A stretch of 64,000 nt of DNA from Mizuhopecten yessoensis (lineage: Eukaryota). The position numbers and the translations under genes were made by a program. The notes beneath the pieces are model-generated. The model made no database searches, was not told the DNA's origin, and worked only from the letters and a program-made list of their open reading frames with translations. Of the stretch, positions 1 through 64,000 are shown piece after piece. Numbering within the stretch: the stretch's first letter is position 1; each line of letters begins with the position of its first letter. The stretch covers positions 1,904,453 through 1,968,452 of the forward strand of contig NW_018408899.1 of NCBI RefSeq assembly GCF_002113885.1, in the 5' to 3' direction.

Positions 1-3000
1 TGGAGTCACAATACAGCTGTTCCGTCCTTCTAGGGCCAAAAAGGTTGAAATTCAATTTGGTATAAACAACTATTGGGGCGGGGGNACGGTCACACACTCT
101 CGTCAAACTGGTTGCTAAATGTCATAACCATTGAGATACACTTGGTATGCCTGTGTCATGATAACAGGGGGAAATAAAATAGTTTCTTGTGTGCAGCTGG
201 CAGTTTTTGTCGTATGCCATCTAATTTTCTCAATGTAACAATTTTATTTCATTAGTACATAGATGTAGCAATGTAAAATGCTCTACAGACGTGTCCATCG
301 TTCTCGCCTTGTATTTCTCTGTTATTTTTATATGAAAACGTCCTTCGCATTCATTAAAAACATGAATTCAGAGATCCCATACAGAAAAGATGTTGATAAA
401 AGCACGGAGACTACACAGAGGATGGTTTCTTCCTATCGAAGTACAGCATAGACATTCAAGAGGTTATACGCTCTTACGTTCTCTACAAAATAGTATGATG
501 AATTCGGGGCATCCAGTTAGCTATTTAATTGATTTCATGAATAAAAACTGACTAATAGATAGGCCCATATCTATTCTTTGAGTATTGCAGGGGAGCGCCT
601 TTTAACTTGAAAGGATCTTTAAAAAACAAAAACTAGAACATGTTAATTAGTATCAATTAAAGCAGTTCTACAATTTTTCGTCAATGTGCAACTGTTCTCA
701 ACTCAACCTCCAGATAGATAACTATTTTTATAAATAACCTTTATTAATCAAGTTTTTAATAACCTGACTGGAATGGATTTCTTCAGTAAATTAAGCAATC
801 CCCGTACGTTCCCTAACAAATGGGCATCTTTGAAGTGTCTTCATACCTTATACTAGTAGTGCATTAAATAGGGTGTTTGTTTAATGAGTAACGTTGGTAA
901 GACTCCTTCGTTGATTCATATACGACACCTCCTCTGTTCATTGCTGTGCTATTTCTTATGTTTAAACATGTATCAAACCGCTTGATTTAAACATATTCAA
1001 AACACAAATAGGATAAGACACAAGTTAACCATCCGGTTAAATATGCAGAACAAGTACACAGATTAACAACGTGAACATCAGTTTACAATAAAAGAATCAA
1101 TTGTGTTGTATAATAAAATAGCAGTATAAATGATTATCAAAAGGTTTAAAATGTCTTAGTGTTCGCTGCGCTTTTCTCACAAGATTTGGCTTTGAAGTTT
1201 GAAGATTTGAAGGTTTTTTTTATTACTCTTGCAAAAGATCACCATACCTGACATTTTGACAAAATTATGACTTAACCGCTTCCTGCTCACTTGATTATAT
1301 AATATATTGATTGGGTTAGATTTGAATAATATTTAACACTTAACACTAATAAAAAGACATCATCTGTCTCGCCTTTAATGTCTTATCAATATAATTGTGA
1401 TAGTAAAAAAATAAACTGTACAACTTCCTGTCTATTTCCACTAATATATCGCTACAGATTTAATGCTATGGTATCAGTCACCGTTGTGAACGTTTTTGTT
1501 GTGACCATATTAATGTTTATGTTAACACGACGAACTGTGCCCATTGCTTGGTCGACCTGTTGACATATCCATAGGGCCAAACTGTGCCCATTGTTCGGTC
1601 GACCTGTTGGCATATGAGACTGAATACTGATTTTGGCATGTGAAGGTTGAAAATGACCAGATTATAAACTTCAACAATGCTGAAAATAGCTACAGTCCTG
1701 ACTTTAGGCCTAACAAATGACCAGACTTATCTGTGGGGGGTGCAGATGAACACCTGTCCTAACAATGTAATCATAAGCAAATATATATATATATGTTTCT
1801 TGAAGTGCAACATAAGTTCGTAACGACTGTTACTGTAACGGAAATAAGCTGAAGAAATAATCTATCTTTTAATGAAATTATGATAACTTTTTAAGGAATA
1901 GAATCAATGGATTTTGGTTATTAATGTATCAACAGCTACAATGTACAAGTCAAGAAGCTCCATAGAAGAAATTCCTTAATTTTAAAGGATTGTTCAGTAT
2001 TTACCAGATAAAACATCTTTCAACTATAAGATTAAAAGCAAATTAAATAAAGAAATGTACATGTTCACACCGAATGAAGCTCAAAATAAATACAAACGCT
2101 TCCTCATTTGAAACTTGATATTCCTTTGTCCATGGCTGATTTAAATGATAATTAGTTATTGATCTTTTGAACTAATACTAATATGATGACCATGACCACG
2201 CTATTCTATTGCCAGTATTACTACAGTGTACTAATTCTATGTAATTGTTCGATCAATGAGTTCTGTCAAGACCTGTTCATACACAGTTTACCTGTAGTGA
2301 GATCACGTGGTTATACTGTAAACACGGGTGAGCCTTATGTAGGATATTTCCTGGTGTAGGGGTTCGGGTTCGACCCCCCGCGCTGACCATAGACGCAATC
2401 CAGTAAATGGTTTTTTTTAACTTTTATTTGTCATAATTGGCTTATGAACTGATCGGATGACATTAATACATCGGTTACTTTTAATAAAACGCAATACACT
2501 TACAGAATACGAATATATTTCTATATTATCTTGTAGATTAAAATCCTGTATTTCGTTTAAAACGTTATGATGTAATATAACCAATTCCATATTCATTTAC
2601 ATAGATGATGTGTTGTGTTCATACTGACTATTTTAAAGGCGTTTAAAAGGTAAAACAAACAACTGCCAAAAACATACATCATATGTAAGAGGAAATCGTC
2701 TGTTATTGTGTTTAACAGTACATTTTGGTGTAAATATTTCTTCACTCAAACACATTTTTACATCGGTAGTTTGTTTACCGTACTGTTCTCAACGACCATG
2801 AAATAATCTCAAGGTTTCATCTTAATTTTAATTGTTGATTAATTCAATATTTTAAAGGGAGTCAGTTCCGTCAGTCTACGCTAATTTTAATTTATTCTTA
2901 TTCAAATTTTAACTAAGGCTAAGATTCTGTCAGGATCCTAGAGTCGTAAGTTGATGTATGCTCTTTTACAGATGTTATGAGAAAATGATTTAATTTCAAA

Positions 3001-4955
3001 ATATCTTTTGTAAAAACATCTGGTCATTTTAAAAACATGAGTTTCACGGATCACACAACAACATTTTAAGTGGTATTGAAACTCTTGATGCTTTTAGCAT
3101 TCTACCATCGTAACAAAATGAATTCAATGACAATGACAACTATATCATGATCAACAAAGAGCTATGACGAAGAGCAATGTTAAATATTTACATATTATAA
3201 TATATTATAATAAGCATACATACATCAACACATAAAAGAATTTGAAAAATAATGTAGGTTATCAATTTCGCATATTAATACGAGACCCATCATTTTAACT
3301 GTATGATGCTACATGTATAACTGAGTCGTAACTGTACCAGGGTGAAACAGACAAATTACCAATAGTCCAGAGCGTATGTTACAAATGACCGGATTCATAC
3401 CTGTACAATCAGATTTTATATTGGAAAGTGTGTTGGCGCAATTTTAAGCTAATAATTCAAGGGAGATAATTCTTACAAAAACTATGAAAAGAATATTGAA
3501 ATCGAACATGAATTTTTTTCACTATTTTACTTTTTCTTTTTGACCCCATCCCTCTGCCCTCTTATTTGATATAAAAGGTGCCACTTGCATTTATACAAAA
3601 ACAGATCAATATTGACATAGGGTCTTTCAAACAAGATTGCGTGAAAATCCGTTTTATAGTAAGAAAGATCAGACTTTTAATACTACCACCATCATCACTT
3701 CTACATTTATAATGCCAAGCTTTTGTCTGATTATATGGACTGGTCTGAATTAACCAGGTGAACAACCTTCCGATTCCTCAGCAGTGTTCAACTTTGTATT
3801 TCTGTATTTCAGTGGTGCTTCGTGGTTTTTTTTTTTTTTTTGTTAGATCACAAAAATATTTTACAACTAATTTACATACTCTACATGTAGATAATTTGTG
3901 TTCCAAGTAGGCACCCTATACTCGCCTTAAGGTATTGAAAATATCGTTTAAACTGCTGCTGTCGCCACTAAAAGCTGCTAGACTTTTCCGCATTAAAAAC
4001 CTTTTGAAGCCAAGTTTCAAAGATTCTGTGTAATCAAAATACATGACCAGTCTTAGGGTATTTCATCTGTGCTCACATTAGTGACGAACAGCTGTTGTAA
4101 GCTCATGTTTTCCTCAAAATATAGAAGTGTGAAACCAGTTTGGTTATCACATAATGTTTAAAGGACAACGTGAAACATGTCCATGGGTGAAATAGCTTGT
4201 CACAAATGGTGTTTGGCTGAAAAGTGACATCTGAACACCAGATTGTATGCACACTCACACCCATGAATATCACAAATAATGAAAATATTACGTGGTCATA
4301 TACTTCTTAAGTATCCGTGTAGAGACTATAAACAGGAAAACTAGAGGAAAATGCTTCCAATTCCCAGAATGATGACATGTATTTCCATTGGATATCACAA
4401 CAAAGCCAACAATGCTGACTGCGGGTAACAGATACATGCAAAGCATTATGATTTTACCTTTACACTGTTTAAAACAGGTTCTCATTCTGGTGATCTGGCT
4501 TGACCCGTGTACCAAGACCTGTTAGCTTAATGCTTTGTTGTGATATGTCCAATGGCAATACATGTAGATATCATTATTTTAAGAAATTTGTAGCGTTTTT
4601 TCAAAGTTTTCTTGATAATAATAACTACATGGATAGTTCAGGAGTACATGTATGCAGTTACTATTCTATATTATTTGTAATTTCGAGGATGTGCTAAACA
4701 TTCCTGTGATAATTAAATGTCTTTTCTGCCAAAAACAATTTTATTTTAAGCAAACATATTCTTCAATGGTCATAGTTTACACTGTATTGGATACACGATT
4801 ACCAAAATGATTCAATCCTTTTTATTTTGAGAAAAAATGATGAACTCATCACAAATTTCATACAGAGACACAAACCTGGAAAAAATACTGTGTCACTAGT
4901 GTTAGAAAAAGCCGGAGTCCTTCCTGTATTAAAAACCAACTTGCTGTTACCATTA

Positions 4956-6278
4956 AACAAGAGGCCCAATGGGCCTGCATCGCTCACCTGGTATTAATCT
5001 CACAATTGTAACCTTAAAAATGTACCAAAATAAAGCTACAGTCAAAATAGCAGTGTCTTGACTTAAAGTCATTCAGAAGAACCTGTTAAACGACTTAAAT
5101 ACATTTGACACTGTGACCTTGAATGTCAAACATTGACATTAAGTTGAACAAACTGTATAGCCCTTCATCCCAGAATGCAACTTGCCAAATATCACCACCC
5201 TATACCTTTTGCTTATTGAGAAGATGACTTCTAAAGATTAGCACTATGAGCCAGATGTGACCTTGAAAGTGTGTCAAGGTCATTCACATGAACAATCAAT
5301 CACCCTGGACGCTGTAGTTATTCAGAGGTTGTTTAGATATTACAATTGACCCCTGTGACTTTGAATATAGGTTAAAGTCATGCATTTGAACAAACTTGGT
5401 AGCCCTTCATCCCAACATCCTTCTGGCCAAAAATTATCACTCTGGACCTTTTGGTTATTCATAAGAAGTCGTTTAAAGATTTCAACATATTTGACCCCGT
5501 GACCTTGAATAAGAGCAAAAGGTCATTCATTTGAACAGACTTGGTAGCTCTACGTCCCAACATCCTTCTGGCCAAATATCATCACGCTGGACCTTTTAAT
5601 TATGCAAAAGATGTTGTTTAAAGGTTTTTAGGACAGTTGATCCCTGTGACCTTGAATATGGGTGTAGGTAATTCATTTGAATAAACTTGGTAGCCCTTTA
5701 TTCCAGCATGTTATTGGCCAGATATCATCGCCCTTTACCTTTTGGATATTCAGGAAAGTCGTTTAAAGATCAACATATTTGACCCCAGTGACTTTGAATA
5801 AAGGCGAAGGACATTCATTTTAACAAACTTATTAGCCCTTTATCCAAGCATGCTACTGGCCAAATATCAACACCTTATGTCTCTTGGTTATTTAGAAGAA
5901 GTTGTTTAAAATTTTAAACATATTTTATCCCCCTGTGACCTTGAATATGGACGAAGGTCATTCATTTGAACAAGTTTGGTAGTGCTTGATCCTAGCATGT
6001 TATTGGCCAAATAGCATCACCCTGTGCATTCTGGTTATTCAGAAGAGGTTGTTTATTTTTTTTGCATAATTGACCCCTGTGACCTTGAAAATGGGCAAAG
6101 GTCATTCATTTGAACAAACTTGGTAGCCCTTTATCCTAGAATGCTACTGGCAAAATAGCATTGCCCTTGGCCTCTTGGTTATTCAGAAGAAGTTGTTTAA
6201 AGTAAAAGGTTGACACCGGACGGACGGACGACAGACGGACGACGGACGGACGACCGTCCTTTGGGTCAGGTGAGCTAA
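4956..6278 (-). mobile_element. Non-autonomous Helentron-type element (HINE/pearl-like) with internal ~146-bp tandem array
   Basis: AACAAG terminus, hairpin AGGCCC...GGGCCT, subterminal IRs GCTCACCTG (4982) and CAGGTGAGC (6267), (GGAC)n microsatellite at 6217-6255, and about 7 tandem ~146-bp units. Confidence 0.8.
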
Positions 6279-8629
6279 AGAGTAGTGCTTAACTTATCAA
6301 ATTAAGTTACAAATGACCACTGTCTTAACTCCATTATGTTCTAAATGGCTCTAATAATTGTGACAGATTTGGATTTTGATACAATTCAAGGGAGACAAAT
6401 CTTACAAAAATAAATTGAGAAGTGTCTCGAGATGAACAGTTACGATTGATGAAGCTCAAAGACGAAACTAATCAAAGTGTACAATTAACAAATAATACAA
6501 ATCAAAATAAGAGAAAGTTATACTTGGTGTCTCAAAATCTATAAATTAACAAAGCTAGATTGGACCACTTCATTGTCTTTCTCATTAGAATCAACTGTTT
6601 TTGTAAAAAATGTTTGAACAATTATATTTTTCTTGAAGTGCAACATACGTTCGTAACGACTGTGATTAAATCAACGGAAATAAGCTGAAGAAATCATCTA
6701 CATTGTATCTTTTAATGAAAATTATGATTACTTTAATTAAGGATTAGATACAATGCATTTTGGTTATTAATGTATAAACAGCTACAATATATAATTCAAG
6801 AAGCTTCAGAGAAGAAATTCCTTAATGTTAAAGGAATTCATAGCATTTACCAGATAAAAACATGTTTCAACTGTAAGATTAAAAGCAAATTAAATGAAAA
6901 TCTGACCAAATAAAGCTCAAAATAAACCCTTCTTTTATCTTAAAAGTTTCCCCTTTTGTACCCAACGCTTCCTCTTTTGAACTGAATATTCCTTTGCCCA
7001 GGGTTTCTTCAACTAGTAATAAGATAAATTCCATTTTGCCTCTCTAAGCTATTGGATCATAGTATCATGACCATGACCACACTATACAACTGCCAGTATT
7101 ACTAGTGTACTAATTCTATGTAATTATTGGATCGATCAGTTCTGTCGAGACCTGTTTGTACTGAGATCACGTGGTTATACTGTAAACACGGGTGAGCCAT
7201 ATGTAGGATAGATTGAGTTGTGTATTGGTAAGCTGGCTCAGTCATGTGGTTCCTTCGAATATCAATACATACTTTGCGTTATATTTCCTGGTGTAGGGGT
7301 TCGACCCCCGCACTGACCCACAGACGCAATCCGGTTACTGGTTGTTTTTTTTTACTTTTATTTGTCATAATTGACTTATGAACTGGTCGGATGACATTAA
7401 TACATGTGTTACTTTTAGCTTTTTTTCATTATATTTCATATGAATAAAACGCAATACACTAACAAAATACGAATATATTTCTATATTATCTTGTAGATTA
7501 AAATCCTGTATTTCGTTTAAAACGTTATGATGTAATATAACCTATTCCATATTCATTTACATAGATGATGTGTTGTGTTCATACTGACTATTTTAAAGGC
7601 ATTTAAAAGGTAAAAACAAACTACTGCCAAAAACATACATCATATGTAAGAGGAAATCGTCTGTTATTGTGTGTTTAACAGTACATTTTGGTGTAAATAT
7701 TTCTTCACTCAAACACATTTCTACATCGGTAGTTTGTTTACCGTACTGTTCTCAACGACCATGAAATAATCTCAAGGTTTCATCTTAATTTTAATTGTTG
7801 ATTAATTCAATATTTTAAAGGGAGTGAGTTCCGTCAGCCTACGCTAATTATAATTTATTCTTATTCAAATTTTAACTAAGGCTAAGATTCGTTCATGATC
7901 CTAGAGTCGTAAGTTGATGTATGCTCTGTTGCAGATGTTATGAGGAAATGATTTAATTTCAAAATATCTTGATGTTTGTAAAAACATCTGGACATGTTTA
8001 ACGCCTGTTCGTAGATTCTGTGCATTCTAAATACCGATTATGTCACGTGAATGTTAGAGCATCAATATTTCTAACAGAATAGTGATACAAATAGTTTGAT
8101 GTTAGTTACCATGAGTTTCACGGATCACACAACAACATTTTTAGTGGCATTGAAACTTTTGATGCTTTTAGCATTCTATCATCGTGACCATTGGGCAAAT
8201 ATTTTGCCAATGACAAAAAAAATTGAATTCAATGGAGTCATACCTGTACAATTAGATTTTATATTGAAAAGTGTGTTGATGCCGGTTATAATTCAAGAGA
8301 GACATTCTTACAAAAAACTATGAAATTCAAAGAAAACATTAAAAATAATGTTCAATTTCAACCAGTTTTTAACTATATTTGTTTTCTTTATGACCCCATC
8401 CTTCTGCCATCTAAGGTGAATAAAAAGGTGCCACTTTCATTCATACAAAACATATCAATCTTGACATAGGGTCTCTCAAACAAAATCGAGTGAAACTCCG
8501 TTTTATAGTAAGAAAGATCAGACTTTTAATACTACCACCATCATCACTTCTACATTTATAATGCCAGGCTTTTGTCCGATTATATGGACTGGTCTGAAGA
8601 TACAGACCTATATAAGCTTATTTCATTAA

Positions 8630-8800
8630 CCAGGTGAACAACCTTGCGATTCCTCAGCAGTGTTGGACTTTGTATTTCTGTATTTCGTTAGCCAGGCGAA
8701 CAACCTCACGATTCCTCAGCAGTGTTAAACTTTGTATTTCTGTATTTCGTTAGCCAGGTGAACAACCTAACGATTCCTCCTTGTATTTCTGTATTTCGTT
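8630..8800. repeat. Three tandem ~61-bp units
   Basis: ccagg.gaacaacct..cgattcctcagcagtgtt..actttgtatttctgtatttcgttag x3; single copy at 3754-3810 in the sister duplicate. Confidence 0.8.
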
Positions 8801-10183
8801 GGTGCTTCAAATCTTGATATATTTTTTGTGTAAGATCACAAAAATATTTCATAACTAATTTACATACATGTAGATAAGTTTTATTCAAATGGATTTAAAA
8901 GAAATAGCAATCAAAAATATTTTGTAAACAACTATCAAAAAAATAATCATAATTATGCGAAAAGAGATCGTCTTTTGTTAGTGTGATCAACAGCTGAATA
9001 CTCAGAGTTTACAAAATGAAACAAAAAAGTGTGTATGTCATGTCCTAGATATTTGGATTTTATATGTTAAACGATAGAGTTTTACAATGGTATTTCATCT
9101 TTGGTCGTATGCTAGATGCTTCTTTCCAATCGGTCAAAAATGTATATCTACATTACTCAAAAACTTCACAGCCGTCAAAGTAATTTCCCTTTCCGTGTAA
9201 AGATTGGAATTGGTCCTTGATGATTGTTCTGTAGCTGTTTTTGTTCTTGTTCGACAGAGTGTATTGGACCTGATAACATTGTAGGCACCCTATACTCGCC
9301 GTAAGGCATTGTAAATACCGTTTAAACTGCTGCTGTCGCCAGTAAAAGCTGATAGACTTTTCCCCATTAAAAACCTTTTGAAGCCAAGTTTCAAAGATTC
9401 TGTGTACTCAAAATACATGACCAGTCTTAGGGTATTTCATCTGTGCTCACCTTAGTGTCGAATATTTGTTGTAAGCTCATGTTTCCCTTTAAAAATAGAA
9501 GTGTGAAACCAGTTAGGTTATCAAATACTGTTTAAATGACAACGTGAAACATGGCCATTGGTGAAATAGCTTGTTACAAATGGTGTTTGGCTGTAAAGTG
9601 ACATCTGAACACCAGATTGTATGCACACTCTCACCCATGAATATCCCAAATAATGAAAATATTACGTGGTCATGTACTTCTTAAGCATCCGTGTAGAGAC
9701 TATAAAAAGGAAAACGAGAGGAAAATGCTTCCAATTCCCAGAATGATGACACGTATTTCCGTTGGATATCACAACAAAGCCAGATACACGCAAAGCATCA
9801 TGATTTTACCTTTACACTGTTTAAAACAGGTTCTCATTCTGGTGATCTGGCTTGACCCGTGGACAAAGACATGCTAGCTTAATGCTTTCTTGTGATAGGT
9901 CCAATGGCAATACATGTAGATTTCATTATTTTAAGAAATGTGTAGCGTTTTTTCAAAGTTTTCTTGATAATTGTAACTACATGGATAGTTCAGGAGTACA
10001 TGTATGCAGTTATTTTTCTATATCATTTGTAATTTCGAAGGATGTGCTAAAAAGTCCTGTGATAATTAAATGTCTCTTCTGCCAAAAACAATTTTATTTT
10101 AAGCAAACAGTTTCTTCAATGGTCATAATTTCATTGTTTTGGATACACGATTACCAAAATGATTCCATCCTTTTTATTTTGAG

Positions 10184-10807
10184 GAAAGTTGTTTACATAC
10201 AACAATTGATCCCTGTGACCTTGAACATATGTGAAGGTCATTCATTTGAACAAACTTGGTAGCCCTTCATTCTAACATCCTTCTAGCCAAATATCATGAC
10301 CCTGGACCTTTTGGTTAATCAGAAGAAGTCGTTTAAAGATTTCAACATATTTGACCCATGTGACCTTGAATATGAGCAAAACGTCATTCATTTGAAAAAC
10401 TTGGTATCCCTTCATCCCAATATCCTTCTGGCCAAATATCATCACACTGGACCTTTTGGATATTCAGGAGAATATTACACAAGGCTAAGGGGAAGTAACT
10501 CATGAAGGAAACATCTCATACACCTCATACACACTTACACACACATACAAGTACATGTACAAATACATTAATTTCAGCATATAGATACACTATCATAGAC
10601 AGATATTGGCAGTCTTAGACCAAAAGTTTAAACATACTTGACCCATGTGACCTTGAAAATGGGCAAAGGTCATTCATTTGGACAAACTTGGTAGCCCTTC
10701 ATCCCAGAATGCTACTAGCCAAATATCATTGCCCTACGCCTCTTGGTTGAAGTTGACACCGACCGGACGACGGACGGACGACCGTCCTTTGGGTCAGGTG
10801 AGCTAAA
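10184..10807 (-). mobile_element. Partial duplicate of the HINE at 4956-6278
   Basis: Same ~146-bp units, (GGAC)n, and the identical ccgtcctttgggtcaggtgagctaaa end; the left end is deleted. Confidence 0.78.
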
Positions 10808-11880
10808 GAGTAGTGCTTAACTTATCAAATTAAGTTACAAATGACCACTGTCTTAACTCCATTATGTTCCAAATGGCTCTAGTAATTGTGACAAATTTGG
10901 ATTTTGGATACAATTCAAGGGAGACAAATCTTACAAAAACAAATTGAGAAAATCTTACTGGGTGTCTCGAGATATAAACTGTTACGATTGATAAAGCTCA
11001 AAAGAAGATACTAATCAACACAAATCAAAAATTGAGAAAATTATACTTGGTGTCTCAAAATCTATAAAGACAAATACCTTGGTTACTTAGAGATGGAGAG
11101 TTACGATTGATTAAGCTCCAAAGTAGAAATTCATCAAAGTGTACAATTAACAAACCTTGATTGGACCACTTCATTGTCTTCCTCATTAGAATCAACTGTT
11201 TTTGTTAAAAAATGTTTATACAATTATTGAATCACCATATTTGATTATTTACTGAATTGGAAAAATTGAATTGAATTTCAATTACAAAAATCAATTCCAT
11301 ATTTTTATCAAAACAGGTTCAACAATACCGTAGTCAATCGTCTCCTTTTGGAAGTATGAAAATGGCTCTACCTACAAAATAGATCAGTCAATACTTTAAT
11401 GTTTGCTTTAAGTTATTCATTACCTTTTATCTTTTATGGCACTGAATGTAAATAACAAGATACAATATGCAGTGCTACCAAAACTATTTAACAACAAGTG
11501 GGCTTGTTAAATGAAAACCGTTCAATAACTTCACTACACAAAACATGCCCTATGAATGACAAAATGTGCATTTCAACAAATAAAACAGCTATCCAGACTA
11601 GACTAGTTCAGTGTAGAGAATAATAGTTTCTAAATGAACCTGAACACATTAACAAGAACAGAAAATACATGTACAAACAAACAAAAAGTTAGAATGAATG
11701 GTCAAAATATTTATTTAGAAAGATCACACAATAAGTTCCATATTCAACATAACAATGAAATTATAATTGTCGAGACTAAGTCAAGACATGTAAATTTTTT
11801 CAATTTTAGTTCTATATTTTTTTCAATTGGTCGTATTTGCTTATATGAGCATTATTTTCATTGACAAAAAAAATAATCTT

Positions 11881-11985
11881 GAAAATTAAACTTGTATTGA
11901 TCATCATGAGTCATAGAAAATTAAACTTGTACTGATCATCATGAGTCATAGAAAATTAAACTTGTATTGATCATCATGAGTGATA
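11881..11985. repeat. Three tandem 35-bp units
   Basis: gaaaattaaacttgtattgatcatcatgagtcata x3. Confidence 0.85.
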
Positions 11986-12984
11986 GTATAATATACATTG
12001 ATGATTTGGTTCTGGTGAAACATTTGCATTAGAAAGTAGAAACTCACAATTACTGGAGGACATATAGGTCTGCTAACAGAGCTATATTTTGTTTCTATAT
12101 TTTGAGAACAGCTCTAGCTTAATACATCTGTTTCACCTTTCGAACACTCAAATGTTTGCTTACTGACAACATATGTGCGAGAAAAAGATGTTTTTTCTAC
12201 GAAACCAAAATCAAGAAAAACAGACATCACCTGTCAAATCTTCAAATGGATCTTCTCTTTTATGACAATAATACTCTGTACTGGACGCTGGCTCTGACGA
12301 CGCCTGGCCCTTTGCCTCCTTATGCCATTTTTATTGTAAACATCGCGTTCCTGACTCTGAGTTCGTACTTAAGTCTGCTGTTGAGCAGCCTCAGCTTTTT
12401 AGCCTCAACTTCAGTCACTGAGAAGAGATGTTTTGTTTGTCATAACAAATTTTTGACACTGAGCTTTAGTTCTTGAGTTATGACCCAAAGCTCAGCTTTA
12501 GGGGGCCTCAAGGAAGTATGTGATATCAAGGCATGTTTATAAAGCTTTAAACACCCTATTGCCATGGCAGAGAAAGTCTGGACTGTGACCTAAGAGAGTG
12601 GGAGAGTGGGATATACATTCATACTGCAAACCTTGTATGTCCACGGAAAATGTAAAAATTTCTAACGGTGTAATAGAAATTAATATCAGATACATTTAAT
12701 TTGATAATCAAAGCGTTTTTCTCTAACGAAGACAGTAAAAAAGCATGTTCCAGGACAACTATTTACAGACATAGAATGACTGCTATACCTCCCACAATCT
12801 AGTATACTTGAGAAAACATTTTGTACATTATAACCGTGTAAACGTAACTGTATAGCCATAGGGAGATTCCTGCTACAACTGATATCAGTGTCATCCTATA
12901 TTGACATCAATGACATTATGTAAATAATAGTATAAGTACAATGTAATTTCAATATAATTTAACGAACTATATTCCTTTCATATG

Positions 12985-13049
12985 TCATCTGTCTTCTAGC
13001 TGGCATGTTGAGAAGAGATCTTCTAAAACCTGTCTATCCAAATTTTTAC
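12985..13049 (-). CDS. ZNG1: ZNG1 terminal coding exon 14 ([20 protein letters not shown])
   Basis: G[RK]NLD motif; TGA at 12987-12985. Confidence 0.9.
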
Positions 13050-16000
13050 CTGAAATAGAACAAAACAAAAAATCTGTTTGAAAATTTGTAAAAATGTACA
13101 ATAAATACTTCATTACAAAGATTCTCGTAGCTTTTTTTTTTTTTTTTTTTTTTTGAACGTCCTATCTACAGCTAAGGTCATTTAATGACGTGCCTCTCTG
13201 TTTATTGTGCCTGCCTGCATGTGTGTCGGACACATGGTGTGTTGGGGCATTTACCTCCTTGCAAATAATGAGGATATGATGCTGTCTTTTGAGAGCTTAT
13301 CTTAAAAAAAATATGCCGAAGACACACAGCATTCCGACCAGCCACATTATACTGACAAGTCAACTAGTTGTTGCCATCAACCGAAATGCTTAATGTTAAG
13401 CAGTTAATAACAACTAACGTTTTTAAAGACTTTGGTATGTCCCAGCTAGGAGACGGAATCCAGTCTCTCCGAATGTTCAACACCAAAGCTAAAAGTGGCA
13501 AGAAACAGAAAGGGTTGGTAGGAGGTAGAAAGTGGAAAAAATGATCAAAAAAGATCAGTTTTGGTTGCTTCTGTGTCTCAAAATAGAGGGCACAAAATCA
13601 TATCCCCCGTTCTGCAAGGGGGTTCCACACATGTTGCTTACAGCACTGTTTAAGGAGATAACTCTCCAGACAGCATTATAAGAGAACTGTATCCCAGGAA
13701 AACACACACAATAGATACATATATCAAATGACTGTAAAGCTTGGGCACCTTGTATGGTGGCAATCGGCAAACCTTTAGAATATATGCCCCCTTCTTTGTT
13801 TCTGACATAAAAATTGGTCATTGGTTATATCATGACTAAGTTATCGATTCATATTTTCCATGAACTCTCCTAATACAGTCACAGCAAATTAAATCTGTTG
13901 CCTGTTTAATATTTGTATACGTTAACAGGCGGCGCAGCGAGGCATTTTGCTAACTCTGTCTTACAGTTACTAGCCGATTGAATCAACATGTCTTGACGAG
14001 GAAAGGGAGGGAAAGTAAATGGAAAGGCAAAGAGCCAATCATCCCGTGCCGGGCTTCAGGTCCCAGTCGGGCGTTTCCAAATTGTGCCTCTACAATGGAG
14101 TCTGGTTGAAAAGTATAGCACCTCTTGATAAGTATAGTATCCCCTAGTCAAAGGGAGGCAGAAAATTATGTTTTGTATGCAAACAGATAAAGGGCAATTA
14201 TCCAATCATTTTCCTAGAAATAATCATATGATTTACTAAATTACATCATAAAACAAGATCAAGTTACCTTACCTATAAAGACTAGTCTGTTGACCCTTTT
14301 CTCACCCTGTTGCCATGGTGACGCCCGGAATGTGTCATACAGTTCTCGCACAGCCTGGACCACAAGTTTGTTAGGGTCACCTGGTGTTGACAGCAGACCC
14401 TTAAAGCACAATTGTGAAAAACATTCCTGAACCTGTTTAAAATAAACAACATAAGACCATGCAAATACAAATGTTGACACCCCTGAATCTCTAATGTATA
14501 CAATATTCAACACTAAAAAATACAAAAGTGGACATAAGTTATAACCCTACCGTCCATCTGTATTACCTGTGTATGTATGATGAAGGATCCCTCTCCCACT
14601 GCACTGTGCTTTATCGTATAAACAGTGACTTAATTTCGTTTAAATATAACTGTAGCAAAGTTTGGCCAGACCAATTCCACTGACCAAGAAGCTTAGTCAG
14701 TTTGAGTAATAGTTTAATGATCTGAAATCCAGGGTTAAAATGCCGGTCTAGCCATGATGAATTTTTCAGAACACTGCTGTTGATTAAATTTTATTATTTT
14801 TTTCTTAATTTTTGTTCATAAAAGAACTGCAAGGTATGATTTTCTTTTCAGAAATGCCTAATCAAAGCTATATATAGTCGTGCTGGAAAATAAAAATTTT
14901 AATGAATAGTTACATTTTTTGACAGTGGTACGAAGACCCTTTAAATCAATGTCATGAGAATTACATTTAACAAAGCAGAATTTTTCCTGTCAAAGTAAAT
15001 ATTGCACATAATATCAGTGACTTGGTTAAAAAAAATCCTTGTTTTTCTTATAACAGTTACGAACAACAAAGATATGCCTTACATCTTGTTCATTACAAAA
15101 TGTAAAATGGGTTTATAAAAGAACATTTTCCACTCTCGGGTTATGATAGTATCATAATGCATAGTTGCCAATGGCGATTATTTTGCTTTGATACTTGATA
15201 TATTCCAATAAATGAATGCAAGCAATCAAAACGTTTGGATTTGAAACAACACAAAAATTGTGAATCTTAATACAGAAATTAAGTATTAACTGAGGTATCA
15301 ACTCCAACAACCCAGGTGGTGTATACAATGGTCTGGGATGGATGTTGCGGTATCTGTGATGTAGCATTCAAGTGAGGTGGCACTATTAAAGATGCCGATG
15401 GAAGCACAGTCCCACCACAAAACAGAACTAAATACATTTCCAGCATACACACAGGCATACACACATAGTGAGATATTAGCCAGGTGGCATAGGACTAGTA
15501 GTTAGCGCCTGATAAGGCAGCTCCTGCGAATTCCTCAAAATTGTATTGATTGATGTATATGCTTATTGTACTAATTGTTTATCTTTGTATACATACTATA
15601 AAGCACTTTAGAGTGGCTTATGTTAGCTAGATAGGGCACTATATCAACTGTTGTATATTATACATTATCATACCTTAAGGCGAAATATTTCAATGACCTG
15701 ACCGTTGGAGTCTTTGACCATTTTCTCCCACAGCAGATCCTGTAAAGATTTCTCCAGAAGCTTGGGATCAACATGTCCCTGGAACTCATAGGTCAAGGTC
15801 GTCACACTCTAAAAATAGGAAATCAGCACAAAATTCTATTAATTCATGTGTTGTCATTAGAACAGACATTGTGCATGCATGTTATTTTTCATACCTCAGA
15901 TAGATGGAATGAAAAAAGTTATTAGCACATCACGGCTGTGACCACAAAAGCAATGATTGCCATGAGCTCAAGATACTTTTGACAGCATATGAACTCTCAT

Positions 16001-19000
16001 TACCAGTGGTTGGAGTGTTAGTTGTACTCCTGGACCCTATTCATTGTAAGCCCTTTCTCATACTCAACCCCTAGTCTGTACTCCAGTTCAATCCTCAATT
16101 CAGATAAGAATATTACTTTTAAATTACTATTTATTTGTAGTGTTTACTTCTTAATCCAGTCCAAAAAATCATCAAACAAGTTACAAGAAGGATAATTTAG
16201 AAACAAAATTGAGTTTTGAGTGTATAAAATTGATCCTTGGTGAGAGCTGTATTAATAAAATCCCTGACGAGAACTATTGTGACTGTATCAATAAGGTTTT
16301 TAAATAAAAAACATCACATGATTGGCTTTCCTTTAAAATTGATTATCTTTTAATGTTGCGTTACATTACGTTAAAGTGTGTATGTGAAATATAACAGAAT
16401 GCAAACAAAATGCTATTAAAGAGATACCATCAGGCAATTCCCACTGCTGAGCACTTTATATACCTGTTTAAATACATTTTTCAGTTATTCTTCACTTATT
16501 CATTGATCTAACCAAAGTACAAAGTACTCCGTTATTAATGTTCCATTTAGTATCACGTTGGAAACAATTACCTGATCAATGACATGCTTGTTCTCCTGGG
16601 AAAATCCCCTTTGTGTAAAAACTTCTTCCATGCTGAGGGACACAAAAGAAGACAAATGTCATCAACATACATTAACAATTAACAATATAAAATTGTATTG
16701 TTATTTCACTGAACAAGTATTTGATTTGTTTATTTGGTTGTGTACCTTGTAGGTCGATCTACTGTCGATGATCTCACACAATTGTGTCTTGTTTGCAGAC
16801 AATTTGTACAACCTCACCCATATTCATTGTTGTCTACATCATAAAACAAATTGCCATGTTTTATAGCCAGGTTTCCAGTTTGTTGAAACAACTAATGGTT
16901 ATTGAGTGAAAGTCAGTGGAGAGTGTAAATATTTCATCATCCGCTATTGAATACAGAACCAAAATAATCCTCAAAACTGACAAAATGTGGTTAAAATGCT
17001 TTACTTTCAATCTAACTTATAAACGTTATGTTTATACAAGTTCACATAGTGTTAGTATACACACCTGTTTTTACTTTTTCCATCGTAAGAATTCAAATCC
17101 AAAATTTGATCTAGGTTGACTCTAAAATGAAATGAACAAAAACATATATGTCTCCTCTTCAACAACTCCTGTTTATATAATGGTTTGACATGCATGAAAG
17201 TGAATTTTCCAATTTAAGGATTTGCCTTTCGCAATAAATGTGGACAGATCGATCATGAACTCTTGATTTGAGTAGCTGTGCAAACCATGAACAAAGGCCT
17301 AATTTGGTTGAAAGTCTGTAAGTTAGATAAAAGAGAGAATATACCAGGTAACCAGGTACATGCTTATGAAATCTCCTAAATGTAGATATGCCTGGCCTTT
17401 GGGCTTCATCTTGATAAAACTTGTAAATATACATAATAAATGAGTTCTTAACACCTTCTTACTCATTTTAGTCAAATAATTATAAGTAGTTAACTCTCTG
17501 CCTCAGGTTAGTAGGAATGACCCCTCATGACTCCAGCTCTTTTAATCCCTCCTGACTCATTTGAGTTATTTTAATTCTTCCTGATTGGAATTAATTCAAG
17601 ACTCAACATGTGACTTAAGTGAGTTGGATTCTTGACTCAAGACAAGTTACACAACACCCCAACTCAAATGAGTCTAATATCCCTCCTGGTTCCAATCAGA
17701 TGACTCAGATGAGTCATTGACTTTTACAAACTAAATCCTTTTTGTTTTCCTTAGACATGGATATTACCTAGATCAAATGAATTAAGTTTGGGTAAGAAAC
17801 TTTGACTATATTAATTAACTAAATGATGTTTGGTACATAGTACATACTCTTTTAAATTGTTTTTCCTTTCTCATCCTATCTTTAAAACAGCTTCCTACCT
17901 TGACATAGAAGTCTCAATCATCTTTGCAAAGCCATTTATGTTTCTGAAATTAAAATGATTCACCAGTGTAATCGGATTCATTCAGAAACAATCTGCATTC
18001 AATCATCATCACTCGCTGTTAACACTTCAGTTCAAAGTTCAATGTAAAGTTTTGCCTTTTTTCATCCAATTGCATGTGCTTATCTAGTCACTTAAAACAG
18101 GAAGAGGTATACTTGTCATTAAATTGAATATAAAATAAGAGTTTATCTCCAGAACCATAGAGACATAGATAAATATATAGAAAGCCAGCCAGATGAAACT
18201 TAACCAGTAAATAAATATTTACACAAGAAGCATCATAAATAAACTAAAACCAAATCAACTGAATCATTCACAGATCAAATTATATTGCTGTGAATTAACA
18301 TAAGGTTGAAGTATGTAAAAGGACAGGAAAAACACAATGGCCAGATCAGAATTCAAACCTGGCACCTCTAAACTATGGGAAGATGCCCTAACCTATTGAG
18401 CTACCTGGTTGCCAGTAATCGACCCTGTCAGTTCTGCTACATTCCACCTCCGTCAACAAAGTGTTCTACTCCAAAGACATACAAGACCCTATACATTGTA
18501 CCATCTTCGATAGGTGAATAGTTGGGCGCCAAATGTAACTGGAAAGGAAAATGCAACAGCCAGACTGGGATTCGAAAAAGGGACCTCTGAAATCCAGACA
18601 GAAACTCTATTCAATTGAGCTACCTATAGTCACTGGTAATCAACCTAGTCCAGTCCTGCTACAAAGTGTTAGACGTGACATATAATATATTCTAAAAATT
18701 TTAAATTTGATCTGATGAACAAACCTGATCTGTTGCTTCAGAGAGTCCAACTCTATATCAGAGATGAGGTCCGTTTTATTTAATACAATAATATCAGCCA
18801 AGGCAATCTGTCTGCAAAAGAAAGTTGATGAGTGTCAAAAGTAAAAGGGTTGCAGGCTTAATGATTCATGAAGTCATACCCAAAATGCTTTATTTCTCCA
18901 ATACATCACAGGTGCGTTACAGTTTTTGTTCGGAAAAAGATAAAATTGTCTTGTACGCAGCGTGACAAAGATCTTGTTGTAAATTTTGTCGCATATTTCA

Positions 19001-22000
19001 TTCATCCTTGATGCAGGCCCAGTGCACTGCACCATAATAACTTCAATTTACCATGGAAAGTATTAGAGAAACATAATCTACATGTATCATTCCTGTATGA
19101 TGCAGACAGAGAAATTCTGTGTCAGATTTAAATACTCCTCAGAAGCCCTGTTCTAAACTAAACAAGAGATCCCAGAGGGATCTTGGCGCCCACCATTATA
19201 CCATCTTCATTAGTTCTTTGTCAGTTCGATCTTTTCTCTTTTTTTTCTCTAATCTGTTTGATCGAGTCATGTTAACAGTAAATTCACCTTGAGGTAACTT
19301 TTGATCTAAACCTAATACTGCTGTGTATAAAAGACAACCTTCAAAGTGAATTTGTCATTTCATATATTTACTTAAAAGTACAGTACTTAATGTGAAAGAA
19401 ATAGAACTGATCATTGTAATATGAGAAAGATCCGGGGGGGGGGGGGGGGGTTTTCTTCCTTCGGGCATTTGTTTCTATGATCAGTCTCAAAATATAACAT
19501 GCACAACGAGGGATCACGGGGAACCTACAGAAATAGCACTAAATGTCAAAAATCGAAGATGGCCGCCGGGAAATAGCACTAACAAACCTTAACTGTCAAA
19601 ATCAAAGATTTGTTTATCCGATCAGTCTCATAAGAAGACATGCACAACTACATACCAAGGGGAACCTACATGTTAAATTTGAGAAAGATCTTTCCAGTAC
19701 TTATAGAGAAATAGCGATAACAAACCTTCACTGTAAAAATCCAAGATGGCTGCCTGTCGGCCATTTTGTTTAATTGATTTCTCAAAATTAAACATGCACA
19801 ACAACAGATCAAGGGAGTCTACATAACAAATTTGGGAAAGATCCCTAAAGTACTTCCTGAGAAATAGCGATAACAAACCTTTAACGTCACAACCCAAGAT
19901 GGTGGCCTGTCAGCCATTTTGTTTATTCGATCAGTCTCAAACTTAAACATGCACAACTGCATACCAAGGGGAACCTACATATAAAATTTGAGAAAGGTCT
20001 CTATAATACTTCCTGAGAAATATCGATAACAAGAATTGTTTAAGGTCGGACGATTGACGACTGACCGCGAACCACGGACGCAGGGCGATTTGAATAGCCC
20101 AGCCCACCATCATCTGATGGTGGCCTAAAAAGCTTACTCTACATTTGAGCTATCTCTGTCTTTATCACAAGGGGTGATAGATTCTGTCAATCCATATATG
20201 GACTATTCTGCGGTATATTATCAGGCCCTGTATGTTACACGACACAGGCCTAGGGGGGATGGGGGGCAAGATTTATCGGACGATTAACAAATGGTACTGG
20301 TAACCGTAGTGATTTTTAACAATTTCAAATAATTTATCACTTTGTCATAAAAACACAAAAGCATGCATTTCCCACAAATTTTACCGGACATCATTTTTTG
20401 GTAAACACCATCCATTGTTCTTTCCCTATCAGTGCTTAATTCCTTTACTAATGATTAAAACGAACTTAGTTCTATAAAATGTTGTTGATCAGACCTATAT
20501 TACACATCAAGTTTAGTAAAATATAAAACTATCATCTGATGTTCTATACCTTGTTGCTTCATTCACAGATCCATCTTCCTTTTTCTCCTTCAGATGCTGT
20601 AAATGCCACAAGTGGAATGTTAAATCAACTGGTATATTTGCAACTACATGTAACACCACATTGGCATAAAATTAAAACTCTTATAATGAAATTGTAAAAA
20701 GTGCAATTTTCCCAACTATACTTTTGTTGTCAATCTTTTCAATTTTCAATAACCAGCACACTGATTCTATTTCTTTAAAATCTGAATATGAATATTTTGA
20801 GAATTTAAACCTCCTATTACATACCTGACTGCAGTATTTGCCATCAACCATAGTGATAATACCTGAAAATGGAGAGAAAAAGTAACTAACAACAAGACAC
20901 CCAAATGCCTTAAAAACCTCATCTCGTATTTTTTTATCTGAAATATTTAAAATATGATACATGTATATACATTGTATAAGAATGATAAAGGTTTGGCAAC
21001 AGGGGCATAACTCCCAAAGAAATATCTGGAACCATTTTTTTTTAAAACCTGGTTAACATTGATTTACCTGTGCTCAAGGAGTAGGATTTTGACAATTTAA
21101 CTCTATTTTAATGGGCCCCACCCCTAAAATCCTCCATTTATACAATGTTGAGTCTCCTTGGCACAATGGTGCTCCAAACCAAAAACCAAACTAGAACTGT
21201 AAGCCAAAGGCTAACTTATACCCCCCCCCCCCAAATTTGCCCATTAGTTTTAGGGAGGTTGATTGGGCAAGCAGTTTTCAACAAAGGGCAATGACTCCTT
21301 AAAGAAGGGTCAAACTGAAAAAAAATAACACCTGGATGCACAACATCCGGTGGTAGTTATGATCCTATCTGAAAACTTTCATTGATATTGGCCCAGTAGT
21401 TTTCGAGAGGTTGTCCGGGCAAGCATTTTTCAACAAAGGGACATAACTCTGTAAAGAAGGGTCAGAATGAAAAAATAATACATGGATGCACAACTTCAGG
21501 TGGTATACCATATCTTGAAACTTTCATTGAAATTGATCCATAACTTTAGAAGGATTTGTCCGGACAAAAAGTTATAGGATTTTTTCAACAAGGCGCCATA
21601 ACTTCGTTAAAAACGGTCAAAATGAAAAAAGGAGGTGTCCGGACAAACTTTATCTACGGACAAGACAAACGGACGGACAAGCTGATTCATGTCCTGCTGG
21701 GTGTCTTAGGCAGTATGTTTCAGTGAGGTAGCACTATAAAGTCGGCATCAGTTCCGCGCTATCACAGTGAGACAAACACGAACATACCGCAGCCTCCCAA
21801 GACACAGCCATACACTACATGCAAGCATCTTGCACACAGGGGAGGCCCTCCTTAAATGACCATAGCTGTTGATAGGATGTTAACAATACTTAACCAAACC
21901 AATCACAGAACAATGAGTAGCATTTGTTGGCATTTCTACCAACTTGCAATAGATACAGGAGTGCTGGATTAATATGGTAAACATAACTAATGCTTTCTAC

Positions 22001-25000
22001 AAGTGACAGGGTGATGTTCTTAAAGAAATAAAATTGAGGACAAACACAATTTGCAGCAGAATATTTATTTAATACGCTAGATATATGTTGTATATGGAAT
22101 TTGTTAGGGTGTGAAAGAAGTATGTTTTGTGTTCTTGTCCTGTACTCTATTTGCAAGTATTTTATTTTCCCATTGCCCTTCCTATTTATTTATTTATTGT
22201 TTGACTGATGGATGTTGAATGAGGACCCTCCTGTGTGAGGACACCATATTGTTCAAGGGCTCCCCAACCCTGGTATCCACTATCAAAATATTTGTATATG
22301 TATATATATATATCTTCTGCGAAGCAGTATATGTATATATATATACATATTTATGAAAAAAATGTCTGGAGGAATAAAAATATTTGTAAATCCATGCACA
22401 TACTCTGCCAATCATCGCTCCTCAGAGACTGGGCTCTACTCAAGCGTATAGTAGGCCAATCATGGCTCCTTATATAGACTGGGCTCAATCCATACATGTA
22501 TGTATCGTCTGCCAGACATGGCTCCTTAAAGACAGGTTTCTTTTTATATAATCTGTCAAACATGGCTCCTTAAAGACCAGGCTTTATCCATCAGTTTAGT
22601 CTGCCAAACATGGCTCCTAAGAGACTAGGCTCTATCCATGTGTATATAGTCTACCAATCATGGTCCCTTCGAGACTGGGCTCCATCTGTGTGTGTAAAGT
22701 CTACCAATCATAGTCCCTTAGAGACTGGGCTCCATTCGTGTGTATATAGTCTACCAATCAGACAGAGTCCCTTAGAGACTGGGCTCCATCCATGTGTTTA
22801 TAGTCTACCAATCATGGTCTCTTAGACACTGGGCTCTATCCATGTGTATAGTCTGCCAATCATAGTCCCTTAGAGACTGGACTCTATCCATGTGTTTATA
22901 GTCTACCAATCATGGTCCCTTAGAGACTGTGCTCTATTCGTGTGTATATAGTCTACCAATCATAGTCCCTTAGAGACTGGACTCTATCCATGTGTATATA
23001 GTCTACCAATCATGGTCCCTCAGAGACTGGACTCTATCCATGTGTTTATAGTCTACCAATCATGGTCCCTTAGAGACTGGACTATATCCATGTGTTTATA
23101 GTCTACCAATCATAGTCCCTTAAAGACTGGACTCTATCCATGTGTATATAGTCTACCAATCATGGTCCCTTAGAGACTGGACTCTATCCATGTGTTTATA
23201 GTCTACCAATCATGGTCCCTTAGAGACTGGACTCTATCCATGTGTTTATAGTCTACCAATCACGGTCCCTTAGAGACTGGACTCTATCCATGCAATTAAT
23301 CGTCCAATCATGGCTTTTCAGAGGCTGCGCTTTACCATGTGTACAGCCTGCCAAACATTGCTCCTCAGAGACTTGGCTCTTTCCATGTGTATTGTATTCA
23401 AAGCATGGCCCCTTAGAGTCTGGGTTCTGTCCATGAGTACAGTCAGCCAAACATCGCTCCTCAGAGACTTGGCTCTATCCATGTAGATACATGCATGTAG
23501 TCTGCCAATCATGGTTCCTCAGATGGTCTCTGTCCATGTGTTAAATCTGCCAAACATTGCTCCTTCAAGACTTGGCTCTATCCATGAGTAAAGTCTGCCA
23601 AACATGGCTCCTTAGAGACTGAGCTCAACCATCCATATAGTTTGTAAAACATGGCTCCTTAGAAACTGGGTTGTCCATGCATATAGTCCGCCAGACATAT
23701 CCCTAAAGACTGAGCTCTATCGAAAGGTATAGTCTGCCAAACATGTTTCTTAAGAGACTAGGACCATCCATGTGTAAAGTCTGCTACCTTAGAATCAATA
23801 CATGTGTGATCATGTAAAACATTACTCCTCAGAGACTTGGCTCTATCCGCACATATAATATGCAAATCATTGCTCCTTAAAGACTGAGCTGTATCCAAAT
23901 GTAAAATCTGCCAAACATGGCATCTTACAGACTGGGTTCTGTCTATAGGTACAGTCAGTCAAACATTGTACCTTGGAGACTTGGCTTTATCCATGCGTAT
24001 GTTTTTCCGAAAATGGCTCCTTAGAGACTGGGTTCTTTCCATGTGCATATAGTTTGCCAAACATGGTACCTCAGACACTGGGTACTATCCATAGGTAACG
24101 TCTGCTAAACATGGCTCCTAATTAAACAGGGATGGAGATTAGGATTCATCCCTGCATATGATATGTAAATCATGTTTCCTAAGAAACTGGGCTCTATCAT
24201 CATGTCATACCAACATGCGTTCACTAATGACATATTTCATCGCCAAATAGCCATGTAACTGATTTTACACGTCAGATAGGTATATATTATAAGGAAAGGT
24301 ATATTAAACTCTAGCCTCATGATCCCCATTACCAGTAATAGGATGCCCCAATATAAGCGGTTGTATGGACACCATGCAGTTGAAAATTCAGTGCTTCGCA
24401 TGAAAACCAATTAAAGGTTTAATGAATGTTACAGCAAATGTGAATCATTTCAACATATCCATCAATTAAAAACATAAATGGGGAGGATAGTCTCCTGTTA
24501 GCTCAGATGAATAAGTCGATCAGAATCAATATCACTGACTTATTACACAAGGGAGACGGCAATGCAAATGATTAACTATTGTCGGTCAAAGATAATTAAA
24601 CTGGTATTTATTATTTACTTTGAAGCATATTTCCTGACAATATCTTACATTTGAACCAAATGATTGGATTAGGCAATCACATGTCCAAAGGATGGGTCTA
24701 TACGTATGCTGTTTTCAGACATAACTAATAGATGGACAAATCTATCCGTGCCTGCTTCATGTTATTTATACCCAGCAAGTCATTCATATTGAATGAACTC
24801 ATAGATTGACAATTGTTTGCAATAACAGATCTCTTGACAACTTAAAACGGTGACAGCATACACAACAGGTGTTAACTACGAAACATTTAGGAAACGTTTC
24901 AGTGCTCTAAAGAACAGACCAAGTGATACATTGATGCACATATAGGCTGTTATTCTGTAGGAAGTGTATTTATGTACAGTGAACAACAGTACATGTATGT

Positions 25001-28000
25001 CGAGCCATGTTCCGAGTACCTTACATCATGTTCATGGTAGTCTGTCTACATATCATCAGTGCTAATACGATGGACGACGTGAAAACATTGCTGGCGGACC
25101 TGATGGGGAACTATTCGGTGGAGGTTCGACCTGTAAAGGACCAGAGTATGCCGGTATATGTTGATGTCGGCATGAGTCTCATATCCATCAATGACTTCAA
25201 TGAAGTGACCGGAGTTATTTCAGTTGTTGCTGTTATATCTATTTCTTGGAGGGATGAAAGTCTGGTGTGGAATCCCTGGAGTTATAACAATACAACACTT
25301 CTAACATTTTCACAAAAACAAATATGGGTTCCAAAAATGTACTTGGTGAACCCAGCAAGTGAGTTTAAACCCATCAGCAATAAGCATTTTAAAGTCACTG
25401 TATTAGCCAATGGTTTTGTTAATTGGGCCCCTGGAGGGGTACTTCAAGCCACTTGTACACCTGATGTTTCTAAATTCCCATTTGATGTACAGACATGCAC
25501 AATTTTACTAAATTCATATGGATACGGTACAACACAGGTTTCTCTGACCACGCAGGTACCAACGATTAATTTCAGTTTCTTCTCAACTAACACTGCCTGG
25601 GACATTATATCAACTAAAACCATCGTAAACTCGATCATAGTCACCGATATTGCTTCATTTTCCATCACCATGAGCAGGAGACCGTTGAACTTCATAGTCA
25701 GTGTTGTGATCCCAATCATCATGTTGTCTCTGGTCAATCCGTTTGTATTCATTCTACCGTTCAATTACGGTGAACGAACGTCGTACAGTATCACAGTTCT
25801 TCTAGCGTTCACGGTGTATATGACAGTGGTAAGTGACAGGATGCCGGCCTCATCCGATCCAATCTCCCAGTTATCGTACTATCTACTCTCAATGCTTGGT
25901 CTTAGTGTTCTTATCGTAACCATGAATATATTTCAAATCAGAACATACAGCAAAGATGACAACCAGGAGCCAGTTCCACAGTGGATGAAGAAGTTTGTGA
26001 TGAATTGCAAGAAAATTTGCCAAAGGGGCAAAGCGGATAGCAAATTTAAACTGCAACAGGACATAAAACAAACTTCAAGCAGAAATGAACCTGTCAAAAA
26101 CAACAAAATCATTCGTTTACATTCAATCGATGAGACAGATATTGCAAGCAAACAAGCAACTCCAAAAGAAAACGACGGAAGTCAAACTGACTCATTACAG
26201 CACGAAAACGTCACTTGGCATACTATTGCTCAATATACAGACAAAGCTTATTTTGTTGCATTTTTGGTTTTCACGGGTGTTTCATCTTTGGGATATTTCA
26301 TGGGAGTTATCATGTGAATTATTTCTGAATTATTCACTTGATTGTACTGCTGCTGGTATATTTTGTGTTTTGAAAACTACATGTTTTAATTCATCAAAGT
26401 AACAATTGTTATTTTGAAGAAATGTGTTGTGGAACAAAATAGTTATTCATAACCCTGTTTCTACAGTGAAGCTGACAGGGCACAAATTAAACACAGAGTA
26501 GATGTATGTGTTAAATGTATTGATAAGGTTTTATCAGATCTTTGTTTTTTACAATACGGGATAGAAGAAGATTGGTTAACAAATTGGTATTCGCAGGAAA
26601 AGGAGGAAGGGAATTATAGGAACTATAATGATCCCTCACATGATATGTGTAATTATTAATGTTGAAATAAATTTCGTGGAGCACGCAGATATACAATTTC
26701 CCAACAGGAATTAACACATTCACCAAGGAACTCATTCGGGGATTGTGTGACAGACAGTTAAACATTCAAATGGATATTTCATTACATAGACCAAATCAAT
26801 GGAAATCAGTTTAGACGTTAAAATGTGATGCTATGCTTTATTTAATGAGTTATGTATAATTATTTTAATCATATCGTCATATTACCACCAGAAAATCATT
26901 TACAATTATAGCAATAGCTAGGATGAAGTCTCTTGATGATAAAATGGGATCATAAATAAAATCAATCTTGACAATGTTTATTATAACAAGAGGCCCATAC
27001 CGAGTCTATACACATACACATCTATTTGTCATGTATATGATGCCCTAAGCAAACATATCACTCTCTCTGTCTTGTACATGACATCTTAAAAACACATACA
27101 ACTCTCTCAAGACTTGGCTCTTTCTACCCGTTTTGTTTAACAAACATGTCTCTAAAAGGCTTGGCTCTATATATTCGTACAGTCTGTCAAAAATGGCTCC
27201 TTAGAGACTCGGCTCTATCTATCCATAAAGTCTGTCAAACATGACTCCTTAGAGACTCGGCTCTATCCATGCATATAGTCTGTGAAACAAGATTCCTAGT
27301 CTCTGTCTTGTAAGGGTCTTAATTTTTGATACCATCAAGATGTTATTCCGTAATGAAAATTCTAATTGAATTTGAATAAATTTCAAACAACAGTTATTGA
27401 TAAAATATTCTAGCCTATTGTTAAGAATAATCTACAGAAGAGGATTTGTTTTTGAAACCTTGGCCTATTGGTCACAAATCGGTACTGCCATTCTGGCCAT
27501 GACGAATGCGAAAAACAATGATGGTAAAATTAGGTTGTCTTTGGTCATATAGATGCAAGCAGCTGCCTTTCTCACATTCGGTTCCTGAGCTTTTTTGAAA
27601 AAACAATGTTAACAAGTAAATTGCTTGCAGACAGATGAAGCAATAGGACAGACAAAAGACAACCATGATAGGTCACACGTGACCTCATCTCAGGGGACGT
27701 TAAAATCTGTGTTAAGGATACCCATCAAATTTACAACACAAAACCTATCAACGATAGTCAGTCAACTTTAGAAAGCTTATTTTCATGTGTATGCTTGGTG
27801 TTTAAAACTTTGTAAATAACTACATACTGTAACTGATCTGCCAATAATCATGTACACAGACTATCCTAGGGAGTTGTACAGCAGGTATTTTCCAGTTTAT
27901 TTCGTTTATTTCACATTCAGTTTGTCATGATTACATTCACATCAAAAACTGTATATACGTCATGAATTATCAGATTTGATAATCATCATGTCATACCAAT

Positions 28001-31000
28001 ATGGATTCAATAATGACATATTCTAACAGGGTAATAGCCACTATAATAAGGATATGGTGTCTGTATGGATACTAATGGGTTGGAAATGCATTGCTTTGCA
28101 TGAAAATCAGACTTGCTGGTGACCATGTGATTCAGACTTCAGGGATCCAGGAATCAGATTCTGAGAGTAGTGTATAATGATCCTCACATTATATGTGTAA
28201 TGATTAATGTTGAAATAAATTGTGCGCAGCACGCAGATATACAATTTCCCAACACGAATGAACACAATCAACACGAAAGTCCTTTTGGGGTTGTGTGACA
28301 GACGGTTAAACAATCAAATGGATATTTCGACCCAATCAATGGAAATCATTTTCGACATTAAACTGTGATGCTTTGCTGTATTTTACAAGTTATGTATAAT
28401 TAATATATCGCTATATTACCACCAGAAAAGAATTCACAATTATTACACTAGCTAGAATGAAATCCCCTGATGATTAAATGGAATCATCCATGAAATCAAT
28501 CCTGATAATGTTTATTTTAACAAGAGATCCAAATCGAGTAAACGCATACAAATATATTTGTTATGTATATGATGCTTTAAGAACACAAACAACTCTCGAG
28601 ACTGTACTCTTTCTATCCGTATAGTCTGCCAAACATGGCACTCAGAGATTGGGCTATATCCGTATAGACTGCCAAACATTTTTATTTTTTTCATATTTTT
28701 TTCAGACAATCTTATACTTGAGGTACTGTCTGAGGATGGAATGCATCAGCTCCGTTCCTTTACATACTCTCTTAATCAAGAATACGACATATTCAAATTG
28801 TATCCGATACTTTATGCACCTCTGTTCTGCAAGAAGGCTTTGAATTAAGCTAGATGTATCTTACCAGATTTTTTTTATTTAATTCGTTTAAATAACCAGT
28901 TGATCATTAATGCAAAATTTGGTTCACATATTTAACTTGCATAAAGTTACACATAGAAAAATCAATCTACAATATATTGACCGGAATTAATTGAAAAGGG
29001 GATTGGGGAGAGAAAATTGGTTTACTTAATTTTAATTCATAATCTTTGATAAAAGAGGCTTCCCTGTCATACTTTTTTGCTATGTTTCTTTCGATATTAT
29101 ATGGTGTTTTCAGTTTATTGATCAGAGTAGTAGGTAGGTAAAGTTCTTTACAAAAACGCTTTTGACAATATATGTAGTTCTTCATTTTTAGAATTATGAC
29201 ATTTTCTGCCCTGTTATTCAGATGTTGATTTTGTGTTGTTTTACCAGAAATAAAATCCTTTTTACATATATTAAAAGTCACATTACAAGTAGTTTGAATC
29301 CAAATTTGGAAAGCAAGAATTAAATTTTGGACTTTATTACATTCCCATAGTACATGCTGAATAGTTTCTTTTTCTATGAAGCAAAAATTACACATTGAAA
29401 ATTGAACCAAATTAATCTTTTTCAAAAAGGTGTTCGTAACTAAATTGTGATGATTTATTCTAAATTGCAGCCATTGTCGTTTTGAATTTGTATTAGTGTC
29501 AAAAGGTAGTTTGTATGTTTTCTTCCATTCCTCAAATAGTATATTTCCAAATATATTATTCCACTTTATTTGACCTATAGGCAATACATAGTTTTTGTTC
29601 AGCACATTGGACATATCTTTTGTACCCTTTTTATGTTTGATAATTATATTAATGTACAGTGGTTTCGATGGTAGTGTAAGCTTTTTTTCAAAGTTCCAGC
29701 CTAATCTTCTTATTGCAAAAATGAGACCATTATAATCAATAAAGTTAGTATTTAAATTATTAATTTCATTAAACTCATTTAGTTGAAGGAAACTGCCATC
29801 TTCCTTAGTAAGATCATTTATAAAAAACACACCTTTATCAAACTACTGCTTATAATACACATTATTATTGCCTATTTTGATTAAATCATTACACCAAATG
29901 GGTAGAGATAATATTTGTTCTGGCCGAGATATATCAATTTTCACCCTTAATGTATTCCACGCACTAGGAACATCAATCCAAAATTTGTTATGAAGTCCAT
30001 TTTTGATAACATATTCAATATATATCTATTTCCTAAAGTTAACAGTTTATTCTTATTAATTTTTGTAAACAGTACTGTCTGCCATGTTGATTTTAGAGCC
30101 ATTTCAAAATGTTTGATATCAAACATTTCAAACCACCTTCTTCATGATGTTTGACAATGACATCTACTTTTACTTTAGCTATTGGACTTCCCCAAAGGTA
30201 TTTATAAAACATATTATGGATTCTCTCATTGCAGTGTGGTTAGGTAAAGGTAATCCTATGAATAAATGTGTAAGTATTGGTAAAAGTAGTGATTTTATTA
30301 CAGTAATTCTGCCTATCGGAGTTATATATCATCTATTCCCTCGGTTAATCAATGACTTACATTTCTAAATTTGGTCTGAAATTGAATTAAAACTATTTTA
30401 TTAAGGCCAACATCAAAGTGAATTCCTAACAGATTAAAATGTGTTGACCCCCATGATAGAGCAAGATTATTGACTAATTTTTCTGTACTATAATTTTTAC
30501 TCCCTATCCATATTACATGGCTCTTATAGATGGAGCTTTATCTATCCTATGGTCTGTCAAACATGGCTCCTTAGAGATTGAGCTTAATCCTTCGATATAG
30601 TCTGTCAAACATGGCTCCTTAGAGACTTGGCTCTATCTATCCAAATAGTCTGCCAAACGCTGCTCGTTGGAAACTTGTCTCTATCAATCCGTATAGTCTG
30701 CCGAACATGGCTCCTTAAGATTGAGCTTAATCCGTCGATATAATGTGCCAAACATGGCTCTTTAAGGACTTGGCTCTATCTATCCAAATAGTCTGCCAAA
30801 CGCTGCTCGTTGGAAACTTGCATGGCTCTATCCATCCGTATAGTCTGTCGAACATGGCTCCTTAGAGATTGAGCTTAATCCATCGATATAGTCAGCCAAA
30901 CATGGCTCCTTAGAGATTTGGCTCTATCTATCCAAATAGTCTGCCAAACGCTGCTCGTTGGAAACTTGGCTCTATCCATCCGTATAGTCTGTCGAACATG

Positions 31001-34000
31001 GCTCCTTAGAGATTGAGCTTAATCCGTCAATATAGTCTGCCGAACATGGCTCCTTAGGGATTGAGCTTAATCCGTCAATATAGTCAGCCAAACACAGCTC
31101 CTTAGAGACTTGGCTCTATCCATTTGTATAGTCTGACAAACATGGCTCCTAAGAGACTTGGCTCTATCCATCCGTTTAGTCAGAAAAACATGGCTCCTAA
31201 GAGATTTGGCTCTATCCATCCATATAATCTAACAAACATGGCTCCTAAGAGACTTGACTCTATCTATCCGTATAGTCTGAGTAGCATGGCTCCTTAGAGA
31301 CTGGGCTCCGTCCGTCCGTATAGTCTGTTAAACGTGGCTCGTTTGAAACTTGGCTCTAGATCTATCCATCCGTATAGTCTGACAAACATGGCTCCTAAGA
31401 GATTTGGCTCTATCCATCCGTTTAGTCTGACCAACATGGCTCCTAAGAGACTTGGCTCTATCCATCCGTATAGTCAGACTAACAAACATGGCTCTTAAGA
31501 CACTTGGCTCTATCCATCCGTTTAGTCTGACAATCATGGCTCCTTTGAGACTGGACTCCGTCCATACGCATAGTCTGTTAAACATGTCTCGTTGGAAACT
31601 TGGCTCTGTCCATCTGTATAGTCTGACAAACATGGTGCCTAAGAGACTTGGCTCTATCCATCCGTTTAGTCTGACCAACATGGCTCCTAAGAGACTTGGC
31701 TCTATCCATCCGTATAGTCAGACTAACAAACATGGCTCCTAAGAGACTTGGCTCTATCCATCCGTTTAGTCTGACAATCATGGCTCCTTTGAGACTGGAC
31801 TCCGTCCATACGCATAGTCTGTTAAACGTGTCTCGTTGGAAACTTGGCTCTATCCATCCGTATAGTCTGACAAACATGGTGCCTAAGAGATTTGGCTCTA
31901 TCCATCCGTATAGTCTGACAAACATAGCTCCTTAGAGACTCGGCTCTATCTTTCCGTAAAGTCTGTCAAACATGGCTCCTTAGAGACTTGGCTCTATCAA
32001 TGCGTATAGTCTGTGAAACAAGATTCCTAGTCTCTGTCTTGTAAGGGTCTTAATTTTTGATACCATCAAGATGTTATTCCGTAATGAAAATTCTAATTGA
32101 ATTTGAATAAATTTCTAGCAAAAGTAAACCAGATCTAACTAAAATCTTTATTGATAAAGTATCTTGGGACTAACGGGTAATTTGTTCTAGCCTATTGTTA
32201 AGAATAATCTACAGAAGAGGATTTTTGAAACCTTGGCCTATTGGTCACCAATCGGTACTGCCATTCTGGCCATGACGAATGCGAAAACAATGATGGTAAA
32301 ATTAGGTTGTCTTTGGTCATATAGATGCAAGCAGCTTCCTTTCTCACATTCGGTTCCTGAGCTTTTTTGAAAAAACAATGTTAACAAGTAAATTGCTTGC
32401 AGACAGATGAAGCAATAGGACAGACAAAAGGCAACCATGATAGGTCACACGTGACCTCATCTCAGGGGACGTTAAAATCTGTGTTAAGGATACCCATCAA
32501 ATTTACAACACAAAACCTATCAACGATAGTCAGTCAACTTTAGAAAGCTTATTCTCATGTGTATGCTTGGTGTTTTAAACTTTGTAAATAACTACATACT
32601 GTAACTGATCTGCCAATAATCATGTACACAGACTATCCTAGGGAGTTGTACAGCAGGTATTTTCCAGTTTATTTCGTTTATTTCACATTCAGTTTGTCAT
32701 GATTACACACACATCAAAAACTGTATATACGTCATGAATTATCAGATTTGATAATCATCATGTCATACTAATATGGATTCAATAATGACATATTCTATCG
32801 GGGAAATAGCCACTATAATAAGGATATGGTGTTTGTACGGATACTAATGGGTTGGAAATGCATTGCTCTGCATGAAAATCAATTAAGGGTTTAAAATGTT
32901 ATATCAAATGTAGATTTTTTCTCAAAATTTGCACACCAGGTCATTTTGAAGTTAATGTGAACTGTTTCAACATAGACATCAATAAAAACATAATTGGGAA
33001 GGATAGTCTCCCATTAGCCTATCTTAGATTAATATTTCATATCGGCCAATCAGAATCAATATCACTGCTTCATAATTACACAGGGGAGACGGCTATGCAA
33101 ATTATTAAATATTGTCGGTCAAAGATGACTAAACAGGCATTTAGTATTTACTTTGAAGACATGGTCTTGGCGCATATTAATCAATATTTCCTGAAAATAT
33201 CCAGGCTTAGCTGTGGAACTAAATGAATTATTAGGACATCATATTGACACAGGATGAGTCAATACGTATGTTGTTTTCAGTCGTAACCAATAGAAGGCAG
33301 GATTATGACAAACATAACCGTGCCTGCTTCATATTGTTTATACCCAGCATGTCATTCATATTGAACGAACCCAGAGCTAAGCAATTTTTTACAATAACAG
33401 TTACTTACTTGACAACGAAAATCTGCGACTGAACTTCTAACAAGTGTTAACTACGACATCTTCATTACTTTTGACTGTTCGTAATAACAGACTTGAGTGA
33501 TAGATTGATACAGATATAGGCTGTTTGTTTTGTAGGAAGTGTATTTATTAATGTTAGGCAGAGCCATGTTCCGCGTATCTTACATCATGTTCATGGTAGT
33601 CTGTCTACATACCGTCAGTGCTAATACGATGGACGACGTGAAAACATTGCTGGCGGACCTGATGGGGAACTATTCGGTGGAGATTCGACCTGTAAAGGAC
33701 CAGAGTATGCCGGTATATGTTGATGTCGGCATGAATCTCATATCCATCAATGACTTCAATGAAGTGACCGGAGTTATTTCAGTTGTTGCCGTTATATTTC
33801 TTTCTTGGAGGGATGAAAGTCTGGTGTGGAATCCCTGGAGTTATAACAATACAACACATCTAACATTTTCACAAAAACAAATATGGGTTCCAAAAATGTA
33901 CTTGGTGAACCCAGCAAGTGAGTTTAAACCCATCAGCAATAAGCATTTTAAAGTCACTGTATTAGCCAATGGTTTTGTTAATTGGGCCCCTGGAGGGGTA

Positions 34001-37000
34001 CTTCAAGCCTCTTGTACACCTGATGTTTCTAAATTCCCATTTGATGTACAGACATGCACAATTTCACTAAATTCATATGGATACGGTACAACAAAGGTTT
34101 CTCTGACCACGCAGGTACCAACGATTAATTTAAGTCTCTTCTCAACTAACACTGCCTGGGACATCATATCAACTAAAACCATCGTAAACTCCGACGTATT
34201 CACCGATTTTGCTTCATTTTCCATCACCATGAGCAGGAGACCGTTGAACTTCATAGTCAGTGTTGTGATCCCAATCATCATGTTGGCTCTGGTCAATCCG
34301 TTTGTATTCATTCTACCGTTCAATTCCGGTGAACGAACGTCGTACAGTATCACAGTACTTCTAGCGTTCACGGTGTATATGACAGTGGTAAGTGACAGGA
34401 TGCCGGCCTCATCCGATCCAATCTCCCAGTTATCGTACTATCTACTCTCAATGCTTGGTCTCAGTGTTCTTATCGTAATCATGAATATATTTCAAATCAG
34501 AACATACAGCAAAGATGACAACCAGGAGCCAGTTCCGCAGTGGATGAAGAAGTTGGTGATGAATTGCAAGAAAATTTGCCAAAGGGGCAAAGTGGAAAGC
34601 AAATTTAAACTGCAACAGGATATAAAACAAACTTCAAGCAGAAATGAACCTATCAAAAACAACATCATTCGTTTAGATTCAATCGATGAGACAGATATTG
34701 CAAACATACAAGCAACTCCAAAAGAAACCAACGTTATTCAAACTGACTCATTACAGCACGAAAACGTCACTTGGCATACTATCGCTCAATATACAGACAA
34801 AGCTTATTTTGTTGCATTTTTGGTTTTCACGGGTGTTTCATCTTTGAGATATTTTATAGAAGTTACCACATGAATTATTTCAAATGCATTACAGGTGGTA
34901 TACTTTGTAATTTTTTTTTAAATTTTATGTAATAATTCATGTGATTTTTCAGAAATGTGTTGTAAGCAAAATAACTAGTCCTAAGCCTAACAGACCACCA
35001 TCTGGACAGCTCTACAGGAATGTTCCTACAGTATGGCTGACAGGGCACCAATTAAACACAGAGCAGATGTATACGGTGTATAAAAAAACATAATTTAGGG
35101 AACTATAATACAGGAAAATTTCTTTTTTGACTTTTAAGCATTAAATAAAGTTTCATCAGATTGAATTTCTTCATCTTTGTTTTATGCTGAATTTTTACAA
35201 TACGGGATAGAAGAAAAATGATTAACAGAACAGGAGGAAGGGTAATATGGGAAAATGTAATTATGGTAAATATAATGATCCCTCACATTATATGTGCAAT
35301 TTAGTAAACTGTGATGCTTTGCTGTATTTCACCGGTACCGTTTTATTTTTATATAATCATATTATCGCCAAAAATCATGTTTGTGATGTATTTAAGAATG
35401 CATACAACTCTCTCTGTCATGTTTGTGATTTCGTTAAGAATGCATACAACTCTCTCTGTCATGTTTGTGATGTCGTTAAGAATGTATACAACTCTCTCTG
35501 TCATGTTTGTGATGTCTTTAAGAATGCATACAACTCTCTCTGTCATGTTACTGATGTCGTTAAGAATGCATACAACTCTCTCTGTCATGTTTGTGATATC
35601 TTTAAGAATGCATACAACTCTCTCTGTCATGTTTGTGATGTTGTTAAGAATGCATACAACTCTCTCTCTGTTATGTTTGTGATGTCTTTAAGAATGCATA
35701 CAACTCTCTGACGTGTTTGTGATGTCATTAAGAATGCATACAACTCTCTCCATCATGTTTGTGATGTCGTTAAGAATGCATTCAACTCTCTCTGTCATGT
35801 TTGTGATGTCGTTAAGAATGTATACAACTCTCTCTGTCATGTTTGTGATGTCGTTAAAAATGCAAACAACTCTATGACGTGTTTGTGATGTCGTTAAAAA
35901 TGCAAACAACTCTCTCACGTGTTTGTGTTGTCGTTAAGAATGCATACTACTCTCTCCATCATGTTTGTGAAGTCGTTAAGAATGCATTCAACTCTCTCTG
36001 TCATGTTTGTAATGTCGTTAAGAATGCATACAGCTCTCTGACGTGTTTGTGATCTCGTTAAGAATGCATACAACTCACTCTCTGTCGTGTTTGTGATGTC
36101 GTTAAGAATGCAGACAACTCTCTCTGTCATGTTTATGATGTCGTTAAGAATGTATACAACTCTCTCTGTCGTGTTTGTGATGTCGTTAAGGATGCATACA
36201 ACTCTCTCTGTGATGTTTGTGATGTCGTTAATAATGTATACAACTCTCTCTGTCATGTTTGTGATGTCGTTAAGAATGCATACAACTCACTCTCTGTCGT
36301 GTTTGTGATATCATTAAGAACAAATACAACTCTTTCTGTCTTCAAGTGTCTTGTTTGTGATGTTTTTAACAACACACAAATCTCTCCGTCATGAATGTGA
36401 CGTCTTTAAGATCACATACATATTTCAGTCATGTGTGTGATATCTTTAAGAATTCAAATATTCCTTTATTTTTATTTTTTCTGTCACATGTTACCAAATA
36501 TCACGACTGGAAATCTCAAAAGAAGAAAGCCATTTTGGTATCCCTGTACCACTGCCAAAAATTGTAACTAAGAGATATTGGCTAAATAAGCTTTAATGAT
36601 TATTTCTAAAAGGAAGACCATATTTTAGGGGACTTGTGTGAAAAATATAAAAACCATGATTAAACAAAATATATTATCAACAACAGTATTTTGAGTGTAA
36701 AACTTTAGCCAGGCCAGACTGGCATTCCAACCCTGGACTTCAGGTTGTTGTACTATCATTCTAACAGACTCAGCTATCTTGTCAACGGAAGTGCCCTAGC
36801 TGACATATAACTGTGAACTAATTACTGCATTACGAAAAACTTTGGGGTAGTCGGACAGGGATCCTTAATTTTCTCTTAGATCAACAGATCACTTTATCAA
36901 ATATACACTACATACTAGGACTGTAGGATGAATACTATGTTTACTACTGTGCTAGGATAAAATGTTTAACACTCCAACATGTACACATTTTAGACACTCT

Positions 37001-40000
37001 TCTTTCAAAAAAGACATTTAACAAAGTAATGACTGGGGATGCTGCATGAAAACAGCTAGATTATAAAATAACGTGAATTTCAAAATATGTTTTTTTGGAA
37101 AAGTATTAAACAATATAGCTTCATTATTATGACAGCAAAAGATCATTTTTATGAATATTTTGTCCATTTGGGGTTAGAATATTTTGATATTAAAAAGATT
37201 TCTGATTCTGTAAGCAGGGTATGTCAGGTACATTTTGTAATTTCAAACAACACATTGACATAAAAACATTTTTCACCAGGTGATCTTAATCTGTGCAAGA
37301 AAATATTTCATTTAGTGAAACAAAAAACAAATTGAAATGTAAGTAAGAATAATATTACCATCCAAAAATATGTCGCTGCAGAGCTCTTCATCCAGCCAAA
37401 ATATGGAAGCAATAGGACCTATGGAGAGGACAGGTTTAATTAATGACATCACTCAAATTTAAAATCCACCTCAAGTTTTCAAAACATTAAAACATGTCAG
37501 TAGTTACTCTGCTACTTTGATTATACATTTCACAAACTGCATCTCTTTTATTTTCATTAAAAAAAAAAAAATCCGGACAATGATGTATTGTCCTGAAAAT
37601 ATGTTTTTTAATGAAAATATGGATGAAAAATTCCTTAAAAATACATAGCAAGAGGCCCATGGGCCTAAACGGTCACTTGAGTCCTACAGTGTTTATTTTT
37701 GTTGTTGAAATATGTACCAATTTGAGTAAATAATTATTAAGTATAACGTTAACTCAAGTTTGTCAGGACCATGAGCTGATCATTCCTAGACCGATTTTCA
37801 GTTAGATTGGCCTATAGAACTTGTTTTTAAAGCTCAGGTGACCAAAAAAGTTAATTGTTACAATTTGCTTTTGTTTTGCAATGATTTGTTATTGTCACTT
37901 TACTTAACATCATATTTCAGCTAATATCTCTGGATGGTTTTTTTAGCATATTTTTTCTCCAAAAATATGATGTATGTACTATAATTTGTCATGTAGAAAC
38001 ACACATATGTTCTGAAGAGCTTTTATTATGATGCCTCAAAGGGAGCAAATGTTTCCTTCTAATTATTGCACAAAAAATCACAAAAAAACACAAATAATCA
38101 CTGTAAATAACCCCCTTTTTTCACGCCTCTGCGATTCCGTTTTTGCGTATTGCAGAGTTATCTTCTCTTGGGAGCAGATATTGATTGTTACGTCATTGGC
38201 TTGTGTGAGAAATTTACGTCGTTTTCTCAAAAATTGATGACGTTACTCTCAAAAACAAGTGACATAACAATCAATACCTGCCCCCAAGAGAAGATAACTC
38301 TGCAATACGCAAAGACGGAATAGGACCCCCGAGGGCATAAACATCAGCATTGATGGAGCCCCCGTAAAATAAAGCAATTGGTGGGATAACAGCTAATTAT
38401 ATAACCCTGATGGTTTCCAGCAAGTAATTTCTTGTTTACATTGTGGCTGTATCTTTAGTAGAGGTGAGAACTGCATCTCATTTTACTATCCCAATAGTTT
38501 TCAAGTTTTATTCGAACTTTAGGCCCTTGGCCCATCAGTATACAATGCATATTACACAAATCATGGACGATGTACAAAGAATGAAGACAATCAAATTCCA
38601 ATATAATACCCTTCATTTGTTTGTTTCCCTCATAGATGACTTTTCCTAGTACATGTATACACAATTCTTTAATATTATGGACACTCAATAACTGAACGAC
38701 TTTAAACAGAGATGGTACAATATAGTACTGCGATAGTTGTTTCACTCTCCCGACAGTATTGGTTTAAACAATATTTCATTTACAAATATGCAGTACATAA
38801 TGTAAATATTATACAGAATGTAATGTTAGCGATCTGGCAACAAGAGTAGGCTCTTATATTAAGCCATCTCCCACCAGTATTGTGATAGTATTCCGATAGT
38901 TGTTTCACTTTACTATTGTATTGCGAAAGTTGTTTACTATCATAAAAGTATTATGATAACTGTTTTACTATCAATATAGTAGTGTGATATGTAGTTTATA
39001 TAAATATTGCAATAGTTTTTGAAATCTGATTTTGTATCATTAACTGATTTGAAAGAAATTTGTCATTTTCATGTCATTTTCATATGTCATTCCAGGTGGT
39101 GTTTTGTCATCTTCAGTGTCTTGTATTCTTGGAGTTATAAATTTGAATTCATTAATAAAAGAAAAACATATTAAAATAATTTTGTTAATTTCTTTGAAAC
39201 AATCAAATAAAAGAAAAGACACAGTCAAGTACACATATTCCTATGTAAGTCTTTAAACACCGTTTTGAAAGAAGAGATTTGTAGTGAAAATAATATAGAA
39301 AATACTTCTAATATGGACTAGTATTACTCCACCTGCTAATATGAATACAGGCAACACGATGACACCAGCCATGAGCTAGAAGGCCATGCAGGTACCGGTC
39401 GTGGCTGTGATACTCTGTGATCAGCACAATGTCGGATACATAGTGATGCAGTAACAATGGAGGGGAACATACTCTGCTTACAAGGTCTATTTACGTAAAA
39501 GGGTAACGGTATACACCTCCAGTCTAATAAATTAATACTTGATTTGTACAATTAAACAAGCTTTGGCATCACCATGCCTTTTGTTATGGGAGTTTCAGAG
39601 TGCACTGTTTGCAAGTGAATCAGCTTGTCACTAAGTGTTCCGATTGAACTTCCGGGGTTTTGTTAGCAATTTCAATCTAGGTTTTCCCAGAAGATTTAGC
39701 CAGCCGTGCTTTTGAGGACAGAGTAATCAAGATGTATATCAAAAGAAAGCTTTTGTCACTATCAATACTTCAGTATTACTAGTACTGTTGCAATAGTTTT
39801 CAACTTTTGTAATCCATATCAATGTATTGATATCCTGGTGATAAACTTACAATACATTGATAGTATGATGTATTGTTACACTCCTAATAGACAGAATGTG
39901 GGACAAACAAATGCTGTCTTACGGATAATGAAGGCATCTGGAAAGAGGCTCACCCATTTTATATACTTTTTGAACGTTCTACCTACTTTTCATTTTCCGT

Positions 40001-42741
40001 ATCATTGACATTTTAACAAAGATCCTATCCTTCAGACTTTTCAAAATGTTAAACATTTTACGTTTTTAAGTTCAACATCAGCTGTAAATTATATGTACCC
40101 ACCTGGGTCCGCTAATCCTGTCGTCTCCAACAGGACATAGTCAAACTTGCCTTTCTTTGTCATCAAATTCTCAATGGCCTTCACACCATTATCTCTGTGT
40201 AAACAAAAATCATGTTATTGAACATTTTGAATGAAGGTTTATTTCACAAGAACATGTACATATAATTATAAAATATAATCAGCAACAATTTTTGAGGCTA
40301 TCTTTGATCAACACAGCAAAATAATTACACCGTTTGTAATAGCATAAACCATTAAAAATATCTTTCACAGAAAATCATGATTGTGCTAATTTAATAACCA
40401 ATTACCATGGCATAAATTAAAATAAATGACAGTTTTTAATAATCAAAGTCTAAAAATACTGTTAGAGTATTCTGTAGTACATAATGTACTGTACATACCT
40501 ACCAGGTAATATATTTTTTCAGCTTAGTCACACCCACCCCCTCCCCCTAACCTCTCTTCCTTAAGACACACATTCAACATATTTACTTTGCTTATACACA
40601 ATACACTGTATATTGATTTAAGTAAAACACATCCAACAAAAGTTTTTTGTTAGGATCCAGTAACTTACTGTACCATTCAGCTTTTATTACACATAAGTCA
40701 TATATAAATATCAAACATGTACTGTATCTACCCAGTGCACTTGAATAATTGTCTGAATAGGGATGAGATAACAGTTGTAAAGGTGAACTAACTGTCAGAT
40801 ACATTCCAAGAAAAAATCAAAACTGCTCTCTTTCTCATTATTCTTTAATACTGGAAAATAGTCTTGTCAGATTGCAAGACCGTCAGTCATCTGAGAGAAA
40901 GTGTATTATATTTTGTTAACAGGAAGGGCCAAAATGTAGGGGGTCTGACAAAGGGGAGCTCATATCATTTCAATAAGAGCCCAAGAAAAGGGAGGCAAAC
41001 TTTGTACTATGAAAACAGTATACATGTATCAACATTTCAGCTGCTAGTCTGATACTTACTTGACAGAACAACACAGACATCCATTGCGGAGTTCCAGCCA
41101 CTCCTCATAGAGTTCTCCCTCCTGTCCGATAGACATGGACTTCTCCACAGATTCACCTACAATTTCACAATAAATTCCACAATATTTCTCCAAAATCTCC
41201 TTCAACTAAAAGAAATCAATCACTGTGTTTATTAGGAGATTTCCTCTTATTTCATGTCCACTATACATTGTATTAGAGGGAAACATGTACTCCATTAGGA
41301 ACACAGTAACACCAAAATAGTTTGAGGATTTTAAATGTGTAAATTTCTATGTTTATATCATTTTAAATATTTTTGCTCTATCAAAAATAAAACATTTCAA
41401 AAAGATTTTCATGCACATGATAAATTAACTATTTCCTGTTCATCCTCAAAAATCGATGTTTCTAGCCATCCTTTCTATAATTATACATTTTGTACATACA
41501 ATGTTCCTTAAATTGTTACTTGGCACTCATTTTGTTCAATATCATTGACATTAATGATAGGGTTATCAGACTTGTTAACAGCATTATTGGCAAAAGTACA
41601 TTTGTATGTTTAATTATAATCATTGTAAGTGTAGACTCTGAAACTCACTTGTTAAATTATCTCCCGTGTTTTCCACTACAATAGGTCTATTACTTGATCA
41701 TTATAACTTATATTTCTAATAAAGGTCATGCTTACAGACATCTGCTTTAGAATGACATAAACAAGAAATACAGTATACGGCAAATAAAACTTCAGAACTG
41801 CAAAAATTATTCATTGGACATTCCAGAAAATCATACTGTTAATAAGACCCCAGGATATTGGACCAAATACCAGGTTTTAATCTGACAATAGACTAAACTG
41901 CAGTTAATAAGACCATAAACCAGATCACAGGAAATCAGACAAAGGAACAGGTTCAAGAAATGAATGTGCATACAAACTTTATTTATTTTACAACCATTAT
42001 ATAACAAGTTCTAGCAACTTATATTAATCCCTCTTGTTGGCCTGGATGTTAAATCGTGGCGGGTCTTAGGAGTACCCGGAGAAAACCCCTGTGGTCTGAC
42101 AGGCAGGGACCCCATAACCTCTCACATCCAATTGGGGATTACAATTTTTACTTCATATTTTTTCTTTAAGAAAATATTACCTTCACCAAATTCATTCATA
42201 ATGACAGCAATCTTCTTTCCATGTTGTTCAGATAAAACGTAGTTTAGAAGAGTTGTTTTCCCTGCACCTGAAATAACAAAGCTATATATAAGAACATGTA
42301 TTGCATGTTTAGTTACAAGCTTAATCTCATGAAACAACTTCAGTTAACCCAGGGTACTATGAAAAACGTTATCTGAACAGAGCGGTCTCTGAAAATTTGT
42401 TTTACATATAATTACAGATTTATCAAAAGTTAATTTCATCAGATAAATCCTTTTTAATGGGGTGATTTACAAAAAAATATTAATAATAAAAAAAAAAAAG
42501 TTAACACATACTGTATAAGAAATATCAACGATCCATTTATTTCATTCCACAGTACCTTCAGGTACAGCAGAGCTTGTATGAATTGAGTGCGTGGCCCCCC
42601 TGAGAGGGGTGGGGCTCAGTTAAAGGAAATAACAGTACTTTTGTTTTCTTGCCTACCTAAGAATCCGGTGATCACTGTTATTGGTACCCGTTTGACCTCT
42701 GCTGGCACGAGGTCAGGCATCTCATCCTCATCGTCGGACAT
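12985..42741 (-). CDS. ZNG1: Zinc-regulated GTPase metalloprotein activator 1 (COBW/COG0523 family), complete spliced gene, 14 coding exons, 360 aa
   Basis: Hand-spliced exons (42657-42741, 42181-42267, 41060-41156, 40103-40194, 37359-37418, 20825-20862, 20550-20596, 18725-18811, 17899-17943, 17065-17121, 16572-16632, 15674-15808, 14273-14399, 12985-13049) are all GT-AG and sum to 1083 nt in one open frame. Motifs: N-terminal MPDLVP (cf. CPELVP), P-loop GFLGAGKTT, NEFGE, GCLCC (CxCC), [12 protein letters not shown], and CobW_C RLKG...VQAVRELYD...RLVFIGKNLD. Confidence 0.95.
14273..14399 (-). CDS. ZNG1: ZNG1 coding exon 13 ([22 protein letters not shown]...RVNRLVFI)
   Basis: CobW_C; lies within ORF 14259-14525. 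The acceptor is aag| at 14400, with in-frame cag alternatives at 14427 and 14433. Confidence 0.9.
15674..15808 (-). CDS. ZNG1: ZNG1 coding exon 12 ([11 protein letters not shown]...DLLWEK...EIFRLK)
   Basis: Start of the CobW_C domain; canonical splice sites. Confidence 0.92.
16572..16632 (-). CDS. ZNG1: ZNG1 coding exon 11 ([20 protein letters not shown])
   Basis: Linker ending in H..DQ; the phases restore the frame exactly. Confidence 0.8.
17065..17121 (-). CDS. ZNG1: ZNG1 coding exon 10 ([18 protein letters not shown])
   Basis: Aligns to VDL..VLDL.AFD; ttttag| and |gtgtg; phase 2-2. Confidence 0.85.
17899..17943 (-). CDS. ZNG1: ZNG1 coding exon 9 ([14 protein letters not shown])
   Basis: Aligns to the RSING..ILET region; tttcag| and |gtagg. 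Confidence 0.9.
18320..18665 (-). mobile_element. Dimer of tRNA-derived units (SINE-like)
   Basis: Two related units (18320-18440, 18540-18662), each with minus-strand GGTAGCTCAAT A-box-like and GTTTGAATTC/TTCGAATCCC B-box-like motifs. Confidence 0.5.
18725..18811 (-). CDS. ZNG1: ZNG1 coding exon 8 ([28 protein letters not shown])
   Basis: G4 NKxD motif; canonical splice sites. Confidence 0.95.
19160..20130 (-). mobile_element. HINE/pearl-like non-autonomous element with ~120-bp internal repeats
   Basis: AACAAG end, hairpin AGATCCC...GGGATCT, subTIR GCCCACC, tandem units (caagatggc...ccattttg...catgcacaac...gggaacctac), degenerate GGAC tract, and end hairpin ccaccatca-tgatggtgg. Confidence 0.75.
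20550..20596 (-). CDS. ZNG1: ZNG1 coding exon 7 ([15 protein letters not shown])
   Basis: HL..E..DG..NEA motif; canonical splice sites. Confidence 0.9.
20825..20862 (-). CDS. ZNG1: ZNG1 coding exon 6 ([12 protein letters not shown])
   Basis: DGIITxVD motif continued across the 16.5-kb intron; ttcag| and |gtatg. Confidence 0.9.
21189..21690 (-). mobile_element. Truncated HINE-like element
   Basis: AACTAG end, three ~150-bp related units (ttttcaacaaaggg..ataact..), and a GGAC microsatellite at ~21657-21680. Confidence 0.6.
21690..21903 (+). mobile_element. 5'-truncated SINE body and tail
   Basis: Conserved cagtgaggtagcactataaa core (also at ~15370) and tail ccttaaatgacc.tagctgtt.atagga.gtt...(aacc)n, which recurs inverted at ~13155-13190 and ~44826-44880. 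Confidence 0.55.
22400..24200. repeat. ~48-50-bp minisatellite array upstream of receptor copy 1
   Basis: Unit actctatccatgtgtttatagtctaccaatcatggtcccttagagactgg; homogeneous core at ~22860-23290 with degenerate edges. Confidence 0.92.
25007..26317 (+). CDS. Intronless Cys-loop ligand-gated ion channel subunit (divergent nAChR-like, non-alpha), copy 1, nested antisense in a ZNG1 intron
   Basis: 436-aa ORF with a signal peptide, RPV, WxD, IWxP, Cys-loop [15 protein letters not shown], pre-M1 RR, M2 [19 protein letters not shown]3, and M4 after W..IA...DK. No vicinal Cys-Cys in loop C. Start context gagccATG. Confidence 0.95.
   Translation: MFRVPYIMFMVVCLHIISANTMDDVKTLLADLMGNYSVEVRPVKDQSMPVYVDVGMSLISINDFNEVTGVISVVAVISISWRDESLVWNPWSYNNTTLLTFSQKQIWVPKMYLVNPASEFKPISNKHFKVTVLANGFVNWAPGGVLQATCTPDVSKFPFDVQTCTILLNSYGYGTTQVSLTTQVPTINFSFFSTNTAWDIISTKTIVNSIIVTDIASFSITMSRRPLNFIVSVVIPIIMLSLVNPFVFILPFNYGERTSYSITVLLAFTVYMTVVSDRMPASSDPISQLSYYLLSMLGLSVLIVTMNIFQIRTYSKDDNQEPVPQWMKKFVMNCKKICQRGKADSKFKLQQDIKQTSSRNEPVKNNKIIRLHSIDETDIASKQATPKENDGSQTDSLQHENVTWHTIAQYTDKAYFVAFLVFTGVSSLGYFMGVIM
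28967..30526 (-). mobile_element. 5'-truncated, degenerate L1/Tx1-clade LINE (end of RT to C-terminal zinc knuckle)
   Basis: KSHVIWIGS...[24 protein letters not shown] motif, and ORF 28967-29830 with WLQFRINH and CNFC...[10 protein letters not shown] (zf-RVT). Confidence 0.85.
30520..32020. repeat. ~48-bp minisatellite array (same family) upstream of receptor copy 2
   Basis: Unit gctctatccatccgtatagtctgacaaacatggctcctaagagacttg. Short arrays of the same family lie at ~27105-27290 and ~28595-28680. Confidence 0.92.
33566..34873 (+). CDS. Intronless Cys-loop ligand-gated ion channel subunit (divergent nAChR-like), copy 2
   Basis: 435 aa from the ATG homologous to copy 1 (gagccATG at 33566). 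About 36 substitutions and one indel versus copy 1 (~92% identity); all Cys-loop and TM motifs intact. Confidence 0.95.
   Translation: MFRVSYIMFMVVCLHTVSANTMDDVKTLLADLMGNYSVEIRPVKDQSMPVYVDVGMNLISINDFNEVTGVISVVAVIFLSWRDESLVWNPWSYNNTTHLTFSQKQIWVPKMYLVNPASEFKPISNKHFKVTVLANGFVNWAPGGVLQASCTPDVSKFPFDVQTCTISLNSYGYGTTKVSLTTQVPTINLSLFSTNTAWDIISTKTIVNSDVFTDFASFSITMSRRPLNFIVSVVIPIIMLALVNPFVFILPFNSGERTSYSITVLLAFTVYMTVVSDRMPASSDPISQLSYYLLSMLGLSVLIVIMNIFQIRTYSKDDNQEPVPQWMKKLVMNCKKICQRGKVESKFKLQQDIKQTSSRNEPIKNNIIRLDSIDETDIANIQATPKETNVIQTDSLQHENVTWHTIAQYTDKAYFVAFLVFTGVSSLRYFIEVTT
35376..36450. repeat. 42-bp minisatellite downstream of receptor copy 2
   Basis: Unit tgtcatgtttgtgatgtcgttaagaatgcatacaactctctc, about 25 copies. 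Confidence 0.93.
37359..37418 (-). CDS. ZNG1: ZNG1 coding exon 5 ([19 protein letters not shown])
   Basis: Conserved FW-D-EL motif; ccatag| acceptor, |gtaat donor; phases match the neighbouring exons. Confidence 0.92.
37648..37845 (-). mobile_element. Short, internally deleted HINE of the same family as 51393
   Basis: Near-identical first ~180 bp to 51393-51575; ends with subTIR ctcaggtgacc. Confidence 0.7.
38134..38321. mobile_element. Palindromic MITE-like element
   Basis: attccgtttttgcgtattgcagagttatcttctcttggg... is inverted as ...cccaagagaagataactctgcaatacgcaaagacggaat. Confidence 0.75.
40103..40194 (-). CDS. ZNG1: ZNG1 coding exon 4 ([30 protein letters not shown])
   Basis: Walker B ExxG motif; canonical splice sites. 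Confidence 0.95.
41060..41156 (-). CDS. ZNG1: ZNG1 coding exon 3 ([32 protein letters not shown])
   Basis: CxCC metal-binding motif; canonical splice sites. Confidence 0.95.
42181..42267 (-). CDS. ZNG1: ZNG1 coding exon 2 ([29 protein letters not shown])
   Basis: Walker A motif; tttcag| acceptor and |gtaat donor. Confidence 0.95.
42657..42741 (-). CDS. ZNG1: ZNG1 coding exon 1 ([28 protein letters not shown])
   Basis: ATG at 42741-42739, donor TTAG|gtagg. An acceptor ttacag| at 42753 implies an upstream non-coding exon. Confidence 0.9.
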
Positions 42742-43229
42742 ATTTATATCAACTGTAATTAACAAGAAATTGTATCAGCTCAGCAGACAAAACATGAGGA
42801 CATACAGGCTTTGTACTCGCTTTCCCTCTCTGCACACTTGGAATATGTCATAACGAAATTGAAGGCTTAGTGTGCACTACTATGTGGATGAGACAAGGAG
42901 ACCCCCTTTCATGTACATCAAAAGAATCTTGCGGTTGCACAATTGTAAAATTGACTAGCTTTGAAGTCGGATGTCACTCCTCTGTAATCTTTAGAGGTCA
43001 TGTATCAGCCTCGGGATTGGTCAGGTGTTTTTTTACCTGAGACCAATCAAATAGCTAGCCTCGTGATGAGCTTAACTTTTGCGTTGACATATTCCAGGGG
43101 TGCAGAGGGCAAAAGTGAGCATTACCCCTGGAGTATGGGAGATGGCTTAAACTATGTACCAGGTTGTTTTTTTCAGCACTTTGTCAAAGAATACATTTCA
43201 AAAATTCATCAAATACTTAAAGGCTCCTT

Positions 43230-43444
43230 GGTTTACAATCGTTCAAAATTTTCCACCTGAGCGGACGCCATTTTTGAAGGTCAGGGAATGTCTAATCAAC
43301 GAGTCCTACTGATCCGGACCGAGAACAGAAAATATCATTCTTGTTTAGAATATTTCTGGACCGCCTCTTTTTGTTGATTAGCCACTACTCTGAAATACAA
43401 AAATGGCATCCGCTCAGGTGGGAAATTTTGAACGATTGTAAACC
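43230..43444. mobile_element. MITE-like inverted repeat (~47-bp arms)
   Basis: ggtttacaatcgttcaaaattttccacctgagcggacgccatttttg / caaaaatggcatccgctcaggtgggaaattttgaacgattgtaaacc. Confidence 0.75.
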
Positions 43445-45149
43445 GTTGACTCTACTGACGGAATTGAGCAGCTATTGGTGATAATAAGAGCAGATTTGAA
43501 TCCATAAATAATCCACTTATCGATATGGGTGTATGTGTTGTGTCATAGTCAATTTTTGTTGTCAGCACCTCAAAACTCTACACACGTTTTCATATAGCAG
43601 TGCGCTCTGGCCCCACACCAGACATATCTATCTGTCAAAATGTCAAAGTCTGGTGTCAGGGCCAGAGAATACTCGGGCTAACTTTAACTTTATGTTGTTT
43701 CCGACATACAAGTTTCTGGAAAAAAGTCACAGGATTTAAGTGTTCAAGTGGTACATTATGGGGACACACATTCTTCCGGTGTTCCTCTCAAACAAGGGTC
43801 GTTTTGGTATAAAAGGTTCAACCGGTCGGACCACAGTTGTTCGTTTATTAAATAATGTTGAACCCAGTAATCTTAGGCTAGCCTTGACATTAAGCCTTTT
43901 AGGGTCTGCATAAACATTTGCAGGTCTGTCAGTATAACCAAAATTGTTACATTTAAAAGCAGACATACCGGTTGTTCCGCATAAACGAACATACCGGTTG
44001 TTCCGCATAAACGAACAGGCCCAGGCCTAGGGTTAGCTGACAATCACATACTTCTACTTATAAATGGTAATGACCAAAACAAGTTGAAGATAATGTCATG
44101 AGGGAGAAAGAGATTTGGTCGATTCCAAGAAAGCCAATATAATATATACATGTACATCAAATTTAATTTGTGTTTTCTGACCTGGGTTCTGCAGTGTGGT
44201 ATTTGGAAGGATTGGTGATGGGCATGCCTTGATTGCCTGGTTGCTGGTATAAGTCTAGTGTGTTTCATACATGAGTATTTCATCCCACTTTTTATTTAAT
44301 CAGTATTGTTCTACTTTCTTTCAACTTTTACAAGAGACGTAATATATAAGCCAAAATGAAGGTAATACCCGGTTTCTTTGGAAGGTAAAAAGAATGAAAA
44401 CATTGATACATTTGTACCGCGAAATAGAACCTCCCGCAAATGACATTGTATCAGTCTGCAGCGATTGTGGCAGACTGGTGCAGTGTTTCTGTAGAAAAAC
44501 GATATCTCATTACATAACGCACCCCCAACACTCAAATCAATACCAGGCTGCATTTCAGTGTATAATTAAACTAGAAATCAATCTCACCTGTCAGTTTCAC
44601 GTGGTTTTGTTGATTTGACAATCCGGAGAAAACGAGAGAGTCAACAAAGGGGAATAACTCGATTCGAAGATTAAATAAAGGACTCACTGTATTCAGCGCA
44701 ACATTTCACGACGGAGTGTGGACAGACAATGAGAGCTTTAATTAGTTACAGAGACATCAAGCTTGCTTCTTGATTATTAGAAACTTGAACGCATACGGGA
44801 TATGAAAAAACTAATTGTTTGCTGAGGTTTGGTTTCATTTTGTTTAACTTCCTATTAATAGCTAAGGTCATTTAAGGACGTGCGTCCATGTGAAGTGTAT
44901 CGTACGCGCATGTTTGCGTGTGTGTATGTTCAATGTGGTGGTATACGCATATAAACATTGTATGAAGGGGAGACCAGGGCCGAGAAAATCTAAATCTGGC
45001 CATCCCAAATATTTTGAATTGACGGAACGTAAAGTTACGGCCCATGAAAAATGATGCGGAAAAATCTTTTTTTCTAAAGTTCCTTTTTTTATTTTCATGT
45101 TTGTGTTGCAATTGTAGAGTTCTTACCTTGTGATATAACAGACAACACA

Positions 45150-46681
45150 AGGTAAGAACACTGCAATTGCAACACAAACATGAACATAACAGCTACACTA
45201 ATATCACTTTCACTTCTTGCCACAACCAAGTCGAACACATTCCACAAACATAGAACACATATACACAACAACACACTCGGCTTCGACGAAAACAGACTCG
45301 CCCAACACGAAGAACACGACGCACCACTCACACTATTCCCAGCAATATCCACACGTCTCAAACACAAACACATTAAACCAAGCAACTCTTACATCTTTAT
45401 CCTCCTACTCGCAATATCATCAGACACTGAACTAAGCCCAGGGCCCAGAGCATGCGGAACATGCAACAAAACCGTCACATGGCAAACAAATGCTATATGC
45501 TGCGACACATGCGATACATGGTACCACACCAACTGCCAAGGCATGAAAACATCCTTCATGTATACTATACTGACATATCATGGGAGTGCATACAATGTGG
45601 CATGCCAAATTTTTCATCAACACTTTTCGATACCACATCAATACACTCCACAAACATATTTTCAGAACTAGATTCGATAAATTCCATAGACGACCCCACA
45701 AGCCCAGGCCCTCCAACAGCCACTTCCTCTCTCATAAAAAAACAACACACAACAACTCAACACAAACTCGACAATCCAATACGCATCACAACAATTAACT
45801 TCCAATCCATATCCAACAAAAAGCCAGACCTAGAAGAAATAATCCACGCAATCAAACCAGACATCATCATAGGTACGGAGACATGGCTAAATAGCACAAC
45901 TTCATCATACGAATACTTTCCAATAACACAGTACACAGTATATAGAAAAGACCGCACACCAAACGCAAAAGGACAAAGCCACGGTGGAGTACTACTCGCT
46001 ATCACAAACAAATACATCTCGCAACAACTTCCAGAATTAGAAACAGATAACGAATCCATTTGGGCCAACATCAAAATGTCAAACTCACATAACTTCATAG
46101 TAGATGCATACTACAGACTACCATCAGACAAAGGACATTCACTCACATAACTCGAAATATCCCTGAACAGAATAGGAACACAGAACAACACAATAACATT
46201 TATTAGCGGAGACTTCAACCTCCCACACATAGATTGGTCAAACAACACCACAACACCAGGCAAACCAGACACAACCCTATATCAACGCCTTCTAGACATC
46301 ATCGACGATAACTACATCACCCAAACCATAGACAAACCCACAAGAGGAGAACACATCCTTGACCTAACACTCACAAATCGTACATCCATCATCAATAAAC
46401 AAGAAATAGTCCCACCGATAGGCAAGGCAGATCACGACATCATATATACAGAAGCAGAGATTAGACTACAAAAATACGCCAACCACCTAGGAACATTAAC
46501 CTACTATATAACAAAGAAAACTGGGACAACATCAGAAAATTCCTCACTAATCTAAATAACAACTTTCAGGACCTAGAACATCAAAACACAGAAGACCTTT
46601 TGGTAAGTTTCAAAACAACACTCCATACATCTACAGAAAAAAACATTCCAATAAATCACTAACATACAAACACAGACTGCC
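45150..46681 (+). mobile_element. CR1/L2-group LINE ORF2, 5' part (2A-like motif, PHD finger, APE endonuclease), degenerate
   Basis: DTELSPGP, then CxxC...[13 protein letters not shown]...WECIQC (PHD, frameshifted), then INFQSI, IIGTETWL, YRKDR, GGVLLAI, YRLP, ISGDFNLPHIDW, PTRGEHILDL, DHD. Stops and frameshifts present. Confidence 0.9.
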
Positions 46682-46872
46682 TGTTGTGTTTGTGAAGGTC
46701 CTTTATCGTAAAGATACAACTCACAACAACACACGACTGCTAGGTTATTTAATGGCGGTTCACAACATACAAATACAGAGCATGCGCAAGGCATAAATCG
46801 GAACCATGCGGTCCGACACTACTTACAGGATAATAATCCGGATACATGTTAACCTTGGACATGAACATAACA
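46682..46872 (-). repeat. Complete 3' LTR (191 bp) of the Gypsy element
   Basis: TGTTATG...CACAACA termini on the minus strand, preceded by PPT AGGGGGAGAAAAG. The first ~90 bp recur at 51176. Confidence 0.9.
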
Positions 46873-47108
46873 CTTTTCTCCCCCTAAGCAAAGGTTTCCT
46901 TTAAACAATTATAAGGATTAGAATGTAGCTTCCCTGGCTCACTGTTCATTAATATCATTGATATTTAAAACTAAAGTTATTGTCCCTTGGTACATTGTCC
47001 ATACATTTTCAATTACCATAATTTGTCAAAATCATCTTACTGGTAACTTATACTATACCTAGTCTTAAACACTATTAATTTTAACAGTTTTTTGAACTCA
47101 TAACTCAT

Positions 47109-50100
47109 TTAACAGTTCTCAATGAGACGCGAAGGTTTCATAACTTCACGACGCGGATACCTATCGCTTGTAGCGATGGTTACAGGGTCTGCGCGCGTAA
47201 TTGGCACACTCGAAGTCTGTGGTGTACTAGCGACCTCACTGGGTTTAGTCTTTGGACTAGATGGTGATGACACCCTCTCAGTTCCCACGAACGGAATCGG
47301 TGGAAATACTGGGAGACAGTCTGGATAATGATGCATGTCAGAAACTATTTGTTCTGGAGTTGCCATGTTACAGTTTACATCACAAGCACGCATCTGATCA
47401 ACATGTCTCTTCCATGTTAGGTTGTCCACCTGGATGGTGTATGTAAGGGGTCCTAGTTTGCGAAGCACAATGCCTTTGCTCCATGTAGGTTTCCTCGGGT
47501 TTCCGCGATAGTCTCGGGTAATCACAATGTCACCGACTTCAAAATAACGAGTCTTTGACACTGTAGGGGTAGTCTTTTGTTGTATATTCCCCGACAGATC
47601 TGGACGCATGACATCAAGTCTGGTTCTTAACTTTCTGCCTAGGAATAGTTCACTGGGGATAGTCTTGGTAAGACTATGGGGTGTGGTACGATAGGACAAA
47701 AGAAACGAAGCAAGTTTCTGGTTCAGTGTACCACCTTCCCAAGCCATTGATTTCATAGCTTGCTTAAAAGTACGCACTGCTCTCTCTGCCTCACCATTTG
47801 AACTTGGGTGATATGTTGCAGAAAGAATATGACGCACGCCGTTTTCCTTGAGAAATGTGGTAAACTCGGCCGCGGTGAACTGAGGACCATTATCGGAAAC
47901 CAGTTCTTTTGGTAAACCATAAGACGCGAACAAATACCTCAAGGCGTTGATGGAACTTGTCGTAGTTGTCGAAGACATACGTATTACGTCAAGCCACTTC
48001 GAATGCGCGTCAGCTACGATCATGTACATTTCATCCATAAATGGACCGGCGAAGTCGATATGGATACGACTCCATGGCGCTGAAGGCCATCTCCCAGGGT
48101 TTGCAGGAGACTTGGGCGCATTAGGAAGTACTTTCCGACATGCTTCACAGGCTGACACTTTACGCTCAATGTCAACATCCATGTTTGGCCACCACGCGTG
48201 TAACCGAGCCAGAGATTTCATTCTCACGATTCCTGGGTGGTTGCTATGCAACTCGTCTAAGATATCCGTCTGATATCGTTCGGGTATGATCACGCGTATA
48301 CCTCGGAGTAAACATCCTTCCTCGATGGTCAACTCCTCTCTTATCCGGTGATACGGTTGTAGATCATCCTTGGAATGGACATTTGGCCATCCACTTCTGG
48401 TAAATTCCATCACACGAGACCGAATTGGATCGGCTTTGGTCGCCGCTGCGATACGCGAAGCGGTAACGGTTAAGTTGTTAACCTGCATTTTGTTAACTAA
48501 CTCAGCTTCCTCATAGAAAACATAGTCGTCACGGTTGCTACTTATATCCTCTTTCAATGGAAAGCGCGATAACGCGTCAGCATTTCCGCTTTTGTCGGTC
48601 GTTCGAAACTTAATGTCAAACTGGTACGCGGACAGCTGGATTGCCCATCGCTGTAACCGTGATGCTGCAAAAACCGGAATGCCTTTCTTTGGCCCCAAGA
48701 TCGTTGTCAGAGGCTTGTGATCTGTTAAAAGCGTAAAACGCCGTCCATAGAGGTACTGGTGAAACTTTTGAATTCCAAAAATAATAGCCAACGCGTCTTT
48801 CTCTATCTGAGAATAATTCTATTCGGCCGACGTCAAGGTACTGGACGCGTACGCGATCGGTTTGTCGCTCGACTCGATGGTATGTGAAATTTACCGCTCC
48901 GAGCCCGTAGGCTGAGGCGTCTACAGCCAGCATTAACGGTTTCTGTGAATCATAGTGGACCATGACCTCAGACGATACTAAGAGTTTTTTGATAGTGTCA
49001 CAAGCACTAGCACACGCCGGGGTCCACTGCCATTCTACATCGTTTGCTAACAAATGAGTCAGAGGCTCTGCGACTGTAGCCATGTTCGGATGGACATGCG
49101 GTAATAATTGACAATACCGAGCCACGATTGAAGCTCACGCTTGGTTTGGGGATCAACCATTTTCAAAATGGCTTCCACCTTCCTCGGTGAAGGATGGATA
49201 CCGTCCTTGTTGACCTTAAACGCGAAATATTCTACTTCGTCGCGCATGAAGAAACACTTGGTTTTCTTTAGTCGGATACCGAAATCCTCTAGTCGCTGAA
49301 GCGTTGTGTCGAGATTGTGACGGTGTTCGGCGTCAGATTTTCCCGTGATTAGAATATCATCTAATATGCATCTGACACCTTCAATACCTTGCAGGACCTG
49401 GTCCATAGTGCGTTGAAATATGGCGGGAGCAGCCGCTACGCCAAACGGAAGACGCGTGTACCGATACAAGCCGCGGTGCGTGGTGATGGTAACTAACTTC
49501 CGTGACTCCTCATCCAACAACACTTGTTGGTCAGATTCAGTTCTGATCACCACCATTCAACTTTGCGAACAACTCCTCGCTGGTCGGTAACGGGTATTCT
49601 GGAACATCCAAGTAGGGATTAATAGTGACTTTATAGTCTCCACATATCCTCACAGAACCATCAGGTTTTAACACTGGTACACTGGGAGTGGCCCAAACTC
49701 TCCACCTTTTCGAGAATTCCAGCCTTTTCAAGTCGGTCAAGTTCTTCGCCGATCTTGTCTTTGAGAGCGAAAGGCACGTACCTTGGTTCGAAGAACTTAG
49801 GGATAGCATCCTCCTTTAATCGGAGGCTAGCAGTTACTCCCTTCACAGTACCCAACTCTTCATTGAACACTTTGTACTTCTGGAAGAGTTTCTCTTGTGA
49901 ATGTCCATTGATGGTGTAGTTGATAGATTGCCAGTTAAGTTTAACTTCCTCAACCAGTTTCTACCAAGCAATGCTGGTCCATCAGCCTTGACCACGAGTA
50001 ACGGCAATGACACCTGTTGGTCTCCATACTGTAGCATCACAGACATCTCCCCGACAACTCGTAAAAGTTGACCTGTGTATGTCCTCAGAGCTGTTGACGT

Positions 50101-51111
50101 GTCGTTCAGTTTCACAGAACCCTAATACTTCTGACGATACTCCTTTTCCGATATTAAAGAAACCGAAGCCCCGGTGTCCAACTCCATTTTCTGTGATGGC
50201 GGTCAATTATCAAATCAATGTTTATTTCCTTCTGACCGTCATATTTTATCGAAAACAGAGGCCAAGAGTACTTACAGTCAGTTTCATAGGCACCAGAACT
50301 ATCCACATCGGAATCTTCCACGAAGTTGATTTTCGGATTTTTTCTTTCTTAAACTTTGAGTACTTTCAGTACTTTGATGTGGTCGCAGTTTGTTTACATG
50401 TTGACGTGATTTGTTTGCCGGACACATTTTGCTCAGATGACCGTTTTCGTGACATTTGTGGCACTTGCTGTTCTTATAATAACAACTGTCACCACTATGA
50501 TTGTTCTTTCCACAACGAAAGCATTGTGTAAACACTTTGTGTGTCTGTTCCGCGTTCTTATTCCCCTCGAACATTGCAGAAGTTTCTTTTAGTTTGCGCG
50601 ATTCACAGTCTGCCATCTCCATACTAACGGCAATGTCCATTGCTTTTTTCAATGTCAATTCAGCTTCCGATAGCAATTTCCTTTGGGTTGCCGTGAAAGC
50701 CAACCCACACACAAATCTATCCCGCAAGGCATCGTTCAAAAACGCTTCAAAATTACAATGTTCACTGAGTTTACGGAGTTCGGCTAGAAATTGACTCACC
50801 GTTTATCCTTTCTTTTGTTTGCGTTGATAAAACTTGAACCGTTCCGCTATCACCAGGGGTTTGGGTTGCAGATGATTTCGAATGTTATTTTTCAGCTCAT
50901 CGTACGTTTTTTCACCGGGTTTTGCCGGACTCACAACGTTACGAATTAACCCATACGTTTTACTGCCACATACGGTCAGTAATATTGAACGTTTTACATC
51001 GTTATCATCCACCGCATTAGCCACAATGTAGTGTTCCAAACGTTCAATGCACTCGTCCCAATTTTGCGAGTTTACATCAAATTCTTCGATGCTTCCGTGT
51101 CTTACAGCCAT
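47109..51111 (-). pseudogene. Gypsy gag-pol coding region broken by a stop and several frameshifts
   Basis: Successive minus-strand ORFs 50803-51111, 50299-50799, 49843-50115, 49661-49870, 49537-49809, 49059-49556, 48616-49125 and 47109-48791 cover gag-PR-RT-RH-IN in order. Confidence 0.92.
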
Positions 51112-51161
51112 ACCTTACAGTTTTTCTGTTACAAGTGTTGTTCCGATGTAAGTTTACGTCA

Positions 51162-51174
51162 ATCCTCGTCGCCA
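51162..51174 (-). other. Primer-binding site complementary to the tRNA-Ser(GCU) 3' end
   Basis: Minus strand TGGCGACGAGGAT one base after the LTR; the plus strand ATCCTCGTCGCCA equals the animal tRNA-Ser(GCU) 3' terminus plus CCA (from recall). Confidence 0.8.
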
Positions 51175-51175
51175 C

Positions 51176-51270
51176 TGTTGTGTTTGTGAAGGTCCTTTAT
51201 CGTAAAGATACAACTCACAACAACACACGACTTCTAGGTTATTTAATGGCGGTATCCACACATACAAAAC
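51176..51270 (-). repeat. Truncated 5' LTR of the Gypsy element
   Basis: Near-identical to 46682-46775, then switches abruptly to LINE ORF2 sequence. Confidence 0.88.
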
Positions 51271-51392
51271 AGTAAAAGCTGAAGTACAAAAACAAACCCG
51301 CCATGCATACCTACAATACATTGAGAGGATGATTACAGACCTACCAATAGACGAACCTGAAGACCCCAGCACAAGGAACAAATACAACCCTA
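51265..51392 (+). mobile_element. Continuation of the same LINE ORF2 (EN-RT linker) after the Gypsy insertion
   Basis: YKTVKAEVQKQTRHAYLQYIERMITDLP; same A/C-rich composition as 45150-46681. Confidence 0.7.
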
Positions 51393-52068
51393 AACAAGAG
51401 ACCCATGGGCCTTAACGGTCACCTGAGTCCTACAATATTTATTTTTGCTGTTCAATTATGTACCAACTTGAGTAAAAAAAAAAAATATATAACGTCAACT
51501 TAAGTTTGTCAGGACCATGAGCTGATCATTCCTAGACCGATTTTCAGTTAGATCGGCCTATTAGAACTTGTTTGAAAAAGATATTTTCAAAATAGCGGCC
51601 ATGGCAGCCAAATGGTATTTCTTATCGACCCGAAAAATAGTTTGAAATAGTTTTTCAAAATGGCGTCCGTGGCGGCCATATTGGATTTCTGATGCACCAG
51701 AAAAATAACAAACTTTGTCAGGACCATGAGTCGATCATTCCTACAAAGTTTCAGTTCAATCGGCCTAGCAGAACTTGACTTAAAGTTTGAAATATTTTTT
51801 CAAAATGGCGGCCGTGGCGGCCATATTGGATTTCTGATTGACCCGAAAAATAACAACCGTTGTCAGGACCATGAGTTGATCATTCCTACCAAGTTTCAGT
51901 TCAATCGGCCTTGCAGAACTTGACTTTAAGTTTGAAATAGTTTTTCAAAATGGCGGCCATATTGGATTTCTGATCGACCCGATAAATAACAACACTTGGT
52001 CAGGGAAATGTCAGTAACCTTCCCATGAAATATTAATGAAATCCCGTTGCCAGTATTTCAGCTTAAGT
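51393..52068 (-). mobile_element. HINE-like element inserted in the LINE (third nesting level)
   Basis: AACAAGAGACCCATGGGCCTTAACGGTCACCTGAG end and ~150-bp tandem units (caaaatggcggcc...ggccatattggatttctgat...caggaccatgag). A shorter relative lies at 37648-37845. Confidence 0.78.
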
Positions 52069-52260
52069 TGCGAAACACAGCTCATTACATTCATACAAGA
52101 CCTCGCACAGAACCACAACAACAACAAACAAACAGACATTATCATTATGGATTTTGCCAAAGCCTTCGACAAAGTCCCACACAAACATGGATAACAGACT
52201 TCCTATTACAACGCACCCAAACAGTAGTACTTGAGGGAAAACACTCCGACAAAATCATAT
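52069..52260 (+). mobile_element. LINE reverse transcriptase fragments
   Basis: CETQLITFIQDL...TDIIIMDFAKAFDKVPH and WITDFLLQRTQTVVLEG, with an internal deletion between them. Confidence 0.88.
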
Positions 52261-53449
52261 AATAAAAACCCTAGACTTTATTTTCGTTGAAATATACGAA
52301 TTTATTTTGGGACATTTTCGACCCTGGCCATCTGGAAAATCGTGATAATGGCGAGAAAATCTAACGTTGTATGGTTTATGACGTCATAATTAAGTTGATT
52401 CCCAAGGCGGGGCAAATCTTCCGACAAAAAACTAAAGGGAGTGCAAGGACTGAAACTCTGCGCGGAGATTGTCCATAGGCCATATCCCGGACCGACCCGA
52501 TATCCGCCTTGCAAGTAACAAATCCGTTTAACTTCCGCTCGTCAACTTTTCAGAAAAAATCACGTTTCAATCACCATCAGACATGCAGTGATGAAAACAA
52601 GCAGGTAGTGTTCACAATGCATACCTATCTCCCTTTATTATGCCGTTTGCTGTATTTGATAGTATATCTACCTTTCTACCGAATACATTCAGTAGATGAC
52701 AGTATATGAAAGGTTTCCGTATGACCATGTCCATATCCTACAGCGTTGGTTTATCTTAAAAGTGTTGAACTGGATATGGCGCGTGCCGGGCGGTATGGCG
52801 TGTGCCGGGCCGACATTGGTTTGTCCAGGACATGGCCTATGTACAGTTAGCCGCGGGAGTTTATGATAACTATTATCATTTCCATATTTTACAAAATGAA
52901 AACAATTTGGCAACACGTATACAACCACATCCCTGCTACAACAGACAGACAGAAGAAAAAATTCACGGTTATCGGCACACGGTACGAGTTACCTCCCGTT
53001 GAACGATCAACACTGGTTTCAGCACGGACTTATCATAAAATCATAAAAAATGTTCTATAATGATAAATTTTTAAAGGAAAGGAAATTGAAAACAAAATAT
53101 CTTAAAATATGAATATTGTTTATCAGAAATAAGTCAGCTGTAGACCCTATATCTAACGGTTACATTGCTTAAGAAAGAAAGAAAATATAAAAAGTATATA
53201 ACTTAACGGTAACTTGACACACAAACGTAGTAAATGACAAAATGTGGTATGTTTTTGTTGCGATTATCAATTTCTTTAATACACTGTCGTCTGAAGATAC
53301 ATGTTAAGACATATCACAGGTACACAGTTATACTTTCTGATTACTCCTAAAATTAAAAGAACTCTTCATCTGAATCTGTTGTGCGCTTTTTGAAACATAT
53401 TATCATATAATAAGATTCAAGACCATTTTTGACATCGACGCATCCACAC

Positions 53450-53725
53450 ATGACAATCTTTTGCTTGTCACGGTGCCGGTTCCATAAAGCTATATCGGGC
53501 AGGAATATTTCATTGCTGATATCCTATTTTAAAAGCAACTCGCCCATTCCGAACCGAGACTTCTCCTTCAGTATGACGGCTTATGCAGGACATAAACTGA
53601 CATGGGACCTTACCCCAGAAAGAATAGAAACACAGGCCAAAAGTCTTATCGAGAAATCGAAAGCTGTCTACGACACTGTTGGTTCATTGAACAAAGATAG
53701 TGTTACGTATGACAACGTTGTAAAG
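53450..53725 (+). CDS. THOP1: THOP1/NLN exon 1 (two in-frame ATGs, 53450 and 53573)
   Basis: [31 protein letters not shown]; donor AAG|gtaat. Confidence 0.85.
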
Positions 53726-56700
53726 GTAATACTTTCTCCAACAGTGTGAGAGGTTTACACGGCGATATACTTTTGACAAAAATCATATCCAGATAGAAAA
53801 AAGGCCGACCAGCGGACTCTTGCGTTCAAAGGTGTTTGAAATTCTGACTGTAAATTGAGATCAAAGTCATATAAAAAATAATGGTATTACTATTTTTTTA
53901 TTGTAATACCCTTATATTTTTTTTATATAATTGTTATCTCAATTTACAGTTATAATTTCAAACACCTATGTTACGTACAACTTACGTTATAGGAGTAAGG
54001 TAAAAACTGTGTCCTTGGCAGTTTCAGTATCATTTATTTTTTTAGTAACATAATTCTATTCCAACAAAGTCGTACCTGTCACTGTTTAATATGTACCACT
54101 TATATTATACTTCTGTATTTCTGCGTGCATAGTTTATTTTTTTTATAAGGTGTAAGGTACTTTAGGCCTTCCTATTATGCTTCAATAGCATTGGATGAGA
54201 AGTTTCTGAGGCTGTAAGGGTAAATTGACGAATAAATAAATTAGAGCAAAATTAAACAGAAAAACGTGCTTCACGTTGTGTATACTCATTGTTTCGCCCT
54301 TTATATTTATCTGGACAGTCAGTTTGCCTTCTCTCTAACACCACATTAAATCTATAAAAAGCTGTTACTATAAATGTATTGTTTTCTATATAAATGGAAA
54401 TACAATTTTACCGATCAATTATCTAATATGATACATACATATCCTGTTCTGTGCTATCTGAACCGTTACCAGATTGCTTTTCTTATTTTTGCTTTTATTT
54501 TTCTTCTATTTTTAAAGGACCCCATTGGAAATAAGCCACTTTGTGGCTTTTATGGGTAATCCTAGGTAAATGGCACTCACCACTCCTATTATGCGACCTA
54601 TTTATATCTACCTTCATTTACTAAAAATAGTCTGTCTCATTTTATAGTATTATCAGCCTTTTTTTTTTAGATTTTTAAACTCTTTAGTTTGTGATATATG
54701 TCAAAGATTGAATTAAGAAATCTTTTATTATGATAGATCTATTATCATTCTCAGTCCTAATACAATTTTTTTTTTTTGATTTACAAGCTGCATTGTGATC
54801 TTAATTATAAGTTTTATTCTAAGTTGTGATATCTTGTAATAACATGCCTATTTTACCTGAATAAATATTATTATTATTAACCCTTGCCTAGTTTCTGTGC
54901 CCGTCTACTTAAAGCACACACTTCTGTGACACCATTGTGGTAAAAAAGTACAGAAATGCATGGGGGAAATGGCCACAAAATTATTTAAGTAGTTGTATTG
55001 TTTACATTTCTGAATGACAACCAAATGTTTTGCATAGTGTGGCAGTTTTTCATTGTACACAGGATTACGGTCGCCTTCTAGCTTCAAGCTAGAGGGAATT
55101 TCCCTTTAGCTCGGTGGTAGAGCGTCTGACTAAGGGATCACAGGTTCGACCCCTGGGGGAAGCACCTTTCACTCTTTCCTGTTACACATAGGATATACTT
55201 ACATTTAATTTGTTAAGAACAATTAAGGGAATTCAAAGAAATGCATAAGGATATCGAAGCAGAGGACATGATGCATGACAGTTGCATGGTTTTGTTAAGC
55301 AGATTGTACATATAAGAGTGGCATATGAATTATTTCAAAACTAAGTGTTTACTATCACTCCCTAAAACCCATGATGTCAAAATACCTGTTGTATGTGTGC
55401 AGCGATCAGGGTACAGAAACAGGCACAGAAAACAAACAGGACCTCAGATTATGTAATTGAAGTTTTTGATGATTCTGTCGGTTCATTCTGAATATACACA
55501 GTACATTAAAAAATACATAAACTAACTCTTTCTTATTAAAAGTGTTAATCTACTACTATAACATGTTAAATGCATGCAAGTTAAACTACTATTTTAACAT
55601 GCTAACTGCTAAGGCATTAAATATGAACAAATTTGTGTTTTATGACAGGTTAAATGTTTTCATGCTAAAGAAATGAATACATTAGTTTATCTGGTTTTTG
55701 AACTCATAGTCTTTCATACATTATCTACAATATATGACATGTTGATGGTGACAGGTCAATGTTGTGCATGTTCCACCATGATATCACTCCTTTTGGTAGA
55801 TGCTTTTAATTTTCTTATGTTAAATGTTAATGGTTTTTGTCCAACTATTTTTTCTGTTGTCTTACAGTCCTTAGCAGACAATGACTGTGAGTATGCTGTG
55901 CTGAGGAACAATCTAGACTTCATGCAACATGTATCTCCTAACAAGGAGCTCCGTGATGCCAGTGTCGCCGCGGATAAAAAACTCTCAGACTTTGATGTTG
56001 AGATGAGGTACCACAAATTAAACAGTTCTTACATATGGGTTACATGGGGTTTTATACAGGAACATAAAGGTTCCCCGATGAGTGACGGTTGTTTATCATG
56101 TTTAGCTTGAGTAAGTTAATTTTCAAATTATATAATGACACAAGATTTACATAGTGTCATTTACAATGTAAATAAAAAATGTTGACCAACTCCTAGCAGG
56201 TTTATCCGATGAGTTTAGGTGGGGAAACCTGTAATGTTTGTGTGAGAATATTTTTTCTCCAAATTGGACTTGAGAAGAAAATGTGTTCAAAAATGTTTGT
56301 TTCTGATTGTCACTGCCCAAAGTTACAGTAAAGTTCTCAGTTTTTCCAAAGTTTCTTCTGGTTAAATATACCTGAAGGTATTCATGTTCAATGATAAAAC
56401 TACTTTTTGTAGATTATATTTTTTGAACCATACAAATTGTGAAGTACTTGCTCTACAGGAACTGTCATTGAAATGTGTTTTTTAAGTTTCATGTGCTTAT
56501 ATGGCATGGAGTTATATCTCTCTATGATAAAATATATGTGCATGTCCCCTTGCAGCAATTTACTTTGTCTAAGACGTATCTCACATGTAAATACAGCAAA
56601 CCATGTTTATAATTCCCAGTTATCCTTTTAGAAATTGCATAATGGTTCACCATATGGCAAAATTTGTTATATATAGTGTGATGTTCAATAACAAAATTCC

Positions 56701-59700
56701 TTAAGAGTGGACATAACTCTAAAACTGTCTTAAGAATGAATTTGTAGTAGTGTGTTTTCATAGTTTTGTTTAAATGTTCAAATCTTAGAAAATTTGTAAT
56801 GTGGCTATACAACAATTATTTCAAATGCATTGTTGAATATCTCTTATGGGAAATGGTTAGAATCTCTTGTCAAATGCCCCTGTAATTATAAATGCACTGA
56901 AAGGCACATTCCTCCAAATTGGAAGAGTTTATGTTTCACCTCTTTTGAATTTTAAGCGGTTAACTAAATCATTTTTGTTTCCAGCATGAGGAAGGATGTT
57001 TTTGATTCAATTGTTGACTTTCAAGAAAAGCTATCAGATGGATTGACACCAGAGGCTGCACGATTTGTGGAAAGGATGATAAAGCATGGAAAAAGGAATG
57101 GTAAGCCTTGTATTGTTGACAATAAATACATGTAGCTACCCAGATACATATACTACACATGTTATTTATCAACATTTTATCTTGAATAAGTGTTTTTTAA
57201 GTTCTGCTTTCAAAGTCAGAAAATGATGTGATGCCATGGCCATTGAGGTTTCCAGATCATACAAATTATTGAAATACTCATTTTGTTTTCAAGGAATGAC
57301 ATATTTTGTAGTTTCTAGAATCCTTCCGTTACACCTGTGATATTTTCCCTTGGCATGTAGATTATCTTTTACACAAAATAATGTTGTACATGTAGCATAA
57401 TAATCATATCAAGGTTTTTACAAACCAAGGTTTAAGTATAATTGTATGTTTTGTTTATTAGCAATTTTGTTTTTCAGGACTTCACTTACCAAAAGAAACT
57501 CAGGATAAAATCAAAAAAATTAAGAAGAGGATGAGCGAACTTTCTATAGACTTCAGCAAAAACTGCAATGAAGAAAACACTGTTTTGGAATTTACAGAAG
57601 AAGAATTAGGTAAAGGAAACATTGTTTTCATTACAATGTGTTCAATTATTTCCCCAGTTACCAGTGGATTGTTCATACTTTAAGTGTATACGTGTTTCAT
57701 TTTCTACATCGTAAATAAACGTTTCTTTGTAAACTCTTTTTAAAGATATCCTTTCTCTATGTTCATTCTTTGTTTAAGATAAATATATTTTGCAATACAC
57801 TTGTTATAGAAGGATTCAAAAATAGTTTTTATTTTTTTAGCTGGCGTAACAGAAGATTTTGTGAAGAGTTTAGATAAGGTATGTATTGTTCAGGGTCTCC
57901 TAAATCAATAGTGAATTGAGACAGAATTTCCGTTAGTATCTATTAAAAACAATAAAGAGCTTTGTAGCATCATTTTGTGGAAATTTGTTCAGACCCATCA
58001 GTTTGGTTATATATGTACCAACTATTTATGTGAATTTTAGTTTCTGTACACGTCATATACACTACAGCAAAACATAATTTACTACTTAAAAACATATTGT
58101 CTCTTCTCACTCAATTTACTTAAGTCATATCTGTACTCATTTTCCTGGTGAGGAATGTTTTACTACCTCTGCTTATGAAAGATACACATGTCCCATGTGG
58201 AACCTGTATTATAACATCACAATAAGATTGCGGCATCTTTTATGACGTCACAATCGAAAATGTGTTTAAACCTTATTTGTCTGCACTGTGGAAATCTTGC
58301 AGTCAGCAAATGATACCACCTCAAGAACATAAGAATGGTGGTACAAGCTTGCCCTGAACGTCTTGCTTTGATCTTTAAGTTTGAAGTATACCTTTGGTGT
58401 ACGGCATTTTTTTCTGCTCTTTCCAAATGTTGCCTTAGTTTGTTTATATGTTACACAGAAATTTGGCTATATTTCATGTTGCATTTGCATGGTCTATGTC
58501 CTGTTTTATCAAAATTCCGGTATTAAAAGAGGTAGGAGAAAAAGAACCAGTCATAATGTAGGTATGCAGGGTATGAATATTCTACCCGAGGGTGTAGAAC
58601 TAGAGTCGGAACCCAAGGCTTTACCTTTCAGCAAGGCCTCAGTTCTCACCCACATTCTACACCCTTGGGTAGAATATATTCATATCCCACATACCTACTC
58701 TGGTATTATTATTTTTTCAAACTTTGCATATTTACTAATTTCTTAACATATTTTACTGTCTATTTACTGATATACATTGTTGACTTCAGACTGATGATGG
58801 AAAACTGAAGGTGACATTAAAATACCCTCATTACTTCCCCTGTATGAAAAAAGCAAGGAATCCAGCTACAAGAGAAAAAATGGAAATAGCATTTAATTCC
58901 AGGTAAGTACAATATTTTTACATTGAGTTGTTTTATTTTCCATGTCTTTCCAGAATATGTTGACATTATTTTTCTTCATTGCATCATCTCGTGAATGCAT
59001 TGGTTCTATGTTAACAATGAATTTGAGGATGGGCCGTAAAAAAGTTGTTTGCCTCACTGATCTGCCAATTTGTTCTTCAGTCTATCTACCAAAGACTTTG
59101 TTTTAATATAAAGGCATGTAATGATTTGTTAAAAACTATGGGTCCCCACATGTTAAGTTGCAGTATCTCCAGAAATCTACGAGTCCTATCAAATATGAAA
59201 AGACATAAGACTTGCCTTTAGATTTATCACTGATGTGACTTGTGTATTATAGCTTTTATATACATGTGATGTGTTAATCTTTAATTTTTGTTTATGTGTA
59301 ATAAAATAACCCGAAAAGAATGAATTCTTGTTTATCAAAAAATTACTGTTCATATTGCTTCTCTAAACTAAGAACCAGCAAGAATGATTAACAAATTGAC
59401 ATTAATAAATGTTCATAATTCCATCTCATCTCAGTTTTATATTTCATCAATGAAGAACCACCAGTGAGTTTTAGCTTTGTAAGGTTGAACATTGTATACA
59501 TACACATATGTAGCACACTACAGCTGCTACTGCCGCCGCTGTATAAGTGTAATATTTTTGTAACAGTGTATTCCACTTAACGTCATGTTTCTTGTCACAT
59601 TTAGAATAATATCATATGGTCTTTAAAAACAGTTTTCCTCTTCCGTATGATTATTTGTTAAGGTTTTAACCTAAAAACAAAATGGTGATTTTTTTTCTCT

Positions 59701-62700
59701 CAAATTGTTGTTTGTTTAAGACCAAACATGTTGAAGCAAAGTCTTCATTGAACTAGCTTTGTTCTTTTCTGACAAGGTGGAAATAGTAGTATTTAAAATC
59801 AGATCTCTGTAAAATGGTGCGGATGCATGTAACATGCGCATGTATGTAAATTCACCTTCACCTGATGTTCAGAGCAGTCCTCTTTAACAGAAACAGGATG
59901 TACATCACATGTAAATGTCAAATTTGGCTTCCTATCACTCTTTCCTCTGAAAAAATGATATATTAGCATAGCTGTCAACCCTCCATCTTTAGGAGGGAGA
60001 CTCCTTCGTTTTGACCAAAATTTACCAATCTCCCTCGAAACTCCCTAATTCAAGTCTGAACTCACAAACCCTCAAAATCTACATCTTGTGGTTAAATTAT
60101 CTCCTAATTACTGCAGGGTGTGTGTTATGATCATAACATTTGTATTTGAATCAAATGAATACTCTTTGGAGTTATTTTGATATAAAAAGGGAGAGATAAA
60201 TTGAGCAAAGCAGTTCAAGTCGCGTTTCACAAACTTTCTCCCTCATTTGAAATGTGGAATGAGTGAGATCTCCCTCATCGGAGGTTTCAAGGGTTGACAC
60301 CTACTTGGTAGCAAAGGCCAGGTAGGTATTTAATGTTCTTAGAAAAGCCTTTATAGCTATAGTAATGTAACATAGACTTGTAATGTGGTGAAATATTGAT
60401 ACTTTTCAGATGCAAAAAAGAAAATACGTCAATTTTAGAAGAACTTGTACACCTACGGCATGAGGTAAATCCTTCTATACTTTCATAGTGAGAAACAAAA
60501 TGTAGTTAGCAGCAACAAGGTTGTTTGTAAGCTCTTATCCAGTAAGGATATAGGCTATTCATTAGCTCTTATATTTACCTGAAAATAATATTAGTGTTAC
60601 TGTTATCAAGATGATGTATACATTTTCCTGTGAAAAATCTTTCATGTATTACTGAATTATCTCTGCAATAAAGAATGTTTTTATGAGGTGTTTGATAATG
60701 CAATAAATTTGCATACAGCTTGTATATCAAACTCTTTCACAATGTTTAATTCAATTTTATATATTTCGAGTTTAACCAGCACATTCTTAATTCTAACTCT
60801 GGGTGCCTCGGTAGCCATTATCGCTAGTCATTACCACTGTGTGCAATCAAGCGTGAGCTTCAAACCACTCACTCTTTCAAGAATTTTGGTTCGATCCCTA
60901 GCTGTGACAAAAAAAGAGAGTGATGTCTGATAGGTTAATTGTATTCCCTCCAATGGCACGGTGGTTTTTCCCCCCATGGGTTTTCCTCCACCAGGAAAAA
61001 ACAACATTTGTTCCAAAAGTGGGGTCATTATAAAAGCTCTACAGAGCTTATGTTTGTTGTTGACAATGTACACAACGTTATATAAAGATTATTTATATTA
61101 TTTATTATTAGGGCCCCGTGTCTGAGATACGGGTGCCCTATAGTAATCACAAATTTTGTTCCTGGCTGATAACTTTGGTATTTATTGACCAATGTACATG
61201 AAACTTGGTGAAGATGTTCTGTTTACAAAAATACACATTAAGGTAAAAAGTCAAGGTCAAAGGTCAAGGTCATTAGGTTCAAAGGTCAAGGTCAAATTTT
61301 GTATCTTTTCACTGATGAACATTTTGTTATGACATGATGAAGCAAAGTTGATAAGAATTAAACAAGGAATCAACCTGACCAAATGTCAAGGTCATTGGGT
61401 CAAAGGTCAAGGTTAAATTTTGTAATGACACTTTGTAGCTTTTCACTAATGAGCATTTTGTTTTGACATTATGCATCAAAGTTGGTCAGAATTAAACAAG
61501 GAGTCAATTGACCAAAGGTCAAGGTCACTGGGTCAAAGGTCACGTTCAAATTTTGTATCTTAACCCTGATGAACATTTGGTGAATATTTCATTATGACAC
61601 TTTGAAGCAATGTTTGTGGGAATTAAACAAGGAGTCATTTGACCAAAGGGCAATGTTGATGGGTCAAAGGCCAAGGTCAAATTTTGTATTTTTTCACTGA
61701 TGAACATTTTGTTATGACATTATGAAGCAAAGTTGGTCTGAATTTAAAAAGTAGTCAACTGACTTAAGGTCAAGGTCACGTGGTCAATATCAAGGTCAAT
61801 TATTGTATCTTTTTACTTTTTTATGTTATTATGTAGCTAACTTTTTCAGGACTTAACACAGAGTCAACTGACCTTAGGTCCAGGTTACGGGGTCCAAAGG
61901 GTCAAGGTCAAGTTTTGTATTTTTCACTGATGAACATTTTGTTATGATATTATGAAGCAAAGTTGGTCGGAACTAAAGAATGGTCAAAGTCGTTTGGGTT
62001 CAAAGGTCAAAGACAAAGTGGATCTCTGACTTTGACCCTGGCTCCTGATGGAGGAGCTATATAAGGTGAAATAAAACAAATCAAAGCTAACAAATGAGTA
62101 TTGCACTGGTATTTACATTTCTGTTAGCCCAAAAAATATGGAGGTGGATGGAAACAAGACTCACATCATAGTACATGCAGATTGCTTCTTGATGATTATG
62201 GGGGATATATTGCCACAAGACGGGGCCCTTACTGACCTGTCAGTGTTCTAGTTTATATTTACTATTAACAAATGCAATGATTGTTTTAACAGAAAGCCCA
62301 GCTATTGGGCTATCCCACCCATGCAGCCTTCGTACTAGACATGAGGATGGCTAAGTCGGCAGAGAGTGTTGCATCTTTTCTTAAGGATCTGGCTTCCAAG
62401 TTGCAAAAGCTTAAGGCTGAGGAAACAAAACTTTTCTTGGAATACAAGAAAGAGGAAGTAAGTAAACTGAGGTAGATATATGGCACTAAACCACCAGCAA
62501 TTTCAGAGCATCTTTTAGCTAACTTCAGTGTCAGAAAAATGATGGGAAAATATATCCAAACGTTCGTAAAGCTCGAAGTGAATAAATTACGAGTTGAAGT
62601 ATCTTTATAACCTTGTACTGTGCACGGAGAAATTTTCGCCATCCTTAACAACGGTAAATTTCACTTGTCAGCAAATATTAGTACACAGCATACCATGCAT

Positions 62701-63082
62701 AGTAATTACATGAGAAGGGCAAAACTTGGGTTTGACAAATATGGTACTTACCAGTGAAAGGCACATGTTTGACCAGGCAAAAGTTGTCCAGTATACAGTG
62801 TCATTTGTCTTCAAAGTTAAAAGTATTTGGGTTTTTTCAATGACAAGGTTGAAATGTCCTCTTAAAAAAAGGTGTGATCTATCTGTTCATTCTGCTGAAA
62901 ACGTCTTTTGGTATTAACAGTGCGAGAAGTACGGATACCAGTTTGACAATGTGATTCGTTACTGGGACCTGAAATACTACATGACGATGTCAGAGGAGAA
63001 AAAGTATGCTGTGGATCAAAACAAACTCAAGGAATACTTCCCAATGCAAGTCGTCACCAGTGGATTACTGGATATCTACCAG
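53450..63082 (+). CDS. THOP1: Thimet oligopeptidase/neurolysin (peptidase M3A), 5' part: first 9 coding exons; gene continues beyond the window
   Basis: Exons 53450-53725, 55868-56007, 56985-57100, 57478-57609, 57841-57878, 58790-58902, 60410-60464, 62293-62457, 62921-63082 splice in frame with GT-AG. Motifs: [115 protein letters not shown]. The invertebrate gene is probably co-orthologous to THOP1 and NLN. Confidence 0.93.
53830..53967. mobile_element. MITE-like inverted repeat in THOP1/NLN intron 1
   Basis: aggtgtttgaaattctgactgtaaattgagat / atctcaatttacagttataatttcaaacacct. Confidence 0.65.
55100..55185 (+). mobile_element. tRNA-derived SINE head
   Basis: A-box TAGCTCGGTGG and B-box GGTTCGACCC at tRNA-like spacing, without a complete cloverleaf. 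Confidence 0.6.
55868..56007 (+). CDS. THOP1: THOP1/NLN exon 2
   Basis: [46 protein letters not shown]. Confidence 0.93.
56985..57100 (+). CDS. THOP1: THOP1/NLN exon 3
   Basis: [38 protein letters not shown]. Confidence 0.93.
57478..57609 (+). CDS. THOP1: THOP1/NLN exon 4
   Basis: [43 protein letters not shown]. Confidence 0.93.
57841..57878 (+). CDS. THOP1: THOP1/NLN exon 5
   Basis: [12 protein letters not shown]; ttttag| and |gtatg. Confidence 0.9.
58558..58698. mobile_element. Palindromic MITE-like element
   Basis: gtaggtatg...tatgaatattctacccgagggtgtagaa / ttctacacccttgggtagaatatattcata...catacctac. Confidence 0.7.
58790..58902 (+). CDS. THOP1: THOP1/NLN exon 6
   Basis: [37 protein letters not shown]. 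Confidence 0.93.
59968..60304. mobile_element. Possible hAT-like MITE
   Basis: Imperfect TIRs catagctgtcaaccct / agggttgacacctac; no clear target-site duplication. Confidence 0.45.
60410..60464 (+). CDS. THOP1: THOP1/NLN exon 7
   Basis: [18 protein letters not shown]. Confidence 0.9.
61105..62252 (+). mobile_element. HINE-like element in THOP1/NLN intron 7 with ~120-130-bp tandem array
   Basis: 5' subTIR/hairpin GGGCCCCGT...ACGGGTGCCC, tandem units rich in caaggtca, 3' subTIR CGGGGCCC, hairpin ACTGAC-GTCAGT, and CTAG|T terminus. Confidence 0.78.
62293..62457 (+). CDS. THOP1: THOP1/NLN exon 8
   Basis: [55 protein letters not shown]. Confidence 0.93.
62921..63082 (+). CDS. THOP1: THOP1/NLN exon 9
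   Basis: [54 protein letters not shown]; donor CAG|gtaagt. Confidence 0.93.
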
Positions 63083-64000
63083 GTAAGTCGTCACCAGTGG
63101 ATTACTGGACAAATACCAGGTAAGTCATCCCTAGTGGATTACTACTAGATATTTACAAGGTAAGTCATCACTAGTGGATTACTGGATATCTACAAGGTAA
63201 GTCGTCACAAGTGGATAACTGGATTTCTACCAGATAAGTAGTTACCAGTGGATTACTGGATATCTACCAGGTAAGTCGTCACCAGTGGATTACTGGACAA
63301 ATACCAGGTAAGTCATCCCTAGTGGATTACTACTAGATATTTACAAGGTAAGTTATCACTAGTGAATTACTGGACATATACCTGGTAAGTCGTCACAAGT
63401 GGATTACTGGACATATACCAGGTAAGTCATCACTAGTGAATTACTGGACATATACCAGGTAAGTCGTCACAAGTGGATTACTGGCCTTGAACCTGGTAAG
63501 TCGTCACAAGTGGATTACTGGACATAAATCAGGTAAGTCATCACTAGTGAATTACTGGACATATGCCAGGTAAGTCGTCACAAGTTGATTACTGGACATA
63601 TACCAGGTAAGTCGTCACAAGTGAATTACTGGGCATATACCAGGTAAGTCGTCACAAGTGGATTACTGGACATATACCAGGTAAGTCGTCACTAGTGGAT
63701 TATTGGACATATACAAGGTAAGTCGTCACTAGTGGATTATTGGACATATACCAGGTAAGATGTCTCTAGTGGATTACTGGACATATACAAGGTAAGTCAT
63801 CACTAGTGGATTACTGGACACATACCAGGTAAGTTGTCACAAGTGAATTACTGGACATCTACAAGGTAAGTTGTCACTAGTGGATTACTGGTCATATACA
63901 AGGTAAGTTGTCACAAGGGAATTACTGGACATATACCAGGTAAGACGTCTCTAGTGGATTACTGGACATATGCAAGGTAAGTCATCACTAGTGGATTACC
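63048..64000 (+). repeat. 37-bp minisatellite derived from the exon 9/intron 9 junction of THOP1/NLN
   Basis: Unit aagtcgtcaccagtggattactggatatctaccaggt, at least 25 copies, running off the window end. Confidence 0.95.

Follow-up and report, generated by a model that had tools for sequence, protein, structure and literature searches.

Introduction

Bivalves carry an expansion of intronless, tandemly arranged nAChR-like genes described by Jiao et al. (2019; PMC6896357), with 99–217 such genes in bivalves according to the accessible text of that paper and with largely unknown ligands. The gene pair described here shares with that expansion the single-exon coding region, the tandem arrangement, the ligand-binding and transmembrane (TM) domains, the lineage-specific clustering, and the lack of conservation of binding residues. 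It differs in that pocket-directed divergence and homogenisation limited to the coding region were measured here, whereas the accessible text of PMC6896357 holds no dN/dS, site, or conversion analysis.

The cephalopod chemotactile receptors (CRs) are also nAChR-derived and intronless, have lost the acetylcholine cage and have an apolar pocket (PMC11526382, PMC13174522), and their fast evolution is focused on the orthosteric site (bioRxiv 2025.03.03.641191, 2025.10.28.685082); as far as the available parts of these sources go, all of this is shared by the pair. CRs are further characterised by expression in sensory epithelium and by gating through poorly soluble ligands instead of acetylcholine. 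In the available text of PMC13174522, a chemosensor role of nAChR-derived receptors outside cephalopods is named as an open question. A 2026 preprint, in its accessible part, lists the function of non-cephalopod CR relatives as open, and a transcriptome paper on bivalve tentacles, in its accessible part, regards CRs as restricted to cephalopods. Another comparison is offered by Alpo4 of Alvinella (PMC10338036, available in part), which, like the pair, is an orphan nAChR-like channel of a lophotrochozoan, lacks the disulfide in loop C, and binds a sterol group at the subunit interface. Alpo4, however, keeps its aromatic cage, whereas the pair keeps one aromatic of five. Finally, the accessible text on the red and green opsins (PMC3924837) describes old duplicates that, as is likely here, are alike by conversion and retain differences at functional sites.

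Gene models and channel class

We analysed a window of 64,000 nt from Mizuhopecten yessoensis (all coordinates below are positions in it). An intronless gene for a Cys-loop channel subunit is present there twice, in tandem and with both copies intact. Copy A (25007–26317, + strand; ORF list, Pfam, fold) is a single exon encoding a 436-residue nAChR-like subunit, and copy B (33566–34873, + strand; ORF list, Pfam, alignment to A) is a single exon of 435 residues. The two ORFs lie 8.6 kb apart on the same strand with both frames intact, and are 92% identical in protein and 96% in DNA. Pfam found PF02931 (residues 26–226) and PF02932 in copy A, corresponding to a ligand-binding domain and a four-helix TM domain, which both copies carry. 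The structure model (mean pLDDT 74) gave a TM-score of ~0.7 to nAChR subunits in a fold search of the PDB. Among the matches listed, the best solved-structure sequence match was α7, and the nearest named homologs were scallop proteins with 55–69% identity, with no cephalopod names among them; no CR appeared among the matches listed in three sequence searches and one PDB fold search. With its bivalve host, intronless coding region and tandem array, the pair belongs to the known bivalve expansion. Our search of the scallop's own genome scored at least 96 related loci among 363 candidates; 90 loci were fetched (6 of the 96 matches were left out), and the ORFs of 81 passed the full-length filter. 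Contigs C3952 and C5543 carry near-identical gene arrays (L031/L032, L020/L023), possibly haplotypes assembled twice.

The Cys loop (C150–C164; 25454–25498, + strand) is present in both copies, with its cysteines 13 residues apart and an FPFD motif, and a conservative change (T149/S) directly precedes it; in paralogs L043 and L046, Gly replaces the second cysteine. The M1–M2 linker and pore helix M2 (25766–25840, + strand), with a GER motif and a 9′ Leu, are the same in both copies; L045 has many changes in this region. A GEK-type motif before M2 is described as a cation signature in the part of the literature available to us. Loop C of both copies is six residues shorter than in α7 and lacks the vicinal cysteines, a pair that is also absent from all 35 family members displayed in the alignment. 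Four of the five cage aromatics are lost in both copies: the α7 residues W55, Y93 and Y195 are replaced by V76, V114 and T213, Y188 has no clear equivalent in the alignment, and only the W149 position keeps an aromatic, Y171. An alpha-type nicotinic acetylcholine receptor was ruled out by the missing vicinal cysteines and aromatic cage. Together with the GER motif and the 9′ Leu, these losses indicate that the copies are likely cation-channel subunits without the usual mode of acetylcholine binding.

Elsewhere in the window, the region 46681–51272 (− strand) contains broken gag/pol-like frames, including an integrase-like ORF (47109–48818), is bounded by a 99-nt direct repeat of 94% identity, and presumably represents an LTR retrotransposon. 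The stretches 45431–46555 (+ strand) and 28967–29842 (− strand) resemble fragments of LINE endonuclease and LINE C-terminal regions, respectively, and 53575–53730 (+ strand) probably holds the first coding exon of a gene similar to thimet oligopeptidase/neurolysin. Positions 1790–6625 and 6623–11227 form another local tandem duplication, 74–94% identical in pieces.

Sequence differences between the copies

The original prediction counted ~36 amino-acid against ~10 synonymous changes, and the alignment bears this out with 36 residues, 10 silent codons, and one codon indel; all five motif pairs that it quoted are present. As evidence of selection, the raw 36:10 ratio was rejected and carries no weight, because the neutral site ratio (3.4 nonsynonymous sites to one synonymous) predicts the same. 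Counting 37.5 nonsynonymous and 11.5 synonymous changes on 1008 and 297 sites gives a dN/dS of 0.96 (binomial p = 1.0). By maximum likelihood, the mature protein had an ω of 1.25 and the extracellular domain one of 1.81; these values do not differ from 1 (2ΔL = 0.37 and 0.95), although the pair's value was the highest among 12 paralog clades (0.30–1.03 in the others).

Thirteen amino-acid differences fall inside 25170–25660. The proposed clustering in the binding loops was confirmed within the extracellular domain, where 9 of 63 positions in our loop windows differ and 5 of 142 elsewhere do (p = 0.008). Of the 36 changes, however, no more than 14 lie in this domain. Outside this domain the differences are also dense in the intracellular loop (11 of 89 codons) and in TM4 and the C-terminus (5 of 34), with patches of silent and amino-acid-changing differences at 26147–26314 (+ strand); TM1–3 (3 of 87), like the extracellular positions outside the loop windows, are quiet. 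Loops A and E and the strict loop B (α7 148–154) contain no A/B differences. The long identical stretches that had been pointed out elsewhere proved not to be unusual (longest run 152 nt, p = 0.11), and a spacing test for clustering along the gene gave p = 0.06.

The extracellular differences were compared with the α7 contact residues in Table 2 of a d-tubocurarine antagonist study (PMC3066128, available in part). From this published list we took the ten positions outside loop C in order to avoid a post-hoc choice. S57/N57 (A/B; 25175–25177, + strand) corresponds to α7 S36 in β1 on the complementary face and is on the list; five different residues occupy this position among seven orthologous-lineage sequences. 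In loop D (25238–25243, + strand), S78/F78 corresponds to the listed Q57, and its neighbour I79/L79 to M58, which is off the list. Also off the list is L98/H98 (25298–25300, + strand), at the position of α7 T77, which we take to lie near the pocket. The two changes ascribed to loop B (25505–25537, + strand) both exist, L167/S167 at the listed K145 and Q177/K177 at S155, but both flank the core by alignment; the core between them, with Tyr at the W149 position, is the same in both copies. In loop F (25571–25579, + strand), F189/L189 corresponds to α7 I165 and F191/L191 to the listed G167. Loop C, placed by alignment to the other copy and α7 (25631–25651 in A and 34190–34210 in B, + strand), has four amino-acid differences and one silent difference within seven codons, for which two or three mutational events may suffice. 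At the α7 K145 and D197 positions, A has L167 and I215 (25505–25507 and 25649–25651) where B has S167 and F215; from the alignment, the change in size at one position seems to be offset by that at the other, on the neighbouring strand.

Binding-pocket positions

The pair was picked because it was striking. At the ten contact positions, four differ (the α7 S36, Q57, K145 and G167 equivalents), compared with 6 of 186 other extracellular positions (p = 6 × 10−4), and contact positions and loop C together account for eight of the 14 extracellular differences. With the gene's synonymous rate as reference, ω at the ten positions was 6.7 (p = 0.008 versus 1) and in loop C 12.5 (p = 0.0004); elsewhere it was 0.49 at other extracellular sites and 0.53 in TM1–3. 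The excess over 1 at the contact positions is computed from 4 replacements and 11.5 silent changes, and its p value depends on the neutral rate assumed: 0.012 with the gene's silent rate, 0.05 with the intracellular-loop rate, and 0.068 with the upper 95% bound. Broad loop windows, set by α7 boundaries, gave ω > 1 at only p = 0.07 despite their enrichment. Our own 30-position pocket list (ω = 5.4, p = 0.0005) was set aside for the published one, since it was made after the differences had been seen.

The substitutions had been read as diversifying selection on ligand specificity. The concentration at the pocket speaks for this reading, as does the rejection of family-wide ratios described below, while the overall dN/dS of 0.96 does not, and the blind M2a–M1a comparison on the pair was not significant (p = 0.54). 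A and B differ at pocket positions beyond chance or family rates, which is moderate evidence of selection directed at the pocket.

Probable conversion of the coding regions

The 5′ flank of A (24437–25006, + strand) is homologous to 32954–33565 upstream of B, with 113 of 547 positions substituted (21%), and its 3′ flank (26318–26500, + strand) to the sequence after the B stop, with 40 of 159 (25%). In contrast, only 49 of 1308 coding positions differ, and four-fold sites differ at 6 of 173 (3.5%) versus 153 of 706 in the flanks (p = 5 × 10−10). Identity steps up 6–7 nt before the ATG and drops ~9 nt after the stop. With flanks 18–25% apart and four-fold sites only 3.5%, gene conversion has probably kept the coding regions alike; the tandem duplication itself would be old (flanks ~20% apart), and its coding region repeatedly converted. 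Among 23 pairs examined, in several of which the flanks have diverged beyond alignment and might mask a similar case, the gap between coding and flank divergence was widest in A/B, followed by L048/L064 (0.10 vs 0.18–0.20). In three genera, the copies of this lineage group by species: A with B, four in Ylistrum, and two in Argopecten.

A frameshifted distant paralog on another contig, L009 (G000:C1046, ~1534489–1535770), is 97% identical to A and B over its first ~150 coding bases, starting just before the ATG. It differs from A at 5 of these 150 bases and at 17–67 per 150-nt bin beyond. By sequence comparison, its start is a clear inter-contig conversion tract, which was also seen in two other DNA runs. 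A third copy upstream, considered because of a loose end in two DNA runs, was rejected, as that end matches the upstream sequence of L009. Minisatellite arrays occupy 22390–24130, 30515–32030, 35300–36460 and 63040–64000 of the window; the same ~49-nt family occurs upstream of A and of B and may have promoted the duplication.

The selection reading had left out gene conversion, which makes pairwise dN/dS hard to interpret. Conversion leaves the pair with a small and uneven silent baseline, of which the ω of ~2–2.6 in the intracellular loop and C-terminus is a sign. Recombination also inflates site tests. We found no peaks of silent divergence beside amino-acid differences (p = 0.23–0.84). Silent sites within 3 codons of pocket changes carry 2 changes per 35.8 sites, where 7.8 are expected at flank divergence (p = 0.016); these neighbouring sites being homogenised, the pocket changes are not leftovers of old unconverted patches. 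In the accessible text on the opsins (PMC3924837), introns are homogenised and an exon peaks, whereas in A/B the flanks have diverged and the exon is homogenised; unlike the opsins, A/B have no silent-site peak around the pocket changes.

Paralog clades and related scallops

The ORFs that belong to 12 close clades, 35 of the 81 full-length ones, entered the site models; copies that were partial or nearly duplicate (L023, L032, L078, L080, L027/L029, L066/L068) were dropped. Over the 11 clades other than that of the pair, ω at the ten contact positions was 0.96–1.02 and not different from 1, compared with 0.79 in loop C, 0.30 in the rest of the domain, 0.16 in TM1–3 and 0.79 in the intracellular loop. 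Contact positions in the family therefore evolve above the disordered intracellular loop and at three times the rate of the rest of the domain, and on our own broader list 10 of 11 clades had a pocket that was faster than the rest. Among the extracellular sites that evolve fastest in the other clades are the equivalents of α7 Q117, Q57, K145, Y93, L109, S36 and D164, which alternate as the strand faces lining the pocket do.

The pair rejects the pocket/rest ratios of these 11 clades (2ΔL = 12.1, 2 df, p = 0.002), and the ten contact positions alone differ from the family ratio at p = 0.043. Of the sites that are fast in other clades, 4 of 7 in the pocket versus 2 of 28 outside it differ in the pair (rate-matched permutation p = 2 × 10−4). 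With site classes shared over the 11 clades, no class with ω > 1 was found (M2a–M1a 0; M8–M8a 0; F3x4). An unshared model placed ~3% of sites at ω 7 (p = 4 × 10−6), a signal to which an alignment error at the N-terminus of clade C3 and the decayed-looking C9 contribute; 13 of its 33 fast extracellular cells lay in the pocket, against 337 of 2248 (p = 0.0005). The L045/L059 pair has a TM ω of 1.8 and may include a decaying copy.

In orthologous clusters of other scallops, contact positions differ at 4/10, 4/10 and 6/10 in Ylistrum and 7/10 in Argopecten, versus 11–27% elsewhere. These data are proteins only, so their enrichment cannot separate selection from weak constraint. The sister lineage showed no enrichment at contact positions (0/10, 0/10, 0/10, 2/10), nor did the closest Ylistrum pair (1/10 vs 4/186 other positions, p = 0.23), and in another, distant pair 6/10 differ (p = 0.05). 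Sites variable in A/B vary again at 5/14 in Ylistrum (p = 0.20) and 8/14 in Argopecten (p = 0.03).

Polarisation of the A/B differences assigned 16 derived changes to A and 8 to B, of which 5 and 4 are extracellular, meaning that both copies changed there. The derived changes of A include Ser254Tyr and Ala241Ser, in the membrane part at two positions that are 96% conserved; at position 254, Ser is the residue of 96% of homologs. Two out-of-frame ATGs (24993 and 24997) just before the start of A could lower its translation. An AG directly precedes AGCCATG in B and L009 and is absent from A there (24990–25007, 33550–33566), and is a possible 5′-UTR splice acceptor. In two raw RNA runs, ~19% of each of which was covered, the B stretch drew 11 and 6 reads in 12.4 million each (17 in total) and A 9 and 4; nearly all of these reads carried B letters, and none was spliced. 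Some of them fall upstream of the ATG, which makes DNA carry-over possible, and three single reads mixing A and B letters were too few to use. Assembled contigs collapse the copies and were unusable for finding alleles; some A/B differences may be polymorphisms.

Discussion

We consider it somewhat probable that conversion homogenised the coding regions while selection fixed or preserved the pocket differences, giving two subunits for two different non-acetylcholine ligands. A retroposed, acetylcholine-blind subunit would have been duplicated in tandem, after which conversion would keep the scaffold and pore of A and B alike, and selection would create or keep the pocket differences while the remainder was homogenised. 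On each face of the pocket between subunits, different side chains would be favoured (Ser/Phe 78, Leu/Ser 167, Phe/Leu 191, and the rewritten loop C), and the outcome would be two ligand preferences, realised alone or in mixed pentamers.

Neutral explanations need to be weighed against this. An acetylcholine-free pocket might drift under weak constraint throughout the family, with A relaxing and patchy conversion and chance doing the rest. The family ω at the ten positions, the lack of a shared class with ω > 1, the pair's overall ω of ~1, and the p values of 0.05–0.07 under a generous neutral rate all suit such an account, as do the signs in A, namely twice the derived changes of B, Ser254Tyr and Ala241Ser, the upstream ATGs, and almost no reads in the RNA runs. 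It nevertheless fails to explain why equally fast non-pocket sites are mostly the same in A and B, why the family's pocket/rest ratios are rejected, and why the silent sites adjoining the pocket changes are homogenised; moreover, both frames are intact, the core ω is ~0.5, and B, the copy with reads, carries four of the polarised extracellular changes. We regard drift as possible but unlikely. The notion that A and B are alleles or an assembly duplicate draws on near-identical loci on other contigs (the L031 and L032 proteins are 100% identical), but is barely credible given flanks 18–25% apart and the fact that two further scallops carry the lineage as clusters on a single contig. Furthermore, coding depth is ~2x flank depth in two DNA runs, so that both copies are present in other animals, and loop F–C haplotypes matching A and matching B both occur in three runs.

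Selection may also have acted on something other than the choice of agonist, such as subunit pairing in heteromers or the evasion of antagonists. Natural orthosteric-site antagonists include algal cyclic imines and predator peptides. The contact list derives from a d-tubocurarine antagonist study (as far as its accessible part shows), its positions line the subunit interface, the at least 96 related loci offer possible partners, and episodic, clade-specific fast sites would fit an arms race. Both copies, however, have already lost the cage with which such antagonists usually interact, and we consider this explanation improbable.

Returning to selection on two ligand preferences, the small and aliphatic residues that replace the cage suggest a bulky apolar ligand, by analogy with octopus CRT1 and the Alpo4 sterol site as presented in the accessible literature; a short loop C would lie over a roomier, more hydrophobic pocket fitting such a molecule. 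The sensory role in the original prediction is likewise an analogy with sensory receptor families. An extended version, in which these genes would form a scallop family of nAChR-derived chemosensors with an origin separate from the octopus CRs, and the pair would split a ligand range for environmental apolar molecules, seems to us rather unlikely. Conversion would then keep the scaffold interchangeable while selection retuned a few pocket residues, and candidate ligands would include predator steroids and algal metabolites. The pair resembles the pocket diversification of the CRs as a parallel that does not imply kinship. Apart from the scallop host, it differs in that its evidence of selection is far weaker than that in the accessible CR literature: the contact-list test is significant (p = 6 × 10−4), while M2a applied blind to the pair is not (p = 0.54) and shared-site models contain no class with ω > 1.

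Our literature search turned up no published test of either selection or conversion in bivalve nAChR-like genes, most subscription papers being outside its scope, and pocket-directed divergence under gene conversion appears, with moderate support, to be an unreported pattern in a known expansion. A and B constitute a ready-made swap experiment, with the same pore helix and only 14 extracellular differences. Beyond the pair, the positions that hold acetylcholine in α7 are among the fastest in the domain family-wide, which argues that the expansion explores ligand space.

What the first reader, a model, noticed from the sequence alone, without database searches (positions are those of the whole stretch)
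25007..34873. Pair of intronless, non-cholinergic nAChR-like channels hidden in a housekeeping-gene intron: candidate bivalve chemosensory receptors
Seen: two intact single-exon Cys-loop genes lie antisense within the 16.5-kb ZNG1 intron (20863-37358). They keep the Cys-loop, pre-M1 RR and a cation-type M2 start (GER). They have lost the ACh-binding aromatic box: loop B reads NSYGY instead of GSWTY, there is no loop C YxCC...Y, and loop C is very short and hydrophobic. Known: bivalves have large retro/tandem-duplicated nAChR expansions, and cephalopod chemotactile receptors are nAChR derivatives that lost these same residues. Inference: these may be an independently evolved ionotropic receptor for a non-ACh, possibly hydrophobic or environmental, ligand.
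Basis: partly seen in the sequence, partly recalled or inferred. Interest (0 to 1): 0.8.

Follow-up and report, generated by a model that had tools for sequence, protein, structure and literature searches.

The report
Two divergent scallop nAChR-like genes
Two intact, near-identical, single-exon acetylcholine-receptor-like channel genes lie antisense inside an intron of the scallop ZNG1 gene and have lost the acetylcholine-binding residues, but so has every one of 50 related genes sampled from this genome, so they are ordinary new members of the known bivalve receptor expansion and a sensory role is untested.

Summary
Two uninterrupted + strand ORFs (25007-26317 and 33566-34873, 92% identical) encode complete Cys-loop channel subunits. 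They lie antisense in a 16,496-nt GT/AG intron (20863-37358) of a cobW/ZNG1-type gene. The genome is Mizuhopecten yessoensis, and neither protein is in the public protein collection.

The acetylcholine aromatic box is gone: loop A Tyr to Val, loop B Trp to Tyr, loop D Trp to Val, and loop C cut to a four-residue hairpin with no Cys-Cys. The pore keeps GER, the 9' Leu and the 20' Asp.

This is not special to the pair. Of 50 single-ORF relatives sampled from this genome, none has the loop C Cys-Cys, the loop D Trp or the loop A Tyr. Only the loop B Trp loss sets this clade apart. The clade is conserved in scallops (monophyletic 100/100, orthologue dN/dS 0.2-0.27) and sits in the same ZNG1 intron in Argopecten irradians.

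The two ORFs look homogenised by gene conversion: 3.5% difference at fourfold sites against 20.5% in the flanks. Leftover differences cluster in loop C.

RNA support is a trace, about 0.5 FPKM or less, nearly all from copy B, tissue unknown.

Published work already describes such intronless, tandem, binding-site-divergent bivalve nAChR genes. The scan's first readers noted similar arrays elsewhere in this genome. A chemosensory role remains untested.

The parts
25007..26317 (+). Gene A: single-exon ORF of 436 aa encoding a Cys-loop (nAChR-like) subunit. It has a signal peptide, ligand-binding domain, M1-M3, a disordered intracellular loop and M4.
   Evidence: AF2 mean pLDDT is 77.5 with the canonical pLGIC secondary structure.
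33566..34873 (+). Gene B: single-exon ORF of 435 aa from the ATG homologous to A's start. In-frame alternatives are an ATG at 33551 and a GTG at 33539. It is 92% identical to A as protein and 96.3% as DNA.
25454..25498 (+). Cys-loop of A (C150-C164, [15 protein letters not shown]) with the canonical 13-residue spacing.
25511..25528 (+). Loop B of A (NSYGYG). The cation-pi Trp is replaced by Tyr171. This change is specific to the ZNG1-nested clade, which has Y or H here.
25622..25654 (+). Loop C of A (residues 206-216). It is reduced to a four-residue beta-hairpin with no vicinal Cys and no Tyr. It is also the densest cluster of A/B differences (I210D, I211V, V212F, I215F).
25769..25837 (+). 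M2 pore helix of A ([23 protein letters not shown]) with -1' Glu, 9' Leu and 20' Asp. A carries a derived Tyr at -2' (S254Y, just upstream of this segment).
24437..25006 (+). Upstream flank of A, homologous to 32954-33565 upstream of B. It is only 79.5% identical, with 12 gap events.
20863..37358 (-). Host intron of 16,496 nt in the ZNG1-type (cobW) gene. It has GT/AG borders and contains both receptor genes in antisense orientation.
37359..37437 (-). Host exon upstream of the intron (..[26 protein letters not shown]). It is 79% identical to the A. irradians exon.
20824..20862 (-). Host exon downstream of the intron ([13 protein letters not shown]). It is 94% identical to the A. irradians exon.
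42167..42289 (-). Host P-loop exon ([30 protein letters not shown]), which gives the Pfam cobW match. Further host exons lie at 42649-42741 (start Met), 41059-41163 (GCLCC motif), 40095-40202, 20549-20599, 18682-18816, 17898-17948, 17055-17141, 16566-16646, 15671-15808, 14265-14453 and 12988-13062.
27112..28597 (+). Gene-less partial repeat unit. 27408-28109 is 97% identical to B's far-upstream 32185-32881, and 28173-28597 is 82% identical to A's downstream 26624-27065. tblastn finds no ORF remnant.

Best explanation
A and B are tandem paralogues from the large, known bivalve expansion of intronless nAChR-derived Cys-loop genes. They form a small scallop-specific clade that has sat beside or inside the ZNG1 (cobW-family) gene since before Mizuhopecten and Argopecten diverged. 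In both species the genes lie antisense in the same intron.

Shown: each encodes a complete pLGIC subunit. The parts present are a signal peptide, a beta-sandwich ligand-binding domain with the Cys-loop, pre-M1 RR, M1-M4, a conserved M2-M3 loop, and a pore with -1' Glu, 9' Leu and 20' Asp.

Inferred: the product is a subunit of a cation-selective pentameric channel whose orthosteric site cannot bind ACh in the canonical way. The aromatic box is lost on both the principal and the complementary face, and loop C is a bare hairpin. Any gating would therefore come from an unknown non-ACh stimulus, or from partner subunits.

Shown: long-term purifying selection acts on the clade (dN/dS about 0.2-0.27). 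Within it, variability concentrates in loops B, C and F.

Shown and inferred: in M. yessoensis the two ORFs differ far less than their flanks, with sharp borders at the start and stop codons. I read this as recent gene conversion limited to the coding sequence. The remaining differences are clustered (loop C, intracellular loop, C-terminus) and mostly amino-acid-changing.

Shown: transcription in the three RNA runs sampled is at trace level and comes almost entirely from copy B.
For: - Domains and fold: Pfam LBD and TM domains. The best solved relative is human alpha7 at E 1e-46. The AF2 model has pLDDT 77.5, with Z 29.9 and 29% identity to alpha7.
- Residue losses.
- Family norm: the own genome gives 96 scored and 363 candidate matches, mostly uninterrupted full-length frames. 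In 50 sampled ORFs there are 0 with Cys-Cys, 0 with the loop D Trp and 0 with the loop A Tyr. 44 keep the loop B Trp, 47 have the -1' Glu and 49 have the 9' Leu.
- Clade and synteny: the nested clade is monophyletic at 100/100, and paralogues group by species. A. irradians has two such genes between the same two cobW exons.
- Selection: orthologue dN/dS is 0.16-0.29 at dS about 1. A versus B gives dN/dS 0.91, which is significantly above 0.22 (p 8e-6) and not different from 1.
- ORF integrity: no stop codon and a single in-frame indel. A rough estimate gives p about 0.002 under neutrality.
- Homogenisation: fourfold sites differ at 6 of 173 against 113 of 550 in the flank (Fisher 7e-9), with sharp identity steps at the start and stop codons.
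- Clustering of differences: P = 0.0005.
- Loop variability: Mann-Whitney p = 2e-4.
- RNA: 8, 3 and 1 reads in three raw RNA runs. All but one lie within the ORF (one X23 read lies downstream, at 27210-27400), and they carry B's diagnostic letters.
- Literature: PMC6896357 and PMC13174522.
Against: - No functional datum exists. ACh insensitivity is inferred from residues only, and a loop B Tyr can still make cation-pi contacts in other pLGICs (my own background knowledge, not tested here).
- Expression is about 0.5 FPKM or less, in tissues I cannot identify. Copy A has at most one read, so A could be silent.
- A versus B dN/dS is about 1, and A has derived changes at otherwise conserved sites (S254Y at -2', A241S). 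Both fit relaxed constraint on A.
- The gene-conversion reading assumes that the flanks evolve at about the synonymous rate.
- The 50-gene survey samples the genes most similar to A. It does not sample all Cys-loop genes of the genome.
Confidence: 0.8

Rival explanations
1. They are peripheral chemosensory or environment-sensing ionotropic receptors. In this view they are analogous to cephalopod chemotactile receptors but evolved independently, and are gated by hydrophobic or environmental ligands at the remodelled site.
For: The ACh box is lost while the gating and pore machinery are kept. They are intronless, tandem, lineage-specific duplicates. Variability concentrates in loops B, C and F within the clade, and the A/B differences cluster in loop C. 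Very low bulk expression is what genes expressed in a few cells would show. Octopus CRs show the same combination of features (PMC11526382, PMC10338036, PMC13174522).
Against: No tissue information could be obtained. Variable loops fit relaxed constraint at a defunct site equally well. The same signature is shared by all 50 sampled paralogues, so nothing singles out this pair. Similarity to CRT1 and CRB1 is no higher than to alpha7. Jiao et al. report developmental, immune and stress-related expression for expanded bivalve nAChR genes, not sensory expression (PMC6896357).
Confidence: 0.15
2. They are accessory or structural (beta-like) subunits that co-assemble with ACh-binding alpha subunits. 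They would contribute no binding face, so the channel would still be cholinergic.
For: The absence of the vicinal Cys pair and a shortened loop C are what non-alpha subunits show. The pore and gating motifs are canonical. PMC10338036 raises a need for partner subunits as one explanation for the silence of orphan lophotrochozoan receptors.
Against: The complementary-face loop D Trp is also lost. More than 90 similar genes would be an odd number of pure accessory subunits. High variability in the binding loops is not expected of a conserved structural partner.
Confidence: 0.15
3. One copy, most likely A, or both, are transcriptionally silent young duplicates on the way to pseudogenisation. In this view the ORFs are still open only because recent gene conversion reset them.
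For: A versus B dN/dS is 0.91, indistinguishable from neutral. A has 15 derived changes against B's 9, including conserved pore-mouth and M1 sites. RNA reads are almost all B-type, and at trace level. Neither protein is in the public collection. Jiao et al. report that many intron-poor copies show no or low expression (PMC6896357). A neighbouring repeat unit has already lost its gene.
Against: Both ORFs are intact, with no stop and one in-frame indel, where about 2 stops and about 4 frameshifts would be expected under neutrality (rough p about 0.002). The clade has been under purifying selection for dS about 1. B-type reads are confined to the ORF.
Confidence: 0.2

Closest known systems
Bivalve intronless, tandemly duplicated nAChR expansion (Jiao et al. 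2019, BMC Genomics, PMC6896357)
   Same: The genes are single-exon and tandemly duplicated, and paralogues cluster by species. Most members are non-alpha and lack the conserved principal ACh-binding residues. Many copies have low or no expression. That paper already proposes binding of diverse ligands.
   Different: This pair is absent from the public protein collection. It is nested antisense in a ZNG1 intron, a position conserved in A. irradians. It has also lost the loop B Trp, which 44 of 50 sampled paralogues keep. It shows homogenisation limited to the ORF.
Cephalopod chemotactile receptors CRT1 and CRB1 (PDB 9e6b, 8eiz; van Giesen 2020 and Allard 2023, as cited in PMC11526382 and PMC10338036)
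   Same: Both are intronless nAChR derivatives that have lost the ACh signature residues and keep a cation-channel architecture. In both, variability is focused on the binding pocket.
   Different: There is no evidence of a shared clade. Structure-based identity is 25% (CRT1) and 22% (CRB1), against 29% to human alpha7. For the scallop genes there are no data on ligand, tissue or function. CRs are shown to be sensory, and these genes are not.
Alvinella pompejana Alpo4, an orphan lophotrochozoan nAChR-like receptor (PDB 8bx5; PMC10338036)
   Same: Both are lophotrochozoan nAChR-like subunits without the loop C Cys-Cys and with no known agonist. Both belong to lineage-specific expansions. Fold match is Z 25.3 with 24% identity.
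   Different: Alpo4 keeps the aromatic cage (F103, W159, Y199, Y205, W65 according to the paper). The scallop proteins have lost all of these positions and have a much shorter loop C.
Human alpha7 nAChR
   Same: It is the best sequence match (E 1e-46) and the best structural match (Z 29.9). It shares the Cys-loop, pre-M1 RR, the GE(K/R) pore start, the 9' Leu and the M2-M3 loop.
   Different: Y93, W149, Y188, C190-C191, Y195 and W55 (mature alpha7 numbering, from my own knowledge) are all substituted or deleted in A and B. The scallop genes are intronless.

Membership tests
[quoted passage not shown] | Neur_chan_LBD plus Neur_chan_memb domains above the Pfam thresholds | tested here: met
   148.6 and 152.8 bits (cut-off 26) for the LBD, and 63.4 and 61.1 bits (cut-off 28.1) for the TM domain.
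[quoted passage not shown] | Disulfide Cys-loop with 13 intervening residues and the FPFD motif | tested here: met
   [15 protein letters not shown] in both copies.
[quoted passage not shown] | Beta-sandwich extracellular domain plus a four-helix transmembrane domain | tested here: met
   AF2 model; Foldseek E 1.6e-35 to muscle nAChR; VIA Z 29.9 to alpha7.
[quoted passage not shown] | Cation-type pore: -1' Glu, no -2' Pro/-1' Ala anion motif, 9' Leu gate | tested here: met
   GER...LL...D. Ion selectivity itself was not measured.
ACh-binding nAChR subunit (alpha type) | Vicinal Cys-Cys and two Tyr in loop C | tested here: not met
   loop C is six residues shorter than in alpha7, with no Cys and no Tyr.
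ACh-binding nAChR subunit (alpha type) | Loop B Trp (cation-pi) and loop A Tyr | tested here: not met
   Trp to Tyr171; Tyr to Val114.
ACh-binding nAChR subunit (complementary face) | Loop D Trp (alpha7 W55 equivalent) | tested here: not met
   Val76.
Bivalve intronless nAChR expansion (Jiao et al. 2019) | Coding sequence in one exon | tested here: met
   uninterrupted full-length ORFs. UTR introns could not be assessed.
Bivalve intronless nAChR expansion (Jiao et al. 2019) | Tandem arrays and lineage-specific clustering of paralogues | tested here: met
   copies lie about 8.56 kb apart, arrays are present on many contigs, and paralogues group by species.
Cephalopod chemotactile receptors | Membership of the CR clade in a tree of molluscan nAChRs | tested here: inconclusive
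   The word-based searches reached no cephalopod sequences. Only structure-based identity is available: 25% and 22% to the CRs against 29% to alpha7.
Cephalopod chemotactile receptors | Expression in peripheral sensory epithelium and gating by poorly soluble ligands | not testable with these tools
   The RNA runs are coded, so their tissue is unknown, and show only trace reads.
ZNG1 / COG0523 (host gene) | cobW GTPase domain with a P-loop and the CxCC motif, plus a CobW_C domain | tested here: met
   cobW at 38 bits against a cut-off of 20.7. GAGKTTLL and GCLCC exons, 78-94% identical to the A. irradians gene annotated cobW + CobW_C. Orthology to vertebrate ZNG1 itself was not tested.

The most novel reading that the evidence does not exclude
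The ZNG1-nested clade could be a scallop-specific sensory ionotropic receptor lineage. It is the only group among 50 sampled paralogues that has also replaced the loop B Trp. In this reading, specificity is tuned in loops B, C and F, gene conversion keeps the channel scaffold uniform, selection preserves the loop C differences between copies, and the conserved antisense nesting in ZNG1 constrains or couples its expression.
Probability: 0.1. Interest if true: 0.6.

Novelty: new member of a known kind. Interest (0 to 1): 0.3.

Why it matters
Bivalves carry 100-200 nAChR-like genes, and the ligands of the divergent ones are unknown. This pair adds two apparently unannotated genes to the Yesso scallop catalogue. 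It also defines a small, syntenically anchored clade (ZNG1 intron, at least two scallop genera) that has lost every canonical ACh contact, including the loop B Trp. That makes it a compact and tractable candidate for de-orphanising the expansion. The step in divergence at the ORF borders shows that concerted evolution can make old duplicates look young. This matters when such arrays are dated or when dN/dS is read from paralogue pairs. None of this changes the current picture of the family.

Tried and rejected
- Phylogeny with octopus and squid CRs: two word-indexed protein searches, one with the single sequence and one with a 37-sequence profile, returned no cephalopod proteins. No tree with CRs could be built. 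I used structure-based identities as a weak substitute.
- Pfam on single host exons: the exons at 37360-37452, 20684-20881 and 20516-20671 gave no hit because they are too short. This was resolved with a whole-genome cobW scan and exon matching to A. irradians.
- Run X1: it was listed as 'RNA?'. It covers all 30 bins, including the intergenic flanks, and holds both A-type and B-type contigs, so I treated it as DNA and did not count it as expression. Its two 'joints' (24625 to 24735 and 24798 to 24956) mirror A/B indels and are not splicing.
- Foldseek against the PDB: it returned only canonical nAChR chains in the top 50, which says nothing about subtype.
- Zinc-related link: I considered a functional link between a Cys-loop channel and its ZNG1 host, by analogy with the zinc-activated channel ZAC. 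ZAC is only a distant fold match (Z 23.4, 15% identity), so there is no support.
- Literature search for scallop nAChR expression: it returned only toxin papers.
- Pentamer pocket modelling: not possible, because the structure tool returns no coordinates.


Full report
**What is there**

The window holds two uninterrupted + strand ORFs. Copy A is at 25007-26317 (436 aa). Copy B is at 33539/33566-34873. Both match Pfam Neur_chan_LBD and Neur_chan_memb far above threshold. They are 92% identical as proteins.

The best solved relative is human alpha7 nAChR at E about 1e-46. An AlphaFold2 model built on a 37-sequence alignment (mean pLDDT 77.5) has the canonical layout. That layout is an N-terminal helix, a beta-sandwich, M1-M3, an MA helix, a disordered intracellular loop (341-399) and M4. 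The model matches nAChR structures with Foldseek at E 1.6e-35 and with VIA-align at Z 29.9 and 29% identity to alpha7.

**The residue claims**

The alpha7 alignment and a family alignment show four changes at the binding site:
- Loop B reads NSYGYG against GSWSYG, so the Trp is now Tyr171.
- Loop C is six residues shorter. It has no Cys-Cys and no Tyr, and in the model it is a four-residue hairpin at 210-213.
- The loop A Tyr is Val114.
- The complementary-face loop D Trp is Val76.

Other motifs are kept:
- the Cys-loop [15 protein letters not shown]
- pre-M1 SRRPLNF
- the M2 helix [23 protein letters not shown], with -1' Glu, 9' Leu and 20' Asp
- an alpha7-like M2-M3 loop

One nuance: only copy A has a purely hydrophobic loop C.

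**Genome and host gene**

Paralogues elsewhere in the same assembly are 100% identical to NCBI proteins of Mizuhopecten yessoensis. The assembly has 987.6 Mb in 82,659 contigs. Neither A nor B is in the 15-billion-protein collection, and the best hit there is only 68% identical. They therefore seem to be unannotated, which fits the word 'hidden' in the finding's title.

The host gene runs on the - strand:
- A whole-genome scan with Pfam cobW hits window 42173-42268.
- Stop-free - strand segments match the exons of an A. irradians gene annotated cobW + CobW_C at 64-94% identity.
- These exons include the start Met (42649-42741), the P-loop exon (42167-42289) and the GCLCC exon (41059-41163).
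- The two exons that flank the receptor genes are ..37359 and 20862..20824.
- GT at 37358-37357 and AG at 20864-20863 confirm the intron 20863-37358 exactly.

**How special is the pair?**

A six-frame search of the own genome with protein A gave 96 scored matches out of 363 candidates. Almost all are full-length frames without stops, and many lie in tandem arrays.

I fetched 40 more of them and aligned 50 ORFs in all:

| Feature | Count among 50 |
|---|---|
| Vicinal Cys-Cys in loop C | 0 |
| Trp at the loop D position | 0 |
| Tyr at the loop A position | 0 |
| Loop B Trp kept | 44 |
| -1' Glu | 47 |
| 9' Leu | 49 |

The 'lost acetylcholine box on an intact cation-channel chassis' is therefore the norm for this gene family in the scallop. 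Only the loop B Trp to Tyr change sets A and B apart.

This matches Jiao et al. 2019 (PMC6896357). They report 99-217 nAChR genes in bivalves, mostly intronless and in tandem arrays. In oyster, only 33 of 132 are alpha-type and only 13 have conserved principal binding sites. The authors already suggest diverse ligands.

A 2026 preprint (PMC13174522) reports molluscan clades with substituted binding residues and a 'CR-like' clade that reaches into bivalves. It also raises an ionotropic chemosensory role. The scan's first readers made the same kind of note on two other pieces of this genome (s1-528058 and s1-519465).

**Evolution of the clade**

In a maximum-likelihood tree, A and B group at 100/100 support with three Ylistrum balloti and two Argopecten irradians proteins. 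Paralogues group by species. All members have Tyr or His in place of the loop B Trp.

In A. irradians the two genes lie on the + strand between the same two cobW exons as in the window. The nesting is therefore old.

In Y. balloti the gene I examined lies just 3' of ZNG1. It sits next to a partial duplicate of the last three ZNG1 exons. Linkage is kept there, but the arrangement differs.

Orthologue pairs give dN/dS of 0.16-0.29 at dS about 1, which indicates long-term purifying selection. Within the clade, extracellular variability is concentrated in loops B, C and F. Mean entropy is 0.81 in the loops against 0.48 elsewhere (Mann-Whitney p 2e-4). The most variable stretch is loop C. This fits either diversifying selection or relaxation at a disused site, and the data do not separate the two.

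**The recent history of A and B**

A and B differ at 49 ORF nucleotides (37.5 nonsynonymous and 11.5 synonymous) plus one in-frame codon indel. Overall dN/dS is 0.91. It is 1.3 in the extracellular domain and 0.46 in M1-M3. This value is far above the long-term rate (p 8e-6) and is not different from neutral.

The flanks tell a different story:
- Upstream, aligned identity is 79.5% with 12 gap events.
- Downstream, it is about 72%.
- The ORF is 96.3% identical, with sharp steps at the start and stop codons.
- Fourfold-degenerate sites differ at 3.5% against 20.5% in the upstream flank (Fisher 7e-9).

I read this as gene conversion limited to the coding sequence after an older duplication.

The remaining differences are clustered: 19 pairs lie within 6 nt against 9.8 expected (P 0.0005). 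There are patches in loop C (five changes in 8 nt), in the intracellular loop and at the C-terminus. The paralogue dN/dS is therefore not a clean measure of selection.

Given the indel and stop rates implied by the flanks, two fully open frames are unlikely under neutrality. This is a rough estimate, p about 0.002.

Polarising the differences with the other scallops assigns 15 derived changes to A and 9 to B. A's changes include S254Y at the -2' pore mouth and A241S in M1, sites that are otherwise conserved.

**Expression**

- Run X1 covers genes and flanks alike and holds both copy types, so I treat it as DNA.
- Three raw-read RNA runs gave 8, 3 and 1 reads from 11-12 million records each. 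This is roughly 0.5 FPKM at most.
- All but one of these reads lie inside the ORF (one X23 read lies downstream, at 27210-27400).
- At diagnostic positions (for example 25239, 25241, 25727, 25767, 25920) the reads carry B's letters.
- Copy A has at most one read.
- The tissues are coded and unknown to me. The libraries look unstranded, so the transcribed strand is not shown.

**Relation to the cephalopod receptors**

Structure-based identity is:

| Structure | Identity to the model |
|---|---|
| Human alpha7 | 29% |
| Octopus CRT1 | 25% |
| Alvinella Alpo4 | 24% |
| Squid CRB1 | 22% |

There is no sign of special kinship with the CRs. The resemblance is one of kind: intronless nAChR derivatives with a remodelled site. 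It is not evidence of shared descent.

**Verdict**

The genes are real, intact, conserved and very probably not ACh-binding in the canonical way. They are ordinary members of a published expansion. The chemosensory idea is neither new nor tested here.

The modest new points are:
- the apparently missing annotation
- the conserved antisense nesting in ZNG1
- the clade-specific loss of the loop B Trp
- the homogenisation limited to the ORF

The single N at window position 85 was left untouched. The retroelement at 47-51 kb was only described.

Noticed in passing
window 24437-26717 versus 32953-35273: Identity between the two repeat units steps from about 75-88% in the flanks to 92-99% exactly between the start and stop codons. 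Fourfold sites differ at 3.5% against 20.5% in the flank. This looks like gene conversion limited to the coding sequence.
   Followed up: yes
window 27112-28597: A gene-less partial repeat unit. It is 97% identical to B's far-upstream region (32185-32881) and is followed by a copy of A's downstream region (28173-28597 matches 26624-27065 at 82%). tblastn finds no receptor remnant.
   Followed up: partly
window 22390-24120, 30440-32050, 35284-36417: Three minisatellites with periods of about 50, 48 and 42 nt flank the receptor genes. The first two are about 72% alike and lie upstream of A and B respectively. The 42-nt array creates spurious ORFs at 35247-35711.
   Followed up: no
window 28967-29830 (-): A 287-aa ORF with a weak zf-RVT match (E 5e-4, below the Pfam cut-off). 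It is probably a decayed non-LTR retroelement tail lying between the repeat units.
   Followed up: no
window 47109-49556 (-): Fragmented pol of an LTR retrotransposon, with RVT_1, RT_RNaseH, Integrase_H2C2 and rve domains spread over separate ORFs. It lies in a GC-richer stretch upstream of the ZNG1 start. I only described it.
   Followed up: no
window 45180-45668 (+): A 163-aa ORF with a PHD-finger match (E 6e-6), next to the retroelement.
   Followed up: no
L013 4000-8360 (-) (Ylistrum balloti): A divergent (50-54% identical) second copy of the last three ZNG1 exons lies on the other side of the receptor gene P0001. In Y. balloti the receptor cluster therefore sits between ZNG1 and a partial ZNG1 duplicate, not in the intron.
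   Followed up: partly
window 25766-25768 (codon 254 of A): Copy A has Tyr at the -2' position next to the selectivity-filter Glu. B, all five orthologues and 17 of the wider-clade sequences in the same alignment have Ser. This is a derived change that could alter conduction or mark relaxed constraint.
   Followed up: partly
G000 C5543, C3952, C2776, C4422, C5220, C2300 and other contigs: Many further tandem arrays of full-length single-ORF Cys-loop genes are present in this genome, for example at least 9 on C5543 within 120 kb and at least 6 on C3952. A few copies carry stop codons.
   Followed up: partly

Follow-up and report, generated by a model that had tools for sequence, protein, structure and literature searches.

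The window, a stretch of 64,000 nucleotides (contig positions 1904453-1968452) from the scallop Mizuhopecten yessoensis, contains part of a thimet oligopeptidase-like gene, which spans ~53450 to window-equivalent 72090 when mapped by tblastn with the proteins of its relatives. The best of these relatives are pectinid scallop proteins named 'thimet oligopeptidase-like' (96% and 89%). One coding exon of the gene ends in a minisatellite that repeats the 5' splice site of that exon, and an array three exons on spans an acceptor. The features are as follows:

62293..62457, forward strand: upstream coding exon (approximately exon 8), placed by an RNA joint and tblastn, with its start read from the sequence
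62921..63082, forward strand: coding exon (approximately exon 9) of 162 nt and 54 codons, placed by homology, tblastn, RNA depth and loose ends of reads; the first repeat unit is formed by its final 35 bases
63048..64000, continuing to window-equivalent 64509, forward strand: 37-bp minisatellite with 25 donor-like junctions in the window and 38 pseudo-donor positions overall
63080..63088, forward strand: authentic 5' splice site CAG/GTAAGT, with GT at 63083-63084; sole donor in spliced reads
63146..63148, forward strand: in-frame TAG, which arises in the 40-bp third unit and which read-through encounters beyond donor 2
63240..63353, forward strand: units 6-8, a near copy of units 1-3 that includes the 40-bp variant, at an offset of 188 bp
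L005:4171-4578, window-equivalent 66171-66578, beyond the window: acceptor-spanning array, 42 bp x 9.7, three exons on in the same gene

The translation of the exon at 62921-63082 begins CEKYG and matches thimet oligopeptidase/neurolysin (PDB, E=8e-18) and Peptidase_M3 (Pfam). RNA reads join 62457 to 62921 with GT..AG borders (8 reads in three of four runs), and the donor that follows the exon joins the next exon beyond the window, at L005:2821-2886 (window-equivalent 64821-64886). A preliminary description of this DNA had labelled the exon as THOP1/NLN exon 9, which fits the tblastn map if one small missed exon (residues 223-234 of P0001) is counted. Its reading of the first unit as the last 35 coding nucleotides plus GT was also correct, as the exon ends at 63082 and is followed by GT at 63083-63084.

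Within the window, TRF reports 25.6 copies of the 37-bp unit from 63048; when the neighbouring DNA is added, the array extends to 39.4 copies of 37 bp with 86% matches and ends at window-equivalent 64509. The TRF score of 2009 and the 39 copies indicate that the array did not arise by chance. The first unit (63048-63084) consists of 35 exon bases and GT, or, in an alternative phase, of 31 exon bases and GTAAGT. Donor positions are spaced by 37 bp in 36 cases and by 40 bp in two. A table of the units shows that GT is kept at 38 of 39 donor positions, GTAAGT at 34 and (C/A)AG/GTAAGT at 31, which supports the earlier claim that nearly every junction regenerates this last motif. The core departs from GTAAGT at 63234, where ATAAGT makes a dead pseudo-donor, at 63755, and at 63940, where it reads GTAAGA; the preliminary description had listed the first and last of these correctly and had misplaced the second at ~63735. 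Two units (63385 and 63496) carry CTG/GTAAGT. The locus thus has several defining features of a junction-spanning minisatellite, namely a head-to-tail array of 10-100 bp units, a terminal unit that lies over the authentic exon-intron boundary, a splice signal reiterated in the intronic copies and regular splicing at the first donor. We considered a dispersed or transposon-derived family as the source of the unit and rejected it: a whole-genome DNA search with the unit matched this locus alone (at least 18 matches, the counts being lower bounds).

The units differ from one another in ways that bear on how the array has evolved. Those at the 5' end are closest to the exon, and the remaining units share a drifted consensus. 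The block copy of units 1-3 as units 6-8 may be a sign of turnover by unequal exchange. The same variation bears on whether the assembler produced the array or its number of copies, a concern because the genome is fragmented into 82,659 contigs and the copy number comes from one assembly. However, the 37 units of 37-bp length include 32 distinct sequences in a structured order, and, as weaker evidence, in six runs of unknown kind 40-60% of the words sampled from a stretch, over half of which is array, are present. We therefore consider an assembly artefact scarcely credible.

Each donor in the array has a predictable consequence for the protein. Use of donor 2 shifts the frame and leads to a stop after 29 codons, within the next exon, and the products of donors 3-39 all include the TAG at 63146-63148. 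This analysis of all 39 donors upholds the earlier claims that read-through meets a TAG at that position, that donor 1 alone gives an intact protein and that later donors predict targets of NMD. To these predictions we can add RNA evidence from four raw runs (X21-X24) of two studies, of which about a fifth each was read and which represent the steady state with NMD not blocked. Reads were aligned to the exon plus the first three units and to the two following exons. In X21, 13 loose ends at 63083 extend into the exon that follows. Reads spliced from donor 1 number ~13, 2, 3 and 9 for X21-X24, where the X21 figure is directly listed and the others come from depth arithmetic, which is feasible because each spliced read adds one shared G past donor 1. 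The depth of the last exon bin is 15.2, 4.6, 3.0 and 10.3 in the four runs, and that of the bin between donors 1 and 2 is 0.35, 1.05, 0.08 and 0.24. One X22 read passes donors 1 and 2 unspliced, and X22 also has reads in the upstream intron. Viewed from the next exon in the two runs listed, 12 loose ends in X21 and 3 in X22, which are largely the same reads, all carry the donor-1 unit with an agreement of 1. Thus none of the ~27 spliced reads from the four steady-state runs, in which NMD was not blocked, joins a later donor or reveals a stop-containing isoform, which fails to bear out the proposal that the decoy donors are used. This number of reads sets a 95% upper bound of ~11% on the share of later donors at steady state; use before decay could exceed 11%, because NMD would degrade the products.

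The arrangement itself has been described before, in the human genes F7, CBS and 6-16 and in amphioxus, and the scallop locus is a further case. Among the closest known counterparts is the 37-bp VNTR of human F7 intron 7, for which length polymorphism and the competence of the pseudo-donors have been demonstrated, and in which these competent sites nevertheless lose to the most upstream one (Borensztajn et al., 2006; PMC1557585). The F7 and scallop arrays share a first unit that lies over the exon-intron boundary, a 37-bp period, a donor in every copy and use of the upstream donor only. They differ in that the F7 array has 5-9 units, each of 4 exon and 33 intron bases, with the non-consensus donor UGG/gugggu (PMC1557585), whereas the scallop array has 39 units in which 31 of 37 bases are exon-derived and the donor is full consensus. 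The same report lists 25 pseudo-sites in 6-16, 15-20 units in CBS intron 13, 100-bp units in LMNB2 and 81-bp units in PDGF intron 4, with only the first site used in the last two genes (PMC1557585). These four are, like the scallop array, donor-spanning minisatellites of similar copy number. However, splicing in 6-16 and CBS additionally employs the two pseudo-sites closest to the real one (PMC1557585), whereas no such use was seen in the scallop at our low depth.

This precedent raises the possibility that a minor fraction of transcripts is spliced from donors 2-3 and removed by NMD, such that allele length shifts the level of the enzyme slightly, as an unselected side effect. The pseudo-donors are perfect consensus sites, CBS and 6-16 provide examples of such leakage, and the low read depth together with NMD would hide its products. 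On the other hand, the ~27 spliced reads show no use of later donors, the F7 pseudo-sites are silent even when they keep the frame (PMC1557585), and leakage to the nearest copies would be independent of total copy number. For these reasons we regard such a leaky array as improbable. Associations of repeat length with splicing or expression across individuals, as reported for spl-TRs, were drawn from matched genotypes and RNA (PMC10078293).

The gene carries a second array that mirrors the first at an acceptor. The last unit of the 42-bp array spans the real acceptor, and every upstream copy would lead to an in-frame TGA. The exon-derived part of the copies is missing 5 bases of the real exon. 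RNA joins lead to the last acceptor only, with 16, 9 and 4 reads in the three listed runs (29 total) and an agreement of 0.99-1. Minisatellites that copy both 5' and 3' exon ends are known from amphioxus, where these 'mirages' have units of 10-160 bp and leave regular splicing undisturbed (Ebner et al., 2010; PMC3087553). The amphioxus mirages are, like the scallop arrays, tandem duplications of exon-intron boundaries in an invertebrate whose end units escape homogenisation (PMC3087553). The differences are that they were described in cephalochordates, gene by gene (PMC3087553), whereas the scallop is a mollusc in which a single gene carries both a donor mirage and an acceptor mirage, together with a sample-based estimate, presented below, that such arrays are common genome-wide.

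Several other repeats were observed around the gene. At L005:3330-3365 (window-equivalent ~65330-65365) lies a decayed look-alike of the acceptor and first codons (YSVTC) of an exon situated 150 bases further downstream; this look-alike is not covered by any RNA read. Related minisatellites of 48-50 bp occur at 22545-23626, 27141-27297 and 30515-32020. The arrays at 27141 and 30515 have a common 3' flank, which indicates that some of this region arose by local duplication. When flanks were inspected by eye, no obvious exon end was apparent at the arrays at 8619, 11881, 22545 and 35375 or at the pair 27141/30515. A dispersed repeat has its end at 62047-62256, where many RNA reads that stem from other loci align, as seen from fixed differences, loose ends and a go-back joint of 68 bases (62254 to 62187); it is probably a MITE- or Helitron-like element that is transcribed. 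At 5342-6202, 19609-20032, 51570-51958 and 61298-61807 there are short arrays with units of 131-153 bp, which presumably resemble the core repeats found in a family of dispersed mollusc transposons.

We also investigated how frequent donor-anchored arrays are in the genome, using a 1-Mb sample of five 200-kb blocks that were chosen irrespective of repeats and from long contigs only. Tandem repeats make up 15.9% of the bases in this sample, which contains 176 minisatellites. Among 300 array ends, an exon-like segment ending at a repeated donor was found at a score of at least 18 in 6 cases, compared to 0 in the reversed control, and at a score of at least 15 in 7 compared to 1; the 'reversed' and 'complement' controls are identical in this test and count as one. 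The acceptor side of the sample showed no excess, with 2 candidates against 2 in the control at a score of at least 18. Strong donor motifs were present in 16 of 135 array families, compared to 5 in the reversed control and 7.2 +/- 2.5 in shuffled ones (1 of 200), and at the highest donor thresholds the sample showed no excess (at 10 bits, 2 versus 0, and 85 of 200 shuffles). The donor-spanning arrays with an identifiable exon, of which the APC7-like, membralin and GIT-like ones are among the six sample candidates, are the following:

L096:9419-9783 (97 bp x 3.8) and L097:1637-1783 (35 bp x 4.2): donor-spanning arrays at two consecutive exons of an APC7-like gene (E=2e-8 in PDB and E=0.012)
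L134:2603-4641: donor-spanning array of 34 bp x 60 at a membralin exon (E=2e-9)
L139:2172-2250, minus strand: donor-spanning array of 43-bp units at a TMEM164-like exon
L081:2497-3802: donor-spanning array of 32 bp x 41 at a GIT-like exon (weak match, E=0.07)

Pfam gave no match for three of the six sample candidates, one of which was later confirmed in PDB, and two of the six had no homology match to an exon.

Word counts over the whole genome point in the same direction. The share of word sites that start a tandem triple is 10.1% for AGGTAAGT (5444/53822) compared to 2.2% for its reverse, and 10.6% for AGGTATGT compared to 7.0% for its control, and the acceptor word TTTTCAGG shows no excess, at 0.5% compared to 1.3% for its reverse. 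In contigs up to C170, we found 12 donor-word arrays and 1 control-word array. An exon-like segment was present in 7 of 8 donor-word arrays and in 1 of 6 control arrays that could be read; the unreadable ones numbered 4 of 12 and 2 of 8, respectively. This comparison has a loose threshold and a weak control, and Pfam confirmed only 1 of 6 segments tried. Uniform placement would give ~1.3 donor-spanning arrays per Mb if 200 donors per Mb are assumed, compared to the 4-6 seen. Together, the data suggest that arrays are modestly enriched at donors across the genome, by ~1.5-5x, and not enriched at acceptors; the donor excess is not yet firm because the control words differ five-fold among themselves and the match counts are driven by long arrays. 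Scaled up roughly, this amounts to a few thousand donor-spanning arrays in the genome. We entertain, with somewhat more doubt than belief, the broader proposition that the genome has a few thousand donor-anchored arrays, which originate or survive several-fold more commonly at 5' splice sites than elsewhere and show no excess at 3' splice sites. An excess at donors needs a bias in seeding or retention beyond pure neutrality. We did not find a genome-wide count of junction-spanning minisatellites in a mollusc in the literature, a weak negative given gaps in coverage.

The preliminary description had proposed that the decoy core is kept by selection and that the array may tune expression, either by unproductive splicing or by loading of U1 snRNP, to a level that depends on copy number. 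In its favour are the retention of GT at 38 of the 39 junctions and the genome-wide over-representation of donor words in tandem arrays. Across the 37 regular units, the donor 9-mer (-3..+6) has a mismatch rate of 0.057, compared to 0.087 for the other positions; with p=0.29 on mismatches and p=0.19 when alleles are counted, this is not significant conservation. Only the 7-mer named in the preliminary description, which was picked after looking, reaches p=0.03-0.04 and counts as one of the two windows, out of 37, that vary least, in a test where the rest of the unit includes a CpG and the variants within the array are not independent. Moreover, 7 of the 11 invariant positions lie outside the donor. 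Pooling ten donor-word arrays gave 0.36 alleles per position in the core versus 0.41 outside it, and four control-word arrays gave 0.22 versus 0.52; two of six control arrays had been dropped as they have no TRF row at the asked period, and 7 of the 10 donor arrays came from a search for exact words, a choice that favours conserved ones. In this array and the membralin array, the core is less variable (0.56 versus ~1.0 alleles per position), which is a weak sign contrary to neutrality. With no excess conservation over the pooled arrays, we reject donor conservation as a sign of selection. The absence of decoy use in ~27 steady-state reads and the presence of similar arrays in unrelated housekeeping genes (APC7, membralin, TMEM164-like) further argue against a selected function in tuning expression, which we judge very unlikely.

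Taken together, these results lead us to conclude with considerable confidence that the observation is real and that the array is an ordinary, likely neutral by-product of a repeat-rich genome. The array would have begun as a short tandem duplication across the exon-intron junction, possibly aided by the AAGT that is common to exon and donor. Such seeding by AAGT microhomology is plausible from the sequence, as similarity to the unit ends immediately 5' of the exonic AAGT, consistent with a microhomology of 4 bases, though the phase of the unit is arbitrary. Slippage or unequal exchange may then have expanded and homogenised the duplication, as suggested by the block copy of units 1-3 and by the 5' units being nearest to the exon. 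Steady-state RNA shows donor 1 spliced to the following exon, and the minigene work on F7 suggests that the later donors are competent and lose to the first. The array would be tolerated because the most upstream donor likely wins, and a rare slip to a later donor would result in a premature stop and removal by NMD, so that the array costs little and drifts.

As a single locus, the array adds little, because both its arrangement and its outcome are those of known cases. It is a clean case, in a mollusc, in which a real donor is followed by 30 full-consensus donors that can stay unused, so that the first-donor rule reaches beyond mammals. The array can also mislead gene predictors. If the donor excess is true, scallops hold thousands of natural donor-competition constructs, with which the rule that the first donor wins is testable outside mammals, and they would allow the accumulation of repeats at 5' splice sites to be investigated. 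The asymmetry between donors and acceptors, if true, would furthermore link donor recognition to the birth or retention of repeats.
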